The notes beneath the pieces were generated by a model. That model was not told the origin of the DNA. It was given only the letters and a program-made list of their open reading frames with translations, and did not search any database. Positions 1 through 54,347 of a DNA stretch of 54,347 nucleotides are shown here, one piece after another; within the stretch, counting starts at the first letter, position 1; each line of letters starts with the position of its first letter. Both the position numbers and the translations under genes were made by a program. Source of the DNA: an uncultured Oscillospiraceae bacterium (GTDB taxonomy: Bacteria > Bacillota > Clostridia > Oscillospirales > Oscillospiraceae); NCBI GenBank assembly GCA_944385425.1, contig CALWXD010000146.1, positions 1-54,347 on the forward strand, read 5' to 3'.

Positions 1-718
1 CCACCACGTCAAAGGGCGCGCCCTTCACGCTCTGGAGGGCGTGGTGCACCACGCCGGGGCCGGAGACGCCCACGTTGATGACGCACTCCCCCTCCCCCAC
101 GCCGTGGAAGGCGCCGGCCATAAAGGGGTTGTCCTCCACGGCGTTGCAGAACACCACCAGCTTGGCGCAGCCGAGGCCGTGGCTGTCCTCTGTCCGCTCC
201 GCCGTCCGCTTGATAATCCGTCCCATGAGGGCCACCGCGTCCATGTTGATCCCCGCCCGGGTGGAACCCACGTTCACCGAGGCGCAGACCAGCTCCGTGG
301 CCGCCAGGGCCTCGGGAATGGCGGCGATGAGCTTCTTGTCCCCGGTGGTAAAGCCCTTCTGCACCAGGGCGGAGAACCCTCCGATGAAGTTGACGCCGCA
401 GGTCCTGGCCGCCCGGTCCAGCGTCACGGCGAAGGGCGCATAGTCCTCCGTCCCGCAGGCCTCCGCCACCAGGGCCATAGGCGTGACGGAGATCCGTTTG
501 TTCACGATGGGGATGCCGAACTCCCCCTCGATGTCCTCGCCGGTTTTCACCAGCTTTTCCGCCTTTTTGCAGATCTTGTCGTAAATTTTATCGCAGCAGG
601 TTTTGGCGTCCGGGTGGGCGCAGTCCCGGAGGGAGATGCCCATGGTGATGGTGCGGATATCCAGGTGCTGCTTGTCGATCATCTCGATGGTCTCGAGGAT
701 GCTTTTTTGATTGAGCAT
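1..718 (-). CDS. UPF0210 (DUF711) family protein, partial; the N-terminus is at 718 and the C-terminus lies beyond the window start
   Basis: Minus-strand translation from the ATG at 718-716 reads [33 protein letters not shown]..., the characteristic UPF0210 N-terminus. The frame stays open to position 1. It is missing from the ORF track because no stop falls inside the window. It sits next to its usual ACT-domain partner. Confidence 0.7.
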
Positions 719-817
719 AGGAAAAGCCTCATTTCCTTCAAAGTAGCGGAGACGGCCGTCTCCGCGCGGCGCGGCGCCCGCGGACCGAGGGGGACAGCAT
801 CCCCTTCAGCGGTTTTT

Positions 818-1099
818 TTAGAGCTTGTGCATGGCGTCGAAGATGTCCTCCCGCTGGATGCGGATGGAGAGGCCCCGCTGGGCGCCGTAGTCCGCCAGCT
901 GCCGCGCCATCTCGTCAAAGCCAAGGCTGGCGTCGGTGACATCCACCACCATAGACATGGTGAAATAGCCCTGGAGCACCGTCTGGCTGATATCCAGGAT
1001 ATTCACGTTGTACATGGCAAGGCGGGTGCAGGTGCCGCCGATGATGCCGATGCTGTCCTTGCCCACAACCGTTACAATCGCCCGCTTCATCTGATCCAT
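818..1099 (-). CDS. ACT domain-containing protein (UPF0237 family)
   Basis: The 93 aa ORF MDQMKRAIVTVVGKDSIGIIGGTCTRLA... has an ACT fold signature. It forms the conserved gene pair with the UPF0210 gene directly downstream. Confidence 0.8.
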   Translation of the reverse strand: MDQMKRAIVTVVGKDSIGIIGGTCTRLAMYNVNILDISQTVLQGYFTMSMVVDVTDASLGFDEMARQLADYGAQRGLSIRIQREDIFDAMHKL

Positions 1100-1117
1100 T
1101 TTGTGTTTCTCCCTTCC

Positions 1118-1693
1118 TTATCCGTCCAGTTCGTCCAATGTCAAGCCAAACCCCTCCGCAAAGTGTTCCAAAAAATAGGCGACCTCCGGCAGCTCCATCT
1201 TCTTGAGGGCCGCCAGGGTCTCCTGGGCGGCGTTGGCAAACTCCCCGTTGCCCGCCTCCAGCTCCTCCAGGCATTTGATATAGGCCGCCAGCTTGTCCGC
1301 CGCCTTCACCAGGCGGTGGACCTCCCCCTCCGCGCCCCGGACCAGGGGGGCGTAGGCCCCCTGCATCTCCGGGGGGAGCATGGTGAGGAGCTTGTCCGCC
1401 GCCACGCTCTCCACCTGGCGGTAGGCGTCCCGGATGGCGGGGTTGTAGTACTTGATGGGGGTGGGGAGGTCCCCGGTGAAGATCTCCGTGGCGTCGTGGA
1501 ACAATGCCGCCGCCGCGCAGGCGTTGGGGTCGCAGTCCCCGCCGAACACGTCCCGGCGGATCACCGCCAGGGCGTGGGAGAGCACCGCCACCATGTGGCT
1601 GTGCTCCTGGATGTTCTCTGTCACGCTGTTGCGCATGAGGGACCAGCGGTCGATGTACTTCATCCGGGAGATATAGGCAAAAAAGTTATACAT
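1118..1693 (-). CDS. yfbR: HD-domain 5'-deoxynucleotidase (YfbR-like)
   Basis: The in-frame segment MYNFFAYISRMKYIDRWSLMRNSVTENIQEHSHMVAVLSHAL...HDATEIFTGDLPTPIKYY carries the HD motif. The ATG at 1693-1691 was chosen over the upstream GC-rich extension in the track ORF (1118..1855). Confidence 0.8.
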   Translation of the reverse strand: MYNFFAYISRMKYIDRWSLMRNSVTENIQEHSHMVAVLSHALAVIRRDVFGGDCDPNACAAAALFHDATEIFTGDLPTPIKYYNPAIRDAYRQVESVAADKLLTMLPPEMQGAYAPLVRGAEGEVHRLVKAADKLAAYIKCLEELEAGNGEFANAAQETLAALKKMELPEVAYFLEHFAEGFGLTLDELDG

Positions 1694-2993
1694 CCCTCTC
1701 TCCTTCCTCCGCCCGCTCCCCCAGGAGGATATCCCCCTCAACGGCGGTGAGGCGGACGGGAACGGTGCGGTTGTGGAGATCCTCGCCTGGCATCTCCACA
1801 ACCATATAGCTGGGGGCGTGGCCCCGCCAGCGGCCCGGCGCCCCCGGCTCCTCAAAGAGCACCGGCACCGTGCGCCCCACCTGGCGCAGGAGATAGTCCC
1901 GGTGGAGCTCCGCGGCGGCGGCGGCGGCCCGGGCCGCCCGCTCCTCCTTCACCGCCATGTCCACCTGCTCCATCCCAGCCGCCGGGGTGCCGGGGCGGAC
2001 GGAGTAGGGGAAGATGTGCATCTGGGCAAAGCCGCAGCGGCGGAGGAAGGCCAGGGTCGTTTCAAATTCCGCCTCCGTCTCCCCGGGGAACCCCACGATC
2101 AGGTCGGTGGTGATGGCGGGGTCGTCAAAATACCGCCGCAGCAGCGTCACACTCTCCAAAAACCGGGCGGTGTCATACCTCCGGTTCATCCGCCGGAGGG
2201 TCTCGTCGCAGCCGGACTGGGGGGACAGGTGGAACTGGGGGCAGAGGCCGGGGAGGGCCGCCGCCCGGCGGCAGAAGTCCTCCGTAACGGTCCGGGGCTC
2301 CAGGCTCCCCAGCCTGAGGCGCATGTCCCCCCCGGCGGCGCTCACCGCCTCCAGAAGGTCGATGAGCGTCGACCCATCCTTCAGATCCTGGCCCCAGGAG
2401 GAGATCTCGATGCCGGTGAGGACGATCTCCCGGTACCCCTCCGCCGCCAGCCGCCCCGTCTCCTCCGCCGCCCGGGGGATGGGGAGGGACCGGACGCGGC
2501 CCCGGGCGTAGGGGATGATGCAGTAGGAGCAGAAATTCACGCACCCGTCCTCCACCTTCAGCATGGCCCGGGTCCGCCCCTCCAGCCCCCCGGCGGGGAG
2601 CGTCTCAAACTGCCGGCGGGAAAAAACGTCGTCCACGGCGGCCGCGGGGCGGCGGCTGCGCCACACCTCCTCCAGCAGCTCCACAAACCCCCGCCGGTCC
2701 CCGGTGCCCGCCACCAGGTCCACCGGCAGCTTTTCCGCCTCCTTGGGGTGGGTCTGGGCGTAGCAGCCGCACAGGGCCACAATGGCCCCGGGGGACTGCT
2801 TTCTGGCCCGGCGGATCATCTGCCGGGATTTTTTGTCGCTGACGGCGGTGACGGTGCAGCTGTTGACCACATAGGCGTCCGCCGCCTGGGTGAAGGGTAC
2901 GATGGTGTGGCCCCGCTCCGCCAGCAGCTGCTCCAGGGCCTGGGTCTCATACTGGTTGACCTTGCAGCCCAGGGTATAGAATGCGATTTTCAG
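1686..2993 (-). CDS. mtaB: tRNA methylthiotransferase, MtaB/MiaB-like radical SAM enzyme
   Basis: The N-terminal family consensus ...KIAFYTLGCKVNQYETQ continues in-frame upstream of the track ORF start at 2870. The radical-SAM motif CSYCIIPYARG is present, and a TRAM-like C-terminus follows. There is no in-frame ATG. The proposed start is CTG at 2993-2991, 7 nt after an AAGGGGGG SD. The stop overlaps the yfbR start by 8 nt. Confidence 0.75.
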   Translation of the reverse strand: MKIAFYTLGCKVNQYETQALEQLLAERGHTIVPFTQAADAYVVNSCTVTAVSDKKSRQMIRRARKQSPGAIVALCGCYAQTHPKEAEKLPVDLVAGTGDRRGFVELLEEVWRSRRPAAAVDDVFSRRQFETLPAGGLEGRTRAMLKVEDGCVNFCSYCIIPYARGRVRSLPIPRAAEETGRLAAEGYREIVLTGIEISSWGQDLKDGSTLIDLLEAVSAAGGDMRLRLGSLEPRTVTEDFCRRAAALPGLCPQFHLSPQSGCDETLRRMNRRYDTARFLESVTLLRRYFDDPAITTDLIVGFPGETEAEFETTLAFLRRCGFAQMHIFPYSVRPGTPAAGMEQVDMAVKEERAARAAAAAAELHRDYLLRQVGRTVPVLFEEPGAPGRWRGHAPSYMVVEMPGEDLHNRTVPVRLTAVEGDILLGERAEEGERDV

Positions 2994-3165
2994 CAGTGAG
3001 CCCCCCTTGCCTTTTCCTGATACAGTGGATATAATAAAAGAAACTGTACGCCGCCGGGTCTGCCCGGCAGCTCATGTTGCTGGTATTATATAATGTTTTT
3101 TTCGCCGTGGCAAGGGCCTCTTCCCGCTGTCCCGCCGCGGCGTCTGGCGAGAAAGGAGCGTTCCT

Positions 3166-3705
3166 ATGCCCTCCCCGGTTTCCTTCCGTTTCGCCGTGCC
3201 CGACGACGCGGCGCTGATCCTCCGTTTCATCCGTGATCTGGCGACCTATGAGCGCATGGCGGACCAGGTTGTGGCCACGGAGGACCTGCTCCGGGAGTGG
3301 ATCTTTGAAAAGAAAAAGGCGGAGGTCCTCTTCGCCGTTGCGGAGGGGCGGGAGGTTGGGTTCGCCCTGTTCTTCCACAACTTCTCCACCTTCCTGGGCC
3401 GGGCGGGCCTCTATCTGGAGGATCTGTTCGTCCTGCCGGAGCACCGGGGAAAGGGCTATGGCACTGCCCTGCTCAAAAAGCTGGCCGCCCTGGCGGTGGA
3501 GCGGGGCTGCGGGCGCATGGAGTGGTGGTGCCTGGACTGGAACAAGCCCAGCATCGCCCTGTACCGCGCCCTGGGCGCCCAGCCTATGGAGGAGTGGACC
3601 ACCTATCGTCTCACCGGTGAGGCGCTGCAGCGTCTGGCGGCACCGGACGTCGGGAGCGAGGGCGCCCCACCTGCGCCGGAGGGACGTACCCTTCCTATTA
3701 CATGA
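3166..3705 (+). CDS. GNAT family N-acetyltransferase
   Basis: 179 aa. It carries the acetyl-CoA binding motif (LPEHRGKGYGTALL) and an SD GAGAAAGGAG upstream. Confidence 0.75.
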   Translation: MPSPVSFRFAVPDDAALILRFIRDLATYERMADQVVATEDLLREWIFEKKKAEVLFAVAEGREVGFALFFHNFSTFLGRAGLYLEDLFVLPEHRGKGYGTALLKKLAALAVERGCGRMEWWCLDWNKPSIALYRALGAQPMEEWTTYRLTGEALQRLAAPDVGSEGAPPAPEGRTLPIT

Positions 3706-4850
3706 GAGGAGCCTATCAACAAATGCACTATCTGGACTACGCCGCCACCGCCCCGGTGCCCCGGGCGGTGGCGGAAACCATGCTGCGGGTTTTGACGGAG
3801 GACTTCGGCAACCCCTCCTCCCAGTACGACCTGGGCCGCCGGGCCCAAAAGCGGCTGGAGGCGGACCGGGCGGCGGTGGCGGCGGCCCTGGGCTGCGAGC
3901 CCGGCCAGCTCTATTTCACCTCCGGCGGTACGGAGGGGGACAACTGGGCCATCCGCGCCGCCCTGTGGCAGAACCGGCGGGTGGGAAAGCACATCGTCAC
4001 CACCGCCGTGGAGCACAGCGCCGTGCTGGAGACCATGAAGGCCCTGGAGGGGGAGGGATATTCTGTCACCTACCTTCGGCCTAACGGGGAGAACCGCATC
4101 ACCGCCCAGGCGGTGCTCGCGGCGGTCCGGGAGGACACGGCCCTGGTCTCCATGATGCTGGTGAACAACGAGACCGGCACCCGCTACCCGGTGGAGGAGG
4201 TGGCGGCGGCCCTGCGGGGTGGGAGCGTCCTGCTCCACACCGACGCAGTGCAGGCCTTTTTGAAGGTCCCCTTCACCGCCGGGAGCCTGGGGGCGGACCT
4301 CATCACCCTCTCCGCCCACAAGCTGGGGGGGCCAAAGGGCTGCGGCGCGCTGTACGCCGGAGCCCGGATGAAGAGCCTCCGCCCCCTGCTCTTCGGCGGC
4401 GGGCAGGAACGCCGCGCCCGCCCCGGCACCGAGGCCACCGCCCAGATCGCCGGCTTTGCCGCCGCCGTGTCCCTCTGGCGGGCGAGGCTGGAGGAGAACC
4501 GGGCCCACCTGGCCGCCTGCCGGGACTACGCCAGGGAGCGGCTTTTGGAGATCCCCGGCCTCCAGGTGGTGGGCGCGCCGGACGCGCCCCACATCCTCTC
4601 CGTCTCCCTGTCGGGCTACCCCAGCCAGAACATTGTGACGGACCTTGGCGGCCAGGGCATCTGCCTCTCCGCCGGGTCCGCCTGCCACAAGGGCCGGCTG
4701 AGCCATGTGCTCACCGCCATGGGGCTCCCGAAAAAGACTGCCGCCGGCACCGTCCGGCTGAGCTTTGGGCCGGACACCGCCTTCGCGGACATTGACGCGG
4801 CGGTCCAGGCCCTGTCCGTCCATCAGGCCAGCCGTTTCCCCATGCTGTGA
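3702..4850 (+). CDS. cysteine desulfurase (class V aminotransferase, NifS/IscS-like)
   Basis: The sequence LDYAATAP...SGGTEGDNWAIRAA...SAHKLGGPKGCGALY shows the NifS architecture, including the PLP-binding lysine region. The ATG at 3702 overlaps the GNAT stop (ATGA coupling). Confidence 0.8.
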   Translation: MRGAYQQMHYLDYAATAPVPRAVAETMLRVLTEDFGNPSSQYDLGRRAQKRLEADRAAVAAALGCEPGQLYFTSGGTEGDNWAIRAALWQNRRVGKHIVTTAVEHSAVLETMKALEGEGYSVTYLRPNGENRITAQAVLAAVREDTALVSMMLVNNETGTRYPVEEVAAALRGGSVLLHTDAVQAFLKVPFTAGSLGADLITLSAHKLGGPKGCGALYAGARMKSLRPLLFGGGQERRARPGTEATAQIAGFAAAVSLWRARLEENRAHLAACRDYARERLLEIPGLQVVGAPDAPHILSVSLSGYPSQNIVTDLGGQGICLSAGSACHKGRLSHVLTAMGLPKKTAAGTVRLSFGPDTAFADIDAAVQALSVHQASRFPML

Positions 4851-4894
4851 TCCCCCGTTTCCCCACCCTAACGCCAAAAAGGAGCAACTGCGCC

Positions 4895-6283
4895 ATGCGA
4901 AACTACCTGCGCCGGGAGCCCGGCTTTTACCGCCACCTGCGGCTGCTGGCCGCCCCCATCGTGCTGCAAAACCTCATCACCACCTCCCTGGGCTTTATGG
5001 ACACCTTCATGGTGGGCATGCTGGGCAACGCCGAGATGGCCGCGGTGAACGCCGCCAACACCCCCATCTTCATCATCCAGATGGTGATCTTCGGCTTTCA
5101 AAGCGGCATGAATGTGCTGGTGAGCCAGTACTGGGGCAAGCAGGACCGGAGGCAGATCAACCGGGTGCTGGGGGTGGCCCTGTTCACCGTCACGGTCTTT
5201 TCCGTCACGGTGGCCCTGCTGCTCTTCGCCTTCCCCCGGGAGGTGCTCCGCCTGGTCACCCCCAACGAGACCCTTGTGGGCCTGGGGGCGCCCTACCTCC
5301 AGATCGTGGGGTTCTCCTACATCTTCAACGGCATCAGCAGCGTCTACACCGGCGCCCAGCGGAGCATGGAGAACCCCCGCCTCGGCATGCAGATCATGGG
5401 CGTCTCCATGGTCACCAACACCTTCCTCAACTACTGCCTCATCTTCGGCCGGTTCGGCCTGCCCCGGCTGGAGGTGGCCGGCGCCGCCATCGCCACCCTA
5501 ATCTCCCGGGTGATCGAGTGCGCCATCGCGGCGGCGGTGGCCCTGCGCAGCCGCCTGCTCCCCCTGGACTGGGGCTGCCTCCTCCGCCCGGGGCGGGAGA
5601 TCTCCCGCAGCTTTCTGAAGTACTCCGCCCCCGTGGTGGGCAACGACGCGCTGTGGAGCTGCGGCACCTCCATGCTGACAGTGGTGCTGGGCCACATGGA
5701 GAACAGCCAGGACATGCTGGCGGCCAACGCCCTGGTGGGCTATATCGACAAGTTTGCCGCCGTGGTCTGCCTGGGCCTGGCCTCCGCGGCGGCGGTGATG
5801 GTGGGCAAGGCCATCGGCGAGGGGCAGCGCCGGGAGGCGGTGCGCACCCTGGGCGGCTCCCTGCTGGCGGTATCCACCCTGCTGGGGCTGATTTCGGGGC
5901 TACTGCTGCTCCTGCTCACCCCCCTTTTCTTCCGCCCCCTCCTCTTCCCTCTCTTCCAGCTCACGGAGGGCGCCACCTACGCCGCCACCTGCATGGTCTG
6001 CCTCATGGGGGCCTGCATGGCCTTTCGGACCCTGGCCCTGGTGGCCATCACCGGGATCTTCCGGGGCGGCGGCGACGTGCGCACCGCCACCATCATCGAC
6101 CTCATCCCCCTGTGGTGCGTGTCCATCCCCCTGGCGGCCCTGTTTGCCCTGGCGCTGCGGCTGGACGTGTTCTGGACCTGCTTTGCCATCTACGGGGAGA
6201 ACCTGGTGAAGGCCCCCCTGTGCCTGTGGCGGTTCCGGGGGGAGCGGTGGATCAACGACGTGACAAAGGCGAAGGAGCGCTGA
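4895..6283 (+). CDS. MATE family efflux transporter
   Basis: 12-TM MATE signature (LLAAPIVLQNLITTSLGFMDTFMVGMLG...). The ATG at 4895 is preceded by AAAGGAG. The upstream track extension is a TTG-initiated artefact. Confidence 0.85.
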   Translation: MRNYLRREPGFYRHLRLLAAPIVLQNLITTSLGFMDTFMVGMLGNAEMAAVNAANTPIFIIQMVIFGFQSGMNVLVSQYWGKQDRRQINRVLGVALFTVTVFSVTVALLLFAFPREVLRLVTPNETLVGLGAPYLQIVGFSYIFNGISSVYTGAQRSMENPRLGMQIMGVSMVTNTFLNYCLIFGRFGLPRLEVAGAAIATLISRVIECAIAAAVALRSRLLPLDWGCLLRPGREISRSFLKYSAPVVGNDALWSCGTSMLTVVLGHMENSQDMLAANALVGYIDKFAAVVCLGLASAAAVMVGKAIGEGQRREAVRTLGGSLLAVSTLLGLISGLLLLLLTPLFFRPLLFPLFQLTEGATYAATCMVCLMGACMAFRTLALVAITGIFRGGGDVRTATIIDLIPLWCVSIPLAALFALALRLDVFWTCFAIYGENLVKAPLCLWRFRGERWINDVTKAKER

Positions 6284-6296
6284 AACCAGCACATAA

Positions 6297-6331
6297 GGGG
6301 CCCGGGCGCTGTTCGCCCGGGCCCCTTTTTT
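6297..6331 (+). terminator. rho-independent terminator after the MATE gene; it may also serve the convergent gdhA
   Basis: GGGGCCCGGGCG-ctgtt-CGCCCGGGCCCC followed by TTTTTT. Confidence 0.7.
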
Positions 6332-6344
6332 GATCTTCCGCCGC

Positions 6345-7691
6345 TCAATACAGCCCCTCGGAGAGCATGGCCTCCGCCACCTTGACAAAGCCCGCCACAT
6401 TGGCCCCGGTGATCAAATCCCCGGGCCGGCCGCAGCCGGCGGCGGCCTCCTGGGAGATCTGGAAGATATGGACCATGATGTCCCGCAGCTTTTCCTCCAC
6501 CTGCTCAAAGGACCAGCTGGCGCGCATGGCGTTCTGGCTCATCTCCAGGCCGCTGGCCGCCACGCCGCCGGCGTTGGCCGCCTTGGCCGGGGCAAAGAGC
6601 ACCCGGTGCTCCTGGAAGTAGGCCGCCGCCTCGGCGGTGCAGGGCATATTGGCCCCCTCCCCCACGGCGATGACGCCGTTGTCCACCAGGGTGCGGGCGG
6701 CGGCGAGGTCCAGCTCGTTCTGGGTGGCGCAGGGCAGGGCGATGGCGCAGGGCACCGACCAGATCCCCCGGCAGCCCTCCACATACCGGCTGCCGGGGAC
6801 CCGTCGGGCGTAGTCGCTGATGCGGCCCCGCTCCTCCTCCTTGATGGCCTTCACCACGTCCAGCTGGATGCCGTTTTCATCCAGGATATAGCCACCGGAG
6901 TCGGACATGGCCACCACCCGTCCCCCCAGCCGCGTGGCCTTCTCCACGGCGTAGATGGCCACGTTGCCAGAGCCGGACACCACCAGCGTCTTGCCGAACA
7001 CCGTCTCGTGGCCCAGGCAGCGGAGCATCTCCTCTACAAAGTAGATGAGGCCGTAGCCCGTGGCCTCCTTGCGGGTGAGGCTGCCGCCGTAGTGGAGGCC
7101 CTTGCCGGTGAGGACGCCGGTGAAGTTGTTGCACAGCCGCTTGTACTGGCCGAAGAGATAGCCGATCTCCCGGCCGCCCACGCCGATATCCCCGGCGGGC
7201 ACGTCGCAGTTGGCGCCGATGTGGCGGTGGAGCTCGGTCATAAAGGCCTTGCAGAACCGCATCACCTCCCCGTCGCTGCGCCCCTTGGGGTCAAAGTCCG
7301 CGCCGCCCTTGGCCCCGCCCAGGGACAGGGAGGTGAGGCTGTTCTTGAAGATCTGCTCAAAGCCCAGGAACTTGATGATGGAGGCGTTCACCGACGGGTG
7401 GAACCGCAGCCCGCCCTTATAGGGTCCGATGGCGGAGCTGAACTGCACCCGGTAGCCCCGGTTCACATGGACCCTGCCCCGGTCGTCCTCCCAGGTCACC
7501 CGGAAGGTCACCATCCGCTCCGGCTCCACCAGCCGCTCCATGATGCCGTGGGCCTCCAGCTCCGGGTGGCGCTCCACATAGGGCTCCAGGGACAAAAACA
7601 CCTCCAGCACCGCCTGGAGGAACTCCGTCTCCCCCCGGTTGCGCTCCGCCGTGCCCTGGTAGACCTCCTTCAGATACCTGTTGCGCAGCAT
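6345..7691 (-). CDS. gdhA: NADP-specific glutamate dehydrogenase
   Basis: 448 aa with GDH hallmarks (KGGLRFHPSVN, GGAKGG, GSGNVA Rossmann). Confidence 0.9.
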   Translation of the reverse strand: MLRNRYLKEVYQGTAERNRGETEFLQAVLEVFLSLEPYVERHPELEAHGIMERLVEPERMVTFRVTWEDDRGRVHVNRGYRVQFSSAIGPYKGGLRFHPSVNASIIKFLGFEQIFKNSLTSLSLGGAKGGADFDPKGRSDGEVMRFCKAFMTELHRHIGANCDVPAGDIGVGGREIGYLFGQYKRLCNNFTGVLTGKGLHYGGSLTRKEATGYGLIYFVEEMLRCLGHETVFGKTLVVSGSGNVAIYAVEKATRLGGRVVAMSDSGGYILDENGIQLDVVKAIKEEERGRISDYARRVPGSRYVEGCRGIWSVPCAIALPCATQNELDLAAARTLVDNGVIAVGEGANMPCTAEAAAYFQEHRVLFAPAKAANAGGVAASGLEMSQNAMRASWSFEQVEEKLRDIMVHIFQISQEAAAGCGRPGDLITGANVAGFVKVAEAMLSEGLY

Positions 7692-7937
7692 GTGCTCCCT
7701 CCGTTCGTCTTTATATTAAATACATTTGTCTTTAATATGGAAACAGTATACCACAGCCGCAGTCCCCGCCGCAATGGGCAGATCGCTCAAAAAATACATG
7801 GTATACAGGAAAATCTCTGTATAGCTTTGCGCGATTCCCGTCCCGCTATCCGCCCTTCCGCCCCATTGGCAGGAAACATTCTCCAGACATAGCGGCGCCT
7901 TGGCGCGGCATGCTATGGGGGATAAGGAGGGATTTTG

Positions 7938-9320
7938 ATGAGACGATTCCGTATGCCGACGGCATATACCATTCTCTTTTTCCTGCTGGTGGCGGTGGCG
8001 GCGGCCACCTGGCTGATCCCCGCGGGCCGGTACGAGCGCGCCGGGGAGGACCAGGCCCCGGTGGCGGGGACCTACGCCCCCGCGGAGCCCAATCCCCAGG
8101 GGGCCGGCGACGTGGTCCTGGCGCCCTTCCGGGGCTTTTTTGATGCGGCGGATGTGGCGCTGTTCATTTTGATGGTGGGGGGCTTTCTGGGGGTCATGAT
8201 GAAGACCGGCGCCATCGACGCCGGCATCGCCGGCATTATCCGCCGCCTCCAGGGCCGGGAGCTGCTGCTGATCCCCATTCTGATGGCCTTCTTCGGCCTG
8301 GGGGGCACCTCCTTCGGCATGTGGGAGGAGACCATGGCCTTCTTCCCGCTGCTGATCCCGGTGTTTGTGGCGGCGGGGTATGACGCGGTGACCGCCATCG
8401 CCGTGATCCTCCTGGGGGCGGGGGCCGGCGTCATGGCCGGGACGGTGAACCCCTTCGCCACCGGCATCGCCTCCGGCTTTGCCGGCGTGTCTCTGGGGGA
8501 GGGCATCGGCCTACGGCTGCTGCTGCTGGCGGTGTTTGAGGGGGCGGCCATCTGGTATGTCATGGCCTACGCCCGGCGGATCAAGGCCCACCCGGAGCGG
8601 TCCCTGGCGGCGGGACGGGAGGGGCGGTTCCACCCCGCGGAGCAGCCCCCCGCCCTCACCGGGCGGCGCAGGGCGGCCCTGGGCCTCTTCGCCCTGGTCT
8701 TTCTCGTGATGATCTACGCCGTGATCCCCTTTGGGGAGATGGGCCTCCCCCTGCCCTCCCTGGGCTGGTGGTTCCCGGAGCTCAGCGCCCTGTTTCTGGT
8801 CAGCGGCATCCTCATCGGCCTCATCTACGGCCTGGGGGAGGAGGAGACCGCCGACGCCTTTGTGTCCGGGGCGGCGGAGCTCCTCGGCGTGGCCTTTATC
8901 ATCGGCATCAGCCGGGGCATCACCGTGCTGATGAACGACGGCGCCATCACCGACACCATCCTCCACTGGGGGGAGGAGGCCCTCAGCGGCGCGGGGCACA
9001 CGGTCTTTGTCCTGCTGGTGTTCCTGCTCTATCTCCCCCTGTCCATTCTGATCCCCTCCTCCTCGGGCCTTGCCACGCTGTCCATCCCCATCCTGGCGCC
9101 GCTGGGCCAGTTCGCCGGCGTGGACAAGGCGCTGATCGTTACCGCCTTCCAGGCGGCCTCCGGCCTTGTGAACATCGTCACCCCCACGGCGGCCGTCGTG
9201 ATGGGCGGCCTGGCCTTCGGCCGTATCCCCTACGACCGCTGGATCCGCTTTGTATGGAAACTTATGCTAATTTTGCTTTTGCTCACCGCCGGATTTTTGG
9301 CGGTATCCGCAATATTCTAG
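7938..9320 (+). CDS. YfcC family (DcuC-like C4-dicarboxylate anaerobic carrier superfamily) membrane transporter
   Basis: Polytopic membrane protein with the YfcC-type N-terminus MRRFRMPTAYTILFFLLV. The ATG at 7938 lies 6 nt after TAAGGAGGG. The track start at 7935 is a TTG codon. Confidence 0.8.
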   Translation: MRRFRMPTAYTILFFLLVAVAAATWLIPAGRYERAGEDQAPVAGTYAPAEPNPQGAGDVVLAPFRGFFDAADVALFILMVGGFLGVMMKTGAIDAGIAGIIRRLQGRELLLIPILMAFFGLGGTSFGMWEETMAFFPLLIPVFVAAGYDAVTAIAVILLGAGAGVMAGTVNPFATGIASGFAGVSLGEGIGLRLLLLAVFEGAAIWYVMAYARRIKAHPERSLAAGREGRFHPAEQPPALTGRRRAALGLFALVFLVMIYAVIPFGEMGLPLPSLGWWFPELSALFLVSGILIGLIYGLGEEETADAFVSGAAELLGVAFIIGISRGITVLMNDGAITDTILHWGEEALSGAGHTVFVLLVFLLYLPLSILIPSSSGLATLSIPILAPLGQFAGVDKALIVTAFQAASGLVNIVTPTAAVVMGGLAFGRIPYDRWIRFVWKLMLILLLLTAGFLAVSAIF

Positions 9321-9498
9321 GGAATCCCGGTGTGGTATACTGATAAAAATAAAAACCAGGCGACAGGCGGCGCTGCCGCCGGGCCGCCGCTGTCCCGCCC
9401 CGCCGGGCGGCCGGCGGCAGCCGCAGAAATTCTCCATTCTCCGGGGATGTCCCGCCTGGATCGACGCCGCGGGCCGCGGCGGAATGGGGGGGTATACC

Positions 9499-10308
9499 AT
9501 GCGGGTCATTGATATGCACACGCATATTTTCCCGGATAAAATCGCGAAAAAAGCCACGGTGGCCACGGCGGACTACTTTGAGCTGCCGGAGCCGCCCAAC
9601 CACTACGGCACCGTCCAGGAGCTGGTGGATGTGCTGTGGGAGGCGGGCATCGACTACGCCATGGTCTTCTCCGCCGCCACCACCGCCCACCAGGTGGAGC
9701 ACATCAACCGCTATATCTACACCGAGGTGCAGGACTACCCCCAGTTTCTCCCCTGCGGCACCCTCCACGCGGAGTACGAGGGGTTTGTAGAGGAGCTGCG
9801 GTGGCTGCGGGAGCACGGGATCCACGGCATCAAGATCCACCCGGAGTTCCAGCACTTTGTCCTCAACGACAGGCGGCTCTTCCCCATGTTTGAGGAGATG
9901 GCCGCCCACGACATGTTCCTCATCTCCCACATGGGGGACCCCCGGGTGAACGTGTCCGGGCCGGAACGGATGATCGAGGTGGCCACCGCCTTCCCCAAGC
10001 TCCGGTGCATCGGCGCCCACCTGGGCAACTGGGGGGACTGGGACCTGGAGAAGATCGCCCCCCTGGCCAAGCTCCCCAACGTCTACGCCGACATCTCCAG
10101 CACCTTCTCCTACACGGATGACCATGAGACGCTGATGGCGATCCTCCGCGCCTACGACCCCACCCACTTGTTTTTCGGCAGCGACTATCCCATCTGGTGC
10201 CCCAAAAAGGAGCTGCGGAAAGTGCTGCGCCTGGGGATCCAGGAGGACCTGCTGGAGGATATTCTATTCAACAACTTCGCCCGGTTTTACCACTACCGGG
10301 CCCTCTGA
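9499..10308 (+). CDS. amidohydrolase-2 (TIM-barrel metal-dependent hydrolase) family protein
   Basis: MRVIDMHTHIFP... (the HxH metal motif at the N-terminus), ...HMGDP..., ...FGSDYP... acidic C-terminal motif. Confidence 0.7.
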   Translation: MRVIDMHTHIFPDKIAKKATVATADYFELPEPPNHYGTVQELVDVLWEAGIDYAMVFSAATTAHQVEHINRYIYTEVQDYPQFLPCGTLHAEYEGFVEELRWLREHGIHGIKIHPEFQHFVLNDRRLFPMFEEMAAHDMFLISHMGDPRVNVSGPERMIEVATAFPKLRCIGAHLGNWGDWDLEKIAPLAKLPNVYADISSTFSYTDDHETLMAILRAYDPTHLFFGSDYPIWCPKKELRKVLRLGIQEDLLEDILFNNFARFYHYRAL

Positions 10309-10320
10309 TCCGCTCTATGA

Positions 10321-10361
10321 GCCCGCGGGAACGGCCCTCTCCCCGCGGGCTTTCTTTTTTT
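10321..10361 (+). terminator. rho-independent terminator
   Basis: GCCCGCGGG-aacggccctctcc-CCGCGGGC followed by TTTCTTTTTTT. Confidence 0.7.
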
Positions 10362-11062
10362 CCTCCATCTCTTGGGAGGTTTCGCCCCCGGGCGAGGTAC
10401 TTTTTTCACGACAGTCGTAGGCTCTTTCCGCCCCCCGTTCTCTTTTTAAGAAAAAGAGAACGGGCCGCGGCCGGTCCAAAAGAAAAACTTTTTGACAGAC
10501 AGGGCTAGCTTATCCCGATTCCCCCAGGCTTTTTTCATCTTTCGCTGCATGTTGTGTCTGCCTGCGTTACCGACCGCGCCTTCCGTTTCACTAGGCGCTG
10601 GCCTGGTGAAAGGCGGAGGCTGCTGCCTTCATTTCCTGCCGTACCAGCGCGCAGCGGAGCGGTCAGCGCGGAAAGAGGAGCAGGCAGGCACAACGGCGGC
10701 GAAGGAAACGCAGTCTAACAAAAGGAGGGCAGACTTCCCCTGCTGGTAAAAGCGCCCTTTTACGGGGCCCCCGCCGGAGCCCAGCGCAGCGGGTCCGATG
10801 GGGAGAGGAGGCGCAGCGCAGCGAGGGAGCTCTGCCGCGCGCGGCAGAGCGACCGATGCGCAGCTTGTGCCGACGAGGACCGGCCACGGCCCGTTTATCT
10901 CCGGGCCAAGTGCCGCTGCACAGCGTCGGCTGCCCTCCGATTCACGCCTGCGGGCGTAGTCTTTTCGGCATGACGAAAAGAAAATGGGGGGTGGGATCGT
11001 CTCCCCAATGTGGGGGCGGATTCGCCCTTCTCAATGGGGAGTGAAAAAAACTGCCCCTGGGC

Positions 11063-11118
11063 TTGACAAATTTGTTATACGCTTGTATAATGCAGTCAGA
11101 AATTATACAATTGTATAA
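11063..11118 (+). promoter_or_regulatory. sigma-70-type promoter with two BlaI/MecI/CopY-type operator dyads
   Basis: TTGACA (11063-68), a 17 nt spacer, then TATAAT (11086-91). A perfect 16 bp dyad TTATAC-GCTT-GTATAA (11075-90) overlaps the -10. A second dyad TTATAC-AATT-GTATAA (11103-18) abuts the SD. Both contain the TACA/TGTA half-sites of the penicillinase-repressor family. Confidence 0.65.
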
Positions 11119-11130
11119 GGAGGACATGCG

Positions 11131-11520
11131 ATGGGCGGACGGACAAAACGGCTGGGGGACGCGGAGCTGGAGATCATGCAGGTGATCTGGAGCAGCGAAG
11201 AACCGGTGCGCTCCACCTACGTCCAGCAGCAGCTGAAAAACCGGCGGGACTGGCCCCTGCCCGCCGTGGCCACGGCGCTGAACCGGCTGGTGGAGAAGGG
11301 GTATCTGCTGTGTGAAAAGGAGGGGCGGGGCAACCTGTACCGCCCTCTGGTATCCGCGGCGGACTATCAGGCGGCGGAGGGCCGCAGCCTCCTCCACCGC
11401 CTCTACGGCGACTCCTTCACCGGCATGGTGGCCGCCCTGTACCGGGGCAAGGCCATCAGCCGGTCGGATCTTGCGGAGCTGCGGGACTTTTTGGATACGC
11501 TGGAGCGGGAGGAGGAGTAG
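11131..11520 (+). CDS. BlaI/MecI/CopY family transcriptional repressor
   Basis: 129 aa winged-helix penicillinase repressor signature (LGDAELEIMQVIWS...STYVQQQL...AVATALNRLVEKGYL). SD TAAGGAGG lies 8 nt upstream. Confidence 0.85.
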   Translation: MGGRTKRLGDAELEIMQVIWSSEEPVRSTYVQQQLKNRRDWPLPAVATALNRLVEKGYLLCEKEGRGNLYRPLVSAADYQAAEGRSLLHRLYGDSFTGMVAALYRGKAISRSDLAELRDFLDTLEREEE

Positions 11521-11522
11521 AC

Positions 11523-14453
11523 ATGGAACTGCTGCTGAATCTGTTGAAGGTCAGTCTGGTGGCCGGCGGGGCGACCGTGCTGCTGACGCTGTTGAAGCCG
11601 CTGCTGCGGCGCCGGTTCCACGCCAAGTGGCGGTACTGGGTGTGGCTGTGCCTGGCGGCGCTGCTGCTGACGCCGCTGCTGCCCAGTCTGCCCCTGTCCC
11701 TGCCGGCGGAGCGGGCCCCCATCCAGGTGGAGGTGCCGGCGCTGTCGGTGACCTATGAAACCGGCGGCGGGCTGGGCCTCAGCCCCCAGTCCGCCCCGGC
11801 CCCTCAGCTGCCGCCGCTGGAGACGGAGACCGCCGGCGGGACGCCGGTTGCCCCCGCCGACCTCCGGGAGTCTTCCCCTGCCACCGCCGGGGTGCGGGCG
11901 GCCTCCGCCGTCCCGCTGGAGGCGGTGCTGCTGGCCCTGTGGGCGGCAGGGGCCGCTCTTTTCCTTCTCTGGCAGCTGGCGGGGACGGTCATTCTCTCCC
12001 GCCGCGCCATGACGGCGGCCCGGCCGCCCCGGGCGGAGACGGAGGCTGCCATGGAGAAGGCCGCCAGCGAGCTGGGCCTTCGGCGGCGGCCCGCCCTCTG
12101 GGTCACCCCGGCGGTGGGGAGCCCCATGGTCGTCGGCCTTCTCCGCCCCAGGCTCCTGCTGCCGGTGGAGGACTACACGCCGCGTAGCCTTGCCTTCATT
12201 TTCCGCCACGAGCTGACCCACTGCCGCCGCCATGACCTCTGGTACCAGCTGGCACTGCTGCTGGCCAACGCGGTCCACTGGTTCAACCCCCTCGTCTGGC
12301 TGATGGTCCGCCAGGCCCAGGGGGACCTGGAGCTGACCTGTGACGACGCGGTGGTGGCCGGCGCCGACCGGGAGACCCGCCGGGCCTACAGCGAGACGCT
12401 GCTGGCAGCGCTGCACAGGCAGCGCCGCGCCGCCCTCTCCACCCACTTTTACGGCGGGAAGGCGGCCATGAAGGAGCGGTTTTGCAACATCATGGCCGGA
12501 CGGAGCAGGCGGCGGGGGACGGCCCTCCTCTGCCTGGCGGTGGCGGCCGCCGGGGCGGCGACCCTGGCCGTGGCCTGTACCGCCCAGCGGCCGGAGGCCC
12601 TTAGTGAGGAGGAGCTGGCTCTCTGGCAGGAGCGGGTGTCCACCCCGGAGTGGTACGGCTTTTTTGCCCACCCCTACAGCGACGTCACCCACCTGGATCT
12701 GGATGATATCCTGCTCTACGGCCTTGTGGGGACGGATGTGCTCCAGGTGGCCAGCGAGGAGGAGCGGCAGGCCTATCTCCAGTTCCACGGCTGGGACGAG
12801 GACAGCGGCCCGGAGGTGGTCTACCGCATTGATTGGGACGCTCTGGACGCCTTCCTGCAGGAAAAAATCGGCATCGGCGCGGCGGACCTGGCAGACAGCC
12901 TGGATCCCTATGACACCTTCACCGGCGCCGCTGACGACGCCTGGTACCGCACCGCCGTGGATTACGGCGTCACTTATATGGGAGAGGACCCCCAGATCAT
13001 CGCCGGACAGCGGCTGGGGGACACGGTGACGCTGACCGTGGACATCCGGGAGTCCGGCTACTACGGCCACGGCGGCCCCATGTCCACCCTCACCATGACC
13101 ATCCAGGACGGGAAGATCGTCAGCTACACCAACCCCTACTACAACGACGTGGAGGCCCTGACGGAGCAGTGGATCGCCGAGCAGGCCCAGGGCATGGAGG
13201 ACCTGGGCATCCCGGTGGAAAAGGCGGTGGTGGACATCTTCCGCTGCGACGGGTACACCGAGGACGGCTACACCCAGTGGCTGGTGTCCTGGCGCTTTCT
13301 GCCGGAGGACGTGGATGACCCGGACCTGGACCGCCTGGCGGAGACCAGCTGGGTGGAGGAGCAGGGCTGGCGGGTCCAGCTGGGCAGCCCCTACACCTAC
13401 CTCATCTTCCGCTCCACGGCGGACGGCGGGGCGGAGCTAGTAGAGGCTGTGCCGGACAGCGAGATCACCTTCCCCTTTGCCGCCTATGTCCGCTATGTGA
13501 TGCAGGAGGGGCTCACCTTCTCCAAACACGGCTCCTACTACCCGGCGGCGGACACCGCCTTCCTCCGCTCCCTGGCGGTGGGCGGGGAAGCCTGGGCCAC
13601 CGACTGCGAGACGGTGGCGGAGCGGTTTGTGGCCGCCCAGGGCTACACCCCCGCCGGCACATCCGTGCTGGATCAGGGCCTCTCTGGAAACGGGCCCTCC
13701 GGGGAGCTGGTCCTTCTCCGGGTGGATACGGAGGAGGGGGCAGCCTTCACCCTGCTCATGAACGACCTCCTGCTGGAGATGCAGCTGGATCCCTCCAGCG
13801 GTTCTTTGACCTCCGCCCGCTACTGGGCCGTGATGGGCTATAAGGCGGAGGGGACAAACGTACAGCCGGCGGAGGACAGCTTTGTGCTGCAGAACGTCCT
13901 GCCAGATCCCATGATCCCCGCGGGCTTTTATCTGGTGCTGCCCAACAACTGGGCCTTCTATCTCAACGACTGCCTGGAGGGCGCGGCGGCCTCCACCGTG
14001 TCCCCCCTGGCCGTCAGCTACCCCGGCAATTCCTTCGGCACGCCGGAGATCGACTCCATCCAGCAGGAGACCCAGCGCACCACGGAGGACGGTCTGATCC
14101 AGGAGATTTTGCAGGTGACCTGCGCCATCCCCGTGACGGAGGTGGGCGGCGGGGCGGTTCTCCCCGCCGGCGACGCGGACGACGCCGGGACGTGGACCTA
14201 CTACGACTCCACCATCCGTCTGGCGGTGGAGCGGGACAGCCGCGACGTCCTCCGCACCTGGACCTTCCGCAGCGCCTTGGATCAGGAAAACACAGGTGAG
14301 GACTATATCCAGGCCCTCTGGGCGGAGGCGGAGGCCGCTCTCAGCCGGGGGGAGGGGCTGGAGACCCACGACGTGTCCCCCGCCATCTTCTGGGACACGG
14401 TGCAGGGGGAGCTGTACGCCGTCTCCTTCCAGCCTGTCCAGCCGGCGGAGTAG
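11523..14453 (+). CDS. BlaR1/MecR1-like signal transducer: an M56 zinc-metalloprotease membrane domain fused to a large (~600 aa) non-PBP extracytoplasmic domain
   Basis: N-terminal TM helices are followed by the HEXXH motif FRHELTHCRRHD and a further TM (ALLCLAVAAAGAATLAVAC). The ~620 aa C-terminal domain has no SxxK/KTG penicillin-binding motifs. The gene is translationally coupled 2 nt after the blaI-like stop. Confidence 0.8.
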   Translation: MELLLNLLKVSLVAGGATVLLTLLKPLLRRRFHAKWRYWVWLCLAALLLTPLLPSLPLSLPAERAPIQVEVPALSVTYETGGGLGLSPQSAPAPQLPPLETETAGGTPVAPADLRESSPATAGVRAASAVPLEAVLLALWAAGAALFLLWQLAGTVILSRRAMTAARPPRAETEAAMEKAASELGLRRRPALWVTPAVGSPMVVGLLRPRLLLPVEDYTPRSLAFIFRHELTHCRRHDLWYQLALLLANAVHWFNPLVWLMVRQAQGDLELTCDDAVVAGADRETRRAYSETLLAALHRQRRAALSTHFYGGKAAMKERFCNIMAGRSRRRGTALLCLAVAAAGAATLAVACTAQRPEALSEEELALWQERVSTPEWYGFFAHPYSDVTHLDLDDILLYGLVGTDVLQVASEEERQAYLQFHGWDEDSGPEVVYRIDWDALDAFLQEKIGIGAADLADSLDPYDTFTGAADDAWYRTAVDYGVTYMGEDPQIIAGQRLGDTVTLTVDIRESGYYGHGGPMSTLTMTIQDGKIVSYTNPYYNDVEALTEQWIAEQAQGMEDLGIPVEKAVVDIFRCDGYTEDGYTQWLVSWRFLPEDVDDPDLDRLAETSWVEEQGWRVQLGSPYTYLIFRSTADGGAELVEAVPDSEITFPFAAYVRYVMQEGLTFSKHGSYYPAADTAFLRSLAVGGEAWATDCETVAERFVAAQGYTPAGTSVLDQGLSGNGPSGELVLLRVDTEEGAAFTLLMNDLLLEMQLDPSSGSLTSARYWAVMGYKAEGTNVQPAEDSFVLQNVLPDPMIPAGFYLVLPNNWAFYLNDCLEGAAASTVSPLAVSYPGNSFGTPEIDSIQQETQRTTEDGLIQEILQVTCAIPVTEVGGGAVLPAGDADDAGTWTYYDSTIRLAVERDSRDVLRTWTFRSALDQENTGEDYIQALWAEAEAALSRGEGLETHDVSPAIFWDTVQGELYAVSFQPVQPAE

Positions 14454-14637
14454 GGTACCGTGGGGAAGGTGACAAATTTTTTCAAATTTTTGGAAAAGGC
14501 GCGGAACCTTTGGCCTTCTCTTTGCGTCTATAAAAGATAAGAGGATACGGACAGGCGGTTGTCTGTCCGTATCCGGCTTGCACATTGCTTTGGCCGCCGC
14601 CCCGCGAGGGCTGGGGCCGGGGAACAGGGGGGAGACC

Positions 14638-16938
14638 ATGCAGGAGGAGAAAACGCGGAAGCGCCGGCCGCCGATCCGGTATTTCGCGGCGGCGGCAGCC
14701 GTGCTGCTCATCGCGGCGGCGGCCATGGGGGCCTCCCTGCTCCGCAGCCGCAGCGGCCCCCTCTCCCAGGAGGCCCTGGCGGAGTGGGAGCAGCGGCTCA
14801 ACAGCCCGGAGTGGCGGGGGCTGGTCTCCCAGCTCTACAGCGACCGTGCCTATCTCAGCGCAAGCCGCCTGCTGGAAAGCGGCGGTCCCGTCCGGGAGCC
14901 CACGGCGGAGGAGATGGCCGCCCTCCGCGCCCTGGGCGGGGAGCCGGAGGACGGCTCCCCATGTCTCGCCGTGTCGGAGGATGCGCTGGACGACTATCTG
15001 GCGGAAAAGACCGGCCAGGGGCTGGACGCCTTCCGCCACACCCTCTCTGACTGGACCTACCTCCCCGACAGCGGCGCCTACTGCCGCGCCGCCGCGCCGG
15101 CGGAGGAGGGCGCCCCTCTCACCGTCACCGGCGGGGAGCAGGAGGGGGACACCCTGGTGCTCTTCCTCCGCCGGGAGGGGGCGCCCCAGGCCCTGGGCGA
15201 CACGGTTCTCACCCTCGCCGGCGGCAGGGTGCAAAGCCACACCAACGAGCAGTACAACGCCGTGGAGGCCATGGCCCTGGACCTTCTCAGCCGGCAGGTC
15301 CGCACCCTGGAGGACGGCGGGACGGCGGTCCAGTCCGCCTACCTCGCAAGCCTCCGCTGCGTGGACTGGCGGGAGGACGGCTACTTCCTGTGGGCGCTGG
15401 ACTACCGCATCCTCCCCGCGGAGGACGGCGCGGCGCAGGCGGGCGCCGCCGTCTCCCGGGACGGCTGGCTCACCGCGGACAGCGGCCAGGGACTCCCCCT
15501 CTTTATCGTCAAGGGGGACGCGGACGGCCGCTTTGTGCTGATGGACACCCTCTCCAGCGGCGCCATGCCTGTGGAGGACTGGAACCAATATGTGGACTAT
15601 GCGCTGGAGCTGGGCCTGGCGGTGGATTTCGGCCGGCCCTGGCCGGAGGCCACCGCCTCCCTGCTGCGCTCGGTGGCCTCCGGCGGCGAGCAGTGGGCCA
15701 CCACCCTGGAGGGGGTCCTTACCGGCTACCTGCTCTCCTGCGGCGACACCCTGGAGGGCTGGGAGACCCTCTCCTCCTCCGTGGGGCCGGCGGCAGGCGG
15801 GCAGACGGCGACGTATGTGGTGGCCTCGGCCCGGGAGGACGCCGGCCTGCGGCGGTACACCCTCCTCTGCCGCCGCAGCCTCTACACCGACACCCAGGAC
15901 GTCCGCCCCATCAGCCTGTGGCAGGTGGTGGGCGTCCGGACGGAGGGGGAGGCCCCCGCCGCTCCCCGGGCCGCCGCCGGCCGCAGCCAGACCATAGAGC
16001 TGACGGCGGGGGAGACGGCGATCCCCTGCTATCTGGCCCAGGGCGGCGGCAGCTACGGGCGGTACGCCTGGAGCCTCTACCTCCCCCAGACCTGGCGGCA
16101 GGACGGCAGCCGCTGGTATCCCAGCGCCAGCCAGCTCAGCGCCTTCCTGGAGATCCGCTCCCATGAGCGGGGCTACACCCTGCAGCAGTTTTACGACTCC
16201 TTTGCCCGCTACGCCGGCGTAGAGACCTACCTCCTCTGGGAGGGGACCGCCGCCTGGGCCAGGGGGCACAGCGGCCGCCAGCAGATGACGGAGTCCCTCC
16301 TCTTCCAGGGGGAGGACGGGGTCTTTGAGGTCATGTGGACCTACCCGGAGGGGTATGAGGACCGGGGCCTCTTTGCCGCCGCGGCGGAGACCTTCCTCCC
16401 CGGCGGCGCGGCGGGCCGCCTCCCCTTCTCCCAGGAGGAGGACGGCGCCCCGGCGGCGGCGCTGACGGAACGGGAGCCGGCCGTGCCGGAGGAGCTGTGG
16501 CTGGTGCTGCCCGGGGGCGGCGCCTGGCGGGCGGCGGATCTCTTCGCCCCCTATCTCCAGGCCCTCTCCGGTGAGGCCGCCTTTACCGGGTGCAGCGTCC
16601 TGGCCACCCTCTCCGCCGGCCAGGGGCGGGAGCTGGTCCTTCTCTTCGGCCAGTTCCCCGTCCCCCTGGAGGAGGGGGAGGCGATCCCCACCGGGGCCTA
16701 TGCCAGCGACAGCGGCCGGTGGATGAAGGACGTCCCCCTGTGGCTGGCGGTGGAGCACGACGGAGAGCGGATCCTCTCCCTCCGCGCCCTCTCCGCGCCC
16801 AGGGCGGTTCCCCCCTCCGCCCCGCTGCTCCGGTCCCTGCTGGACGTCCCCGCCGACCCCTTCTCCGCGCCCCCCGGCGGCTGGCGGGACGCGGAAACCG
16901 GCCGCGTCCGGGAGGCGGAGGACAGCCCCGCCCCGTAA
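14638..16938 (+). CDS. membrane-anchored extracytoplasmic protein, a paralog of the sensor domain of the upstream BlaR1-like protein
   Basis: An N-terminal signal-anchor (RYFAAAAAVLLIAAAAMGASLL) is followed by a domain clearly homologous to residues ~350-900 of the BlaR1-like protein. Examples: LSQEALAEWEQRLNSPEW aligns with LSEEELALWQERVSTPEW, HTNEQYNAVEAM with YTNPYYNDVEAL, and LLRSVASGGEQWATT with FLRSLAVGGEAWATD. The ATG at 14638 is preceded by GGGGGGAG. The track start is a TTG. Confidence 0.6.
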   Translation: MQEEKTRKRRPPIRYFAAAAAVLLIAAAAMGASLLRSRSGPLSQEALAEWEQRLNSPEWRGLVSQLYSDRAYLSASRLLESGGPVREPTAEEMAALRALGGEPEDGSPCLAVSEDALDDYLAEKTGQGLDAFRHTLSDWTYLPDSGAYCRAAAPAEEGAPLTVTGGEQEGDTLVLFLRREGAPQALGDTVLTLAGGRVQSHTNEQYNAVEAMALDLLSRQVRTLEDGGTAVQSAYLASLRCVDWREDGYFLWALDYRILPAEDGAAQAGAAVSRDGWLTADSGQGLPLFIVKGDADGRFVLMDTLSSGAMPVEDWNQYVDYALELGLAVDFGRPWPEATASLLRSVASGGEQWATTLEGVLTGYLLSCGDTLEGWETLSSSVGPAAGGQTATYVVASAREDAGLRRYTLLCRRSLYTDTQDVRPISLWQVVGVRTEGEAPAAPRAAAGRSQTIELTAGETAIPCYLAQGGGSYGRYAWSLYLPQTWRQDGSRWYPSASQLSAFLEIRSHERGYTLQQFYDSFARYAGVETYLLWEGTAAWARGHSGRQQMTESLLFQGEDGVFEVMWTYPEGYEDRGLFAAAAETFLPGGAAGRLPFSQEEDGAPAAALTEREPAVPEELWLVLPGGGAWRAADLFAPYLQALSGEAAFTGCSVLATLSAGQGRELVLLFGQFPVPLEEGEAIPTGAYASDSGRWMKDVPLWLAVEHDGERILSLRALSAPRAVPPSAPLLRSLLDVPADPFSAPPGGWRDAETGRVREAEDSPAP

Positions 16939-16946
16939 GAAACAGC

Positions 16947-16984
16947 AAAGGCCCGCAGGCGCATCGCGCCTGCGGGCCTTTTCC
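16947..16984. terminator. bidirectional rho-independent terminator
   Basis: AAAGGCCCGCAGGCGC-atc-GCGCCTGCGGGCC followed by TTTT. It sits between convergent genes. Confidence 0.7.
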
Positions 16985-16996
16985 CGTTCCCTTTCG

Positions 16997-18022
16997 TTAT
17001 TTGAACCGGGTGACGCAGCTGCGGTTGATCTCCGGGAGGCTGTGGACGCCGCACATGGCCATGGTGTCCGCCAGCTCCGCCTTCAGCCGCCGGATGTAGA
17101 GGGCCGCCCCCTCCGCCCCGCCGCCGTAGAGGGCGGGGACAAAGGGCCGGCCGATGAGCACCCCGCGGGCCCCCAGGGCCAGGGCTTTGAACACGTCCAT
17201 CCCCGTGCGGATGCCACCGTCCACCAGGACGGTGAGGTCCTTCCCCACCGCGTCGACGATGGTGGGCAGCACCTCCGCCGTGGCGGGGCACTGGTCCAGC
17301 ACCCGGCCGCCGTGGTTGGAGACCACGATGGCCTTGGCCCCGGCGGCCGCGGCCTTCTCCGCCCCCCGGACGGTCATGATCCCCTTGAGGATGAAGGGCA
17401 GGTCCCCGCAGGCCGCCGCCACCTCCCGCAGCTCCTCCACCGTCTTGCTGCCGGCGGGGGGCGTCAGGTTCTGGAGGAAGGGCAGGCCCGCCGCGTCGAT
17501 GTCCATGGCGATGGCGGCGGCGCCGGCGGCCTTGGCCATCTCCAGCTTGCGGAGGAGGGTGTCCCGGTCCCAGGGTTTGACGGTGGGGATCCCCGCGCCG
17601 CCGCTGCCCTGGATCGCGGCGCAGGCCCCCTCGAACACCCGGGGGTCTGTGCCGTCGCCGGTGAAGGCGGCGATGCCCTCCCCGGCGCAGGCGGGCACCA
17701 GGATGTTGTTGTAGGAGAGGTCGTCGTGCTTGTCGCCGTAGTGCAGCTTCAGCGCGCCAATGGGGGCGGCGAAAATCGGCGCGGAGAACTGCCGCCCCAG
17801 CAGCGCCGCCGACAGGTCCACCGGCTTGTTCTCACAGATGGTGTCCAGGTTCACCAGCACCTCCTGCCACTTCTGGTAGTTGCGGATGGCGCCGGTGCCA
17901 AGGCCCTTGGCCCCGGGGCCGGGCACGGTATTGCGGCAGGCCAGGCCGTTGCACACCGGGCAGGCCTTGCAGTGGGGGCCGACGCAGGTCCGGGCGGCGG
18001 CCAGCACTTCCTCGTAGGTCAT
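16997..18022 (-). CDS. FMN-dependent alpha-hydroxy-acid dehydrogenase/oxidase family protein
   Basis: 341 aa with a TIM-barrel FMN signature (VSNHGGR, GGIRTG). There is an N-terminal Cys cluster CKACPVCNGLAC. SD GAGGAGGAG. Confidence 0.8.
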   Translation of the reverse strand: MTYEEVLAAARTCVGPHCKACPVCNGLACRNTVPGPGAKGLGTGAIRNYQKWQEVLVNLDTICENKPVDLSAALLGRQFSAPIFAAPIGALKLHYGDKHDDLSYNNILVPACAGEGIAAFTGDGTDPRVFEGACAAIQGSGGAGIPTVKPWDRDTLLRKLEMAKAAGAAAIAMDIDAAGLPFLQNLTPPAGSKTVEELREVAAACGDLPFILKGIMTVRGAEKAAAAGAKAIVVSNHGGRVLDQCPATAEVLPTIVDAVGKDLTVLVDGGIRTGMDVFKALALGARGVLIGRPFVPALYGGGAEGAALYIRRLKAELADTMAMCGVHSLPEINRSCVTRFK

Positions 18023-18194
18023 GAATCGCTCCTCCTCATCTCATCAGTCTTCTGCCGACGGGCAGATCTCCGGTCTATACCGGATTTGACCACATTGTAG
18101 CGAAAATTTTCTCTTCCTGCAAGGGAGGACGGCACTTTTTCCTTCTCCCTGCGTCTATATGGATAGAACCCCTATTTTGAAAGGAGGAAGACGG

Positions 18195-19100
18195 ATGAAA
18201 CTCTTGCGGAAAACAGGGGCGGCCGCCCTGCTGCTGGCCCTGGTGCTGCTGCTTGCCGGCTGCAGCGCCGGAAGCTCGGACAACTCGGCCTTTGACACCG
18301 GCGGCAGCGGCTCCAACGGCGCCGGCGGCTGGTCCGACAGCGCCGCGCCGGAGGAGGAGGGCGTCTCCGACGACGGGGAGGCAACGCTCCAAGACGGGCC
18401 CAAGAAGATCTACACCGGCTACATCGAGGCGGAGACCACGGACTTCGCGGCCGCCCAGCAGTCCCTGGCGGACATGGTGGCGGAGGCGGAGGGGTACTTC
18501 TCCAACCGCAGCGTCTCCAACCACGGGGCCTACCGGTACGGGGACTATACCATCCGGGTGCCGGCGGCCCGGTTCCAGGGCTTCCTCTCCCAGGTGGGGG
18601 AGGGGCTCCATGTGACCTACCAGACCGACAGCGAGGAGGACGTGTCCGAGGCGTACTACGACATCGCGGGGCGCCTGGCCACCCAGCGCACCAAGCTGGA
18701 GCGGCTCCAGACCCTCCTCAGCCAGGCGGAGAGCATGGCGGACATCATCACCATTGAGGACGCCATCAGCGAGACGGAGTGGATGATCGAGGACCTGTCC
18801 GGCAGTCTCCAGAGCTACGACAACCGCATCGACTACGCCACGATGACCGTCTCCCTCCGGGAGGTCTACCGCCTCTCCGGCAGCGAGGAGCCGGTGACCA
18901 CCCTGGGTGGGCGGCTGAAGGAGGCCTTTACCGGGGGCTTACGGAACGTGGGCAGCGTCCTGGAGGAGCTGGCGGTCTGGCTGGTGTACAACTGGGTGTG
19001 GCTGGCGCTGCTGGCGGCCATGGCGGCCGGCGCGGCGGCGCTGATCCGCCGGCGGAAAAAGCGGCGGCAGCCCCCCGGCGGCGGGAAGGAGGGGCAGTGA
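18195..19100 (+). CDS. DUF4349-like lipoprotein with a C-terminal membrane anchor
   Basis: It has a lipobox (LLLAGC), a coiled-coil middle and a C-terminal TM plus a basic tail. The ATG at 18195 follows AAGGAGGAAG. Confidence 0.7.
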   Translation: MKLLRKTGAAALLLALVLLLAGCSAGSSDNSAFDTGGSGSNGAGGWSDSAAPEEEGVSDDGEATLQDGPKKIYTGYIEAETTDFAAAQQSLADMVAEAEGYFSNRSVSNHGAYRYGDYTIRVPAARFQGFLSQVGEGLHVTYQTDSEEDVSEAYYDIAGRLATQRTKLERLQTLLSQAESMADIITIEDAISETEWMIEDLSGSLQSYDNRIDYATMTVSLREVYRLSGSEEPVTTLGGRLKEAFTGGLRNVGSVLEELAVWLVYNWVWLALLAAMAAGAAALIRRRKKRRQPPGGGKEGQ

Positions 19101-19101
19101 G

Positions 19102-19521
19102 ATGCCGCGCCCCCGGCCCCCCAAAAAATGGCTGTGGCTGGGCGTCGTCCTCCTGGCGGCGGCAGCGGTCCCGCTCCTCCTCACCCACCGGGGACGGCGG
19201 CCCTTTCAAGACCTGGAGGCGGCGGACCTGGCCGCCGCCTCCGTTTCGCTCCTGCCGCCGGACGTGACGGTGACTCTGGACGGGGCGCAGCGGGCGGAGC
19301 TGGCCGGTCTGCTGCGGGAGGCAGTGGTCTACCAGCGGGACGACGCCTACGGCCAATACGCCGGGCAGGCGGTGATCTTCACGCTGGAGATGGCCGACGG
19401 CGCCGTCCGCACCGTCACGGCCTACAACCCCTTCCTGGTGCTGGACGGGGCGGGGTACCGGACGGCGTACGCGCCCTGTGAGGCCCTCAACGCCTTCGCC
19501 AACGGCCTTATAGGGCCCTAG
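19102..19521 (+). CDS. hypothetical signal-anchored small secreted protein
   Basis: 139 aa. The ATG lies 1 nt after the upstream stop, with SD GGAAGGAGGGG. The N-terminal TM is KKWLWLGVVLLAAAAVPLLL. GC3-rich codon usage matches the neighbouring genes. Confidence 0.5.
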   Translation: MPRPRPPKKWLWLGVVLLAAAAVPLLLTHRGRRPFQDLEAADLAAASVSLLPPDVTVTLDGAQRAELAGLLREAVVYQRDDAYGQYAGQAVIFTLEMADGAVRTVTAYNPFLVLDGAGYRTAYAPCEALNAFANGLIGP

Positions 19522-19569
19522 TGCGCCGTTTTGGCGCGGCACTCCTCTTCTTTTACCCTACCCATTGAC

Positions 19570-19608
19570 AAAAGCGGGAGGCAGGCAATTTGCCTGCCTC
19601 CCGCTTTT
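19570..19608. terminator. bidirectional rho-independent terminator
   Basis: AAAAGCGGGAGGCAGGCAA-tt-TGCCTGCCTCCCGC followed by TTTT. Confidence 0.7.
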
Positions 19609-19615
19609 GTCCCTT

Positions 19616-20386
19616 CTACAGGGTGGAGAGGACATCCTCCACCCTGACGCAGTGGTTGGGAAAGCGGTCCAGAAGGGGCCGGTGGGCCGTGGCCATAAGA
19701 TAGGCGGTGCCGGCGGTCTCCAGCAGGGGGACGTCGTTGTAGTTGTCGCCAAAGGCCGCGACCTCCCCCGGGGAGATCCCCAGGCAGCGGCACAGCTGCC
19801 GCAGCCCCGTCCCCTTGTCCGCCAGGGTGAAATCCAGCCACGGCTCCCCCGCCACCGCCACCCGGAACCGCTCCCGCCACCGGGGCGCCAGCAGCGGCTC
19901 CACGCCGGCCGCGCCGGTACGGCAGAAGGCCGACACCTTGACGATCTCCTCCGGCACCTCCTCCGGCGCGGAGAGCAGCGCCACCCGGTTGCCCACAAAA
20001 TCCCGGACCTGGACCACCACGTCCTCCGCCTTGGGGCAGAGGTAGCTGGTGTTGACCCCGGAGATCAGCACCTCGCACTCAGGCCGGTCCAGGATCTCCC
20101 GGCACAGCGCCAGGGCCGCCTCCTGCCCCATGGCGGTCTTGCTCAGCACCGGCCCCGCCGCTCCCGGTCCAAAGACCACCGCCCCGTTTTCACAGATGTA
20201 GCAGAGCTCGTCCGCCACCGGGGCAAACAGCCGGCGCAGGCTGCTGTACTGCCGCCCGCTGGCCGGGCAGAAGCCGATCCCCTTCTCCGCCAGCCGGCGG
20301 ATCTGGTAAAAAACCGCCGGGTCGATGGCGGTGCTGCCGTTTTGCAGGAGCGTCCCGTCGATGTCACAGGCAACCAAACGGATCAT
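19616..20386 (-). CDS. Cof-type HAD-IIB family hydrolase
   Basis: MIRLVACDIDGTLL... is HAD motif I. FGDNYNDVPLL is HAD motif III. The ATG at 20386 follows GGAGGGGGAG. The longer track ORF is a GC-rich upstream extension. Confidence 0.8.
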   Translation of the reverse strand: MIRLVACDIDGTLLQNGSTAIDPAVFYQIRRLAEKGIGFCPASGRQYSSLRRLFAPVADELCYICENGAVVFGPGAAGPVLSKTAMGQEAALALCREILDRPECEVLISGVNTSYLCPKAEDVVVQVRDFVGNRVALLSAPEEVPEEIVKVSAFCRTGAAGVEPLLAPRWRERFRVAVAGEPWLDFTLADKGTGLRQLCRCLGISPGEVAAFGDNYNDVPLLETAGTAYLMATAHRPLLDRFPNHCVRVEDVLSTL

Positions 20387-20592
20387 GGTTCTCCCCCCTC
20401 CAGGCGGCGTCCTCCGCCGGGCGGGCGGGGCGCGCGTTTTCTCCCCTAAGCGTAGCAGAAGAGCGGGCCCAATACAAGTGGGCGGATTGGAGAAACCCGG
20501 GGCGAACACCGGCGGTCCTTTTGTACGCTGTGCAAAAAAAGCGGCCCGCCGGCGGGCGGGGCGCGGCGGCAAAAGGCTATGCTCCCTGCATA

Positions 20593-20621
20593 TTGTTCTG
20601 CCCCGGCGCAGTTGCTATAAT
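20593..20621 (+). promoter_or_regulatory. candidate sigma-70 promoter of the TIR/SPFH/RCC1 operon
   Basis: TTGTTC (20593-98), a 17 nt spacer, then TATAAT (20616-21). It lies ~120 nt upstream of the first ATG, in the divergent intergenic region. Confidence 0.45.
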
Positions 20622-20741
20622 TATAGGATAAGAAATTGCATGCGCCGTGGGGCACACCAGGATAACCGGCAAAAGAACGCGGCCCATATCGCAAAACAGC
20701 GGAAACGCCGGCGCGGGCAAAAAAGACAGGAGGAGCGGAAA

Positions 20742-23480
20742 ATGGCCATCATCAAGTGCAAAATGTGCGGCGGGGACATCCAGCTGTCCCCGGACCAGAG
20801 CTTTGGGACCTGTGAGTACTGCGGGTCCACCATGACGCTGCCGAAGGTGGACGACGACCAGCGGGCCGCCGCCTTCAACCGGGGCAACCACTTCCGGCGG
20901 CTGGGGGAGTTTGACAAGGCGCTGGCGGTCTATGAGGGCATCGTCCGGGAAAACGAGAACGACGCCGAGGCCCACTGGTGCTGCGCCCTGTGCCGGTTCG
21001 GCATCGAGTATGTGAAGGACCCGGCCACCGGCGCCTACATCCCCACCTGCCACCGGGCCAGCTTTGACAGCTTTCTGGAGGACGTGGACTACAAGGCCGC
21101 CCTGGACCACGCCGACGCCGCGGCGCGGGAGCAGTACCGCCGAGAGGGGGAGCAGATCGCCCAGATCCAGCGGGGCATCCTCTCCATCTCCCAGCGGGAG
21201 CAGCCCTACGACGTCTTCCTCTGCTACAAGGAGACCGGGGAAAACGGCCAGCGCACCGTGGACTCCACCCTGGCCCAGGACATCTACTACCAGCTCACCG
21301 AGAAGGGCTACCGGGTGTTCTTCTCCCGGATCACCCTGGAGGACAAGGCCGGGCTGGAATATGAGCCCTATATCTTCGCCGCCCTCCACTCCGCCCGAGT
21401 CATGGTGGTGGTGGGGACAAGGCCGGAGCACTTCAACGCCGTGTGGGTGAAAAACGAGTGGAGCCGGTTCCTCGCCCTCATGAAAACAGACCGCAAGCGC
21501 CTGCTGATCCCCTGCTACCGGGATATGGACCCCTACGACCTGCCGGAGCAGCTGTCCGTCCTCCAGTCCTACGACATGAGCCGCATCGGTTTCCTCCAGG
21601 ACCTGGTGCGGGGCATCTCCAAGGTGCTGGAGGGGGAGAAAAAGCCGGAGGTGAAGGAGACCGTCATCGTCCAGGGGGAGGGTGGGGCCAACACCGCCGC
21701 CCTCCTCAAGCGGGGGCAGATGGCCCTGGAGGACGGGGACTGGAACGGCGCCTCCACCTACTTCGACCGGGTGCTGGATATGGACGCGGAGTGCGCCGAG
21801 GCCTTCTTCGGCAAGGCCCTGGCCGCCCGGAAGTGCGCCAACGCCCAGGCCTGGGTGGACCAGCTGATCCACTTCGGCCAGGTGCAGACGGAGAAACGCA
21901 CCGCCTGCGAGGAGGACATGGACCGGGTGGGCGCGGCCATGAAACAGTACTTCGTCCCGGAGTATTTGGACAAGGACGACATCCGCCAGGAGTTCACCCA
22001 CTTCGACCGGCAGTACGACTCCGCCCTCGCCCACTGGCGGCGGCGGGAGGAGGTGGTCCGGCACTTCCTGGAGAGCGACAAGCTGGTGAGCCGGGCCGGC
22101 CGCTTTGCCAAGGGGGACTTCGCCAGGACCCTGCGGGGCTATGAGGACCAGGTCCTCGCGGGCATCCGCCAAAAGCAGGAGGAGGCCGCGGCCCAGGACG
22201 CCCAGAGCGCGGAGCGGGTGAAGGCGGACTATGCCGCCTTCCTTACCGCCACGGAGGAGAAGGCCCAGAAGATGCACGACAACGCGGCGAAACGCCGGGA
22301 GGAGGACTATGCCGCCGCCTGCGCCGCCATGGAGGCCGCGAGGGACTCCCGCGGCTATGCCGACGCGGCGGAGCTCTTCCGGCAGATCGGCCCCTTTGCC
22401 GACTGCCGGGAGCGCTCGGAGCAGTGCCTGGCCCGCGCTGAACAGCTGCGCCAGGAGGAGGAACGCCTGGCCCGGGAGGAGGCGGAGCGGAAGGCCGCCG
22501 CCCAAGCCAAGGAGAAGGCCCGCCGCAAGGCCAAGGCCAAAAAGACCGGCATCATCCTTCTGATCGCCGCCGCGGCGATTGCCGCGGTCTGCGCCGTGGT
22601 GACGCTGGTGGTGATCCCCAACATCCGCTACGGCGAGGCGGTGGAGCTGTGGGACAGCGGCGACGAGCTGGGGGCCATGGAGATCTTCTGTGAGATCCGC
22701 GGCACCAAGGACGCCCAGGACTACTGCGACGAGTTCTTCGCCCCCTATATCGAGATCCTGACGGCCGGGAAATGGGAGTCCTATGAAAAAGAGGTATCCT
22801 ACTCTCCCGGGACCACTTACGAGTATTCTTATACCTTCAACGCGGACGGCACCTGCACCAAAATCTCTAACCGCCGGTGGGAATCGGGCGGGTATCCCCG
22901 CATCAGCAGCTCGGAATATGACTGCACCTACACCCTGGCGGTCCAGGACGGGGATGTGGTGGCCCTGGTCCACGAAACGGAACACGGTTCCGACTACACG
23001 GTGACCGTCTCCCACGGGCGGGACGGCGGCTACCACCTGGAGGAACCCTCTGACGACAGCTTTGACGGGACAAACTTCATCTTCAAGGCGCCGGAGGAGC
23101 TGACGGCAGCGTCCGGGGAGGAGGAAGAGCCTAACGGCAGCGACCTCTATCTGGCGGAATTGATGGAGTCCGACCATGCGCAGGACATTCTCTACGTTTG
23201 GAGAGAGCAGGGCTTTGAGGCGTACCGTGTGGAGGGAAACACCGTCCATTTCATGAAATATGTGACCAACACGGCCGATCTCAGCCTGGAGAAATTACAG
23301 GAAACCTTCAAAAATGAGATCGAGCCGTTGGCGGGGCTGGCAGCAGAACACTTGGCATACCTCTGTGAGCTCTACTATGAAGCCTATGCAGTCGAGCCGG
23401 ACGGAGCGCTCACCTTCTCCATGGAGTACTATGTGGACGACGAGCTGGTCTACAACGTGACCATGGATTCGGATATGTGA
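20742..23480 (+). CDS. zinc-ribbon / TPR / TIR-domain / coiled-coil protein with a single TM and a ~240 aa extracytoplasmic C-terminal domain
   Basis: The N-terminal zinc ribbon is CKMCGG...CEYCG, followed by TPR-like helices. A TIR-like domain spans ~aa 195-330: YDVFLCYKE..GYRVFFSRITLEDKAG..VMVVVGTRPEHFNAVWVKNEWSRFLAL..RLLIPCYRD. It shows the betaA DVFxSY strand, a betaB-like VFFS strand and an SxW..E-like segment. A second TPR module follows (EGGANTAALLKRGQMALEDGDWNGA...), then a ~240 aa charged helical region. The TM is KAKAKKTGIILLIAAAAIAAVCAVVTLVVI with positive charges on the N-terminal side, and a Cys-containing C-terminal domain follows. The ATG at 20742 follows ACAGGAGGAG. Confidence 0.75.
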   Translation: MAIIKCKMCGGDIQLSPDQSFGTCEYCGSTMTLPKVDDDQRAAAFNRGNHFRRLGEFDKALAVYEGIVRENENDAEAHWCCALCRFGIEYVKDPATGAYIPTCHRASFDSFLEDVDYKAALDHADAAAREQYRREGEQIAQIQRGILSISQREQPYDVFLCYKETGENGQRTVDSTLAQDIYYQLTEKGYRVFFSRITLEDKAGLEYEPYIFAALHSARVMVVVGTRPEHFNAVWVKNEWSRFLALMKTDRKRLLIPCYRDMDPYDLPEQLSVLQSYDMSRIGFLQDLVRGISKVLEGEKKPEVKETVIVQGEGGANTAALLKRGQMALEDGDWNGASTYFDRVLDMDAECAEAFFGKALAARKCANAQAWVDQLIHFGQVQTEKRTACEEDMDRVGAAMKQYFVPEYLDKDDIRQEFTHFDRQYDSALAHWRRREEVVRHFLESDKLVSRAGRFAKGDFARTLRGYEDQVLAGIRQKQEEAAAQDAQSAERVKADYAAFLTATEEKAQKMHDNAAKRREEDYAAACAAMEAARDSRGYADAAELFRQIGPFADCRERSEQCLARAEQLRQEEERLAREEAERKAAAQAKEKARRKAKAKKTGIILLIAAAAIAAVCAVVTLVVIPNIRYGEAVELWDSGDELGAMEIFCEIRGTKDAQDYCDEFFAPYIEILTAGKWESYEKEVSYSPGTTYEYSYTFNADGTCTKISNRRWESGGYPRISSSEYDCTYTLAVQDGDVVALVHETEHGSDYTVTVSHGRDGGYHLEEPSDDSFDGTNFIFKAPEELTAASGEEEEPNGSDLYLAELMESDHAQDILYVWREQGFEAYRVEGNTVHFMKYVTNTADLSLEKLQETFKNEIEPLAGLAAEHLAYLCELYYEAYAVEPDGALTFSMEYYVDDELVYNVTMDSDM

Positions 23481-23511
23481 TTTCCGCCAGGCGGAAGGAA
23501 GGAGGAGCACC

Positions 23512-25386
23512 ATGGCAAAATTTGTGATTGAATGCCCCAGCTGCGGGAAGTACGCCGAGGCCAGGACCGGCTTTTTCGCCCGGAAAAAGATCGACTGCGC
23601 CTGCGGCTACACCATCCACGTCCGCACCGACAAGCTGGCCGCCCGGAAGTGTCCCCACTGCGGCAACGAGGTGGTCTTTGACCAGTCCCAGGGGGAGAAG
23701 GCCCGCTGCCCGGTGTGCCACGAGCCCATCAACACCATGGCCGAGCAGACCAAGGTGGAGGAGTTCTCCTGCGCCCAGTGCGGCGTGCGGCTCCAGGCCA
23801 GCAAGAGCGCCAGTACCTACACCTGCCCGGTGTGCGACTTTGTCAACGACGTGCCGGAGCGGCTCATGGCCGAAAAGATCAAAAAGGACGGCCTTGCCAG
23901 CGTCATCAAGTACGAGGGGGACAACGAGACCCTGGTGTGGAAGCACCCTATCGAGGACTTCAACCTGGGGTCCCAGCTCATCGTCCACGAGAGCCAGGAG
24001 GCGGTCTTCTTCCGGGACGGCCAGGCCCTGGACCTCTTCGGCCCGGGCCGCTACACCCTGGAGACCCAGCAGCTGCCCCTGCTGGAGAAGGTCTATGAGC
24101 TGCCCACGGATACGGAGGGCACCTTCCACTCCGAGGTGTACTTCATCAACCTGGCCACCCAGATGGGCGTCAAGTGGGGCACCGACTCCAAGGTGCGCCT
24201 CTTTGACCCGGCCTCCGGATTACACATCGAGCTGGGGGCCAGCGGCGAGTTCAACCTCCGGGTCACCGATTCCCGCCGCCTTCTTTTGAAGGTGGTGGGC
24301 ACCACCGGGGCCCTGGGGCAGGGGGACCTGCTGGGGGGCGGCAGCACCCGGGGCATCTTCCGGGCGCTGGTGATGACCCAGGTGAAGAGCTACCTGGCCC
24401 AGGTCATCAAGGAAAGCGGCATCAACGTCCTGGAGATCGACGCGCGGCTGATGGACCTCTCCACGGCCCTTAGGGACAAGATCAACGAGGGGCTCAGGGA
24501 CTACGGCGTCACCATGCCGGAGTTCTTTGTCAGCCGCATCGTCACCCCCGACGACGACCCCAACTTCAAGCGGATGAAGGAGCAGTACGCCGAGCAGTAC
24601 CTGCTGGTCCGGCAGGAGCAGATCAGGAAAAGCGAGGCGGAGGCCGCCCGGGAGCGGAAGGCCGTGGAGGCCCAGACGGCGGCCCAGATGAAGATCATCG
24701 GCGCCCAGGGGGAGGCGGAGGCCCTGAAGATCCAGCGGGCCGCCGAGGCGGAGGCCTACCGGATGCAGGCGGCGGCGGAGGCCGAGGAGATGCGGATGAA
24801 GGGCTACACCTACCAGCAGGAGACCGCCCGGCAGGTGGGCCTGGAGGCCATGAAAAACGGCATCGGCGGCGGCGAGGGCGGGGCCCTCGGCGACATCGCC
24901 GGCCTGGGGGTGACCCTGGGGGCCATGGGCGGGGTCATCGGCATGACCAGGGAGGCCCTGGGGGACATCACCGGCTCCAGCGCCCAGCTGGGCCAGAGCA
25001 TCGGCGGCATGGTGTCCGCCCCCGCCGCCGGCTGGGACTGCGCCTGCGGGGCAAAGAGTATTACCAGCAATTTCTGCCCCAGCTGCGGGGCAAAGCGGCC
25101 GGCCCCGCCCGCCCCGGCGGACGCCTGGGACTGCGCCTGTGGCGAGAAGGGGCTCACCGGGAAATTCTGTCCCCAGTGCGGGGCAAAACGCCCGGAGCCC
25201 AAGGCCCCGGACACCTGGGACTGCCCCGCCTGCGGCGAGAAGGGACTTACGGGGAAATTCTGCCCCCAGTGCGGGGCAAGGCGGCCCGAGCCCAAGGCCC
25301 CGGACACCTGGGACTGCCCCGCCTGCGGCGAGAAGGGCATCACCGGGAAATTCTGCCCGGAATGCGGAAAAAAGAGAGGTGAATGA
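23512..25386 (+). CDS. SPFH/Band-7 (PF13421-like) domain protein with three N-terminal and four C-terminal zinc ribbons
   Basis: Three N-terminal CxxC...CxxC ribbons come first. The SPFH core (LASVIKYEGDNETLVWKHPIEDFNLGSQLIVHESQEAVFFRDGQALDLFGPGRYTLETQQLP...) resembles B. subtilis YdjI and the COG4260 'virion core protein' family. An A/E-rich coiled coil and a Gly-rich hydrophobic segment follow. Four tandem WDCxCGxKGxTGKFCPxCGAKRP ribbons end the protein. It is coupled to the upstream gene by a 31 nt gap with SD GGAAGGAGGAG. Confidence 0.75.
   Translation: MAKFVIECPSCGKYAEARTGFFARKKIDCACGYTIHVRTDKLAARKCPHCGNEVVFDQSQGEKARCPVCHEPINTMAEQTKVEEFSCAQCGVRLQASKSASTYTCPVCDFVNDVPERLMAEKIKKDGLASVIKYEGDNETLVWKHPIEDFNLGSQLIVHESQEAVFFRDGQALDLFGPGRYTLETQQLPLLEKVYELPTDTEGTFHSEVYFINLATQMGVKWGTDSKVRLFDPASGLHIELGASGEFNLRVTDSRRLLLKVVGTTGALGQGDLLGGGSTRGIFRALVMTQVKSYLAQVIKESGINVLEIDARLMDLSTALRDKINEGLRDYGVTMPEFFVSRIVTPDDDPNFKRMKEQYAEQYLLVRQEQIRKSEAEAARERKAVEAQTAAQMKIIGAQGEAEALKIQRAAEAEAYRMQAAAEAEEMRMKGYTYQQETARQVGLEAMKNGIGGGEGGALGDIAGLGVTLGAMGGVIGMTREALGDITGSSAQLGQSIGGMVSAPAAGWDCACGAKSITSNFCPSCGAKRPAPPAPADAWDCACGEKGLTGKFCPQCGAKRPEPKAPDTWDCPACGEKGLTGKFCPQCGARRPEPKAPDTWDCPACGEKGITGKFCPECGKKRGE
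25030..25380 (+). repeat. four tandem ~93 bp coding repeats (zinc-ribbon units) at the 3' end of the SPFH gene
   Basis: A near-identical repeated nucleotide block (ctgggactgc(g/c)c...ggcgagaaggg...accgggaaattctg(t/c)ccccagtgcggggcaa(a/g)(a/g)cg(g/c)cc(c/g)gagcccaaggccccggaca) is visible directly. Confidence 0.8.
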
Positions 25387-27005
25387 GGATGGCGGCATTG
25401 ACCTGTGAGATCTGCGGCGGCAAGCTGGTGGGAAAGCCGGGGGGCGTGTTCGAATGCGACTCCTGCGGCATGGAGTACTCCACCGAGTGGGCCAGGGCCA
25501 AGATCCAGGAGATCCGGGGCACCGTCCAGGTGGAGGGCACCGTGGAGGTCACCGGCACCGTCAAAGTAGAGGGCGGAGCCAATAAGGAGAGCCTTCTGAA
25601 ACGGGGATACCTGATGCTGGAGGACGGCGACTGGAAGGGCGCGGACGCCTGCTTTGACCAGGTGCTGGAGATTGCTCCCGAGAATGCGGAAGCATATTTG
25701 GGCAAGTCCTGCAGCAACCTAAAATTCCATCGGCTTGCGGAAATACAAGCCGCTGTGAAACAGGGCTGGAGCCCGCGCTTTTCATGGTGGGAGCGTGACA
25801 GCGATCTGCAGCGGGCGATTCAGTTTGCCACCCCGGAGCTCGTTGAACGTATCGAGGCCATAAAAGCGGAGATAAACTCCGCATATACAAGTCACATCAC
25901 TCGGCTTGCGGAAATCCGGAGAAAAAATGCGTCTGCGCGGAAATTGATCTCCTTTGCAGCTGACAGCACGGGAAAAAGCTATATTGCCGGGGTAAAAACC
26001 GACGGTTCCGTCCTTTATGAGGAGTTTTACCACTGGGAGCCCTCCTATAAGCCGGAAAGCCCCCGCCAGGAGCTCTCCGCCTGGCGGGACGTGACCGCTC
26101 TTCTCGGCCAGCTGCGCGGTCTGAAAGCGGATCATACGGTCGTGGAGATCGGCAGCCCCTCCCCGGACGATTGGACGGATGTGGCCGACATGTGGGACGA
26201 CGGGAATCGGGTTATCCTTTTGAAAACAGACGGCACGGTCGTCGCAAGCGGGGAAAATGAGCACGGCGAGAACGATGTTTCCGATTGGAGCGGGATCACC
26301 GCCATAGCGGCCGGCGATGGCCACACAGTGGGCCTCAAGGCGGACGGAACCGTGGTTGCCGTCGGCGCCAATGAGAAAAGGCAGTGCGAGGTGTCCGGAT
26401 GGACGGATATTGTGGCGATTGACGCCTCTGACAACTGCACAGCGGGGCTGAAAGCGGACGGAACCGTTGTCACAACCATTCTCCCCTTTGACGAGAAGAA
26501 CAGCGATACTGTCGCGGTCGCTTTCCCCAACGCACACTCCCTCGACCTGGTCTGCCTGAAGGCGGATGGCTCCGTTGTGACGACATCGGATTCCCTTGCA
26601 CCGGCTCTCTCCAAATGGAGCCATATCGCGGCAGTCCAATGCCGGGACGACGTGTGCGTCGGCCTCACATCCGACGGCAGGGTATTGGCCTCCTCCCCCG
26701 AATTGCAAGATCTCGTGAAAAACTGGAAATTGTTCGGCAGTCTGGACACATTGGAACAGGAGCGGGAAAACGCATGGCGGCAGATCCGCAAGGCCGACGC
26801 CGAGAGGGCCCGCCGCCGGGAGGAGGAGCGGGCCAAGCGGCAAGCCCAGCAGGAGGCGGAGCTTGCCCAGCGCCGGGCCGCCCTAACGGCGGAGCGGGAC
26901 GCTTTACAAGCCGAGCTGGCCGGCCTGAGGGGCCTCTTCACCGGCGGGCGCCGGCGGGAGATCGAGGCGCGGCTGGCGGCCATCGGAAAAGAACTGGAGG
27001 GATAA
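25383..27005 (+). CDS. zinc-ribbon / TPR / RCC1-repeat (beta-propeller) / coiled-coil protein
   Basis: The N-terminal ribbon is CEICGG...CDSCG. A TPR module follows (VEGGANKESLLKRGYLMLEDGDWKGADACFDQVLEIAPENAEAYLGKSC). Six to seven RCC1-like blades have the form G.HTVGLKADGTVVA.G.N..GQC.VS.WT.I.AIAAG. The C-terminus is an R/E-rich coiled coil. The start overlaps the upstream stop (ATGA). Confidence 0.7.
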   Translation: MRMAALTCEICGGKLVGKPGGVFECDSCGMEYSTEWARAKIQEIRGTVQVEGTVEVTGTVKVEGGANKESLLKRGYLMLEDGDWKGADACFDQVLEIAPENAEAYLGKSCSNLKFHRLAEIQAAVKQGWSPRFSWWERDSDLQRAIQFATPELVERIEAIKAEINSAYTSHITRLAEIRRKNASARKLISFAADSTGKSYIAGVKTDGSVLYEEFYHWEPSYKPESPRQELSAWRDVTALLGQLRGLKADHTVVEIGSPSPDDWTDVADMWDDGNRVILLKTDGTVVASGENEHGENDVSDWSGITAIAAGDGHTVGLKADGTVVAVGANEKRQCEVSGWTDIVAIDASDNCTAGLKADGTVVTTILPFDEKNSDTVAVAFPNAHSLDLVCLKADGSVVTTSDSLAPALSKWSHIAAVQCRDDVCVGLTSDGRVLASSPELQDLVKNWKLFGSLDTLEQERENAWRQIRKADAERARRREEERAKRQAQQEAELAQRRAALTAERDALQAELAGLRGLFTGGRRREIEARLAAIGKELEG

Positions 27006-27007
27006 GG

Positions 27008-27709
27008 ATGAAAAAGAATGTGACGCGCTGGTGGATCGTGCTGGGCATCGTGGTGGTGGTGTACAACGTCCTGGCCTTCGCCCTGCCCTTCCCTAAAACG
27101 GCGGCTTTTGCGGTGAGCTATCTCTTCTCCATGGTGGCGATTCTGGCCCAGATCTATGTGATCCGCGCCGCCTTCTGCCAGGGCGAGGGGGTCAAGAGCA
27201 AGTTTTACGGCTTTCCCATCGCCCGGATCGGTCTGATCTACCTGGCCGCCCAGGTGGTTTTGGGCTTTTTGTTCATGGCCCTGGGCCTTCTCTTCCCCAT
27301 CCCCCTGTGGCTGCCCCTGGCGCTGTATGTGGTGCTGCTGGGCGCGGCGGCGGTGGGCCTTGTGGCCGCCGACGCGGCCCGGGAGGAGGTGGTCCGGCAG
27401 GAGGTCCGCGCTGTGAAGGACGTCTCCCTTATGCGCGGCCTGCAGGCCGCGGTAAGCGCCCTGGCGGGGCGCTGCGAGGACCCGGCGCTGCGGCGGGGGG
27501 TGCAGGACCTGGCGGAGAACCTGCGGTTCAGCGACCCGGTCAGCAGCGAGGCCCTGGCATCCGCGGAGGCGGCGCTGTCGGCCTGCGTCGCCCGTCTGCA
27601 GCAGGCGGTGGAGGACCGGCGGCAGGAGGAGGCCCTGGCCCTGTGCCGGGAGGCGGACCGCCTTCTGGCTGACCGCAACCAGCTGTGCAAGCTGAGCAAG
27701 GCCCGGTAG
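27008..27709 (+). CDS. small polytopic membrane protein (4 predicted TM) with a cytoplasmic helical C-terminal domain
   Basis: The ATG at 27008 lies 2 nt after the upstream TAA. Hydrophobic helices (WWIVLGIVVVVYNVLAFAL ... LWLPLALYVVLLGAAAVGLVAA) come first, then an A/R/E-rich helical tail. It is the last gene of the operon. Confidence 0.6.
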   Translation: MKKNVTRWWIVLGIVVVVYNVLAFALPFPKTAAFAVSYLFSMVAILAQIYVIRAAFCQGEGVKSKFYGFPIARIGLIYLAAQVVLGFLFMALGLLFPIPLWLPLALYVVLLGAAAVGLVAADAAREEVVRQEVRAVKDVSLMRGLQAAVSALAGRCEDPALRRGVQDLAENLRFSDPVSSEALASAEAALSACVARLQQAVEDRRQEEALALCREADRLLADRNQLCKLSKAR

Positions 27710-27726
27710 GGGGAGCCTGGCTGGAC

Positions 27727-27771
27727 AAAAAAACACCGGGGGGCAGACGGCGTATACCGTCTGCCCCGGTC
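27727..27771 (-). terminator. rho-independent terminator for the convergent xdh-family operon; hairpin end-stop for the + operon
   Basis: AAAAAAA, then CCGGGGGGCAGACGG-cgtata-CCGTCTGCCCCGG. The U-tract is on the minus strand only. Confidence 0.6.
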
Positions 27772-27792
27772 GGAAGGATCCCCCAAGTGGTT

Positions 27793-30102
27793 TTACTGCT
27801 GGCAGAGATCGGGCGACTCTTCTTGTATCGCCTTTAGAATTTTTTCGGGTGTAAAGGGCAGCTGGCGCATGTGGATTCCGGCGGCATTGAACAGAGCGTT
27901 GGCAATTGCCGGCGCCACGGTATGTACGGACGCCTCGCCGATGGACTTAGCCCCGTAAGGCCCCGAGGGCTCCTCGCTTTCGGCGAAGGAAACCTCGATA
28001 CAGTCTGCCGGGAGGTCCTCCCGGCACGGGATCTTATATTGCATGAAAGAATCCGTCTGTAGTTTGCCGTTTTCGCCATAGTGGACCTCTTCAAAGAGGG
28101 CCAGCCCAATGCCCATTAAAATTCCGCCCTCCGCCTGCACGCGGGCCAGGGTGGGGTTGATGACCCTGCCGCAGTCAGCCACGCTTACAAATTTTAACAA
28201 TTCCACTTTCCCGGTACGCAAATCCAGGTCAATTTCCGCGAAACCGGACATAAAGGTAAGGGGCGCAAGGCCGCTGACAAATGTTGCCGAGGTGATAATC
28301 TGTTCTGTTCCGCCATGTTCCGCCTTTGTTCCTATCTGTTCAATGGTCACAAATTTTTCCGGATCATTGCGGATAAAGACACGGCCGCCATCAAACTCGA
28401 CATCCTCCGCTGGGCATGCCAGCATTGTAGCGCCAAGCTGGCAGATCATCGGCCGCAATTTTTTTGCCGCAGAGAGGACGGCGTTCCCGGCAACGTAGGT
28501 TGTGGACGAGGCAAAGGCGCCGGAATCATACGTCCCGTAATCCGTATCCCCGCTGCGGATACAAATCCGCTCCGGGACAGTAGACAGGGCCTCTGCCGCG
28601 ATTTGGGTCAACACAGTATCTGAGCCAGTGCCAAGATCCGCGGCGCCAGTAAGCAGGAGATAACTGCCATCCGGTTCCAGCCGCAGCGTTACTGTGGCCT
28701 TATCCGCAACCGGGATGCTGGTGCGATGGGTTGTAAGGGCAACGCCAACCGCGCGGACATGGTCTTGCGAAACGCGGACCCTGGGGTACTTTTGATCCCA
28801 GCCAATCTGCTGCCGCCCCATTTCCATACAGCGGGCCAAGGCGCAGCTTTTGATCTCGCTGTGCAGGATACCGCCCACATCTCCCAGGCGCGCCATATTT
28901 TTTATCCGGATCGTATAAGGGTCCATCTTCAATCTTTCGGCAAGCTCGCTTATGGCGGCTTCTAGGGCAAAGCCGCCCTGGGTCGCCCCATAGCCGCGCA
29001 AGGCGGCGCCCGAGACCCTGTTTGTATAGATGGTGCGCCCACGGTACCAAATGGCGTTGGCCCGGTTATAGCTTGGCAGGATGTTATTGGCAACCACCAT
29101 GGTTACAGGGGGGCCTTCTTCGCCATAGGCGCCTGTGTTGCTGACATTGTCAATTTTAATCGCTTTGAGGACGCCATCCCGGCTGGCGCCTAGGGTTACG
29201 CGCATCTTCATGGCGTGCCGCGTAGTCGTGGTAGAAAAGTTCTCCTTCCTGTCCAGCACCAAAATGGCGGGGCGCCCGGTTTTTAGCGTTACCAGGCCGG
29301 CAAGCGGATCTGTAATCGTTACCTTTTTCCCGCCGAAGCCGCCGCCCACCCGCATTTTAATCACCCGGACTTTGCTGATGGGCAGGCCCAGGCTCCGGGC
29401 AACTTGGCGCCGCATGTGGTAAGGTGCCTGCGTGGTTGCAACGACTGTAAGCCGTCCATCGGGCGCGAGATATGTATAGCTGCGCAGCGTCTCCATCATG
29501 GCATGCGCCTGGGCCTGTGTCTCGTAGACGGCAGTGTGTACGACATCAGAGGCAGCCAGTTCCGCATCTACATCCCCGATATCCACCTGGAAGCAGGAAA
29601 TTTGGTTATGCGCCGGATCATAGCCCGGGGCTAGAACCGGGACATAGAGGTCCTCTACCGCGTGGATCAGCGTTTCCCCGGTCATGCTCTTTTCGGGGTC
29701 AAGGACGGCGGGAAGCATTTCATACTCCACGCGAATCATTTTAAGTGCCTTTTGGGCCGCTTCCGGCGTCTCGGCGGCAACCAGCGCGACCTCATCCCCC
29801 ACATACCGCACAACTTGATCCAGGATCTTTCGATCAAAGGGGGCGTTTTCTGGATAAGAACAGCCGTTGCCGCTATAGCGGATATCTGGGGCGTCTTTGT
29901 AAGTAAGGACAGCTACTACGCCAGGGACCCGTTCCGCCTTTTCCGTATGGATAGCGCGGATCTTGGCATGCGCATGGGGACTTCGCAAAACTTTGATAAA
30001 AAGGGTTCCCGGCAGCTTTGGGAAATCGTCTACATACACAGGAGCGCCCAAAGAAAGTGCCCTCGCGTCGATCTTGGGGAGCTTTAAGCCAATATTACGC
30101 AT
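27793..30102 (-). CDS. xanthine dehydrogenase/aldehyde oxidoreductase family molybdopterin-binding large subunit
   Basis: 769 aa containing Ald_Xan_dh_C and the Mo-cofactor binding domains (GGGFGGK motif). Confidence 0.85.
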   Translation of the reverse strand: MRNIGLKLPKIDARALSLGAPVYVDDFPKLPGTLFIKVLRSPHAHAKIRAIHTEKAERVPGVVAVLTYKDAPDIRYSGNGCSYPENAPFDRKILDQVVRYVGDEVALVAAETPEAAQKALKMIRVEYEMLPAVLDPEKSMTGETLIHAVEDLYVPVLAPGYDPAHNQISCFQVDIGDVDAELAASDVVHTAVYETQAQAHAMMETLRSYTYLAPDGRLTVVATTQAPYHMRRQVARSLGLPISKVRVIKMRVGGGFGGKKVTITDPLAGLVTLKTGRPAILVLDRKENFSTTTTRHAMKMRVTLGASRDGVLKAIKIDNVSNTGAYGEEGPPVTMVVANNILPSYNRANAIWYRGRTIYTNRVSGAALRGYGATQGGFALEAAISELAERLKMDPYTIRIKNMARLGDVGGILHSEIKSCALARCMEMGRQQIGWDQKYPRVRVSQDHVRAVGVALTTHRTSIPVADKATVTLRLEPDGSYLLLTGAADLGTGSDTVLTQIAAEALSTVPERICIRSGDTDYGTYDSGAFASSTTYVAGNAVLSAAKKLRPMICQLGATMLACPAEDVEFDGGRVFIRNDPEKFVTIEQIGTKAEHGGTEQIITSATFVSGLAPLTFMSGFAEIDLDLRTGKVELLKFVSVADCGRVINPTLARVQAEGGILMGIGLALFEEVHYGENGKLQTDSFMQYKIPCREDLPADCIEVSFAESEEPSGPYGAKSIGEASVHTVAPAIANALFNAAGIHMRQLPFTPEKILKAIQEESPDLCQQ

Positions 30103-30104
30103 CG

Positions 30105-30893
30105 TTACACCTCATTCGTCTCTATCAGAGTCCGCTGGCACAGTACGGCACACAACTGCCGCCGGTACTGCGCGCTGGCCCGCATGTTGCTCCCAAAGCA
30201 CAACTCCTCCGCAGCGGTCCGGGCAGCGAGGGAAACCGCCGCTGGATCCCTTGCAAGCTGTTCCATCGCCCCATAGGCAAGAGCCGCGCACATCGGGCGA
30301 GCCCCTACCGCTATGCGGTACCCAGTTTCTGTGCGGACGGATGCCACATTGAGCAGGGAGAAGTCCCCCTTGGAATTTCGGAAATTGGAAAATGCGCCGG
30401 CCGCGTTGCCGGCGGGCAAGATGATTTCGACCAACAGGTCCCGTGTGCGGGGCTGCTTTAGAAACGCTTCCAGGGTAAGCTCCCCTTGCGCAAACAGCCG
30501 GACGCGGGCATTGCAGGCCAGCAGCGGCGTAATGACATCGGAAAACCCATATTTTGAAAAAACGCTGGCACCAACTGTGGCCAGGTTGCGGAACTGCGTA
30601 CCAATAATTTCACCGACAGAACGGCTGATGATGCCGCCGCAATAGCGTCTTAGGAGGGGCGAGGTCTCCAGAGTGCGCAGGGAGCACATTGCGCCAAGGC
30701 GCAGTGTACCGTCGGACTCCTCACGGATGTAGTCTAGACCGCAGCCAGACAGGTCAATGGCAAGGGGGATATCGGCGGAGGTCATCCGAAGGAAGAGGTT
30801 GCCGGCGATGAGGCGGCTGCGCTTATTCTTTTGCAGCAGATTGGCGCATTCCTCAATACTTTTGGGGATAACGTATTCTTTCACCCGGTACAT
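30105..30893 (-). CDS. FAD-binding subunit of xanthine dehydrogenase family enzyme (CoxM/XdhB-like)
   Basis: 262 aa. FAD_binding_5 signature (RLIAGN...). The start is coupled to the upstream subunit. Confidence 0.8.
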   Translation of the reverse strand: MYRVKEYVIPKSIEECANLLQKNKRSRLIAGNLFLRMTSADIPLAIDLSGCGLDYIREESDGTLRLGAMCSLRTLETSPLLRRYCGGIISRSVGEIIGTQFRNLATVGASVFSKYGFSDVITPLLACNARVRLFAQGELTLEAFLKQPRTRDLLVEIILPAGNAAGAFSNFRNSKGDFSLLNVASVRTETGYRIAVGARPMCAALAYGAMEQLARDPAAVSLAARTAAEELCFGSNMRASAQYRRQLCAVLCQRTLIETNEV

Positions 30894-30907
30894 AGAGGGT
30901 CCTCCTT

Positions 30908-31366
30908 TTAGGTCTTAGGCTCATGGCGGAAGAGGGATCGGATTGCCCTAAGCTGCGAGTGATAACCGGTGCAGCGGCAGAGGTTCCCATTCAGATAGTG
31001 GACAATCTCCTCATCGGTGGGGGAGACCAGCTCCCGCTTCATCGCGAGAATGCCCATAATCAGACCCGGCGCGCAATATCCGCACTGGTCCGCCCCCTCC
31101 GCGGCAAGCGCGTCCGCTACAGCGGCAGCCTCCTCCCCCATCCCTTCCACCGTGGTAACACGGCGCCCGTCCGCCCGGGCCGTTGGAACCGAGCAGGAGA
31201 GCACCGGCTTTTCATCGAGCCAAACGGTACAGATGCCGCAGTTCGCACTTTCGCAGCCGGAGCGGACGCTGTGGATCCCCGCGTTTCGCAGGGTCTCCAG
31301 CAAAGGCGTCTCCGGAGCCGCCTCACAGCAGGTCGGCTTCCCATTGATGATGATCGTAAATTGCAT
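30908..31366 (-). CDS. (2Fe-2S)-binding subunit of xanthine dehydrogenase family enzyme (CoxS/XdhC-like)
   Basis: 152 aa. The ferredoxin-type cluster is CESANCGICTV and the second cluster is CGYCAPG...CRCTGY. Confidence 0.85.
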   Translation of the reverse strand: MQFTIIINGKPTCCEAAPETPLLETLRNAGIHSVRSGCESANCGICTVWLDEKPVLSCSVPTARADGRRVTTVEGMGEEAAAVADALAAEGADQCGYCAPGLIMGILAMKRELVSPTDEEIVHYLNGNLCRCTGYHSQLRAIRSLFRHEPKT

Positions 31367-31573
31367 AAGATATCTGTCCTTTCAAAATCATAGAAGAGAT
31401 GGCTTGACAAAGCGGAGAAAACCTTTTACCATATCAAATGCGCCCCTTGTTTCTCCCAAAAGGCTCCGACCAGAACGATCATAGGAGATGGTAACATTAC
31501 TGACCGAGAGATTGTAGAATCATATATCCCTATTGCAAAATTTATTGCGGCGGTATCCGGTCCCCGTTGTGAA

Positions 31574-32179
31574 GTGGTTGTCCATTATCTTGCAGATACT
31601 GACCAGTCCATTATCGCCATCGAGAACGGATATGTGACCGGACGGAAGGTAGGGGATACGCTGATTGATCTGGATCTGCACAGCGTCTTCGCGCCAGAAC
31701 ACATGAGCCTGCCGTTCATCGCAAACTATGTGGGCAAGAGCACCGTAGGGGACAAGATATTCCGTCTATCCACCTTTTACATCAAGAACCCCAAGGGGGA
31801 TGTCGTTGGTCTGCTGAATACAAACGTAGATATCTCTGATTTTATCGCGATGCAGAGCACGATTTCTAAAGAGTTATTTGTAAACGAAAATGCAAAGCTA
31901 CCAGACGGAATGCTGCAGCCCCAGGCCCTGGTGGTCTCAACCAAGTCCATGATTGAATCCACCCTCGCAGAGGCCATGAGCCGGTATGGTTTTCCAGACG
32001 CCGCCGCCTTGGAGCGGGAGGACAAATTGAGGCTGATTTCATATCTGTGTGATCACAATATCTTTGTGCTAAAAGGGGCGGTTGGGATCGTTGCGGATAA
32101 ACTGGGCATTTCTGAGCCGACCACATACCGCTACCTGCAAAAACTGAAAGCGGAAAGGGCCAAAAGCGGAAAGGAATAA
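31574..32179 (+). CDS. YheO-like PAS-domain / HTH transcriptional regulator (N-terminus probably extended upstream, see findings)
   Basis: The sequence ...SIIAIENGYVTGRKVGDTLIDLDL... plus the C-terminal HTH (AVGIVADKLGISEPTTYRYLQKLK) shows the YheO family. The coordinates given are the GTG-initiated track ORF. The conserved family N-terminus (YIPIAKFIAAVSGPRCEVVVH) continues in-frame upstream to at least 31496 without any ATG. Confidence 0.6.
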   Translation: MVVHYLADTDQSIIAIENGYVTGRKVGDTLIDLDLHSVFAPEHMSLPFIANYVGKSTVGDKIFRLSTFYIKNPKGDVVGLLNTNVDISDFIAMQSTISKELFVNENAKLPDGMLQPQALVVSTKSMIESTLAEAMSRYGFPDAAALEREDKLRLISYLCDHNIFVLKGAVGIVADKLGISEPTTYRYLQKLKAERAKSGKE

Positions 32180-32182
32180 AAT

Positions 32183-32220
32183 GCGGAGTCTGCATGCCGG
32201 TGTGTAGGCTCCGCTTTTTT
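32183..32220 (+). terminator. rho-independent terminator
   Basis: GCGGAGTCTGCATGCC-ggtgtgt-AGGCTCCGC followed by TTTTTT. Confidence 0.7.
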
Positions 32221-32293
32221 ACACAGGCCGGCCGGCTTTGCAAAGAATGGGCGCTATTTTCAAAATAGCACCCATTCTTTGCGCGTTTCATGC

Positions 32294-33625
32294 TCAGCTC
32301 TCAGAGGAGATGGTAAAGATTTCGTCGGTTTCTTTCTTCCGGTCTAACAGCTTGGAGAGGATGATATACAGCAGGAACCCAGCGATCATGCCAGCGATAC
32401 TGGACGGGATGGGCACCGCCGCCTGGTTGGCTACCACAATGCGGCACACGATGAAGCCGAGAACCCAGGCGAGGAAGGCCGAGACGCGGAAACCAGAGGG
32501 CATGCGATAGGACGTGGCGCGGGAGGAGTTCAAGACCCAGAAATGGGCGATCAGAATGCCGGCAAAGGGGGTCGTGAAGGCGCCGAGATAGCCCAGCCAC
32601 TGGCTGAAGTTACTGGCGAAGCCAAAGGTGGAGGCGATAACGGCGATGCAGACGCAGATGATGGTCCAGCCCCATTTGGGGATCTTGATCCCCACCAGGG
32701 CGCTGGCGTTGGTATAGGCCAGGGAGGAGGAATAGACGTTGTTATCGGTGGTGGTCCACAGGGCCAGCAAAAGCACCAGCAAACCGGGGATCAACAGGCC
32801 CAAGGCATTGAAAATGCCGGTAAAGTCCGTTGCGTCCGTGGCAATCGACATGATAACAGCGCTGCCCTCAAATACGGAGGTCCCTACAATAAAGCCGAAA
32901 ATCACACTTCCTACAATATGGCTCGGCTTCTTAGCGTAACGGGAAATATCGGCAGACAGGCAGGCCCCGTTGGCCCAAGTGGAAATCACGCTGGAGATAC
33001 CGGCGGCCATGGTCAGCTCGCCGGCGGGCTGGATGTCAAAAACCGCTCCCAGGCCGCCTTCAACGATGCCGTTGCAGGAGATAAGGCTGATTAAGAGCAG
33101 GAGCAGCAGGGATGGGACGGCGACATAGCTGATGATCGTCAATCCCTTATATCCGAAAATGGCGCTGGAGGTGATGCATACAGCAAAAATCACGATTGCC
33201 AAAAAACTGGGAAAGCCTGGGAGCAGGGCAGCGATGGAGGTGCCGAAGCTATCCATCAAGACGCCAATAAGGCACATTCCCAATGTTCCCAGGACAACCG
33301 ATGAGATGATAGAACCCTTCTTCCCAAAGACAATGCGGCCCAAGTGAGCGGTGGTTAAACCTGTGCGCTGGCCGATGATTCCAAGAAGAACGGCGATTAC
33401 GACCAGGACGCTGTTGCCGATGAGGACAGCAGCAATCCCATTGGCTGCAGTTAAGCCAGCCCCCAGCGTGCCGCCGGTTAAAAACGCGCTGATGCTGACC
33501 GCAAAACCAAACCAGACGGCGGCATTACTGGTAAAGCTCTTTCTTTGATTAACAGGGACAGCTGATGTGGAATAGTCGCTGACCAGGCCTTGGGAAATAC
33601 TGTTGCTATTACTGTTGTTCGCCAT
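32294..33625 (-). CDS. NCS1 family nucleobase:cation symporter (cytosine/purine/hydantoin-type permease)
   Basis: 443 aa 12-TM permease with CodB/NCS1-like sequence features. Confidence 0.75.
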   Translation of the reverse strand: MANNSNSNSISQGLVSDYSTSAVPVNQRKSFTSNAAVWFGFAVSISAFLTGGTLGAGLTAANGIAAVLIGNSVLVVIAVLLGIIGQRTGLTTAHLGRIVFGKKGSIISSVVLGTLGMCLIGVLMDSFGTSIAALLPGFPSFLAIVIFAVCITSSAIFGYKGLTIISYVAVPSLLLLLLISLISCNGIVEGGLGAVFDIQPAGELTMAAGISSVISTWANGACLSADISRYAKKPSHIVGSVIFGFIVGTSVFEGSAVIMSIATDATDFTGIFNALGLLIPGLLVLLLALWTTTDNNVYSSSLAYTNASALVGIKIPKWGWTIICVCIAVIASTFGFASNFSQWLGYLGAFTTPFAGILIAHFWVLNSSRATSYRMPSGFRVSAFLAWVLGFIVCRIVVANQAAVPIPSSIAGMIAGFLLYIILSKLLDRKKETDEIFTISSES

Positions 33626-33833
33626 GGTTTCTCTCCTTTCTCACTTTGGATATTGCTGTTTGCGGCATGTACAGGTTCCGCGCCGATTCAATAAAAAATA
33701 GTTACATACCGCAGGGAAACAGTATCATACGAATAAATAAATGTCAATACACTTTCGTCAGTAAAATTAAAAATCATGAGAATAACTCTTCTTTTATGGT
33801 CAATATAGCCAAATATGGGGGAGAAAAATCGGC

Positions 33834-33875
33834 TTGACAAACGATATGTCGGCGTTTATGATAATTATGTATAAT
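33834..33875 (+). promoter_or_regulatory. sigma-70 promoter in an AT-rich divergent intergenic region
   Basis: TTGACA (33834-39), a 17 nt spacer, then TATGAT (33857-62). An alternative TATAAT lies at 33870-75. A ~100 nt leader follows before the SD AAAAAGGAGG. Confidence 0.55.
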
Positions 33876-33967
33876 AATTTTTTATTATTATATGAGAGGA
33901 ACCTGCCCATTGTCCCGTTGCAGAACCCACACACCCCGCATGACCGTAATAAAAAAGGAGGAACCAG

Positions 33968-34996
33968 ATGAAAAGTGAGCAAACTGTAAAATTTGGCCTT
34001 GGGATTTCCACTGGAGCCGAGGGGCTCATGTATCCGATTCCGTACGCGAATGTCCGCGATATTGTAGATATCTCTGTATTCGCAGAAAAGATGGGGTTCG
34101 ATTCCGTCTGGGGCAACGATCATATCACCACGCAAAAGTATGTGTTTGATGAATTCAAGGCGCAGCCGCGCTATTATGCGCCCCTTCTCGTGCTGGCCGC
34201 CATCGCGGAGCACACGACCACGCTGAAAGTTGCCACAGGCCTCCTGGTTGTTCCCTTCCGGAACCCCGCCGTAGTAGCCAAAGAGCTGGTAACATTGGAC
34301 CACCTCTCCAACGGCCGGCTGTTGGTGGGAGCCGGCTTGGGCGCCTACCGCGAGGAGTTTGAGGCGGAGTTCGGCGAGAAGGCAAAAGAGATGGTCCGCG
34401 GAAAACTCTTTGATGAGAGCATCGCGATTATCCACCGCATTTTTACAGAGGAGAGCGTCAGTGCCAGCGGCGAATATTTTGATGTCCAAAATATCCGCTC
34501 TTTCCCCAAACCGCTGCAGTCCCCCTTCCCCTTCTACTTTGGCGGCAACTCCGACAAGGGGCTCAGCCGCACCGTCCAATACGGCCGTGGCTGGCTCCCC
34601 TTCGATCTGACGGTGGAGGAAATCGCCGCCGGGGTTTCCAAATTGCGCGAAAAGTGCGCCGCAGCCGGCCGGGCCTATGACATTGACGTTGCGCCGCAGT
34701 TTTGTATCTCCATCGGCCGGACCCACGAGGAAGCCTGCAAAAAATTTGAGCGCTCCCAGATCTACAAGCACACCATCTCGCTGGAACAGTCCACCTTAAA
34801 AGGGAAAAAAGCCTCCGATTATACGGAGCGGAACCTTGTCGGCTCCCCCGAGGAAATTATCGAGCGAATAGAGGCTTACCGCGAAGCAGGGGTCACCACA
34901 TTTTCCGCCCTGCTGTTCGCCAATAACACCTTGGAAGAAACCCGGGAGGATATGCAGTTCTTCTCCGAAACCGTCATTTCTCGTTACAGAGCGTAA
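33968..34996 (+). CDS. LLM-class (luciferase-like) flavin/deazaflavin-dependent oxidoreductase
   Basis: 342 aa TIM-barrel LLM signature (FDSVWGNDH..., ...LSNGRLLVGAGLG...). Confidence 0.8.
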   Translation: MKSEQTVKFGLGISTGAEGLMYPIPYANVRDIVDISVFAEKMGFDSVWGNDHITTQKYVFDEFKAQPRYYAPLLVLAAIAEHTTTLKVATGLLVVPFRNPAVVAKELVTLDHLSNGRLLVGAGLGAYREEFEAEFGEKAKEMVRGKLFDESIAIIHRIFTEESVSASGEYFDVQNIRSFPKPLQSPFPFYFGGNSDKGLSRTVQYGRGWLPFDLTVEEIAAGVSKLREKCAAAGRAYDIDVAPQFCISIGRTHEEACKKFERSQIYKHTISLEQSTLKGKKASDYTERNLVGSPEEIIERIEAYREAGVTTFSALLFANNTLEETREDMQFFSETVISRYRA

Positions 34997-35009
34997 GGGG
35001 GCGTTTGCT

Positions 35010-36188
35010 ATGCAGGATTTTCGTATCGGGCGTCTGTGCGAAGCGGCGAGGCGGCAGGGTGTCGATTGCCTGGTGGCGTCTTCTGTAGAAAATATCTCTT
35101 ACTTAACCGGCGGATACACCAGCGTGGGGCAGACCGTTTCTGCCTCTACGCAGAATTATGCCGTCTTATCCGTGGAACAAAAGGCCGTCTCTTATGTGGC
35201 CTCGGTGGCAGACGTACCTAATATTTTGGAATTCGCCGGTTTAGGCGTCAGCATCTATTGCTACGGCCCGTTCCACTTTGCGTTTACAGCAGATGGAGAC
35301 ACTTTCGTCCAGGCCGCCGAGCGGATTTGCGCCAATCGTTACGCGACGGCCGAGGAGGCGCTTGTCGCGGCGGTACAGGCCGCCGGCAATTCTCCCGCCT
35401 TTGATGAGACCCATATCCACTTCTCCCTCGCCGGCACGATTGCTGAAAAGCTTGGCGTCGCCGGGCTTACCGCGGCTTCCGCCATCTTCCGGGAGGCGCG
35501 CCGGGTCAAGCACCCCGAAGAGATCCAGCGTTTACATGAGAGCGCGCAGATCGCGGAGGCGGCTTTACTGGAGTCGTTAGAAAACGCCCGTCCCGGGATT
35601 TCGGAGGAGGAACTGCAGCTGCGCTACCAGCAGGCCGTCATCCGCCGCGGCGCTATCCCTTACTTTTTTGTCGCCACCGCAGCCCGCCGCGCCGCTTATG
35701 TCGATGCCCACAACACCGGCCTTGTCATTCAAAAAGGAGACATGATCCGCTTTGATTTTGGTTGTATCTGGCGGGGGTTCTATTCCGACTTGGCGCGCAC
35801 AGCCGTCATGGGGCAAGCCAGTCCCGAAATTGCAAAAGCTTACGGCGCCGTGGCCGCGGGTGCAAAGGCGATGCTTGATGCGCTGCGTCCCGGCATCGCC
35901 GCAGAAAAGCTGTTCGAAACGGCGGTACGGGCCGTCCGGAACAACGGCCTTCCCGATTACGCCAGGAGCCACTGCGGCCACGGCATTGGGTTGGAGGGAT
36001 ATGACGTACCCTCCCTCGCCGCCGGCGTAACGATGGAGATCGAGGAAAACATGGTGCTTTGCGTGGAGACCCCATACTACCGCATCGGGTGGGGCGGCGT
36101 ACAAATTGAGCACACGGTCGCTGTCACAAAGGATGGCTTTGCCTTCATGGACAGCGGAGATTCCTCTCTCATCGTCATCCCCTGTTAA
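35010..36188 (+). CDS. M24 family metallopeptidase (Xaa-Pro aminopeptidase / creatinase-like)
   Basis: A creatinase-N-like N-terminal domain is followed by the pita-bread fold with metal ligands (D...D...H...E...E: FDFGC..., HCGHGIGLEGY, CVETPYY). Confidence 0.75.
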   Translation: MQDFRIGRLCEAARRQGVDCLVASSVENISYLTGGYTSVGQTVSASTQNYAVLSVEQKAVSYVASVADVPNILEFAGLGVSIYCYGPFHFAFTADGDTFVQAAERICANRYATAEEALVAAVQAAGNSPAFDETHIHFSLAGTIAEKLGVAGLTAASAIFREARRVKHPEEIQRLHESAQIAEAALLESLENARPGISEEELQLRYQQAVIRRGAIPYFFVATAARRAAYVDAHNTGLVIQKGDMIRFDFGCIWRGFYSDLARTAVMGQASPEIAKAYGAVAAGAKAMLDALRPGIAAEKLFETAVRAVRNNGLPDYARSHCGHGIGLEGYDVPSLAAGVTMEIEENMVLCVETPYYRIGWGGVQIEHTVAVTKDGFAFMDSGDSSLIVIPC

Positions 36189-36217
36189 GCTTGGCCACTA
36201 AGGAAGGAGCTGTCGTT

Positions 36218-36862
36218 ATGAAAATTGCAATTATTGGCGGAACCGGCAATATGGGATACGGGCTGGGCCTGCGCCTGGCCAAAGCAAATCACGAGATCGT
36301 GATTGGATCCCGCACCGCCGAACGGGCGGAAGAGGCGGCAAAGGCCGCCCGTGCACTGGTCGGCACTAGTCAGATTACCGGGGCGGAAAATGCGTCGGCG
36401 GCCCAGGAGGCGGAGCTTGTCATCCTTTCCGTTCCAACCGCCGGCCACCGGGAGATGGTACAAAGTCTTCGTGATATCCTCTCCCATAAATGCGTACTGG
36501 ATATTACCGTACCGCTGGCGTTCAAGCCGCTTCGTTATGCGCCCCCCCTAGAGGGCTCTAACGCCCAGGAGACGGCAGCCATCCTCGGAGAGGGGTGCCG
36601 TGTTGCCGCCGGCTTCCATACCATTTCCGCCACGCTGCTCACAGATCTTGAGGCACCCCTTGAAGCAGACGCCCTGTTGGTTGGAAATGACGCAGCGTTA
36701 AAAGAGCAGCTCCTCACTTTGGGGCGGGAGATTGGGATTACCGTTTACGACGCCGGCACATTGACGCTGGCCTGTGCCTTGGAGAGCCAGACGCCCATGC
36801 TCATCGGGATGAATAAGCGTTACGGAAGCAAGCACATTGGATTTAAAATGGTTGGCTTTTGA
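36218..36862 (+). CDS. NADPH-dependent F420 reductase-like (F420_oxidored family Rossmann protein)
   Basis: MKIAIIGGTGNMGYGLGLRLAKANHEIVIGSR... matches the Npd-type Rossmann N-terminus. The ATG at 36218 follows AAGGAAGGAG. Confidence 0.65.
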   Translation: MKIAIIGGTGNMGYGLGLRLAKANHEIVIGSRTAERAEEAAKAARALVGTSQITGAENASAAQEAELVILSVPTAGHREMVQSLRDILSHKCVLDITVPLAFKPLRYAPPLEGSNAQETAAILGEGCRVAAGFHTISATLLTDLEAPLEADALLVGNDAALKEQLLTLGREIGITVYDAGTLTLACALESQTPMLIGMNKRYGSKHIGFKMVGF

Positions 36863-37036
36863 CGGACCGCTCTCTCCCTAAGTCCCGCATCGCGCGTCTG
36901 ACAGGGCGGAGCCTCTTTCTCTGTGGCAATCCCAGGATACAGGCAAAAATTGCACGGCAGCAGACGTGAAACGCAACATGAAGCCGGATGTGTTTCTATG
37001 TATACTCGAAAAGTCGAGAGCAAGAAAGGAGCATCT

Positions 37037-38041
37037 ATGAAAAATCCATACGGATTGAGTTTCGGTATCTTTGGCGGGCACTCGCTGGAAGACACCATCC
37101 AGATGGTACAACGTGCCGAGTCCGCTGGACTGTCAGCTTGCTGGATTTTTGAAGACTACTTTTATGGCGGCGCGTTTTCAACGGCTACCGCCTGCGCCAT
37201 GAGCACAAAAACGATTCAGATCGCAATCGGCGTCATCAACCCTTTTACCCGCCACCCAGCCCTTTCCGCCATGGAGGCGGCTTCTCTCGACGCGCTCTCG
37301 CATGGCAGATTGATCCTTGGAATGGGGGGCAGCAACAAGGGTTGGATTCAAGACAAGGCGGGGATTCCGTTCGAAAGGCCAATCCAAGCCGCTATCGAGG
37401 CTGCCGATATTATCCGGCAGCTTGTCAATACCCGGCACGTCCACTACAACGGTGAAATCTTTAAAACCGGCGAGATCGCCCTTGAATTTGAGACATACCG
37501 CTCGAATATGCCGGTATATCTTGGCGTAAAAGGCGCCAAAGCGCTTTTCCGGGCGGGTCAGACCGCCGATGGCGTCGTATTATCCTCCTGCACCTCCCTT
37601 CCCTATATCAAATTCGCGCGGGAACATATTGCGGCGGGAGCGCAGTCGGCGGGACGGAATCCAGACGAGTTGAAAATTGCCGCCTATTTCCCGACAGCTG
37701 TCAACGACAACGAAAAGGAGGCGCGGGACTTGGTTCGCCCGTATCTCGCGAAATTTATCGGGATCCATGGCTATCACCCGATTCTGTTCGAGGCCGGGCT
37801 GAGCGAGGAGATCATCCGCCCCTTTAAGGAAGCCCTGGCGAAAGGCGCCAGCGCCAGCGTAATCCCCCTTGTCACAGACGATATTGTTGACCGCCTTGCC
37901 ATTGCGGGCAACGCCGCCTATTGCCGGGACAAACTGGCCGCAATTAACGCCGCGGGGGTTTCGATGCCGATCGCCTTTGAGCTCCCTGGACAAATGCCCT
38001 TAGAACTGGTGGATACGCTGGAGAACAAAATTCTTAATTGA
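37037..38041 (+). CDS. LLM-class oxidoreductase of the methylene-H4MPT-reductase/F420-dependent subfamily
   Basis: MKNPYGLSFGIFGG...AESAGLSACWIFEDYFYGG... matches this subfamily. The ATG at 37037 follows AGAAAGGAG. Confidence 0.7.
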   Translation: MKNPYGLSFGIFGGHSLEDTIQMVQRAESAGLSACWIFEDYFYGGAFSTATACAMSTKTIQIAIGVINPFTRHPALSAMEAASLDALSHGRLILGMGGSNKGWIQDKAGIPFERPIQAAIEAADIIRQLVNTRHVHYNGEIFKTGEIALEFETYRSNMPVYLGVKGAKALFRAGQTADGVVLSSCTSLPYIKFAREHIAAGAQSAGRNPDELKIAAYFPTAVNDNEKEARDLVRPYLAKFIGIHGYHPILFEAGLSEEIIRPFKEALAKGASASVIPLVTDDIVDRLAIAGNAAYCRDKLAAINAAGVSMPIAFELPGQMPLELVDTLENKILN

Positions 38042-38059
38042 TGATTTTCTGGAGGGCCT

Positions 38060-39133
38060 ATGAATTATATCAACAGTATCACAGAGGCAATTGGAAATAC
38101 GCCGCTGCTTAAGCTGAATAAAATCGGGAAAGACGCCGGGGCAAATATCTTTGTCAAGCTGGAACACCTAAACCCCAGCGGCAGCTATAAAGACCGTATG
38201 GCCCTTGCCATGGTGGACGCCGCCCTGGAGGGGCGCACATGGAATGGCCGGACCTTGCCGGCTGACGGGGTTGTCGTAGAGGCCTCCGCCGGAAATACCG
38301 CCCCGGCTCTGGCCTTGGTATGCGCCGCAAAAGGTCTCAAGGCTCGGCTGGTCTTGTACCGCTACCAGTTTGAGGGAGAGACCAATTCCCGTATGCAGAT
38401 TACCCAGGCTTTTGGCCCGGAGGTAACCGTCTCCAGTGAGCCCGGCGACTATTTGACGCCGGAGGAAGTGGAGGAGTTTTCCAAGGAGGAACCCGATATC
38501 CCCCATGTAATCGCCGCCAAGATGGACTGCCAAAAAATGGAAGATGAGGATGCAAAAACCGTCTGGGTGGATCAGATCTACAATATGGAAAACCTTGAAG
38601 GGCAGAAGGCCATGGCAAAAGAGATCTACAACCAGCTTGACGGCAAAATCGACGCCATAGGCTGCTCCGTTGCCGCTGGCGGTACGCTGTATGGCCTGTG
38701 TGCCGGTCTGGCCGAACTTGGCGTCCATCCGGAATTGACCTTTGGCGTGGTCCCCAGCGGAAGCGAATGCTATTTGAGCCTGCCCAAAAAGGAGTGCAAT
38801 TACGGGGAGTACAAAGTTTCTGAGGCGCGCCATAAGGTCGCGGCGGCCATGGGGCTTAAAAAGTGGGTCACAGAGGAGTCCATTATCCACAAGATGGTAG
38901 AGGCGGGGTACCCAGACAAATGCTTTTTGGTTACGGACGAGGAGGCCCGGGAGATGGCAAACCGTCTGTGCCAGGAGGAAGGGATTTTCTGCGGGATGTC
39001 CTCCGGCGCGAATGTGTTGATTGCCCTTGAGATCGCAAAACGGCTTGGCCCGGGAAAAAACGTAGTAACAACCATTGTTGACCGTCGGGACCGCTATCTC
39101 AGCGAAAGCCCCCATGAGAAATATGTAGTATAA
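38060..39133 (+). CDS. PLP-dependent cysteine synthase/CBS family (PALP fold) protein
   Basis: A PLP-lysine motif (NPSGSYKDRMAL) and a glycine-rich loop (GCSVAAGGTLYG). Confidence 0.7.
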   Translation: MNYINSITEAIGNTPLLKLNKIGKDAGANIFVKLEHLNPSGSYKDRMALAMVDAALEGRTWNGRTLPADGVVVEASAGNTAPALALVCAAKGLKARLVLYRYQFEGETNSRMQITQAFGPEVTVSSEPGDYLTPEEVEEFSKEEPDIPHVIAAKMDCQKMEDEDAKTVWVDQIYNMENLEGQKAMAKEIYNQLDGKIDAIGCSVAAGGTLYGLCAGLAELGVHPELTFGVVPSGSECYLSLPKKECNYGEYKVSEARHKVAAAMGLKKWVTEESIIHKMVEAGYPDKCFLVTDEEAREMANRLCQEEGIFCGMSSGANVLIALEIAKRLGPGKNVVTTIVDRRDRYLSESPHEKYVV

Positions 39134-39155
39134 CGGGCAAGAAATGAGGAGGAAT

Positions 39156-39734
39156 ATGAACAGCGAAGCAAAGATGAACAAAAACCGTCTGTTTCAGATG
39201 GTGTTGATTGCTGAAATGGGAGCTATTTCGGTTATTCTCGCTAAGTTTACCCGATTCCCCATTTTTCCTTCCGCGCCATTTTTGAAAATGGATTTGGGGG
39301 AACTCCCACTGCTTTTGTGCGTAATACTCCTCCCGGGCTGGCGCGGTCTGGTCGCGCTGCTGGTTAAGGAGTTCCTGTCTTTTCTCCTTTTTGGAACCAA
39401 TCTTTTCGGTCTAACAGCCGACTTCCTGGCCTGCGGCGCCTTTCTCGCTGGATTTCTTTTGCTTTACCAGAAAAAGCCCGCGCCATCGCTGCGGCGCTTT
39501 TCCCTCTCGGTGGGGCTGGCATCCATTTTCCGGATGTTGTTTTCTATCCCTCTAAATCTGGTCATTTTACAGTTGCAATACGGCTCCACAATTGAGACGA
39601 TATGGCTGCAAATGCCGTATATTGTCCCATTCAACGGACTTAAGTGCCTGCTTGACGGGGTGTGTATCGCCCTCATGTGGAAACAGCTGCAAAATATATG
39701 GCATGGCCGTATAAGAGGGGTGCTCCAGCCGTAA
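39156..39734 (+). CDS. ECF-transporter S (substrate-capture) component-like membrane protein
   Basis: ~190 aa membrane protein with 5-6 TM helices. The ATG at 39156 follows GAGGAGGAAT. Confidence 0.55.
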   Translation: MNSEAKMNKNRLFQMVLIAEMGAISVILAKFTRFPIFPSAPFLKMDLGELPLLLCVILLPGWRGLVALLVKEFLSFLLFGTNLFGLTADFLACGAFLAGFLLLYQKKPAPSLRRFSLSVGLASIFRMLFSIPLNLVILQLQYGSTIETIWLQMPYIVPFNGLKCLLDGVCIALMWKQLQNIWHGRIRGVLQP

Positions 39735-40061
39735 CATTCGCTCCACAGCAGCCCTTAGGCGGGGTCTGACGCGCATTTGTCCGCTTCCTCCTTCCAAATC
39801 CAGCATTAGTGCGCTTTTTAACAATTCAATAAACCGAACAAAGCAATATCAGCGATATAGGACGCCTATAGAGCTGATATTGCTTCATCCAAACGGTTTT
39901 CTCTTTTACGGCAGGGCCAGAGAGGGCCACTGCGCGTTAAACGGCTGGCCCCACGATCTATTTGCACACGATAATTTTGTTTGCTGTACTCCTTTCCATG
40001 GCCGTCAGCCGAATAGGCAAATATTTTAAACGCCCGCTTCAGCAGCATGGAGGTACCACTT

Positions 40062-41378
40062 ATGGAGCTATACCCTATTGATCATATCCCCGAAATTGAT
40101 ACCAACAGCAATCTTCCCGCCCTAATCTACCAAGGGGTAACAAAAATGGGAAAAGCGCTGGCAGCGGGAGATATTCTCGTCATCACCTCGAAAGTTGTTG
40201 CAAAATGGAAGGGGTGTGTCCGCCGCCTGGAGGATATCCAGCCCGGGCCGGCCGCCCAGCGCATCAGCCAAATTTTGGGCCGCCCCCCCGCGTACTGCCA
40301 AATGGTACTCGATGTCAGCAGTGAAATTGTGCGTCTTGCACCGGGGGTCATGATTACACGGACCCATCATGGCTTTGTCATGGCCAATGGCGGAATTGAT
40401 GGTTCCAACACGGCACATTCCGGCGAATACATCTATTTGCCGGAAAATTTAGACGAGTTGGCGCAAGAAATTCGGGATTCGCTGATGGCGGCCGGCGCTC
40501 CAGAGATTGCGATCGTACTCAGCGATACTTTTGGCCGCCCCTGGCGCAATGGGCAGGTGGATTTAGCTGTCGGCTGCGCCGGGTTAGAGCCGCTGCTGGA
40601 TCTTCGAAACACACAGGATGATATCGGGCAGACGTTATTTAGCACACTGCCGGCTATTGCGGACGAGTTATCCGCAGCAGCAGACCTTGTCGCCGGAAAA
40701 ACAAACCGGGTGCCAGCGGTTTTAATTCGTGGCTACCATTATCCCAAAGGAGACAGCGGCACAGAGCCATTGATTATGCCCCGGGAACGGGATCTCTTTG
40801 GGCCGGCCTCCATAGGGCCGCAGGCCTTGGCCATGCTCTTGCAGCGTCATTCTGTGCGGGTCTTCCAAAAACGCCCCGTCCCAAAGCAGTTATTGGGACA
40901 AATCCTTGCCGCCGGGCAGGTGGCCCCTTCCTCCCACAACCGTAAACCTTGGCACTTCCATGTCATTGACCAGGAAAGCGCGCTAAAGCCTTTTTGGGCC
41001 GCGTTGACCCAGCGGCGCACCTATGACATGCGCCAGGCGGGATTTCGAGAAGCTCTTGTCCATGAGTGGTTGGACCGCAACAAGCGCACCCTCGAAACCG
41101 CGGCGGCCCTCATTATCCTATCGGGCAAAAAGCATCCCGAAGAAAATCCCCTGGACGAAAACGAGGAGATTGATCGGATACTGACCATTCAGAGCGTCGC
41201 CCTAGCAGGCGGGCAGATGCTGCTGGCAGCCTCTTTTCTTGGTTTAGGGGCTTGCTGGTATGCCGCCCCGCTTTTCTGTGCGGATTTAGTAGAGAATCTG
41301 ATCGCGTTGCCGGAGGAATATGTCCCGCACGGAATGCTAGCCCTTGGGTACGCAGCCGAGGACGGTTCCGCGCCCTAA
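40062..41378 (+). CDS. bifunctional coenzyme F420-0:L-glutamate ligase (CofE-like) / nitroreductase-fold protein (FbiB-like architecture)
   Basis: The N-terminal half matches CofE (GDILVITSKVVAKWKGCVRRLEDI, MANGGIDGSN, LSDTFGRPWRNGQVDLAVG, VPAVLIRGY). The C-terminal half is nitroreductase-like (HSVRVFQKRPVPKQLLGQILAAGQVAPSSHNRKPWHFHVI). The ATG at 40062 lies 8 nt after GGAGG. Confidence 0.7.
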   Translation: MELYPIDHIPEIDTNSNLPALIYQGVTKMGKALAAGDILVITSKVVAKWKGCVRRLEDIQPGPAAQRISQILGRPPAYCQMVLDVSSEIVRLAPGVMITRTHHGFVMANGGIDGSNTAHSGEYIYLPENLDELAQEIRDSLMAAGAPEIAIVLSDTFGRPWRNGQVDLAVGCAGLEPLLDLRNTQDDIGQTLFSTLPAIADELSAAADLVAGKTNRVPAVLIRGYHYPKGDSGTEPLIMPRERDLFGPASIGPQALAMLLQRHSVRVFQKRPVPKQLLGQILAAGQVAPSSHNRKPWHFHVIDQESALKPFWAALTQRRTYDMRQAGFREALVHEWLDRNKRTLETAAALIILSGKKHPEENPLDENEEIDRILTIQSVALAGGQMLLAASFLGLGACWYAAPLFCADLVENLIALPEEYVPHGMLALGYAAEDGSAP

Positions 41379-41517
41379 ACGCGGCGGAGCGTACTCTCCA
41401 CGGCAGGAGGGCGGCAGCTTGGGAATGGCCCGCACCTTTCCGGTACGAGGCAGCCTTCCAGCCCTGCGCACCGTCTTCCCCTAACGGCGGTCTTATCGCC
41501 TGGCAAATTGGAATGAA

Positions 41518-41555
41518 ATAAAGGGCGCGCCGCAATACATTGCGGCGCGCCTTTT
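41518..41555. terminator. bidirectional rho-independent terminator
   Basis: AAAGGGCGCGCCGCAA-tacat-TGCGGCGCGCC followed by TTTTG. Confidence 0.65.
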
Positions 41556-41641
41556 GCGTAAACTTTGCATTTCCCCGCAAAATCGCTCCTCATGCCTCCT
41601 CATCTGTTCGACAGGTCAACACGCTCTTCTGAACGCTTCTT

Positions 41642-42631
41642 TCAAAACCACGGGGCCTGCTCCGTCCGGAACCGGGGCGCCGGCCCATCGGCGTAGGGAT
41701 CGTAGCGCTCCAGATTGCAGCCAAACTCCTTTAGGCGCTCCATCCGCCCGGAGGCGTCCCAGGTCACCAGGGACATCCCCTCAAAGCGGGTCTCGCCGCC
41801 GTCGTACATCCGGCTGTGGAACAGCCACTCCACCGCAGTCTGGTTCCCCCGGTGGAAAAACTGCCGGATGTCCCACCGCAGCACCTCCCCCCGGGTGCGC
41901 CACTCCCCCAGCCAGTGGCGGATGGCCGCCGCGCCGTGGTACTCCGGGCCCCAGCTCTCGGTGTACACCGCATCCGGCGTAAAGAGGGCGGAGAGGTCGT
42001 CCTCCTCCCCGGTCATCCACAGGGAGAACCAACGCCGGATCAACTCCTCCCGCGCCGCCGGGGCGGGGAACAGGCTGCCCTCCCCCGCCCCGCCGCTCCA
42101 GAGCACCGCATCCACCGGGATGTCATGGGCCTCGGTCTCCAGGTGGTCCACCAGCTGGAAATCGTAGCACAGGGCGATGGTGGGGTGGCCGGGGTGCTGG
42201 GCGAGAAACCGGTCGTAGAACCCGCCGCCGTAGCCCATGCGGTTTCCGGCCCGGTCAAAGGCCAGCCCCGGCATGATGACAAGGGCGGCGGGGTCGTCAG
42301 CCTCCGGCCCGTCGGCGATGGGCTCGGGGATATCGTAGTAGCCCGGGGCCACGGCCTGGAGGTCGTCCAGCCACAAAAAGGCCATCCGGCTGCCGCCGGA
42401 GAGCACCTTGGGCACCGCCACCCGTTTCCCGTCCCGTATGGCCTGCTCCAGGATGGGCATGGTGCGGACCTCCTGGTTGTAGGAGAGGTAGCAGTAGAGG
42501 CTCTTCGCCTTCTGATAAAGGGGATGGGCGAAGAGCTGTCGGGCCAGGTCCGCGCTGCAGCGGTCGATCTCCTCCGGCGTCATGGCTTTTTTCTTCCGGT
42601 CCATCTCATGGCGCAAGGCTTTTTTATCCAT
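41642..42631 (-). CDS. 5-formyltetrahydrofolate cyclo-ligase (MTHFS) fused to a C-terminal SnoaL/NTF2-like domain
   Basis: MTHFS core motifs are GLAFDRAGNRMGYGGGFYDRFL and HDIPVD. An extra ~140 aa C-terminal NTF2-like domain follows. The ATG at 42631 follows AGGAGGAGG and overlaps the uvrC 3' end by 8 nt. Confidence 0.7.
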   Translation of the reverse strand: MDKKALRHEMDRKKKAMTPEEIDRCSADLARQLFAHPLYQKAKSLYCYLSYNQEVRTMPILEQAIRDGKRVAVPKVLSGGSRMAFLWLDDLQAVAPGYYDIPEPIADGPEADDPAALVIMPGLAFDRAGNRMGYGGGFYDRFLAQHPGHPTIALCYDFQLVDHLETEAHDIPVDAVLWSGGAGEGSLFPAPAAREELIRRWFSLWMTGEEDDLSALFTPDAVYTESWGPEYHGAAAIRHWLGEWRTRGEVLRWDIRQFFHRGNQTAVEWLFHSRMYDGGETRFEGMSLVTWDASGRMERLKEFGCNLERYDPYADGPAPRFRTEQAPWF

Positions 42632-44468
42632 GGCTGGTTTCCTCCTCCTGGTGAAAATGTTCATAGACGGCCCTTGCCGCGTTTTTTGGCAGCACGGCGC
42701 GCAGCTGCTCCTCCGTGGCCTCCCGGACGGCCTTCACGCTGCCGAAGTGTTTCAAAAGAGCCTGCCGCCGCGCCTCCCCCACCCCGGGGATCCGGTCCAG
42801 GGCCGACTGTCGCAGGCCCTTGGCGTGGCTCTGGCGGTGGAAGGTGATGGCAAAGCGGTGGGTCTCCTCCTGGATGCGGCCCACCATGGCGAAGACCGCC
42901 TGGTTCTGCTGGATGCCGATCTCCCGGCCCTCCGGCGTCACCAGGGCCCGGGTGCGGTGGCGGCCGTCCTTCACCATGCCGAAGATGGGGGTCTCCAGGC
43001 CAAACTCCCCCCGGATCACCGCCTGGGCCGCCTGGGCGTGGGCGGCGCCGCCGTCGATAAGAAAGACGTCGGGCAGGGGGGAGAACTTCTCGTCCCCGTC
43101 GGCGTACCGCTGGAGCCGGCGGCGCAGCACCTCCTGCATGGAGCGGTAGTCGTCCGGGCGCCCCTCCAGATCCTTGATGCGGAAACGGCGGTACTGGCTC
43201 CTGGCGCTCTGGGCGCCGTGGAACACGGTCATGGAGGCCACGATGTCGCTGCCGCCAGTGTTGGAGATGTCGTAGGCCTCCATCCGCTCCGGGGCCCGGG
43301 GGAGACCCGTCATTCTGGTGAACAGCTCCAGCGTCCGGTCCACCCGCTCCTCCCGGGTGGTGACCCGCTCCGCCTCCTCCCGGGCGTTGCGCAGGGCCAT
43401 GTCCAAAAGCTCCGCCTTCTCCCCCCGCTGGGGGCAGCGGACGTGGACCTTGTGGCCGGCGGCCTCGCAGAGCATCTGGGCAAAGACGTCCATGTCCTCG
43501 ATCTCAAAGGGCAGCAAAATCTCCCGGGGCAGCACATTTCGCCCGCCGTAGTACTGCAGCAGCAGCGCCGCCAGCATCTCCGGCGGCTCCTCGTTGGCCG
43601 GGGCCTGGAAGAGGGCGGCCTCCCGGTAGACCAGCTGCCCCTGCTCATAGTGGAGCACGGCGTAGCAGCACCTGGCCTCCCGGTAGAGGCCCCACACGTC
43701 GGTGTCGGCGCAGTGGGCGGCCACCACCCCCTGCCGCTTGCGCAGGGTCTCGATGGCGCGGATGCGGTCCCGCAGCTCCGCCGCCCGCTCAAACTGCAGG
43801 TCCTCCGCCGCCGCCGCCATCTCCCGCTCCAGGTCCCGGACCACCTCCCCCAGCTTACCGGTGAGCAGCAGCACCGCCTGCTCGATCCGGCGACGGTACT
43901 CCTCGTCGTCCGGCGTGCCCCGGCAGAAGGCGTCGCACCGGCCCATGTGGTGGTTGAGGCAGGGCCGCTCCTTCCCGATGTCCCGGGGAAAGCGCTTGGA
44001 GCAGGTGGGGAGCTTTAAGGCCGCGGCGATGGCGTCCAGGGCGGAGCGGGTCTCGTACCGCCCGCCGAAGGGGCCGAAATACCGTGCGCTGTCCTTCTCC
44101 TGCCGGTTCACCAGGGAGAACCGGGGGTAGCGCTCGCTGGAGAGGCGGACAAAGGGGTAGCCCTTGCTGTCCTTGAGAAGAATGTTGTACCGGGGCATGT
44201 ACTGCTTGATGAGGGCGTTTTCCAGCACCAGGGCCTCAAACTCCGAGCGGACCACAATGGTGTCAAAGTCATCCACCTGGCCCACCATCACATGGGTCTT
44301 GTAGTTGTGGCCGCTGCCGCCCTGGAAATACTGGCTCACCCGGTTTTTCAGCCGCTTGGCCTTGCCCACATAGATGACGTCCCCCTCCCCGTTTTTCATC
44401 AGATAGACCCCCGGGGCCAGGGGCAGGGAGTTGGCCTTGTCCAGCAGCTCCTCCCGCGTCACACCCAT
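42624..44468 (-). CDS. uvrC: excinuclease ABC subunit C
   Basis: GIY-YIG N-terminus (PGVYLMKNGEGDVIYVGKAKRLKNRVSQYF), UvrC mid-domain, and the C-terminal (HhH)2 domain. The ATG at 44468 follows AGGGAAGG. Confidence 0.9.
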   Translation of the reverse strand: MGVTREELLDKANSLPLAPGVYLMKNGEGDVIYVGKAKRLKNRVSQYFQGGSGHNYKTHVMVGQVDDFDTIVVRSEFEALVLENALIKQYMPRYNILLKDSKGYPFVRLSSERYPRFSLVNRQEKDSARYFGPFGGRYETRSALDAIAAALKLPTCSKRFPRDIGKERPCLNHHMGRCDAFCRGTPDDEEYRRRIEQAVLLLTGKLGEVVRDLEREMAAAAEDLQFERAAELRDRIRAIETLRKRQGVVAAHCADTDVWGLYREARCCYAVLHYEQGQLVYREAALFQAPANEEPPEMLAALLLQYYGGRNVLPREILLPFEIEDMDVFAQMLCEAAGHKVHVRCPQRGEKAELLDMALRNAREEAERVTTREERVDRTLELFTRMTGLPRAPERMEAYDISNTGGSDIVASMTVFHGAQSARSQYRRFRIKDLEGRPDDYRSMQEVLRRRLQRYADGDEKFSPLPDVFLIDGGAAHAQAAQAVIRGEFGLETPIFGMVKDGRHRTRALVTPEGREIGIQQNQAVFAMVGRIQEETHRFAITFHRQSHAKGLRQSALDRIPGVGEARRQALLKHFGSVKAVREATEEQLRAVLPKNAARAVYEHFHQEEETSHG

Positions 44469-44692
44469 CACCTGCCTTCCCTCTTCGCTGGGTCCCCCGC
44501 CGCGGGGGACGCTACCGCCAGTATACCACAGCCGCGGCAAAAAAGAAACCGGGGAATGGGTCCGCCGCTCCCCGGCCGTCAGAGGGCGGGGCGGCTGCCC
44601 CCCGCACTCCCCCGCGCAGGCGCGGGGTGCCTACCGGACAGTGGCTTTTCATGAGCTGAGGAGGGCGGCAAAGCCGCCCTCCTCAAGTTCTG

Positions 44693-45070
44693 TTATGTCA
44701 TGTTCTCTTTCTCCTCCGGGCAGAGGCCCCCCCGCCGGCAGCACCGGGCGCAGCAGCGCCTGCCGCCGCCGCACCGCTCCCGGTCGCCGCAGACCTCCAC
44801 GTCCCCTCCGGCGATGCGGAGGGAGCGCCCCTCCACCAGGCACTGGGCCAGCTTTCGCCGGGCGGCGGCGTAGATGGCCTGGACCGTGGTCCGGGCCACC
44901 CCCATCTGGGCCGCCGCCTCCTCCTGCCGCAGGCCCTCGTAGTCCAAAAGGCGGATGGCCTCATACTCGTCCACCGCCAGCTCCACCGCCGGCCGGTCGC
45001 CGCCCGGGCTCAGAAACGCCGTCTGGGCCGGCAGGCCGCAGACCCGCCGGCACTTTTTGGGCCGCGGCAT
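44693..45070 (-). CDS. DUF134 (UPF0251) putative DNA-binding protein
   Basis: MPRPKKCRRVCGLP... is the family start. It has a sigma-70 region-4-like HTH and a Cys-rich C-terminus. Confidence 0.7.
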   Translation of the reverse strand: MPRPKKCRRVCGLPAQTAFLSPGGDRPAVELAVDEYEAIRLLDYEGLRQEEAAAQMGVARTTVQAIYAAARRKLAQCLVEGRSLRIAGGDVEVCGDRERCGGGRRCCARCCRRGGLCPEEKENMT

Positions 45071-45480
45071 CAGCCGCAGTGGTGGGGGCAGTGGTGCTCA
45101 TGGCCGCCGCAGCCCTCCGGGGTGCAGGCGTGGCCGTGCTCCTGGTCGTGGTGGGCACAGCGCACGTCCGGGTCGTACTGGAGGTTCCCCGCCAGAAACG
45201 CCTCCACCGCCCCGTCGGCGGAGCCCGCCGCGCCGCCGTAGATGGCGATGCCCAGCTCCTCCAGGGCCGCCCGGGCGCCGCCGCCGATGCCGCCGCAGAT
45301 GAGGGCGCCCACACCGGCCTTCCGCAAAAAGTCCGCCAGGGCGCTGTGGCCCGCCCCTTCGGTGTTCACCACCACCGCCTGGGTCACCTTCCCATCGGCG
45401 GTGTCATAGAGCTTGAACTGCTGGGTGTGGCCGAAGTGCTGAAAGATCTGACCGTCCTCGTATGTCACTGCGATTCTCAT
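45070..45480 (-). CDS. NifB/NifX-family Fe-Mo-cluster-binding-like protein with a His/Cys-rich C-terminal tail
   Basis: MRIAVTYEDGQIFQHFGHTQQFKLYD... is a dinitrogenase FeMo-cofactor-binding-like fold. The tail reads CAHHDQEHGHACTPEGCGGHEHHCPHHCG. Its stop overlaps the DUF134 start (ATGA). Confidence 0.7.
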   Translation of the reverse strand: MRIAVTYEDGQIFQHFGHTQQFKLYDTADGKVTQAVVVNTEGAGHSALADFLRKAGVGALICGGIGGGARAALEELGIAIYGGAAGSADGAVEAFLAGNLQYDPDVRCAHHDQEHGHACTPEGCGGHEHHCPHHCG

Positions 45481-45562
45481 GGTATTGTCCTCCTTATTTC
45501 CGACTTATGTCAGATATTAAGGCCAGTATACGCCTGTTTCCGGTATATGTCAAGAACTCCTG

Positions 45563-45606
45563 TGAAAAATCCCGCCCGGTATGCCGGACGGGATTTTTTT
45601 CACGGA
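45563..45606 (-). terminator. rho-independent terminator downstream of the FNT gene
   Basis: GAAAAAT, then CCCGCCCGG-tatg-CCGGACGGG, then ATTTTTTT. U-tracts are present on both strands. Confidence 0.65.
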
Positions 45607-45621
45607 TGTGCACGCGGCGGC

Positions 45622-46446
45622 TCAGCTCTTCTTGGCCCCCCGCAGGAAGGAGAACCAGTAGGTAAAGCCAACGGCCGCGCCGCCCACAATGTTCCCCAGG
45701 GTCACCGGGATCAGATTGCCCAGGAGGTAGTTGCCCCAGGTGAGGCTCTCCACCGCCACGCCGGCGGCGGTGGCCGCCTCCACATAGGCGGCGCTGCCCT
45801 TGGCAAAGAGGCCCAGCATGCAGTAGGTCATGTCGGCGATGGAGAGGTTAAAGCCGCAGGTGACAAAGAACATCACCGGGGCCCAGGCGCCGAGGAAACG
45901 GCTGACGCCGTCCTTCCCCGAGAGGCTCAGCAGCACGCCGATGGTGACGAGGACGTTGCAGAGGATGCCCATGAAAAAGGCGTTTTCAAAGGGCATGGTC
46001 ATCTTGCCCACAGCCACCTTCATGGAGTAGGCCGCCAGGGCGTTGCTCCCGGCGCTGAGCCAGCCGAACTGGGCGCAGATGAAGGCCAGGACCATAGAGC
46101 CCACGAAATTCCCGATGTAGACGAAGAGCCAGTTGCGGAGCATGCCGGCCACGGTGGCCTTCTTCTCCAGGACGCTGATGGTGATGAGGGTGTTGCCGGT
46201 GAAGAGCTCCGCCCCGCCGATGACCACCATGCCAAGGCCGAAGGCGAACAGCAGCCCGGAGATCATCCGGACGGTGCTGTTGTTGTCCAGGCCATAGGTG
46301 GCCATGTTGGTGACGCAGGAGGGGAACCCGATCATCAGCCCCGCCAGGACGCCCAGCAGCAGCATCTTGCTGATGGGGAGCTTGGCCTTGGCCGCGCCGG
46401 CGTTGGCGTAATTGGCGGTATTTTCCGCCGCGGTAAACAGATTCAT
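45622..46446 (-). CDS. formate/nitrite transporter (FNT family channel)
   Basis: 274 aa with FNT signatures (GAELFTGN, GNFVGS). Confidence 0.8.
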   Translation of the reverse strand: MNLFTAAENTANYANAGAAKAKLPISKMLLLGVLAGLMIGFPSCVTNMATYGLDNNSTVRMISGLLFAFGLGMVVIGGAELFTGNTLITISVLEKKATVAGMLRNWLFVYIGNFVGSMVLAFICAQFGWLSAGSNALAAYSMKVAVGKMTMPFENAFFMGILCNVLVTIGVLLSLSGKDGVSRFLGAWAPVMFFVTCGFNLSIADMTYCMLGLFAKGSAAYVEAATAAGVAVESLTWGNYLLGNLIPVTLGNIVGGAAVGFTYWFSFLRGAKKS

Positions 46447-46474
46447 AGTTGTTCCTTCTTTCTATGCAAGACAA

Positions 46475-47356
46475 TCAGCCCTGGGCGCGGCGGGCGGCCT
46501 CCACCACATGGCCGATGAGCACACTGGTGGTGACGGCGCCCACGCCGCCGGGGACGGGGGTAATGGCCTCCACAATGGGCTCCACCTCGTCAAACACCGC
46601 GTCGCCGGCGATGGCGCCCTTGCCGCCCTTGGCGTTGGGCTTCTCCGCGTCCCAGTTGATGGACACGTCGATGACGATCTGGCCGGGGCGCACATACTCC
46701 TTGGTGAGGCTGCGGAGCACGCCGGCAGCGGAGATTAGGATATCCGCCTCCCGGGCCACGGCGGGCACGTCCTTCGTGCGGGTGTGGCAGACGGTGACGG
46801 TGGCGTTCTTCCCCATGAGCATCATGGCCGCCGGTTTCCCTACCACCAGGCTCCGGCCGATGACCACGGCCTTCTTGCCGGTGCAGTCGATGCCGTAGTG
46901 GTCCAGGATCTCCATGCAGGCGGCGGGGGTGCAGGGGGCGAACCCCAGCTCCTTGCCCATAAAGATGCCGGCGTTGGAGAGGTCGGTCATGCCGTCCACG
47001 TCCTTCCGGGGGTCCAGGCGGTTGCAGATCTCGTCCTGGTCCGCCTTCAAGTGTTTGGGCAGGGGGCGGAAGAGCAGCACGCCGTGGATCTTGTCGTTGG
47101 CGTTGATCTCGTCGATGACCTGCAGGAGGGCCTCCTTGGTCACGTCCTCCGGCAGCACGAAATTCTCCACCGCCACGCCCAGCGTCTCCGCCCGCTTGGT
47201 GGCTCCCCGCTCATAGCTGAGGTCGTCCGGCCGCTCGCCGCAGCGGACGATGGCCAGGGTGGGCTGGACGCCCTTCGCCTTCAGCGCCTCGCAGGAGGCG
47301 GTGATCCGGGCGTTGAGCTTTTCATTCACTTCTTTTCCTAACAGCAGCTTTGCCAT
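46475..47356 (-). CDS. folD: bifunctional methylenetetrahydrofolate dehydrogenase/methenyl-THF cyclohydrolase
   Basis: 293 aa with FolD motifs (PVPGGVGAVTT..., GRS..VGKP). SD AAGAGGAG. Confidence 0.9.
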   Translation of the reverse strand: MAKLLLGKEVNEKLNARITASCEALKAKGVQPTLAIVRCGERPDDLSYERGATKRAETLGVAVENFVLPEDVTKEALLQVIDEINANDKIHGVLLFRPLPKHLKADQDEICNRLDPRKDVDGMTDLSNAGIFMGKELGFAPCTPAACMEILDHYGIDCTGKKAVVIGRSLVVGKPAAMMLMGKNATVTVCHTRTKDVPAVAREADILISAAGVLRSLTKEYVRPGQIVIDVSINWDAEKPNAKGGKGAIAGDAVFDEVEPIVEAITPVPGGVGAVTTSVLIGHVVEAARRAQG

Positions 47357-47396
47357 AGTCTCGCTCCTCTTTTCCTTGCAGTCTGATCCCCGGCGC

Positions 47397-48017
47397 TCAC
47401 TGGAAAAAGCCGGCCTTCACGGTCTCAAAGATCTGGTCGGCCTTGGCGCCATACTCCTCCAGCATGCCAAGGCACTTTCGGTTCAGCTCCTCCGCCTTCT
47501 CCCGGTCCTTCAGCGTCTTGGTGTTGATAAAGACGTTGAGGGAGGCGGCCTGGAGGGCGCCCTTCACGCAGGCGGCGCCGCAGCCGGCGTCGCTGACGGC
47601 CAGGCGGCTGCCCTTGGCGGCAAAGACGGCGATGGCGTCGATGGCCTCGCAGCACAGCTCCATGATCCGGACCGGCACCCTGCAGGCCACCAGGGTGGCC
47701 TCCTCCAGGACCTGGTCCCGGGTGGGGTCGTCCTTGGGGATACCGTAGGCCCGGGACAGGGGTTCAAACCCCTCGGCGTCGGCCGGCACCTGGTCCAAAA
47801 GCTCCGTCTGGAGGGCGTCGCACCTGGCCTTCAGCGCCACGATCTCCGCCTCCACGTCGGCATATTTCTTCTTTCCAACGGTGAGGGAACCCACCATGTT
47901 TCCAAGGGCCGTGCCGATGGCGGCCACCAGGGCCGCGGCGCCGCCGCCGCCGGGCACCGGCGCGCTGGAGGCCAGAACAGACACAAACTCACGGCAGGAA
48001 TTTTGCGTAAAATCCAT
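47397..48017 (-). CDS. fchA: cyclodeaminase/cyclohydrolase family protein (methenyl-THF cyclohydrolase FchA-like, FTCD_C fold)
   Basis: MDFTQNSCREFVSVLASSAPVPGGGGAAALVAAIGTALGNMVGSLTVGKK is the FTCD_C signature. The ATG at 48017 follows GGAAGGGAG. Confidence 0.75.
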   Translation of the reverse strand: MDFTQNSCREFVSVLASSAPVPGGGGAAALVAAIGTALGNMVGSLTVGKKKYADVEAEIVALKARCDALQTELLDQVPADAEGFEPLSRAYGIPKDDPTRDQVLEEATLVACRVPVRIMELCCEAIDAIAVFAAKGSRLAVSDAGCGAACVKGALQAASLNVFINTKTLKDREKAEELNRKCLGMLEEYGAKADQIFETVKAGFFQ

Positions 48018-48163
48018 AGAATCTCCCTTCCGCCGCCTTACGCGGCATGGTTGCAAAAGCATCCCGGCCCGGCGCGCCCCCGCAGGCGGAGGCGCAAGAC
48101 GCCGGTAAAAGCGGATCCGGCGGCGGAACCGCCGCCGGATCCTTTGTTACCGGGGAATGGTGA

Positions 48164-49972
48164 TTAGAACAGGCCGGAGACCTTGCCGGTCTCGGTATCC
48201 ACGTCGATGCGGCGGTAGGCCGGATCGGAGCTGGTGCCGGGCATCATGGAGATGGTGCCCGCCATGGGGCAGAGGAACTTGGCCCCGCCGTACTCCAGGA
48301 TGTCCCGGATGGGCAGGCGCCAGCCCTTGGGCACGCCCTTCCAGGAGGGCTCGTGGCTGAGGGACAGGTGGGTCTTTACCATCATGGTGCAGTAGTCGGC
48401 ATACTTGGGGTCGGACTCAAAGCGCTTAGCCTTCTCCAGGGCCAGGGGCGCCCAGTCCACGCCGTCAGCGCCGTAGACCTCCTTGGCGATGAGCTCCACC
48501 CGCTGCCGCAGGGGCATCTCCAGGGGATAGAGGAACTTGATCTGGCTGGACTCCTCGCAGGCGTCGATCACGGTCTCGGCCAGCTCGATGGCGCCCTCGC
48601 CGCCGTAGCGCCAGTGGTTCGAGAGGGCGCAGCGGACGCCGTGCTCGGCGCAGAGCTTGCGGATGAGGGCGATCTCGGCGTCGGTGTCGGTGTAGAACTG
48701 GTTGATGCACACCACCGGGACGATACCGGACTTCTTGATGGTGTTCACATGGTGGAACAGGTTCTCGCAGCCCTTCTCCAGCAGCTCCAGGTTCTCCTCG
48801 GTGTACTCCTTGGGCAGCGGACGGCCCGCCACCACGGTGGGGCCGCCGCCGTGCATCTTCAGCGCGCGGATGGTGGCCACCAGCACGGAGACGTTGGGCG
48901 TCAAGCCGCTGAGGCGGCACTTCACGTTCCAGAACTTCTCAAAGCCGATGTCGGCGGCGAAGCCGGACTCGGTGACGTGGTAGTCAAAGAGCTTGAGGGC
49001 CAGGCGGTCGCCGATGACGGAGGACTGGCCGATGGCGATGTTGGCAAAGGGCCCGGCGTGGACCAGCACCGGCTGGTGCTCCACGGAGTAGCACATGGTG
49101 GGGTTGATGCAGTTGCGCATCCAGGCGGTCATGGCGCCGGCCACCTCCAGGTCCTCGGTGGTGACGGGCTCGCCGCTGCGGCTGTAGGCCACAACGATCT
49201 TGCCGATGCGCTCCCGCAGATCCTTCAGATCCCGGGCCACGGAGAGGATAGCCATCAGCTCGGAGCCCACGGCGATGCCGAACTTGGACTCCATGAGATA
49301 GCCGTCCTTGGGGCCGCCGATGCCCATGACGATGTTGCGCAGGCCCTGGGCGCAGAAATCCAGCACCCAGCCCATCTCAATGCGCTTGGGGTCGATATCC
49401 AGGCGCTTGAGGCCCCGCTTGGCCAGCTGCTCGTCGTTGTAGTTGCGCTCGTGCTGCATGCGGGCGTTGAGGGCCACCATGGCCAGGTTGTGGGCGTTCA
49501 TGATGTCGTTGATATCGCCGGTGAGGCCCAGGGAGAACTCCGTCATGGGCATCAAAAGGGCGTTGCCGCCGCCGGCGGCGGTGCCCTTCACGTTCATGGT
49601 GGGGCCGCCGGAGGGCTGGCGCAGGCAGCCGCCCACGTTCTTGCCCAGCTTGCCCAGGCCCTCGATGAGGCCCAGGGAGGTGGTGGACTTCCCTTCGCCC
49701 AGGGGCGTCGGCGTAATGGCGGTAACTTCAATGAACTTGCCGTCGGGCTTGTCCTTTAGGCGGTTCATGATCTTGATGAAATCCAGCTTCGGCGTCTTGC
49801 CGTAGGGGATGATCTCCTCGGGCAGCAGACCCAGCTTCTCCCGGAAGTAGTCCACCGGGGGCAGGGATTTCTCCGCCTCCTCGGCGATCTGCCAGTCCTT
49901 ATAGATAGTGGGGTCCAGGGTTACTTTGCCGTTTGCGTCTACATACTTGCCATCTTTGAACTCAATTGCCAT
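48164..49972 (-). CDS. fhs: formate--tetrahydrofolate ligase
   Basis: FTHFS signatures ([11 protein letters not shown]-loop, ...GGAAGGG...). The ATG at 49972 lies 8 nt after AGGAGG. Confidence 0.9.
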
Positions 49973-49974
49973 AC

Positions 49975-50065
49975 GGTCATCCTCCTTGTTCCCGGGGCCT
50001 TTCACTAACCCCGGAAGTCATATAGTTTGGCGCTGCGCTTCAAACGTCCGCGACCCCCAGCGCCA
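49975..50065 (-). ncRNA. candidate ZTP (pfl-motif) riboswitch in the fhs leader (low confidence)
   Basis: The minus-strand leader reads ...CUGGGGGUCGCGGACGUUUGAAGCGCAGCGCC...CUUCCGGGGUUAG...GGCCCCGGGAACAAGGAGG. It resembles the pfl-motif GGGUCGUGGAC / CCGGGGAG / CCUGGGCA elements, and the SD lies in the 3' element. The pfl motif is classically found upstream of fhs and folD in Clostridia. This is unconfirmed pattern matching by eye. Confidence 0.3.
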
Positions 50066-50254
50066 ATGGGCAAACGCTGCGCCGCTGTGGCGCGGCAGCG
50101 GTGAACCGGGCTGGCTTTCCAGCTTTTCTCACCTCCCCTATCATACCAAAGCGGGGGGTATTTGACAAGTAGCATGCTTGCCAAGAATTTAACAAATAGT
50201 TGTGCATTTTGTCCAATTCAACCCCCATTTTTCAGCAAAGGAAACAAATCTTTT

Positions 50255-51544
50255 TCATATATTGCATTCCGACTCCGACGGGGTGGGAAAACAATTTCGC
50301 ACATCTCCGCTCATATAGAGGGAACCCAGGGCACAGCAGACCCCCTCCTCCCCGGCGGCGGCCAGGGCCTTTTTCACCCCGTCGGCCACGCTGGCGGCGG
50401 CCTCAGCCGGCGCGCCCATGGCCCGGATCCGCGCCGCCAGCTCCTCCGCCGCCATGGCCCGGGGGTTGTCGGGCCTCACCGTGAAAAACCGGCGGGCCAG
50501 GGGGACGATGTACCCCAGGATGTGCTCCACGTCCTTGTCGGCCATCACCCCCACCACGAAGAAGAACTGCCTGCCGGGGAAGATCCGGCGGAGGCTCTCC
50601 GCCGTGGCCTGGATGCCGTGGGGGTTGTGCCCCCCGTCCACAATGAACACCGGATGCCGCTGCAGCACCTCAAACCGGGCGGGCCAGCTGGTCTCCCGGA
50701 GGCCCTGGCGGATGGTCTCGTCCGTCACCGGCCACCCCTCCTCCCGGAGGACCTGGGCCGCGGTGATGGCCACGGCGGCGTTGTTGAGCTGATAGGCCCC
50801 CGCCAGGGGGATCCACAGGTCCTTCAGCTCCCGGTAGGAGAAGGACTGGCCCGTGAGGTCAAAGGCCCCCGCCGTCAAGGCGCCGTAGTCCGGGTAGCGG
50901 AGGGTGGCCCCCCTCTCCCGGCAGACCCGCTCAAAGACGGCCTGGGCCTCCGGGTTCTGGCCGTAGGCCACCACCTGCCCGCCGGGCTTGATGATGCCGG
51001 CCTTGGCGGAGGCGATCTCGGTCATGGTATCGCCCAGCTCCCGGGTGTGGTCGTAGCCCATGGCGCAGATCACCGCCGCCTCCGGCGTGTCGATGACGTT
51101 GGTGGAGTCCAGCTCGCCGCCCATCCCCACCTCCAGCACCACGATATCGCAGCCCTTGCGGCGGAAGAACTCCATGGCAAGGGCGGTGATCAGCTCAAAC
51201 TCCGTGGGCACGTCCTCCATGGCGTCGGCCTGGGGGCGGATCCACTCCGTCAGCTCCGCCAGCTCCGCATCGCCGATGCAGGTGTGGTTCACCTGCATCC
51301 GCTCGTTAAAGCGGTTGATGAAGGGGGAGGTGTACAGCCCCACGGTGAGGCCGCTGCGCTCCAAGATGGAGGAGAGCATGGCGGCGGTGGAGCCCTTGCC
51401 GTTGGTGCCGGCGATGTGGACGAATTTCAGCTGTTTTTCCGGGTTGCCGATGCGCCGCAGCAGCTCCCGGGTGCGGCTGAGGCCGGGGACGCTCCCCTTC
51501 CAGCAGACGCTGTGGATATAGGACAGGGCTTCGCTGTAGTTCAT
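50255..51544 (-). CDS. folC: bifunctional folylpolyglutamate synthase / dihydrofolate synthase
   Basis: 429 aa with Mur ligase family motifs (HIAGTNGKGST P-loop). Confidence 0.85.
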   Translation of the reverse strand: MNYSEALSYIHSVCWKGSVPGLSRTRELLRRIGNPEKQLKFVHIAGTNGKGSTAAMLSSILERSGLTVGLYTSPFINRFNERMQVNHTCIGDAELAELTEWIRPQADAMEDVPTEFELITALAMEFFRRKGCDIVVLEVGMGGELDSTNVIDTPEAAVICAMGYDHTRELGDTMTEIASAKAGIIKPGGQVVAYGQNPEAQAVFERVCRERGATLRYPDYGALTAGAFDLTGQSFSYRELKDLWIPLAGAYQLNNAAVAITAAQVLREEGWPVTDETIRQGLRETSWPARFEVLQRHPVFIVDGGHNPHGIQATAESLRRIFPGRQFFFVVGVMADKDVEHILGYIVPLARRFFTVRPDNPRAMAAEELAARIRAMGAPAEAAASVADGVKKALAAAGEEGVCCALGSLYMSGDVRNCFPTPSESECNI

Positions 51545-51580
51545 AACGATTACCTGATTTCTTTCAGAATATGCAAACCG

Positions 51581-52165
51581 CTAGGCGTGGCGGCGGGAGA
51601 CGATCCGGGAGATCACCGGCCGGTAGGCCGCCCGGTTGATGGCGAACACCAGGATGGCGCTGACCGCGATGGTCAGGGGCTTTGTGGCAAGGCGGCTGAC
51701 AAACTGGGCCGCCGCCAGACCCCAGAAGGTGCCGGAGGTGCCCATCACGGCCATCTGATACCAGACGAAGGCCGCGACCCCCACCACAAAGCTGTTGATG
51801 ATGCCCGCCAGGATGGTGACAAGGATGACCTTCCAGCCGTCCTTCGTCTCCGCCAGGCTGCTGCGGAAAATATACTTAGTGCTGACACCGCACAAAAAGG
51901 CGAATGCGGCCGGCCCCAGGGACAGGGGCGGGAAATAGAGGCCGATGCCGGAGAGCACCGTGCCCAGGATATCGCTGACCAGCGCCACAATGACGCCGGC
52001 CAGGGGACCCATCCACATGCCCGCCAGGGCCAGGGGGATGGTCTCAAAGCTGACGCGGAACATCTCGCTCTGGATGGAGAGGTACCGGGCCAGGATGATC
52101 TGGATGGCCACCAGCAGGGCCATCATCACAAGGTTGCCGACAGAAAAAACATGGTTACGCTTCAT
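51581..52165 (-). CDS. folT: folate-family ECF transporter S component
   Basis: ~195 aa, 5-6 TM. The ATG at 52165 follows AAGGAGGAAG. It is immediately upstream of folC and downstream of a THF riboswitch. Confidence 0.7.
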   Translation of the reverse strand: MKRNHVFSVGNLVMMALLVAIQIILARYLSIQSEMFRVSFETIPLALAGMWMGPLAGVIVALVSDILGTVLSGIGLYFPPLSLGPAAFAFLCGVSTKYIFRSSLAETKDGWKVILVTILAGIINSFVVGVAAFVWYQMAVMGTSGTFWGLAAAQFVSRLATKPLTIAVSAILVFAINRAAYRPVISRIVSRRHA

Positions 52166-52316
52166 GCGTACTTCCTCCTTCAAAATAAGCGGCGGAAAAG
52201 TGAGCAATGAAGCTACTACACGAAGGAATGGGCAAAAGAAAATACCAATCCGCCGGATGGAGGGCTATACGCCCCCCGCGAATTGGTAATCTGAGTCTAT
52301 CACCCGTAGCTTGTGC

Positions 52317-52421
52317 GGTAGCGGATGCAGTGCAATACCGTAGGCCCTATTTCTCGGGGGCCTTTCGTGCAAGGGCGACTTCCCAGCCACTTGCCACTTT
52401 ACGCATTACACTTACTCTACC
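52317..52421 (-). ncRNA. THF (tetrahydrofolate) riboswitch with a downstream terminator-type expression platform
   Basis: The minus strand reads GGUAGAGUAAGUGUAAUGCGUAAAGUGGCAAGUGGCUGGGAAGUCGCCCUUGCACGAAAGGCCCCCGAGAAAUAGGGCCUACGGUAUUGCACUGCAUCCGCUACC. This matches the conserved THF-I elements AGAGUAG, CGCGUUAAGUG, GGGAUGUCG, CGAAGCGAGAGCGCGG and GCAUCCGCUC. A hairpin CCAAUUCGCGG...CCGGCGGAUUGG plus UAUUUUCUUUU follows at ~52255-52300, then the folT SD. Confidence 0.6.
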
Positions 52422-52475
52422 AATCCTATGAATTTGTGTGTTCCCCCGGCGGAGCGAGACCTCCGCCTGTCCCTG

Positions 52476-53093
52476 TCAGAGGGTGGACGCGATGGCCTTC
52501 ATCCGTCCCAGGACGATATCCCCGATGTTTGCCATGTCCTCCGCCGTGAAGGCCAGGCGGAAGTTGTCGGAGAACAGGATCTGCGCGTTGGGCGGGAACT
52601 CCGCGTCCCCCAGCCAAAGGAGAAACTGCAGGGTCAGCCCCTCCATCAGCGTCACTTCAAGCCCCACATCCCCCCTTTGTATCATCCGGGCGGGCAGGCG
52701 CTCCGCCACCTTCTCCAGCACCTGGGGCCTTGCGGCGTAGCTGAAGGCAAAGCGCTTGATGCACCGGCCGGTAAATTGCTGCAGATAGACCTCCCCCCAG
52801 GGGAATTCCCGGTAGGTGAGGTAGGCGCCGCCCGGCGGGACAAACTGCCCGTCCAGCAGGTAGCGCAGGAAGAGGATCCGCTCCGGATTGGTCAGCTCCG
52901 GCGTGCCGGTGACGGTGAAATCCGGCCAGGTCACCTGGTAGGCGCGGCCCAGAAGGTTCATGGTAAAGGCCCCGTCCGCATAGGGCAGGGCGCACCGCCG
53001 GGCCATTTCCAGGGGATCCCCCTGCTGAAACCGCTGCAGATAGTACGCCAAAGGCCGCTCTTCTTTGTTATTTTTACCATAAATCGGCTCCAT
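52476..53093 (-). CDS. DUF3786-like protein (often associated with corrinoid/acetyl-CoA pathway genes)
   Basis: 205 aa. The ATG at 53093 was chosen over the TTG track start at 53120. The family assignment is by recognition only. Confidence 0.5.
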   Translation of the reverse strand: MEPIYGKNNKEERPLAYYLQRFQQGDPLEMARRCALPYADGAFTMNLLGRAYQVTWPDFTVTGTPELTNPERILFLRYLLDGQFVPPGGAYLTYREFPWGEVYLQQFTGRCIKRFAFSYAARPQVLEKVAERLPARMIQRGDVGLEVTLMEGLTLQFLLWLGDAEFPPNAQILFSDNFRLAFTAEDMANIGDIVLGRMKAIASTL

Positions 53094-53192
53094 TGTCCAC
53101 ACCTCTTTCCGTTTTTTCAAAACTTTTGTCCCGCGGCGGGCGGGGAGGGGGCGGCCCCCTCCTCCCCCGCCGCCATCGTCTCAAGGCCCGCC

Positions 53193-54347
53193 CTAGTCAA
53201 GCGCCACGCTGGGGAACAGGGACGCGTCGGTATGGGGCAGGAAACAGGCGGCCACAAACTCATCCATGTACCTGGGCTCGTTGCTCAGCTCCAGATAGGT
53301 CATGGACCTGGCCAGGTCGAAAACCTTTGTCCGGGCCTCGGTGCTCATCAGCATGGCGTAGGCGCCGGCCTGGGAGGAGTTGCTGATGTAGTGGAAGTGG
53401 TCCAGGGGGATGTCCGGGAACATGCCAATGGTGACGGCGTTTTTCATGTTGATGCCGCTGCCGATGCCTCCGGCCACATACACCTGCTCAATGGCGGAAG
53501 CGTCGAAGCCTAGGGAGGCGAGCATGGTCTGGGTGGCGGAGAAGATGGCCCCCTTGGCCCGGATGAAGTTGTCGATGTCCACCTCGTTGATGACCACATC
53601 CTTGATGCTGCCGGTGTCCTCCCGCCGGGCGATGACGTAGGAGCCCATGCCGTGCTCGTCGTGGTGGATCCGGGGATTTTCCCGGATGAACTTGCCCTTG
53701 CCGTTGATGGCACCGGCACGGAAGAGCTCAGCGATAATGTCGATGATGCCGCTGCCGCAGATGCCGGCGGGGGCTTCACCCCCCACCACGGTGAGGGTGG
53801 GCTCCAGGGTGTCCCTGTCGATGGTGCAGGCCTCGATGGCTCCGTCGGTGGCACGCATGCCGCAGGAGATGTCGCCGCCCTCGAAGGCGGGGCCGGCGGA
53901 GCAGGCGCAGGACATGAGGAACTCGTTGTTGCCGAAGACCAGCTCCCCATTGGTGCCAAGGTCGATGAACAGGCTCAGCTCCGGGCTGTTCCAGATCAGG
54001 GACACCAGGGTATCCTCCCGCACGTGGGTGCCGGCGGTGAGCAGGAGGGGGGCCAGAATCACCCGCTCCGCCCCCTGGCGCTCCAGCCCCGGCAGCAGCT
54101 CCTCCAGCCCCGGCCAGCCCTCAATGGCGCCCACCAGGATATCCCCCCGGCCCGCCAGGCTGAGGACCCCCTGGAGGGCGGGGTAGACCAGATTGCCCGG
54201 GTGGGCGGTGCCGTGGCCCACCAGCACCACCGTCTGCCCCAGGAGCTTTCTCCAGCGCTCCATGAGCACCCCGGCCAGGGCCCGGACCATGTCCGTGTCC
54301 CCCATCAGGGGCGGGGCCAGCCGCAGGTCCCGGAACCGGGGGCGGAA
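53193..54347 (-). CDS. ASKHA-domain corrinoid activation/regeneration protein (RACE-like), partial; the N-terminus lies beyond the window end
   Basis: The C-terminal ASKHA ATPase domain is present (LSLFIDLGTNGE..., ACSAGPAFEGGDISCGMRATDGAIEA). The frame stays open upstream of the track ATG at 54305, through 54347. Confidence 0.65.
   Translation of the reverse strand, partial: FRPRFRDLRLAPPLMGDTDMVRALAGVLMERWRKLLGQTVVLVGHGTAHPGNLVYPALQGVLSLAGRGDILVGAIEGWPGLEELLPGLERQGAERVILAPLLLTAGTHVREDTLVSLIWNSPELSLFIDLGTNGELVFGNNEFLMSCACSAGPAFEGGDISCGMRATDGAIEACTIDRDTLEPTLTVVGGEAPAGICGSGIIDIIAELFRAGAINGKGKFIRENPRIHHDEHGMGSYVIARREDTGSIKDVVINEVDIDNFIRAKGAIFSATQTMLASLGFDASAIEQVYVAGGIGSGINMKNAVTIGMFPDIPLDHFHYISNSSQAGAYAMLMSTEARTKVFDLARSMTYLELSNEPRYMDEFVAACFLPHTDASLFPSVALD

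Follow-up and report, generated by a model that had tools for sequence, protein, structure and literature searches.

Staphylococcus aureus BlaR1 cleaves the repressor BlaI directly. A 2026 survey (Kurtz et al.) found that ~94% of M56 "BlaR" proteins are without a penicillin-binding domain, so that a non-penicillin-binding sensor is the usual situation in this family (PMC13492132). The commonest architecture is an M56 domain with neither a transpeptidase (TP) domain nor an identifiable C-terminal Pfam domain (PMC13492132), and the signal is known for almost none of the BlaIR-like pairs in this majority. Here we describe such a pair in a window of 54,347 nt (the whole stretch of DNA that was analysed) from an uncultured Oscillospiraceae bacterium. 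The initial annotation implied that a BlaI/BlaR1-type cassette with another kind of sensor is unusual, which overstated the case, as a transpeptidase domain is present in only ~6% of ~15,000 M56 proteins (PMC13492132). We suggest that the locus probably encodes a two-gene, self-repressed proteolytic switch of the BlaIR type with a non-PBP sensor, and that the neighbouring gene G3, a paralogue of the sensor, encodes a separate envelope protein (Table 1).

Table 1. Predicted features of the blaI-like operon and of G3, in window coordinates.
Feature	Position	Strand	Remarks
Sigma-70-type promoter, blaI-like operon	11063..11091	+	12/12 consensus matches; position kept in related loci
O1, putative operator, dyad TTATAC-GCTT-GTATAA over -10	11075..11090	.	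Equivalent dyad in 17 loci
O2, putative operator, dyad TTATAC-AATT-GTATAA	11103..11118	.	Order: predicted transcription start, O2, Shine-Dalgarno sequence
Shine-Dalgarno sequence AAGGAGG of repressor gene	11117..11123	+	7 nt 5' of ATG at 11131
blaI-like winged-helix repressor gene, 129 aa	11131..11520	+	PF03965 Penicillinase_R, 5e-29
M56 membrane metalloprotease module, aa 1-349	11523..12569	+	PF05569 Peptidase_M56
Sensor module A, aa 350-780, start EELALWQERVSTPEWYGF	12570..13862	+	Models suggest NTF2/cystatin-like alpha+beta units in tandem
Sensor module C, aa 781-976 (...LAVERD...PAIFWD..LYAV), with stop codon	13863..14453	+	Low-confidence model
ECF-sigma-type candidate promoter of G3, GGAAC-N17-CGTCT	14503..14529	+	Consensus and conservation
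Hairpin, 12-bp stem, in predicted 5' leader of G3	14543..14574	+	T-run on minus strand only; kept in L011
G3, signal-anchored extracytoplasmic protein, 766 aa	14638..16938	+	Sensor paralogue
GC-rich hairpin, 16-bp stem, between convergent G3 and FMN_dh	16947..16981	.	Probably a bidirectional terminator

The promoter of the operon is made up of the -35 TTGACA (11063-11068), a 17-nt spacer and the -10 TATAAT (11086-11091), and is the single 12/12 sigma-70 consensus site within 10300-18300. The two TTATAC-N4-GTATAA dyads that the initial annotation placed at the -10 and at the Shine-Dalgarno sequence (SD) are exact: O1, whose core is TACGCTTGTA, overlaps the -10 by its first five bases, and the 3' end of O2 reaches 2 nt into the SD. 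The O2 core TACAATTGTA is identical to the TACANNTGTA box of the BlaI/MecI/CopY family (operator consensus, PMC7253601). O1 and O2 are the two exact matches to TTATACNNNNGTATAA in 54 kb, with none found in 100 shuffles and none expected; when two mismatches are allowed, one further, unrelated site appears in the window, at 33859. Furthermore, TACNNNNGTA and TATACNNNNGTATA are confined to blaI promoters in the window and the 25 loci searched, and no BlaI-type dyad was found in the window beyond O1 and O2, or outside blaI promoters in the 25 loci. Seventeen loci from uncultured Oscillospiraceae, with BlaI proteins that are 55-87% identical, show the same arrangement of a -35, a dyad on top of the -10, a gap of 11-14 nt, another dyad and an SD; the consensus of the second dyad is TACA-NN-TGTA, with a degenerate TACA half in 4 of the 17. 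The predicted autorepression of the operon by the BlaI-like protein is well supported by this recurrence. No regulon members besides the operon itself were found within this 54-kb contig, and an Rfam search of 10200-17100 returned nothing near a gathering score.

The annotation of the first two genes as a BlaI/BlaR-type pair of a repressor and an M56 HEXXH protease holds up well. PF03965 covers aa 8-122 of the repressor (101.3 bits; gathering score 22.6), which aligns over its full length with MecI (1okr/1sd6, ~1e-11); matches to the NCBIfam models BlaI_of_BCL, MecI and BlaI_of_MRSA (65.7, 40.7 and 21.5 bits) stay below the cut-offs of 180-250. The N↓F scissile pair of MecI (LVLN↓FVEKE) is aligned to VAAL↓YRGKA and is not matched, and the repressors of relatives have L↓Y, L↓V or L↓C at this position, so that the cleavage site cannot be predicted from MecI/BlaI. 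The repressor stop TAG (11518-11520) is separated by 2 nt from the transducer ATG at 11523, 5' of which GGAGG lies within the final blaI codons.

The transducer gene (11523-14453) encodes 976 aa, of which aa 6-323 match PF05569 (1e-52, 179.1 bits; gathering score 31). Hydropathy indicates four hydrophobic segments (~aa 3-28, 38-62, 126-159 and 332-355), with a Pro/Ala-rich outer loop of 65 aa between TM2 and TM3, and homology suggests that the protease is cytoplasmic and the C-terminal domain outside. The protein has HELTH at aa 229-233 (nt 12207-12221) and, as further zinc-site residues, E270xxxD274. In the alignment, H229/E230/H233, E270, D274 and R319 correspond to BlaR1 H201/E202/H205, E242, D246 and R294 (PMC9834060), and the gluzincin motif set HExxH...ExxxD is complete together with the Asp-pairing Arg (motif definitions, PMC9834060). 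In addition, LSTH↓F (aa 305-309) is aligned to the S. aureus BlaR1 autocleavage loop LSHS↓F (PMC9834060).

The remaining 627 aa (aa 350-976) form the ectodomain, which was correctly described as acidic and aromatic (D+E 16.9%, K+R 4.6%, F+W+Y 11.2%) and as devoid of PBP motifs: neither SxxK nor K[ST]G occurs in aa 350-976, and SGN is present once. Pfam returned no match to the ectodomain even at E<=10, and no PF00905, and a PDB sequence search with the transducer and G3 ectodomains gave no match at E<=10. The fold check suggested in the initial annotation points the same way, since the structure models of the ectodomain suggest tandem NTF2/cystatin-like modules and show no PBP fold. The sensor-domain family is small, with 30 cluster representatives among 1.84 billion, and is found in one lineage only. 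The modules, as modelled with medium confidence, resemble the RsgI9 S1C-NTF2 bi-domain (PDB 7sjy) and PsbP/DcrB/LpqN-like envelope lipoproteins at the level of the fold only (5-16% identity over 70-110 aligned residues), and a common function cannot be deduced from this.

We infer repressor binding, repressor cleavage and signal dependence from sequence, conservation and analogy, and propose that the switch works in the following way. A repressor dimer would bind O1 over the -10 and O2 in the interval between the transcription start and the SD, keeping its own operon off. Its partner would be a four-TM M56 gluzincin with the HELTH/ExxxD site in the cytoplasm and an acidic ectodomain of NTF2/cystatin-like alpha+beta modules, which would sense a non-beta-lactam envelope or environmental cue; sensing would be non-covalent, as no serine-acylation motif is present in the ectodomain. 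By analogy with S. aureus BlaR1, the signal would then cross the membrane and lead to cleavage of the repressor and derepression of the operon, along with that of unlinked genes with TATAC-N4-GTATA operators, if any.

It could be argued that the transducer does sense beta-lactams, through a penicillin-binding domain that has diverged strongly. What speaks for this is the family name only, in that NCBIfam blaR1_generic matches the M56 part of the transducer, whereas motifs, Pfam/NCBIfam and the fold search are all against it, and we reject beta-lactam sensing as exceedingly improbable. This agrees with the initial view that the inducer is unlikely to be a beta-lactam and that no resistance gene is linked: the cassette and G3 are surrounded by DcuC, Amidohydro_2, FMN_dh and DUF4349 genes, and no beta-lactamase or PBP gene is among the neighbouring genes. 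Another reading is that the repressor senses metal in the manner of CopY and that its M56 neighbour is incidental, as the top NCBIfam match of the repressor is CopY_TcrY (TIGR02698, 6e-19) and the O2 core is the cop box TACANNTGTA (PMC7253601). However, this match reaches 68.6 bits where the cut-off is 121.95, the adjacent genes do not include one for a copper ATPase or chaperone, and an M56 gene lies directly 3' of blaI in 17 out of 17 loci. Moreover, the repressor has one Cys (C61) and no C-terminal CxC metal site, which argues that it is not a CopY protein. CopY-type metal sensing was therefore rejected, and we give it hardly any chance.

G3 has one TM segment (aa 11-37) followed by modules A, B and C, the second of which is not found in the transducer. 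Its start at ATG 14638 is also that of the public record, and the longest open reading frame begins at TTG 14578. Its identity with transducer aa 356-777 is 29% (E = 4e-32), and as the A modules of the two proteins are only 28-29% identical, the duplication is old. Several G3 orthologues are lipoproteins, and a Foldseek search of the G3 model against the PDB gave no meaningful whole-chain match (TM <= 0.10). Upstream of G3, consensus and conservation point to a promoter of the ECF-sigma type, for which a -35 GGAAC/AAC and a -10 CGTC, 16-17 nt apart, have been described (PMC3397946). GGAAC and CGTCT are invariant in five aligned orthologous upstream regions, and GGAAC-N16/17-CGTCT stands upstream of every G3-type gene examined, with only 3 other matches in 25 loci. 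A sigma-54 reading of GGAAC...TTGC was rejected, as the GG-GC spacing is wrong. A sigma-70 reading (TTGGCC, 15 nt, TAAAAG) fits poorly, and it is GGAAC and CGTCT, not this pair of hexamers, whose bases do not vary. A phmmer search of the 54-kb window with approximate RpoE and SigW query sequences, which is a weak test, detected no ECF sigma gene.

How G3 relates to the switch is the main point on which we depart from the initial annotation, which took a second copy of the sensor domain for the controlled output. On that reading, blaI, the transducer gene and G3 form one operon, and G3, as a free sensor copy, is what BlaI derepression switches on. Both genes are on the same strand, with the G3 ATG 184 nt 3' of the transducer stop and no convincing terminator in the interval (the fold of 14405-14500 has z = 0.35, which is not significant). 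In at least three related loci (this window, L003 and L011) the two genes lie side by side, which could reflect a functional link. There is also a precedent in Clostridioides difficile CenIR, whose most strongly induced gene encodes an exported protein 215 bp downstream (PMC13492132). However, G3 has no BlaI-type dyad upstream and has its own conserved promoter motif. Furthermore, G3-type genes occur without blaI/M56, both in DcuC-Amidohydro_2-G3-FMN_dh arrangements (L006 and L007, the former syntenic with this locus) and in other contexts (L008 and L009). Conversely, L001 has a blaI/M56 pair without G3, as do 14 genome loci, all of which (14/14 matches, in Oscillospiraceae or Clostridiales MAGs) have blaI, M56 and module A. 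Nor was a conserved gene seen 3' of the M56 gene in five scanned relatives (sampled: L012, L013, L016, L017, L020 and L023); the genes sampled there have nothing in common (DBI_PRT, polysaccharide deacetylase, ferredoxin, or without a Pfam match). A single operon with G3 as its output thus seems unlikely to us. Since G3 has no dyad and no terminator was found between the genes, read-through would be the only possible link between BlaI and G3, and our best explanation, which we consider probable as a whole, is that G3 is transcribed mainly from its own ECF-sigma-type promoter with at most some read-through from blaI.

A further idea, to which we give a still smaller chance, is that G3, anchored in the membrane, adjusts the M56 sensor as its co-receptor or decoy, through which an ECF-sigma input from envelope stress would act on the BlaIR switch. 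The homologous A module is common to G3 and the transducer, and their adjacency is maintained in one lineage. In addition, multi-sensor loci recur, as seen from two tandem M56-sensor genes behind a single blaI in L016 and L019, and BlaR1 functions as a dimer with its sensor and loop in contact (PMC9834060). The low identity of the A modules and the finding of each partner without the other in related genomes argue against it. In its most elaborate form, which is highly speculative, an ECF-controlled envelope lipoprotein family would have been captured as a BlaR-type ectodomain, with free G3 as co-receptor or decoy for the same envelope ligand in a two-input circuit. It seems just as doubtful that, in such a circuit, the signal peptide became TM4 with the lipobox Cys still conserved, coupling ECF stress to BlaIR proteolysis.

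While nothing known is overturned by this BlaI/BlaR-like system, we suggest that it is a reasonable model for what gut Clostridia sense with BlaIR-like switches. Its operator TATAC-N4-GTATA is sharply defined and phylogenetically footprinted, and could allow the regulon to be read in any complete Oscillospiraceae genome; the free-standing paralogue G3 might provide a soluble handle with which to fish for ligands.

Among known systems, the pair resembles BlaI/BlaR1 and MecI/MecR1 of S. aureus and Bacillus licheniformis in its PF03965 repressor followed by an M56 gluzincin with four predicted TM segments, HExxH...ExxxD and an aligned autocleavage-loop motif (PMC9834060), and in two TACA/TGTA-type dyads at the promoter of an operon that is, here by prediction, autoregulated (PMC7253601). 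It differs from them in that its sensor has no transpeptidase-like domain (SxxK/SxN/KTG, PF00905 or PBP fold), its repressor has no N↓F scissile pair and falls short of the NCBIfam equivalog cut-offs, and no bla or mec resistance gene is divergent or linked. With the CopY/CopR copper repressors it shares the winged-helix family, the 10-bp TACANNTGTA core and two promoter operators (PMC7253601), whereas the CxC metal site and cop genes are absent here and RNYKACANNTGTMRNY is not matched in the flanks of the 16-bp operator. Mycobacterial BlaI/BlaR, with no sensor domain, and Pseudomonas aeruginosa PvmSR are described as further pairs of the BlaIR family without a role in the control of beta-lactam resistance (PMC13492132; preprint 10.64898/2026.08.03.742534), but they belong to other phyla, have different or absent ectodomains and share no sequence with the present sensor. 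C. difficile CenIR and other non-canonical BlaIR-like pairs are alike in having an M56 protein without a TP or C-terminal Pfam domain (PMC13492132), and this class also has blaI immediately upstream, a presumably envelope-related signal and a gene for an exported protein ~200 bp downstream (PMC13492132). Unlike in CenIR, however, the downstream gene here is a sensor paralogue with its own candidate ECF-type promoter, and whereas the CenR tail is short (~125 aa) and mostly unstructured (PMC13492132), the present ectodomain is large and modellable, its 627 aa being predicted to consist of folded modules of a small, one-lineage family.

The initial annotation described a repressor gene followed by an adjoining M56 membrane protease with a HELTH motif, and both family assignments are borne out by strong profile matches (see the table). 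The stop codon of blaI (TAG) is separated by 2 nt from the ATG of the transducer, a gap consistent with translational coupling. The repressor can be aligned to MecI over its full length; it contains a single cysteine, lacks a CxC metal site and scores below the NCBIfam thresholds of CopY, BlaI and MecI. The transducer has four membrane segments by hydropathy, and a 65-residue Pro/Ala-rich loop between segments 2 and 3 occupies the position of the extracellular loop EL1 of BlaR1. Its M56 part could be aligned to Staphylococcus aureus BlaR1 (PDB 8exp) over BlaR1 residues 191-311, and reading this alignment against the motifs of the BlaR1 structure (PMC9834060) gave the catalytic correspondences listed below. 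Judged by these motifs the protease is catalytically complete, and both protease and repressor look functional. The scissile pair of MecI, N101/F102, aligns with L/Y in the window repressor and with L/Y, L/V or L/C in relatives; the cleavage site of the repressor therefore cannot be predicted.

Features of the blaI-transducer-G3 region, sensor modules and catalytic correspondences
Feature	Position	Strand	Description
-35 of blaI promoter	11063-11068		TTGACA
-10 of blaI promoter	11086-11091		TATAAT
Operator O1	11075-11090		exact dyad match; overlaps -10
Operator O2	11103-11118		exact dyad match; last 2 bases inside Shine-Dalgarno
Shine-Dalgarno of blaI	11117-11123		AAGGAGG, 7 nt 5' of ATG at 11131
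blaI-like gene	11131-11520	+	129 aa; PF03965 Penicillinase_R, 5e-29
Transducer gene	ATG 11523	+	976 aa; residues 6-323 PF05569 Peptidase_M56, 1e-52
G3 promoter motif	14503-14529	+	GGAAC-N17-CGTCT; consensus and conservation
G3 (sensor paralogue)	14638-16938	+	766 aa; next gene after transducer; public gene call uses same start
Module A			~430 aa; starts EELAxWQERLxSPEWxGF
Module B			~180 aa; QGGGxYGxYxWSLYIP...RWYP
Module C			~190 aa; AGTYLVLP...WLAVEHDGE...PAIFYD
HELTH motif	residues 229-233		H229-E230-x-x-H233; BlaR1 H201ExxH205 (alignment)
Second catalytic motif	residues 270-274		E270-x-x-x-D274; BlaR1 E242xxxD246 (alignment)
Arginine	residue 319		R319; BlaR1 R294 (alignment)
Putative autocleavage loop	residues 305-309		L305-S-T-H/F309; BlaR1 L280-S-H-S/F284 (alignment)

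Upstream of blaI lies a sigma-70-type promoter of perfect consensus with a 17-nt spacer, the sole site of this type that a consensus scan recovered within 10300-18300. The two 16-bp dyads that had been placed over its -10 and the Shine-Dalgarno sequence are indeed present: TTATACNNNNGTATAA has exactly two matches in the 54-kb window, O1 and O2, and none in 100 dinucleotide-preserving shuffles, while allowing up to two mismatches adds a single unrelated site at 33859. Because the surrounding region is 62-73% G+C, two AT-only 16-mers are conspicuous. Two operators per promoter are usual in the CopY/BlaI/MecI family, and O2 has as its 10-bp core TACAATTGTA, the TACANNTGTA box common to these repressors (PMC7253601). 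When the 140 nt 5' of blaI were lined up for 17 loci, all 17 showed the same order: a -35, a (T)TATAC-N4-GTATAAT dyad forming the -10, 11-14 nt, a second dyad of the TACA-NN-TGTATAA type, and the Shine-Dalgarno sequence. The left half of the second dyad is degenerate in four of them (CACA or GACA for TACA in L021, L022, L024 and L025), with the right half TGTATAA retained, and a scan of the related loci found no TATACNNNNGTATA outside blaI promoters. Since this dual-dyad layout is conserved in 17 loci though their BlaI proteins are only 55-87% identical to that of the window, autorepression of the operon by the predicted operators is well supported at the sequence level.

Two other features of this upstream region were observed. 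A third inverted repeat, GTTAC-N6-GTAAC, which could be a candidate site for another regulator, adjoins a TTGC-type -35 about 60-80 nt 5' of blaI in L012, L013, L017, L018 and L020-L025; it is absent from the window, where the -35 is TTGACA. Between Amidohydro_2 and the blaI promoter, the window has ~750 nt (10309-11062) without a convincing ORF or Rfam match, and in the closest genome (L014) the gap from Amidohydro_2 to blaI is only ~120 nt.

On its sequence, the large extracytoplasmic domain of the transducer is not a PBP. As the initial annotation had it, the 627 residues lack penicillin-binding motifs (no SxxK, no K[ST]G, a single SGN) and are acidic and aromatic (D+E 16.9%, K+R 4.6%, F+W+Y 11.2%). 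Nor is a resistance gene linked: DcuC, Amidohydro_2, FMN_dh and DUF4349 flank the locus, and no beta-lactamase or PBP gene is close to it. No Pfam family matched any ectodomain sub-module at E<=10, and a PDB sequence search with the ectodomains returned no match. Relatives are scarce: a word-indexed search found four among 5.8 billion clusters, and thirty were recovered when 1.84 billion representatives were searched exhaustively with HMMER. Scanning one genome per GTDB species yielded 14 loci, all from uncultured Oscillospiraceae or Clostridiales MAGs and all with M56 plus module A immediately 3' of blaI. Aligning the family members resolved three modules, combined as M56+A+C in the window transducer, M56+A+B+C in some relatives and TM+A+B+C in G3. 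AlphaFold2 models from a shallow alignment of 15 sequences reached pLDDT 68 for the sensor (module A mostly 75-92, module C poor) and 74 for the G3 ectodomain (module A mostly 80-95). Neither model contains a PBP or beta-lactamase fold, and Foldseek with the G3 model gave no meaningful match in the PDB. The modelled sensor is most honestly described as probably a stack of small alpha+beta modules for binding a ligand or protein, belonging to a sequence family not described before. A third architecture was seen in P0011 (737 aa, L008 175-2388), with a weak BNR_2 (sialidase-like) N-terminal region, the distal part of module A, and module C; that contig also carries a G3 orthologue.

The proposal that was not supported is that the second sensor copy, G3, is the controlled output. 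G3, which is 29% identical to transducer residues 356-777 (E = 4e-32) and held in the membrane by a signal-anchor, has no BlaI-type dyad 5' of it. It has its own promoter motif. When five orthologous upstream regions, otherwise diverged, were aligned, GGAAC and CGTCT did not vary; the motif stands 5' of all G3-type genes retrieved (L003, L006, L007, L008, L009, L010 and L011) and has only three other matches in 25 loci. GGAAC/AAC at -35 with CGTC at -10 is an ECF-sigma signature that experiments in a different representative of the Clostridia have dissected (PMC3397946), and from consensus and conservation we assign the G3 promoter to this type. Approximate RpoE and SigW queries (phmmer) matched no ECF sigma gene in the 54-kb window. 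G3 also occurs without the pair: L006 and L007, syntenic with the window (DcuC and Amidohydro_2 83% identical, FMN_dh 82%), have the order DcuC-Amidohydro_2-G3-FMN_dh-DUF4349 with no blaI/M56, and in L008 and L009 G3 is divergent from a GntR-ABC operon. Conversely, L001 has the pair without G3, followed by an opposite-strand gene, and ten ORFs sampled 3' of M56 at six genome loci (L012, L013, L016, L017, L020 and L023) revealed no conserved gene family. Finally, the A modules of transducer and G3 are only 28-29% identical, compared with 35-59% among orthologues of each, so the duplication is old and not a local tandem event.

Some linkage is nevertheless favored by the adjacency of transducer and G3 retained in the window, L003 and L011, and by the variable slot between Amidohydro_2 and FMN_dh, which holds blaI-transducer-G3 in the window, G3 alone in L006 and blaI with two transducers in L016. 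Moreover, we found no convincing terminator between transducer and G3, so read-through into G3 may contribute. Weighing these points together, we think it unlikely that G3 is the true BlaI output through read-through, and a role as co-receptor or decoy appears more doubtful still.

Several side observations concern these loci. One blaI followed by two tandem M56-sensor genes was seen in L016 (4551-10765), at the same DcuC-Amidohydro_2 position as in the window, and in L019 (163-5706). Just 3' of the ECF-type -10, a hairpin with a 12-bp stem (14543-14574) has its T-run on the minus strand and was thus scored as a minus-strand terminator, although no gene on that strand terminates at this point; L011 retains the hairpin with loop changes, and more distant orthologues do not. 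In L006, a second GGAAC-N-CGTCT motif (2653-2679, minus) lies ~50 nt 5' of an unannotated 286-aa gene (1745-2605, minus), a further candidate for the same ECF regulon.

The picture we consider probable is a BlaIR switch accompanied by G3 as an envelope protein expressed from an ECF-type promoter. S. aureus BlaR1 cleaves BlaI directly and signals through movements of its sensor and EL1 (PMC9834060). By analogy, the ectodomain would sense a non-covalent ligand or envelope state outside, the M56 protease would be activated inside and the repressor cut, and the blaI-M56 operon, predicted to be controlled by an autoregulatory promoter with two operators, would be derepressed along with unlinked genes bearing the same dyad.

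TM4 of every M56 fusion in the sensor family ends in small-small-Cys (for example LAVAC/TA, LAAAC or VAAGC; 12516-12590 in the window, transducer residues 332-356). At the corresponding point the free-standing G3 orthologues P0016, P0036, P0037, P0039 and P0040, which are lipoproteins, have a canonical LAAC lipobox, and this match suggests that the M56 fusion captured a lipoprotein precursor whose signal peptide became TM4. As signal peptidase cuts S. aureus BlaR1 after TM4 (PMC9834060), it is conceivable that the sensor is shed from the transducer.

Elsewhere in the window, 27793-41378 is a stretch of lower GC (48-60% vs 62-73% elsewhere) encoding a xanthine-dehydrogenase-type molybdoenzyme, a cytosine/purine permease, two luciferase-like monooxygenases, an M24 peptidase/creatinase, an F420-dependent NADP oxidoreductase-like protein, a PLP enzyme and an F420-0:gamma-glutamyl ligase fused to a nitroreductase domain. 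An Oscillospiraceae genome would not be expected to carry an F420-linked cluster, and this one may have been acquired horizontally as an island. At 20325-25386, the gene for a 1051-aa TIR_2 + TPR protein is followed by that for an SPFH/Band-7 protein of 624 aa carrying zinc ribbons at its C-terminus, and the two may form a defence-type pair.

A BlaR with a non-PBP sensor is the norm, since a survey of ~15,000 M56 proteins in a study of Clostridioides difficile CenIR (2026) found a transpeptidase domain in only ~6%, the commonest architecture having no identifiable C-terminal domain; 96% lay within five genes of a BlaI-like repressor (PMC13492132). Non-beta-lactam BlaIR pairs have been studied in mycobacteria, as cited in that survey, and one in Pseudomonas aeruginosa, as presented in a preprint (10.64898/2026.08.03.742534). 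What is specific to the system described here is a sensor-domain family that is small and restricted to a single lineage, a clean and conserved operator, a free-standing sensor paralogue with a different promoter type, and the two-sensor loci of its relatives.

Follow-up and report, generated by a model that had tools for sequence, protein, structure and literature searches.

We give roughly even chances to the reading that the operon described here encodes a three-component, Clostridia-specific membrane signalling module, together with one accessory protein, that acts in an immune-like surveillance of the cell surface. The operon consists of four co-directional genes, g1 to g4 (20742-27709, plus strand), in a window of 54,347 nucleotides (the whole stretch of DNA analysed) from an uncultured Oscillospiraceae bacterium. 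The conserved unit within it has three components: one to four TIR receptors, an SPFH protein and a protein with four transmembrane (TM) helices. In the function proposed, surface-sensing TIR receptors would be docked on a YdjI-type SPFH scaffold.

Gene layout and the conserved trio

The genes encode a 912 aa single-pass TIR receptor (g1, 20742..23480, identified by Pfam and a TM scan), a 624 aa soluble SPFH protein (g2, 23512..25386, identified by Pfam), a 540 aa accessory protein (g3, 25383..27005, identified by an RCC1_2 Pfam match and by paralogy to g1) and a 233 aa protein of no known family that has four TM helices and, in the cytoplasm, a helical tail (g4, 27008..27709), all on the plus strand. 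Spacings of 31 nt (g1/g2), a 4-nt ATGA overlap (g2/g3) and 2 nt (g3/g4) reproduce exactly the layout given in a first-pass annotation of this DNA. The start of g1 is fixed by an AGGAGG ribosome-binding site read from the sequence 8 nt 5' of its ATG (20728..20733, plus strand) and by the N-termini of its homologues, which begin with MAIIKCKMCGG in agreement with this start. Because all four genes have homologues, and three are syntenic in about 160 loci, they are not chance open reading frames.

The same annotation placed the operon between a promoter-like element and a terminator. A putative promoter-like element upstream of g1 (20593..20621, plus strand), read by eye, is plausible and comprises TTGTTC (20593-20598), a 17-nt spacer and the extended -10 sequence TGcTATAAT (20613-20621). 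A consensus promoter scan called 0 sites, and the element falls below its threshold because the -35 sequence has only 3 of 6 consensus bases. The proposed terminator is a real GC-rich hairpin of 12 bp (27740..27767) between the operon end and a convergent xanthine-dehydrogenase gene. Its T-run occurs on the minus-strand side only, and it therefore formally terminates the convergent gene; the hairpin may also serve as a stop for the plus-strand operon.

Across ~82 loci, the only recurrent families are the TIR receptor(s), the SPFH protein and the four-TM protein, which are always encoded on the same strand (~160 loci from other Clostridia in all). In 56 of the 79 TIR-centred species loci the SPFH gene was found next to the TIR gene, on the same strand in every case. 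Of 50 independent metagenome loci centred on g4, 49 have the SPFH gene upstream of g4. Both SPFH and a TIR receptor are present in all 19 of the well-flanked g4-centred loci, and each SPFH-g4 pair is accompanied by 1-4 tandem receptors. Synteny of the three genes is obligate, and the trio, found in gut and rumen Clostridia, is widespread in those of the gut. The co-conservation of a four-gene cassette, which the annotation had proposed to test, is borne out by synteny for the TIR receptor, SPFH and g4 genes, and fails for the RCC1 gene g3, which is missing from most loci and present in a subset only.

The assignment of g2 as a Band-7 SPFH protein of the YdjI type holds, with a Band_7_1 match of 132 bits (Pfam curated cut-off 24). 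This protein carries three N-terminal and four C-terminal Cys4 zinc ribbons (11 CxxC motifs) and a Gly-rich low-complexity segment, and the TM scan found no TM helix in it. Protein g4, rightly called polytopic before, has four predicted hydrophobic TM helices followed by a helical tail of ~105 aa, with conserved motifs R[FY]SDP[VM]S and, C-terminally, RNxxCKxxK. It has 727 homologues and no match in Pfam, NCBIfam, PADLOC or PHROG, and its low-confidence AF2 model yields no fold match.

Protein g3 consists of an N-terminal zinc ribbon, a TPR, an RCC1 propeller (RCC1_2, 48.9 bits; cut-off 22) and a coiled coil, as previously described, and has no TM helix according to the TM scan. Residues 44-189 share 33% identity (E 8e-16) with residues 289-443 of g1, and g3 is an accessory, TIR-less and TM-less paralogue of the receptor. 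Full-length g3 orthologues occur in locus L021 and in Pseudoflavonifractor capillosus (L082).

Markers of a defence island, which had been proposed as a check, were not found around the window locus, where the neighbours are housekeeping genes; serine or tyrosine recombinases lie near some of the other loci. The system is absent from the phage and plasmid collections searched, and it turns up in just 2 of 2.9 million viral contigs. PADLOC models gave no match for g1-g4, TIR included, at E 0.001, with chance-level matches only (E 0.006 and 0.06). There is no matching system in NCBIfam, and no description of a TIR receptor-SPFH-four-TM system was found in the searchable literature, in agreement with the earlier statement that no described system combines TIR, SPFH, RCC1 and zinc-ribbon/TPR modules.

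A conserved TIR receptor with a hypervariable ectodomain

From its N-terminus, g1 comprises a zinc ribbon, a TPR with a Cys/His module, a TIR domain, another TPR, a coiled coil, a TM helix and an orphan ectodomain. The N-terminal module (aa 1-155; 20742..21206, plus strand), recognized by invariant alignment columns, holds the ribbon (CxxC...CxxC), a single TPR and a cluster of conserved His and Cys residues (H78, C81, C84, C103 and H104). More than 8000 homologues of g1 exist, and the N-terminal module is common to 5529 clusters at 50% identity. TIR_2 is present in 47 of 47 divergent proteins bearing this module, which is found only with TIR.

The TIR domain (aa 158-296; 21213..21629, plus strand) was delineated using Pfam, AF2 and Foldseek. 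TIR_2 matches aa 158-280 with 44.3 bits (cut-off 28), with sub-threshold TPR matches on either side. The corresponding part of the AF2 model has pLDDT values of 80-94, and its top Foldseek matches are L7, SARM1, AbTir (TM score 0.76), SNC1, RPP1 and SPARTA; L6/L7, SARM1, AbTir and SPARTA are enzymatic (NADase) TIRs of solved structure. Glu239, the candidate catalytic residue within WVKNEW, lines up with the catalytic Glu in the WCLMEL motif of flax L6/L7 and does not vary among 56 close and 47 divergent sequences. This is a genuine TIR domain with a catalytic-type Glu and therefore not an unrelated flavodoxin-like fold, the outcome that the first-pass annotation had named as its refutation; that candidate is ruled out by the Pfam score, the fold matches and the Glu239 alignment.

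The TM helix (aa 603-625; 22548..22616, plus strand; hydropathy 2.97) is immediately preceded by 8 K/R residues, and the predicted topology is N-in, C-out. The outward position of the C-terminus is supported by the PASTA, SH3_3, LRR_5 and Flg_new domains at the C-termini of relatives. The zinc ribbon, single TM helix and TPRs assigned earlier are retained.

Sequence searches identify the ectodomain (aa 627-912; 22620..23477, plus strand) as strain-specific, and it is predicted to be extracellular. It has no homologue among 5.8 billion proteins and no Pfam or PHROG match. The cytoplasmic region, including TIR, is 73-99% identical to the window protein in homologues from many other Clostridia. 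Two ~99% identical strains differ in g1 only downstream of the TIR end, and are unalignable from the TM helix to the stop codon, which amounts to outright replacement. Protein g1 joins a very conserved cytoplasmic module to a hypervariable ectodomain. The domains that follow the TM helix in relatives are RCC1 (a BLIP-II-like propeller), LRR_5 (an LRR ectodomain occurs in 4 of 47 sampled relatives), PASTA, SH3_3, Flg_new and DUF6273 (C-type lectin). Most relatives carry the RCC1 propeller as the outer portion of their own TIR receptor, not as a protein apart as initially described.

Genes of a diversity-generating retroelement (DGR; Avd and/or RT) adjoin the receptor in 7 of 79 TIR-centred loci, and 76 of the 84 VR/TR mismatches in four loci examined fall at template adenines. 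In relatives from L040, L054, L062 and L079, a C-type-lectin domain joined to a TIR output is DGR-mutated; the window's own receptor is without a DGR. Gut phages also diversify the DUF6273 C-type lectin in their receptor-binding proteins (PMC10743442, PMC11792537), and in other bacteria, sensors that a DGR diversifies and that are fused or linked to TIR effectors have been put forward as antigen sensors (PMC10907252). Hypervariability of the ectodomain, and its targeting by DGRs in relatives, give strong, if indirect, support to the prior suggestion that an extracytoplasmic signal may act on the cytoplasmic TIR domain.

Relation to known systems

Among described systems, the B. subtilis YdjG/H/I membrane-stress module comes closest to the SPFH part; its SPFH protein is recruited to the membrane by one protein with a zinc ribbon and a TM helix and by another membrane protein (PMC8581546; PMC11237479). 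Like the PspA-YdjG-YdjH-YdjI system, the operon encodes an SPFH protein of the Band_7_1 family that is soluble and has a low-complexity stretch and C-terminal zinc ribbon (PMC8581546; PMC11237479), alongside a ribbon-first membrane protein and a second integral membrane protein. However, PspA is absent from the window and non-recurrent across about 160 loci. Unlike YdjG, the ribbon-plus-TM partner g1 carries TIR and a large variable ectodomain; g4 has four TM helices without the TPM domain of YdjH; and g2, compared with YdjI, adds three ribbons at the N-terminus and has four at the C-terminus.

The TIR fold of g1, with its catalytic-type Glu in W-x-x-x-E, and its fusion to a sensor part are shared with immune TIR effectors that oligomerisation activates: SARM1, plant TNLs, AbTir, SPARTA, TIR-STING and Thoeris ThsB. 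Whereas those proteins are soluble and sense in the cytoplasm, g1 is membrane-anchored with a predicted extracellular sensor, and it has no ThsA-like, SAVED, STING or Argonaute partner here.

A DGR-mutated C-type-lectin domain with a TIR output, as in the relatives above, resembles the putative antigen sensors of multicellular bacteria, which are linked to TIR or peptidase effectors (PMC10907252; PMC7159879). These sensors, from Proteobacteria and Cyanobacteria, have a STAND or MoxR NTPase as their base, whereas the present system, from Clostridia, has no NTPase and instead ties a single-pass receptor to an SPFH and a four-TM protein.

Proposed function and its alternatives

In the mechanism we propose, the variable C-terminal domain of g1 would face outward and bind a ligand, with the zinc ribbon/TPR/TIR half in the cytoplasm. 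Proteins g2 and g4 would together build a shared platform beneath the membrane for the docking of one or several receptors, so that the three proteins would make up a complex. Protein g3, which keeps the presumed docking parts (zinc ribbon and post-TIR TPR), would most likely serve that platform as a regulator or adaptor. Ligand at the ectodomain would alter receptor clustering on the SPFH platform, and self-association of the TIR domains would then switch on NAD+ cleavage, resulting in NAD+ depletion or an ADP-ribose-derived signal. The ligand is probably non-self or fast-evolving; candidates include phage particles, surface molecules of competitors or of the host, and fragments of the cell wall. 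We favour immune-like surveillance because the pattern of ectodomain diversification points to such a ligand, and a defence or abortive-infection role may be included in it.

A narrower version of this explanation is strict anti-phage abortive infection, in which the ectodomain or platform detects adsorption or DNA injection, TIR depletes NAD+ and the cell stops or dies. It is possible, and we rate it at somewhat under one chance in three. The catalytic-type TIR, ectodomain replacement at strain level, tandem receptor repertoires, recombinases near some loci and DGR variation in a C-lectin domain shared with the receptor-binding proteins of gut phages are all in its favour, whereas PASTA and SH3_3 ectodomains suggest cell-wall rather than phage ligands, the window locus lies outside any defence island, PADLOC gives no match and, to our knowledge, no characterised defence system senses outside the cell. 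We consider it unlikely that the locus is a module for membrane maintenance or envelope stress resembling YdjG/H/I (Psp-associated), with an SPFH core, g1 and g4 as anchors and TIR as scaffold rather than enzyme. The YdjI-like build of g2, the requirement of YdjI for a zinc-ribbon-first membrane protein (YdjG) and a second membrane protein (YdjH), and the housekeeping chromosomal context would fit, but the missing PspA and TPM-domain protein would not; a catalytic Glu and motif that stay invariant over thousands of family members are unexpected in a purely structural TIR, and hypervariable, DGR-targeted ectodomains are left unexplained.

Still more doubtful is a surface adhesin or display system, in which the ectodomains would attach to host glycans, mucus, dietary polymers or other cells, SPFH would cluster them, and the cytoplasmic part would anchor and sort. 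Such a role would suit ectodomains built from well-known binding modules (RCC1 propeller, BspA-type LRR, Listeria-Bacteroides repeats, SH3 and C-lectin) and varying between strains; in gut bacteria, DGRs often target surface binding proteins. However, a cytoplasmic part of ~600 residues whose enzyme-type TIR is near-invariant goes far beyond what an anchor needs, Pfam detects no cell-wall sorting signal or S-layer homology domain, and the RCC1 propeller of g3 sits in the cytoplasm. Fortuitous juxtaposition of unrelated genes that form no functional unit is refuted by the synteny counts and has a negligible chance of being correct: TIR, SPFH and g4 are same-strand neighbours across many species and metagenomes with unrelated flanks, and the coding sequences overlap or nearly abut.

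Several observations count against the immune-like reading. The TIR domain is never swapped for another effector (47/47), unlike in many modular defence proteins, and adhesins, too, typically have hypervariable surface domains. The surroundings are housekeeping, with no PADLOC match and near-absence from phages and plasmids. Genes g1-g4 encode no known sensor of a TIR-derived nucleotide (SLOG, Macro, SAVED or CARF) and no other effector domain, and the g4 model is poor and uninformative.

Immune-like surveillance invites comparison with animal Toll-like receptors, which are likewise single-pass proteins with an extracellular ligand-binding domain (LRR in 4 of the 47 relatives of g1 sampled) and a cytoplasmic TIR, and of which several paralogues likewise come together as a repertoire. 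The orientation is inverted, however, with TIR N-terminal and the ectodomain C-terminal here, and the TIR of g1 has an enzyme-type Glu, in contrast to a scaffold that recruits adaptors. Nothing points to common descent for the architecture as a whole. The system looks like a bacterial counterpart of Toll-like receptors.

Operon layout and encoded proteins

The four genes, referred to here as g1 (TIR receptor), g2 (SPFH protein), g3 (RCC1 accessory protein) and g4 (four-transmembrane protein), lie on the plus strand at 20742-23480 (912 amino acids), 23512-25386 (624 amino acids), 25383-27005 (540 amino acids) and 27008-27709 (233 amino acids). From g1 to g4, successive genes have a 31-nt gap, an ATGA overlap of 4 nt and a 2-nt gap between them, and both this spacing and the protein lengths agree with the first-pass annotation. 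The start of g1 was set by an AGGAGG located 8 nt upstream and by homologues that share the N-terminus MAIIKCKMCGG. A HAD-family hydrolase gene (19616-20386, minus strand) is divergent from g1 across an intergenic region of 354 bp.

The promoter-like element at 20593-20621 (plus strand; TTGTTC, a 17-nt spacer and TGcTATAAT) has a perfect extended -10, but a consensus promoter scan returned 0 sites at its thresholds because the -35 is weak. The hairpin following g4 (27740-27767, 12 bp) is present, but its T-run is on the minus-strand side. In formal terms it therefore terminates the convergent xanthine dehydrogenase gene, although it may act in both directions. An Rfam scan of the window identified no RNA element in the operon region. 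The divergent intergenic region also contains a terminator-like GC hairpin followed by a T-run (20535-20560, minus strand). This hairpin, which has no Rfam family match, lies upstream of the HAD gene start at 20386 and could be a leader or attenuator of that gene.

Several lines of evidence bear on the domain previously assigned as TIR in g1. Residues 158-280 match TIR_2 (PF13676) with 44.3 bits against a Pfam cut-off of 28, with sub-threshold TPR matches on either side, and the same domain is matched in all 47 divergent g1 relatives. An AlphaFold (AF2) model of residues 1-320 has pLDDT values of 80-94 across the TIR part, and the best 42 matches in a Foldseek search of the PDB with this model are all TIR domains. 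The list is headed by enzymatic TIRs (flax L7/L6, SARM1, C. elegans TIR-1, AbTir, SNC1, RPP1, RUN1 and SPARTA), with TM scores of 0.76 for AbTir bound to an NAD analogue and 0.67 for SARM1. A sequence search of the PDB with the TIR segment gave a weak match to L6/L7 that aligns WVKNEW with WCLMEL and places Glu239 on the catalytic Glu; this residue would correspond to SARM1 E642. No variation is seen at Glu239 or in the W-V-x-N-E-W around it among 56 close homologues or among 47 divergent cluster representatives. The fold matches, the Glu239 alignment and this invariance therefore indicate, at the level of sequence and model, a TIR of the enzyme type, for which NADase activity is predicted. 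The TIR call thus withstood the test set for it, that of a fold unrelated to TIR, with the PDB fold matches, the Pfam score and Glu239 in agreement. Sequence searches of the PDB with whole g1 and with g2 returned only TPR and ribosomal zinc-ribbon noise, and an exact-sequence look-up of g1 found no record.

The g1 protein carries one strongly hydrophobic helix (residues 603-625). Because KEKARRKAKAKK just precedes this helix, the N-terminus is predicted to be cytoplasmic and the C-terminus to be outside the cell. Between the TPR and the TIR, residues 78-104 (20973-21053) include a near-invariant His/Cys cluster (H78, C81, C84, C103 and H104) that flanks a predicted beta-hairpin and may bind zinc at a second site, as part of a conserved module that is uncharacterised.

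The remaining domain assignments, Band_7_1 in g2 and RCC1_2 in g3, also score above their Pfam cut-offs, as TIR_2 does. The g2 protein matches Band_7_1 (SPFH) with 132 bits (cut-off 24) along with several zinc-ribbon models. It has no TM helix; Cys4 ribbons number three at the N-terminus and four at the C-terminus, alongside a low-complexity stretch rich in Gly, and its profile score, solubility, low-complexity segment and C-terminal zinc ribbon are those of a YdjI-like SPFH protein. The g3 protein matches RCC1_2 with 48.9 bits (cut-off 22) and shares with g1 a zinc ribbon and the TPR/helical segment that follows the TIR (33% identity, E 8e-16), while having neither TIR nor TM. The g4 protein has four TM helices followed by ~105 helical residues and matches nothing in Pfam; its AlphaFold model is poor (pLDDT 65.8), and Foldseek gave no PDB match better than E 0.35. 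The idea that g3 and g4 are one split gene was dropped because g4 directly follows the SPFH gene in most loci.

Additional observations concern g3 and g4 in particular. The third-position G+C of g3 is 0.74, compared with 0.85 for g1 and 0.92 for g2, and a local dip in identity occurs at 25473-25771 between two near-identical strains. The lower value and the dip together hint at a separate recombination or a more recent acquisition of g3. In L001, the contig of the near-identical strain, single-base indels at 14699-17021 cause g3 to be called as fragments of 111, 269 and 142 amino acids and g4 as fragments of 135 and 98 amino acids. These indels are probably long-read assembly errors, and pseudogenisation may be the alternative.

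Conservation of the cluster and variation of the ectodomain

More than 8000 homologues of g1 are detectable, and its first 155 residues alone match 5529 clusters at 50% identity. When one genome per species was scanned, at least 590 g1-family matches were obtained, nearly all from gut, rumen or faecal Clostridia, and those listed include Lachnospiraceae, Oscillospiraceae, Ruminococcaceae, Christensenellales, Acutalibacteraceae and Anaerovoracaceae. Most relatives are MAGs, and the few labelled as non-Clostridia might be binning errors or transfers. Pseudoflavonifractor capillosus is a culturable carrier; the Blautia, Roseburia and Ruminococcus relatives are so far MAGs only.

From the at least 590 species-genome matches, 79 TIR-centred loci were kept. 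A Band_7_1 SPFH gene is present in 56 of these loci, always on the strand of the TIR gene, and 48 of the 79 carry both this gene and a g4 homologue. Restricting the count to the 20 loci that have sufficient flanking DNA on either side gives 17 with SPFH. Tandem TIR paralogues, two to four in number, occur in 24 loci. An independent g4-centred sample comprised at least 80 metagenome contigs and was collected with a closer set of g4 sequences, since an alignment of 23 diverse g4 sequences was too divergent for the metagenome scan. Among the matches listed, SPFH lies directly upstream of g4 on the same strand in 49 of the 50 loci with enough sequence, and SPFH and a TIR receptor are both present in 19 of the 19 well-flanked loci.

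When all ORFs of the TIR-centred loci were clustered, the only recurrent families were the TIR/g3 family, SPFH and g4, with flanking genes that vary by species. The genes are ordered either receptor(s)-SPFH-g4 or SPFH-g4-receptor(s), and the SPFH protein is either long with N-terminal ribbons, as in the window, or short and YdjI-like. Receptor(s), SPFH, g3 and g4 follow one another as in the window also in L021 (an Oscillospiraceae MAG) and in L082 (P. capillosus GCA_016899775.1), the latter with three receptors. Of the four-gene cassette initially proposed, the TIR family, SPFH and g4 are thus co-conserved and g3 is an accessory component only. In six to seven loci, a tyrosine recombinase (Phage_integrase family) gene lies just upstream of the SPFH gene (L040:6095-6952, L050:6930-7769, L064:5287-6126, L066:1053-1895, L068:1725-2573, L079:3707-4564 and L117). 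This enzyme might have a role in inversion or in the exchange of cassettes at the cluster, or might simply be the mark of a mobile element.

Within g1, conservation depends on the side of the membrane. Homologues from many other Clostridia share 73-99% identity with the window protein over the cytoplasmic zinc-ribbon/TPR/TIR module. Pairing of this N-terminal module with effectors other than TIR was tested, and TIR accompanies it in 47 of 47 divergent family members. The L001 contig is 99-100% identical to the window over ~23 kb, except inside g1. There, identity falls from 89% to 73% from the end of the TIR domain onward and is wholly lost from the TM helix to the stop codon, before returning to 100% at the first base of g2. 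The window ectodomain has no detectable homologue among 5.8 billion proteins or in the near-identical sister strain, and BLASTP found no similarity to the P0001 and P0019 ectodomains.

The C-termini of the 47 divergent members are diverse, comprising RCC1 (11), DUF6273 (6), BspA-type LRR (4) and ankyrin (2), as well as Listeria-Bacteroides repeats and SH3_3 or PASTA. Ankyrin excepted, all are modules typically used by Gram-positive bacteria for binding outside the cell. The RCC1 type resembles BLIP-II, a secreted propeller that binds proteins and that is matched by a profile built from the RCC1 ectodomains of the relatives. A lectin-type ectodomain is found in 39 of the 79 TIR-centred loci.

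In some relatives, the outer domain is the target of a diversity-generating retroelement (DGR). Genes for bAvd and/or reverse transcriptase (RT) occur in 7 of the 79 loci, and the Avd gene is directly downstream of the receptor gene wherever its position was checked. Complete cassettes, directly downstream of TIR-receptor genes in other species, lie at L062:6520-8572, L040:12424-14477, L054:12446-14535 and L079:12161-13009. In these four loci, which are those examined for repeats, the variable repeat (VR) is the 3' end of the receptor gene, within its C-lectin end, bAvd and RVT_1 genes are adjacent, and the template repeat (TR) lies between Avd and RT. Mismatches between VR and TR fall at TR adenines in 24 of 26 cases in L062, 16 of 17 in L040, 19 of 20 in L054 and 17 of 21 in L079, and these adenine-specific differences are the signature of a DGR. 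The mutated segment is the C-terminus of DUF6273, a C-type-lectin-like domain that gut phages are already known to diversify by DGR in their receptor-binding proteins (PMC10743442, PMC11792537). In the window, RT, Avd and TR are all absent, and thus its g1 is not classed as a DGR variable protein.

Genomic setting and comparison with known systems

The window is otherwise housekeeping in character. Upstream of the operon are a BlaI/BlaR1-like pair, an FMN dehydrogenase, DUF4349 and HAD genes, and downstream are xanthine dehydrogenase subunits, a permease, F420-linked oxidoreductases and UvrC, with folate genes further on. No PspA, DGR, transposase or recognised defence gene was found in the window. 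An origin on a phage or plasmid was rejected because the TIR module has no tblastn match in phage and plasmid collections and occurs at only two loci in IMG/VR.

Three neighbouring regions deserve description in their own right. At 11131-16938, a BlaI-like repressor and a 976-residue BlaR1-type M56 sensor are followed by a 786-residue protein without a Pfam match. The ~13.6 kb at 27793-41378 has a G+C content of 51-58%, compared with ~65-70% around it, and a GC3 of 0.6-0.75 versus ~0.9. This stretch encodes xanthine-dehydrogenase subunits, a purine/cytosine permease, two luciferase-like (F420-type) monooxygenases, an F420-dependent oxidoreductase, an F420 ligase-nitroreductase fusion, a PLP enzyme and an ECF S-component, and was probably gained by horizontal transfer as a metabolic island; Clostridia do not usually carry F420 genes. 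Finally, a THF riboswitch (Rfam RF01831, 73 bits; 52317-52421, minus strand) lies beside the folate one-carbon genes for FTHFS (48164-50005), FolD (46475-47356) and a 5-FTHF cyclo-ligase fusion (41642-42664).

The cluster is none of the known TIR systems compared here, whose defining partners it lacks. Thoeris combines a ThsB-type TIR with a ThsA effector (SIR2 or TM plus Macro, with SLOG), whereas no SIR2, Macro or SLOG was detected here with Pfam. CBASS and Pycsar systems with TIR effectors have a CD-NTase or a pyrimidine cyclase, neither of which was found in g1-g4 or the neighbouring genes, and the STAND or MoxR NTPase core of STAND and ternary NTP-dependent conflict systems has no counterpart in the operon or its recurrent neighbours. 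PADLOC models gave no match to g1-g4 at E 0.001, and PADLOC, NCBIfam and PHROG scans of the four proteins returned nothing meaningful.

The only described relative of the SPFH and 4-TM partner pair is the B. subtilis YdjG/H/I set, in which two membrane proteins, one of them with a zinc ribbon and a TM, recruit a soluble Band_7_1 protein to the membrane (PMC8581546, PMC11237479). However, the Psp-YdjGHI module has a linked pspA and the TPM-domain protein YdjH, whereas the window has no PspA or TPM match and the loci no fourth recurrent family. The cluster shares with known kinds a TIR output of the enzyme type, an SPFH scaffold whose membrane partners carry zinc ribbons, and lectin sensors diversified by a DGR. 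In the openly searchable literature, no description was found of a transmembrane TIR receptor combined with SPFH and 4-TM proteins as its obligate partner, nor of any other system that joins TIR with SPFH.

A candidate receptor system

Functional statements on this cluster draw on sequence, predicted structure and synteny. The best-supported reading of these is that it would be a receptor system with one to several single-pass receptors whose outer domains are free to vary. The inner TIR halves are presumably constant because they must fit a common SPFH and 4-TM partner. By analogy with YdjG/H/I, g1 and g4 would tether g2 beneath the membrane, where the SPFH assembly could gather or separate receptors and in this way act as a switch. 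Such a switch is plausible because TIR enzymes are generally switched on by self-association, as for SARM1, plant TNLs, AbTir and SPARTA.

The cluster may instead serve a Psp-like role in membrane maintenance, given its YdjI-like SPFH protein, or may display adhesins, given its extracellular binding modules. Both proposals account less well for the invariant catalytic Glu or for the hypervariable outside. The replacement of alleles between strains, the orphan domains and the programmed hypermutation argue, by inference, for a ligand that is fast-evolving non-self material and for an immune-like role. The tandem receptor repertoires point the same way, as does an earlier example in which TIR effectors are linked to sensors that a DGR diversifies (PMC10907252).

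We offer, as a tentative proposal that could well prove wrong, that gut Clostridia carry a large and hitherto undescribed family of transmembrane pattern-recognition receptors in which a hypervariable, sometimes DGR-mutated ectodomain would detect phage or other non-self outside the cell and a cytoplasmic NADase TIR on an SPFH scaffold would signal. To our knowledge, characterised bacterial TIR systems sense inside the cell, and we know of no description in bacteria of surveillance by an outward-facing, rapidly diversifying membrane receptor. There is a real possibility, though less likely than not, that the cluster represents a categorically new way for bacteria to carry out immune sensing outside the cell. 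With more than 5000 clusters and at least 590 species-genome matches, this is a major and uncharacterised protein family in a group of importance to the microbiome. DGR targeting of the receptors provides natural variation for finding ligands, and the obligate SPFH link suggests a possible concrete role for flotillin-like proteins of bacteria in organising how receptors cluster. If the proposal is true, these bacteria would possess an innate-immune system that senses extracellularly, a functional analogue of Toll-like receptors.

Follow-up and report, generated by a model that had tools for sequence, protein, structure and literature searches.

How are F420-dependent enzymes supplied with their cofactor when the gene island that encodes them lacks any gene for synthesis of the cofactor's core? 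The question is raised by the window, a stretch of 54,347 nucleotides that is one entire 54-kb MAG contig of an uncultured high-GC Clostridia bacterium. A first-pass annotation had read seven co-directional genes at 33834 to 41378 as a salvage module for Fo or F420-0 in a lineage not known to use F420. That last description is true only experimentally, because F420 biosynthesis genes have already been predicted in Firmicutes genomes, with no experimental proof (PMC8498797).

A mobile island larger than the seven genes

All seven + strand genes are present and were assigned by curated HMMs. Position 33834 itself is not a gene start; it is intergenic and lies upstream of LLM1 (33968). The genes belong to a larger unit than first described, a 13.7-kb island from 27793 to about 41520 with lower GC than its flanks, which also holds three XDH-family subunits, a YheO-like regulator, and an NCS1 permease:

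27793 to 30102, - strand, XdhA-like molybdopterin subunit of an XDH-family hydroxylase (Pfam Ald_Xan_dh_C, MoCoBD_1, and MoCoBD_2), leftmost island gene
30105 to 30893, - strand, FAD-binding subunit of the XDH-family enzyme (FAD_binding_5 and CO_deh_flav_C; identical L001 gene)
30908 to 31366, - strand, 2Fe-2S subunit of the XDH-family enzyme (Fer2 and Fer2_2)
31481 to 32179, + strand, YheO-like transcriptional regulator (Pfam PAS_6 and HTH_22)
32294 to 33625, - strand, NCS1-family (CodB-like) permease (PF02133)
33968 to 34996, + strand, LLM1, F420-dependent luciferase-like oxidoreductase (TIGR03619, 183.9 bits versus cutoff 166.9)
35010 to 36188, + strand, M24B metallohydrolase, prolidase/aminopeptidase-P-like (PF00557 and Creatinase_N)
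36218 to 36862, + strand, NpdG/Fno, NADPH-dependent F420 reductase (TIGR01915, 207.7 versus cutoff 149.8)
36863 to 37036, no strand, 174-nt spacer where sister islands have a standalone cofE (E1 paralogue; blastn synteny break)
37037 to 38041, + strand, LLM2, Mer-like F420-type LLM (best HMM hits all to F420 LLM families)
38060 to 39133, + strand, CysK/CBS-fold PLP enzyme (PF00291; CysK-like, under every equivalog cutoff)
39156 to 39734, + strand, ECF S-component of a cof-linked, RibU-derived family (PF12822, 46.8 versus 30.7)
39735 to 40061, no strand, intergenic gap between the S-component and the fusion gene (sequence read directly)
40062 to 40811, + strand, CofE domain (E2 paralogue), F420-0/F420-n:L-glutamate ligase (TIGR01916, 218 versus 180.65)
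40812 to 41378, + strand, nitroreductase domain, FbiB-C-terminal-like, dehydro-F420-0 reductase homologue (PF00881)
41524 to 41551, no strand, GC-rich hairpin terminator (terminator scan), right edge of the island

The composition of the island is distinct, with a GC3 of 0.6 to 0.75 compared to about 0.9 in the flanks. The XdhA-like gene at the left end has a GC3 of 0.64 versus 0.9 in the flank, and rightward from 41642 the value is back to about 0.9. Several samples yielded the island, and an island of the same 12 genes is present in four or more lineages with differing flanks and S-component identities of 53 to 81%. The island was acquired horizontally by its Clostridia host and is mobile. 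Every ORF in it is intact (the true starts of NpdG, LLM2, the S-component, and the fusion lie a little downstream of the longest ORF starts, as they do in L001, a contig of 99% identity). Purifying selection acts on the island genes: the dN/dS versus L019, a sister island, was 0.02 to 0.09 for each shared gene, S-component included (pN far below pS).

F420-type enzymes and their presumed catabolic partners

The gene identities were established directly, with CofE, NpdG, and LLM1 above curated cutoffs and PF00881 matched by the nitroreductase half, in agreement with the original assignments. Both LLMs are of F420 type, as had been proposed. LLM1 passes TIGR03619, and its orthologues (67 to 70% identical) adjoin cofC in L007, L009, and L010. 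For LLM2, the top families are all F420 LLMs, FMN families reach at most 49 bits, and the nearest solved structures are Mer (PDB, E=1e-41). LLM2 is under all equivalog cutoffs and is Mer-like but not Mer itself, with a TIGR03555 score of 193.9 bits versus a cutoff of 348.7. NpdG was found in nearly all related clusters. The PLP enzyme is the most conserved island gene (94% identity to L019, dN/dS 0.024). The M24 hydrolase, whose nearest solved structures are Xaa-Pro dipeptidases (E=1e-28), had been called creatinase-like; it is not a creatinase proper, because the five metal-ligand residues of prolidase-type enzymes (D, D, H, E, and E motifs, read by eye) are apparently kept.

In the left part of the island, the XdhA-like subunit scored 617 bits against NF043082 XdhA (cutoff 780), and its synteny is kept in L019, L028, and L029. 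The FAD subunit shows 84% amino acid identity to L019 (dN/dS about 0.09), and the 2Fe-2S subunit has XdhC-type matches, all under cutoff. Read from 31481, the YheO-like regulator is 82% identical to a 232-aa L019 protein; its first canonical start codon is at 31574, and the preceding 31 codons are open and conserved. It is a conserved partner of such clusters, with homologues adjoining cof genes in L007, L010, L022, L025, and L098. The NCS1 permease, presumed to be the importer of the catabolic substrate, scored 206 bits against the PRK11017 cytosine permease (cutoff 326); other cluster types have Opp, Liv, or TRAP transporters in its place.

An S-component family associated exclusively with cof genes

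The S-component belongs to a rare family: a set of 1.84 billion proteins holds 37 representatives at E<=1e-30 and, for comparison, about 1,500 RibU-like proteins at E<=1e-10. The family profile matches RibU structures (5KC0/5KBW at E=3e-30, and a match at 8e-23) and nothing else significantly, and by sequence the family is derived from the riboflavin transporter RibU. It is associated exclusively with cof genes. These lie beside the S-component in 16 of 16 informative metagenome loci (S-score of at least 155 and usable flanks), compared to 0 of 47 RibU-like control loci, and also at every S-component locus looked up one by one. K71 and D89 are common to both cof-linked subgroups, whereas RibU-like proteins have V and N there; the S-components of reduced islands have their own conserved basic residues, K30 and R126, and an altered L1 motif. 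The window protein (dN/dS 0.04 versus L019) is a candidate importer of a deazaflavin (F420 or Fo). It may be near enough to RibU for riboflavin or FMN transport, and some family members give weak PF07155 riboflavin-S matches. No FMN riboswitch was found in the island or in seven related loci. Pfam scans found no ECF energising module within the 54-kb window. A FolT-type S-component (TIGR04518, 84.7 versus 60) lies beside FolC on the same contig (50255 to 52207), so the host uses shared ECF modules.

Absence of genes for the F420 core

As first noted, the window has no cofC, cofD, or Fo synthase gene. None was found in the 54 kb by tblastn, with relatives' CofC and CofD and an actinobacterial FbiC as queries, or by Pfam scans of the remaining window genes. 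CofC and CofD are present in some relatives but not in the window island. Fo synthase is lacking near any S-component/cof cluster examined: none of 28 cof-linked loci has one, whereas actinobacterial loci do have fbiC near fbiB; 351 kb of cof-linked loci contain no radical-SAM ORF; and an FbiC query over 1.1 Mb of DNA matched only three actinobacterial control loci.

The related loci differ in arrangement. First, the layout is cofC | cofE1-S-cofE2-NTR-cofD (S, S-component; NTR, nitroreductase) in L002 to L007, L009, L010, L022 to L024, L042, L043, and L054. Second, L040, L041, L044, L045, L047, and L056 have S-NTR-cofD-cofC operons with no cofE within 6 kb, which proves that a set of cof genes need not lie at one locus. 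Third, the S-component and cofE only are found in the window, L019 to L021, L025 to L030, L033 to L036, L095, L098, and L099. The window island has lost the E1 cofE and gained a cofE2::NTR fusion. By blastn, L019 positions 1 to 7083 match window positions 29790 to 36862, and 7867 to 10523 match 37036 to 39684; L019 has its cofE at 7087 to 7875, and tblastn found no CofE remnant in the 174-nt window spacer. The only feature that stays constant in the island variants is the pairing of one CofE with the S-component, and a single 2.6-kb metagenome contig carries the two fused in one protein of 453 aa (CofE1::S-component), encoded between npd and the PLP gene. The reduced configuration thus looks maintained, not decayed.

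The CofE::nitroreductase fusion

The fusion gene (40062 to 41378, + strand) encodes CofE followed by the nitroreductase. Its reading as the actinobacterial FbiB did not hold: both FbiB models, full-length and C-terminal, stayed under cutoff, and the CofE domain clusters with Clostridial E2 genes, apart from actinobacterial-type fusions in 98.5 to 100% of bootstraps. The fusion is convergent with FbiB, because each half has its nearest relatives in Clostridial genes that are neighbours but not fused (L007, L010, and L022). The CofE domain matches CofE in the PDB (E=3e-32), keeps 48 of the 57 positions conserved at 85% or more, like relatives in complete clusters, and has no nonsynonymous change compared to the near-identical contig. 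Fused-clade CofE domains depart from the canonical SKxxSKAEG motif, and therefore the exact activity is uncertain.

The nitroreductase domain is 39 to 42% identical to free-standing Oscillospiraceae genes adjoining cofE, compared to 23 to 32% for FbiB C termini; its best subfamily is TIGR03553 (76.9 versus cutoff 249.55). Relative to the 99.3%-identical contig, it has 5 nonsynonymous and 0 synonymous changes, whereas the remainder of the island shows 13 and 47 (uncorrected p about 0.001, with only 5 substitutions and a domain chosen post hoc). Two conserved residues are lost, with RHSVR in place of RRSxR and YAA in place of YPA. This half appears to be under relaxed constraint; it is required only where CofC and CofD make dehydro-F420-0. 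A complete cluster contains a fusion gene with 63% identity to that of the window. The gap at 39735 to 40061, with a 12-bp perfect inverted repeat (about 39841 to 39886) and no Rfam match, is probably the junction where the fusion gene joined the island; sister islands stop after the S-component.

Probable cofactor salvage and its alternatives

We consider it likely that this is an F420-dependent, horizontally mobile catabolic island whose cofactor is obtained by salvage and not by synthesis. Since it combines F420-dependent enzymes, a RibU-like uptake protein, and a tail-building enzyme with no core-making gene, scavenging from neighbours is probable. The S-component would dock on the host's shared EcfAA'T module, encoded outside the window, and import a deazaflavin produced by other organisms. 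The CofE domain would add gamma-glutamates, which would keep the cofactor in the cell and raise its affinity for bacterial enzymes, the logic of FolT and FolC; long-chain F420 binds bacterial enzymes 6- to 10-fold tighter than methanogen F420-2 (PMC5623714). NpdG with NADPH would charge the cofactor to F420H2, and LLM1 and LLM2 would use it for hydride transfer on a small nitrogenous substrate that enters via the NCS1 permease. The XdhA-like hydroxylase, the prolidase-like M24 hydrolase, and the CysK-fold PLP enzyme would also process this substrate, and the YheO-like protein would control the module. From the genes we infer what is transported and in which direction, what glutamylation does, and all of the catabolic chemistry.

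The salvage reading of the first-pass annotation stands for an S-component feeding CofE, NpdG, and the LLMs, as argued by RibU descent, cof linkage, and loci free of Fo synthase. It is less likely to hold for Fo as the cargo here. Fo salvage requires CofC and CofD, and the island is without both, so a tail-bearing species is more likely, or cofC and cofD lie elsewhere. Tentatively, we favour import of F420 already bearing the phospholactyl and a short glutamyl tail, because all that islands of this type retain is the S-component and one CofE. EetB, a RibU-related S-subunit, binds FAD (PMC9973259).

It is possible, if rather unlikely, that the S-component imports tail-less Fo, that CofC and CofD elsewhere in the genome add the phospholactyl, and that the nitroreductase reduces dehydro-F420-0 before CofE glutamylates it. 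The family very likely began with Fo import, because complete clusters and S-NTR-cofD-cofC operons place the S-component with exactly the Fo-to-F420-0 enzymes. The K71 and D89 signature is common to window-type and complete-type S-components, the fusion gene has its 63% identical counterpart in a complete cluster, and cof genes can be split, as in L045. However, not even remnants of cofC or cofD were found in the 54 kb, and four or more reduced configurations, each with its own arrangement, retain the S-component and CofE but never cofC or cofD. A mobile, self-contained island would need a host that is already F420-competent and has an S-component and CofE of its own. In the CofE::S-component fusion it is the ligase, and not CofD, that is joined to the transporter; the nitroreductase domain seems to be under relaxed constraint; and the reduced-island S-components have residues of their own.

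De novo synthesis would place the missing cof genes and Fo synthase elsewhere and make the S-component a RibU paralogue feeding riboflavin or FMN to cluster flavoenzymes (the nitroreductase domain and the XDH FAD subunit). Although the nearest solved relatives are riboflavin transporters, some family members match PF07155 weakly, and F420 genes are predicted in Firmicutes (PMC8498797), this is improbable given the complete cof linkage compared to none in RibU-like controls, S-components lying between two cofE genes, fused to cofE, or in islands without a nitroreductase, the missing FMN riboswitch, and the 28 loci without Fo synthase. Most improbable is a decaying remnant, its F420 part dead after losing cofC, cofD, and cofE1 and its LLMs using another flavin or the island inactive: nonsynonymous changes do accumulate in the nitroreductase domain, cofE1 is absent from its ancestral position, and a 313-nt gap with a hairpin parts the fusion gene from the operon, but the ORFs are intact, the dN/dS is low for the S-component too, the CofE domain has no nonsynonymous change against the near-identical contig and keeps conserved residues as its relatives do, and the reduced layout recurs across lineages and samples.

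Comparison with known systems

The proposed salvage would resemble FolT and FolC, where a vitamin-type cofactor enters via a small S-component on a shared EcfAA'T and is then gamma-glutamylated in the cytoplasm. Unlike FolC, which has a Mur-ligase fold, the island ligase is CofE, GTP-dependent and unrelated; unlike FolT, the S-component comes from RibU, with a deazaflavin as presumed cargo. With RibU/FmnP (5KBW, 5KC0, and 3P5N), the S-component shares the fold family by sequence (E=3e-30), the LK, PxN, and FNxxK motifs, and the TM1 AxxxA docking motif, and the ribityl-isoalloxazine cargo of RibU has nearly the same head-group shape as a ribityl-deazaisoalloxazine. It differs in forming a separate rare subfamily with invariant K71 and D89 and in being embedded in cof operons without an FMN riboswitch.

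The fusion has the domain order of FbiB from Mycobacterium and other Actinobacteria, its N-terminal domain passes the CofE equivalog model, and the best nitroreductase subfamily of its C-terminal domain is FbiB-C. Unlike FbiB, it is under both FbiB model cutoffs (269 versus 304 and 77 versus 250), stands apart phylogenetically, is not accompanied in the window by FbiA/CofD or CofC, and has a reductase half that seems relaxed. NpdG and the LLMs match the actinobacterial and archaeal module of Fno/Npd and LLMs (Mer, Adf, Fgd, and LxmJ-type), running from NADPH through F420H2 to an LLM hydride transferase; here, the host is an anaerobic Clostridia bacterium, the setting is a catabolic island (XDH, NCS1 permease, M24, and PLP), and the cofactor is apparently not self-made. 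Finally, a transporter gene is also tied to F420 genes in the 3PG-F420 cluster of Mycetohabitans (Paraburkholderia) rhizoxinica, where an ABC transporter was read as cofactor trafficking between organisms, export was proposed, and Fo synthase is present (PMC8498797). The island differs in being without Fo synthase and in its transporter type, an importer S-component.

Gene content and borders of the island

The first-pass annotation had described seven co-directional genes. All seven are real, lie on the + strand, and were assigned by curated models, and the functional unit is larger than these seven genes, an apparently horizontally acquired island composed as follows.

Genes of the island (window coordinates, strand where assigned, identity)
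27793-31366, - strand: XdhA-like molybdenum hydroxylase, three subunits
31481-32179: YheO-like PAS/HTH regulator
32294-33625, - strand: CodB-like NCS1 permease
33968-34996, + strand: LLM1, F420-dependent luciferase-like oxidoreductase (TIGR03619, 183.9 bits; cutoff, 166.9)
35010-36188, + strand: M24 hydrolase with a Creatinase_N domain (Pfam)
36218-36862, + strand: NpdG, NADPH-dependent F420 reductase (TIGR01915 equivalog, 207.7 bits; cutoff, 149.8)
37037-38041, + strand: LLM2, Mer-like luciferase-like oxidoreductase; top matches all F420 LLM families
38060-39133, + strand: CysK/CBS-fold PLP enzyme, below every equivalog cutoff
39156-39734, + strand: ECF S-component (PF12822)
40062-41378, + strand: CofE::nitroreductase fusion (TIGR01916, 218 bits; cutoff, 180.65; PF00881)

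The third-position GC content (GC3) is 0.6 to 0.75 over positions 27793-41378 and ∼0.9 in both flanks. Hairpin terminators bound the island on the left and right, host housekeeping genes (encoding 5-formyl-THF cyclo-ligase, UvrC, FolD, Fhs, and FolC) flank it, and several ENA and Logan samples carry it at the identical insertion site with 99.3% identity. The window is one whole MAG contig of 54,347 bp, and its Fhs has a match of at least 90% identity that carries the label 'Clostridia bacterium'. No integrase is present among the island genes, and a search of the borders for att-type direct or inverted repeats returned just a 10-mer, which is not meaningful. F420 clusters are GC-poorer than their flanks elsewhere: 0.44 to 0.49 compared to 0.56 to 0.64 at L003, a locus with a complete cluster (region L002/L003:1-12300), and 0.50 to 0.57 compared to 0.60 to 0.64 at L019, a locus with a reduced island that has the S-component and cofE without cofC or cofD (region L019:1-10600). 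The GC contrast in these other hosts is consistent with repeated horizontal transfer. At L028, another reduced-island locus, a tRNA gene (L028:11437-11510) lies ∼830 nt past the last island gene, that of the S-component, and is a possible integration site in that lineage.

LLM1 qualifies for the F420-specific LLM subfamily, and NpdG passes the NpdG/Fno equivalog model. LLM2 had been called methylene-H4MPT-reductase-like, and it is indeed Mer-like both by HMM and by its nearest solved structures (Mer, E=1e-41); that it is Mer itself was ruled out by its score of 193.9 bits against the Mer model TIGR03555, for which the cutoff is 348.7. The M24 protein has both Pfam domains, its nearest solved structures are prolidases (Xaa-Pro dipeptidases), and the D, D, H, E, E ligand motifs were read by eye; a creatinase was defined as an M24 fold plus Creatinase_N without the dinuclear metal ligands. 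For the YheO-like regulator, the first canonical start is at 31574, and the 31 codons upstream (31481-31573) are open and 80 to 90% conserved with L019. The start in L019 is GTG, and the corresponding window codon is Ile, so that the window gene may use a non-canonical start or its start codon may have changed recently.

Several other loci share the window. Immediately left of the island, four genes occupy positions 20325-27709. They encode a 1,051-aa protein with a TIR domain, an SPFH/Band-7 protein that carries several zinc ribbons, a protein of RCC1 repeats (its GC3 of 0.74 is below that of the adjoining genes), and one of 233 aa that matches no family. A PADLOC scan of this stretch gave no match; it could be a defence-type locus. 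At positions 11131-14453, the gene for a BlaI-like repressor (Penicillinase_R) precedes that for a 976-aa sensor-protease of the BlaR1/M56 type, a pair unrelated to the F420 island. At positions 41642-42664, the 5-formyl-THF cyclo-ligase is fused to a SnoaL-like domain, and at positions 50255-52207, a FolT-family ECF S-component (TIGR04518, above cutoff) directly adjoins FolC, near Fhs, FolD, an FTCD-type cyclodeaminase, and a formate/nitrite transporter. By analogy, this folate-salvage and C1 block would parallel the F420 logic proposed below.

An S-component family among cof genes

An S-component was recognized by a PF12822 score above the gathering score, a length of about 190 aa, and the TM1 AxxxA docking motif. 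The window protein scores 46.8 bits compared to a gathering score of 30.7, has no match to PF07155 (riboflavin S), and carries the docking residues A19 and A23, which are conserved in all groups compared. An end-to-end alignment of six S-components of these clusters has 24 invariant positions. Compared with structures, the family profile found RibU (5KC0/5KBW, E=3e-30; 3P5N, E=8e-23) and gave no other significant match, and an exhaustive HMM search covering 1.84 billion representative proteins returned 37 at E≤1e-30 and 1,495 at E≤1e-10. The cof-linked family is a minor branch of the RibU superfamily.

Every member of the family with visible context lies among cof genes. For a systematic context test, the family alignment was used to fetch 80 metagenome loci. 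Where the S-score was 155 or higher and the flanks were usable, all loci had cof genes (16 out of 16), compared to none of the RibU-like loci (S-score of ≤133; 0 out of 47). A group with S-scores of 145 to 152 has no cof genes nearby (L046, L048, L051-L053, L092, and L094), and some of its loci adjoin other nitroreductase-family ORFs. Both cof-linked subgroups have K71 and D89, compared to V and N in RibU-like proteins. The reduced-type S-components have conserved basic residues of their own, K30 and R126, and their L1 motif is FLKMDxGE, not FLKYExSG.

FMN-riboswitch control and a riboflavin-metabolism context are typical of Firmicutes ribU. No Rfam match to riboswitches or other RNAs was found in the island at E≤1, and no FMN riboswitch was found in seven related loci at the gathering threshold, the tRNA beside the L028 island being the sole RNA found. 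That the S-component imports the catabolic substrate was rejected: the substrate transporters vary (NCS1, Opp, Liv, and TRAP), whereas the S-component remains beside cof genes.

A further cluster type occurs on high-GC contigs as an overlapping operon, S - NTR - cofD - cofC, where NTR is an FbiB-C-like nitroreductase. At L045:5360-8765 (also L040, L041, L044, L047, and L056), a CobC-like histidine phosphatase comes first, ahead of S, NTR, CofD, and CofC in that order, and no cofE was found within 6 kb of these operons. This is a third architecture tying the S family to F420 tail synthesis.

Missing synthesis genes

Of the full F420 pathway (Fo synthase, as CofG plus CofH or FbiC; CofC; CofD; and CofE), the 54-kb contig has only CofE. 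By tblastn, no cofC or cofD remnant was found in the two intergenic gaps or the rest of the window, and tblastn together with Pfam scans of all other genes found no Fo-synthase gene or remnant in the 54 kb, which agrees with the absence reported from the sequence alone. The window also has no EcfA/A′/T energizing module. Across 28 cof-linked loci (351 kb), a search for CxxxCxxC radical-SAM ORFs of at least 250 aa returned none but one GGDEF protein, and a tblastn search of all the fetched DNA (1.1 Mb), with FbiC from an actinobacterial locus as the query, matched the three actinobacterial control loci and no others. The clusters thus cover all post-Fo steps and add a flavin-type importer, but never include Fo synthesis, and this combination is the genomic signature of salvage.

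Reduced islands

At least three other lineages (L019, L028, and L029; also L033-36) carry the order XDH(L,M,S) - YheO - NCS1 - LLM1 - M24 - Npd - cofE1 - LLM2 - PLP - ECF-S, with S-components 53 to 81% identical to that of the window and with different flanks. No cofC or cofD was found in the reduced islands of these other lineages. The window and L019 have 75 to 78% DNA identity, and the dN/dS ratio between them is 0.02 to 0.09 for each shared gene (0.04 for the S-component), that is, these genes are under purifying selection. The reduced island type seems to be maintained.

The sister islands have a standalone cofE that belongs to E1, one of the two cofE paralogue clades (96.5% bootstrap), passes TIGR01916, and lies between npd and LLM2. 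In the window, this position is taken by a spacer of 174 nt, in which no remnant of a lost cofE1 was found. The window instead carries cofE2::NTR, a fusion of the E2 paralogue, which follows the S-component after a gap of 313 nt. This is a paralogue displacement that kept exactly one CofE.

Other reduced layouts are cofE1 - S - NfsA-like at L025 and, at L098, cofE1 - S - cofE2 with a serine recombinase behind it. The recombinase (L098:8835-10505) is large and CcrB/XisF-like and lies ∼1.5 kb downstream of cofE1-S-cofE2; a close relative, L022, has NTR-cofD in its place. A mobile-element insertion may have truncated the L098 cluster. A further arrangement was found at L111:771-2132 (JGI 3300042593, Ga0466691_197751), where one 453-aa ORF with a continuous frame joins CofE1 (TIGR01916, 236 bits) to a window-type S-component, with a ∼30-residue basic linker before TM1. 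The gene order on this single 2.6-kb contig is Npd, the CofE1::S-component fusion, and a CysK-like PLP enzyme. The fusion would be a Rosetta-stone link between ligase and transporter.

Identity and origin of the CofE::nitroreductase fusion

The CofE half of the window fusion matches TIGR01916, the equivalog model of F420-0:L-glutamate ligase, over residues 6-251 and the CofE structures 2PHN/7ULD at E=3e-32, and it retains 48 of the 57 columns conserved at ≥85%, as do its complete-cluster relatives. The whole fused Clostridial CofE clade has SKxVAKW(K/R/Q)G in place of the near-universal SKxxSKAEG(R/N) (window 40176-40205; homologues at L003 and L006 and in proteins P0003, P0004, P0006, and P0008). 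The change removes a Glu that is 93% conserved and may mean altered catalysis or specificity.

The fusion had been taken for the FbiB architecture of the actinobacterial kind. This did not hold up. First, its score against the full-length FbiB model NF009810 is 269.2 bits (cutoff, 304), and that against the FbiB C-terminal model TIGR03553 is 76.9 bits (cutoff, 249.55), although the latter is still the top-scoring nitroreductase subfamily. Second, in a distance-based (neighbour-joining) tree of 133 CofE domains, bootstrapped on a 62-sequence subset with 200 replicates, all replicates (200/200) placed the window CofE clade apart from the actinobacterial-type fusions, and 197/200 did so for the wider Clostridial E2 clade, a mixture of fused and unfused genes. 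Third, the nitroreductase domain is 39 to 42% identical to free-standing Clostridial genes compared to 23 to 32% to FbiB C-termini. The CofE trees and nitroreductase-domain identities rule out an actinobacterial origin, and the fusion was therefore born in this lineage from adjacent genes, independently of FbiB and convergent with it.

The fusion protein is rare, with its closest relatives at 63%, 48%, and lower identity. Their clusters read cofC - ECF-S - cofE::NTR - cofD, adjoined by Npd, LLM, M24, and a variable transporter. Among reference genomes, the nearest relatives of the fusion gene are in Oscillospiraceae MAGs, and these and an uncultured Pseudoflavonifractor have complete clusters with the order cofC / cofE1 - ECF-S - cofE2 - NTR - cofD - YheO, in which CofC and CofD exceed the equivalog cutoffs. 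The clusters adjoin M24, Npd, and LLM1 orthologues (67 to 70% identical), and in both Oscillospiraceae MAGs with complete clusters, LLM2 orthologues as well. At L007:9581-11092, cofE2 and NTR are separate in one frame with a single in-frame stop between them, and at L010:9911-11414, they are separate in different frames; both arrangements look like intermediates towards the window fusion.

When the window is compared with the contig 99.3% identical to it, all 5 differences in the nitroreductase domain are nonsynonymous. Elsewhere in the island, 13 are nonsynonymous and 47 synonymous, and the CofE domain has a single difference, a synonymous one. The nitroreductase excess has a hypergeometric p of ∼0.001, or ∼0.01 when post hoc choice among 13 segments is allowed for, and this signal of relaxed constraint is from a small sample. 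Both alleles have RHSVR for the conserved RRSxR and YAA for YPA; the complete cluster of L003 keeps both motifs. The nitroreductase half thus looks dispensable in the window island. A dehydro-F420-0 reductase is reportedly needed only where CofC and CofD make the tail from PEP, and the relaxation is in keeping with an island that has given up tail building.

Proposed mechanism and cargo

From one contig, we infer roles in transport, glutamylation, and catabolism. The S-component would dock on a shared EcfAA′T module of the host and bring in a deazaflavin; that the host runs a shared ECF system is suggested by the FolT-type S-component adjoining FolC on the same contig. CofE would then extend the glutamyl tail, in parallel to FolT/FolC. 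Such extension fits the finding that long-chain F420 binds bacterial enzymes 6- to 10-fold tighter (PMC5623714). NpdG would charge the cofactor with NADPH, and LLM1 and LLM2 would spend F420H2 on breakdown of a small nitrogenous compound, which the NCS1 permease would import and on which the XdhA-like hydroxylase, the prolidase-like M24 protein, and the PLP enzyme would also act. Pyrimidine- or purine-like bases, hydantoin- or creatinine-like rings, and heterocyclic beta-substituted alanines were considered as the catabolic substrate, and none found specific support.

The earlier proposal of salvage through the S-component is strengthened by the linkage to cof genes and by the missing Fo synthase; the part that now looks less likely is Fo as the cargo of window-type islands. 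In the complete and S-NTR-cofD-cofC clusters, Fo would be the simplest cargo. For reduced islands, including that of the window, a cargo that already bears a tail, F420-0 or short-chain F420, is favoured. This is because, first, layouts with S plus CofE only recur; second, the CofE::S-component fusion exists; third, the nitroreductase domain seems relaxed; and finally, K30, R126, and the altered L1 motif are specific to reduced-type S-components. A cargo bigger than riboflavin is plausible for the S fold, since a RibU-related S-subunit binds FAD (PMC9973259). As an alternative, cofC and cofD may be encoded elsewhere in the host genome; complete clusters of relatives do carry both genes, and the reduced islands recur in several lineages without them. 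Returning to the tail-bearing cargo, it is possible, at a little under an even chance, that the reduced-type S-component imports intact F420 (e.g., methanogen F420-2 or F420-0), not Fo, and passes it directly to CofE for re-glutamylation. If so, this would be the first vitamin-style F420 transporter and salvage pathway, there would be F420-auxotrophic anaerobic Clostridia with catabolic islands reliant on cofactor from methanogens or actinobacteria, and the complete clusters would be the Fo-salvage version of the same system.

Comparison with known systems

The prevailing view is that the organisms using F420, mainly methanogens and actinobacteria, make it themselves. A 2021 field review treats Firmicutes F420 genes as predictions and F420 use by Firmicutes as an open question, and is silent on uptake, salvage, and scavenging (PMC8498797). 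A full-text search of the literature to 2026 found nothing relevant on F420 or Fo uptake, ECF transporters with F420, or F420 in Oscillospiraceae. What is new is the proposed vitamin-type ECF salvage for a cofactor without known salvage. The locus and its relatives offer a specific candidate deazaflavin transporter that can be cloned and indicate a minimal salvage kit of S-component, CofE, and Npd. If confirmed, salvage would mean cofactor cross-feeding from methanogens to fermentative Clostridia in anaerobic communities, make Firmicutes F420 dependence directly testable, account for the horizontal spread of F420 pathways to hosts unable to make the cofactor, and allow biotechnological hosts to gain F420 by feeding rather than by installation of the whole pathway.

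Among the closest known systems are FbiB, RibU, FolT/FolC, and the actinobacterial Npd/LLM modules. FbiB, whose reductase function is an FMN-dependent reduction of dehydro-F420-0, shares its architecture with the window fusion, but the origin is independent, and the FbiB partners that supply dehydro-F420-0 (FbiA/CofD and FbiD/CofC) have no counterpart in the window. RibU shares its fold with the window S-component, but the context and signature residues differ: in place of an FMN riboswitch and riboflavin genes, the neighbours are cof genes. With FolT/FolC, the logic is shared, but the proteins differ.
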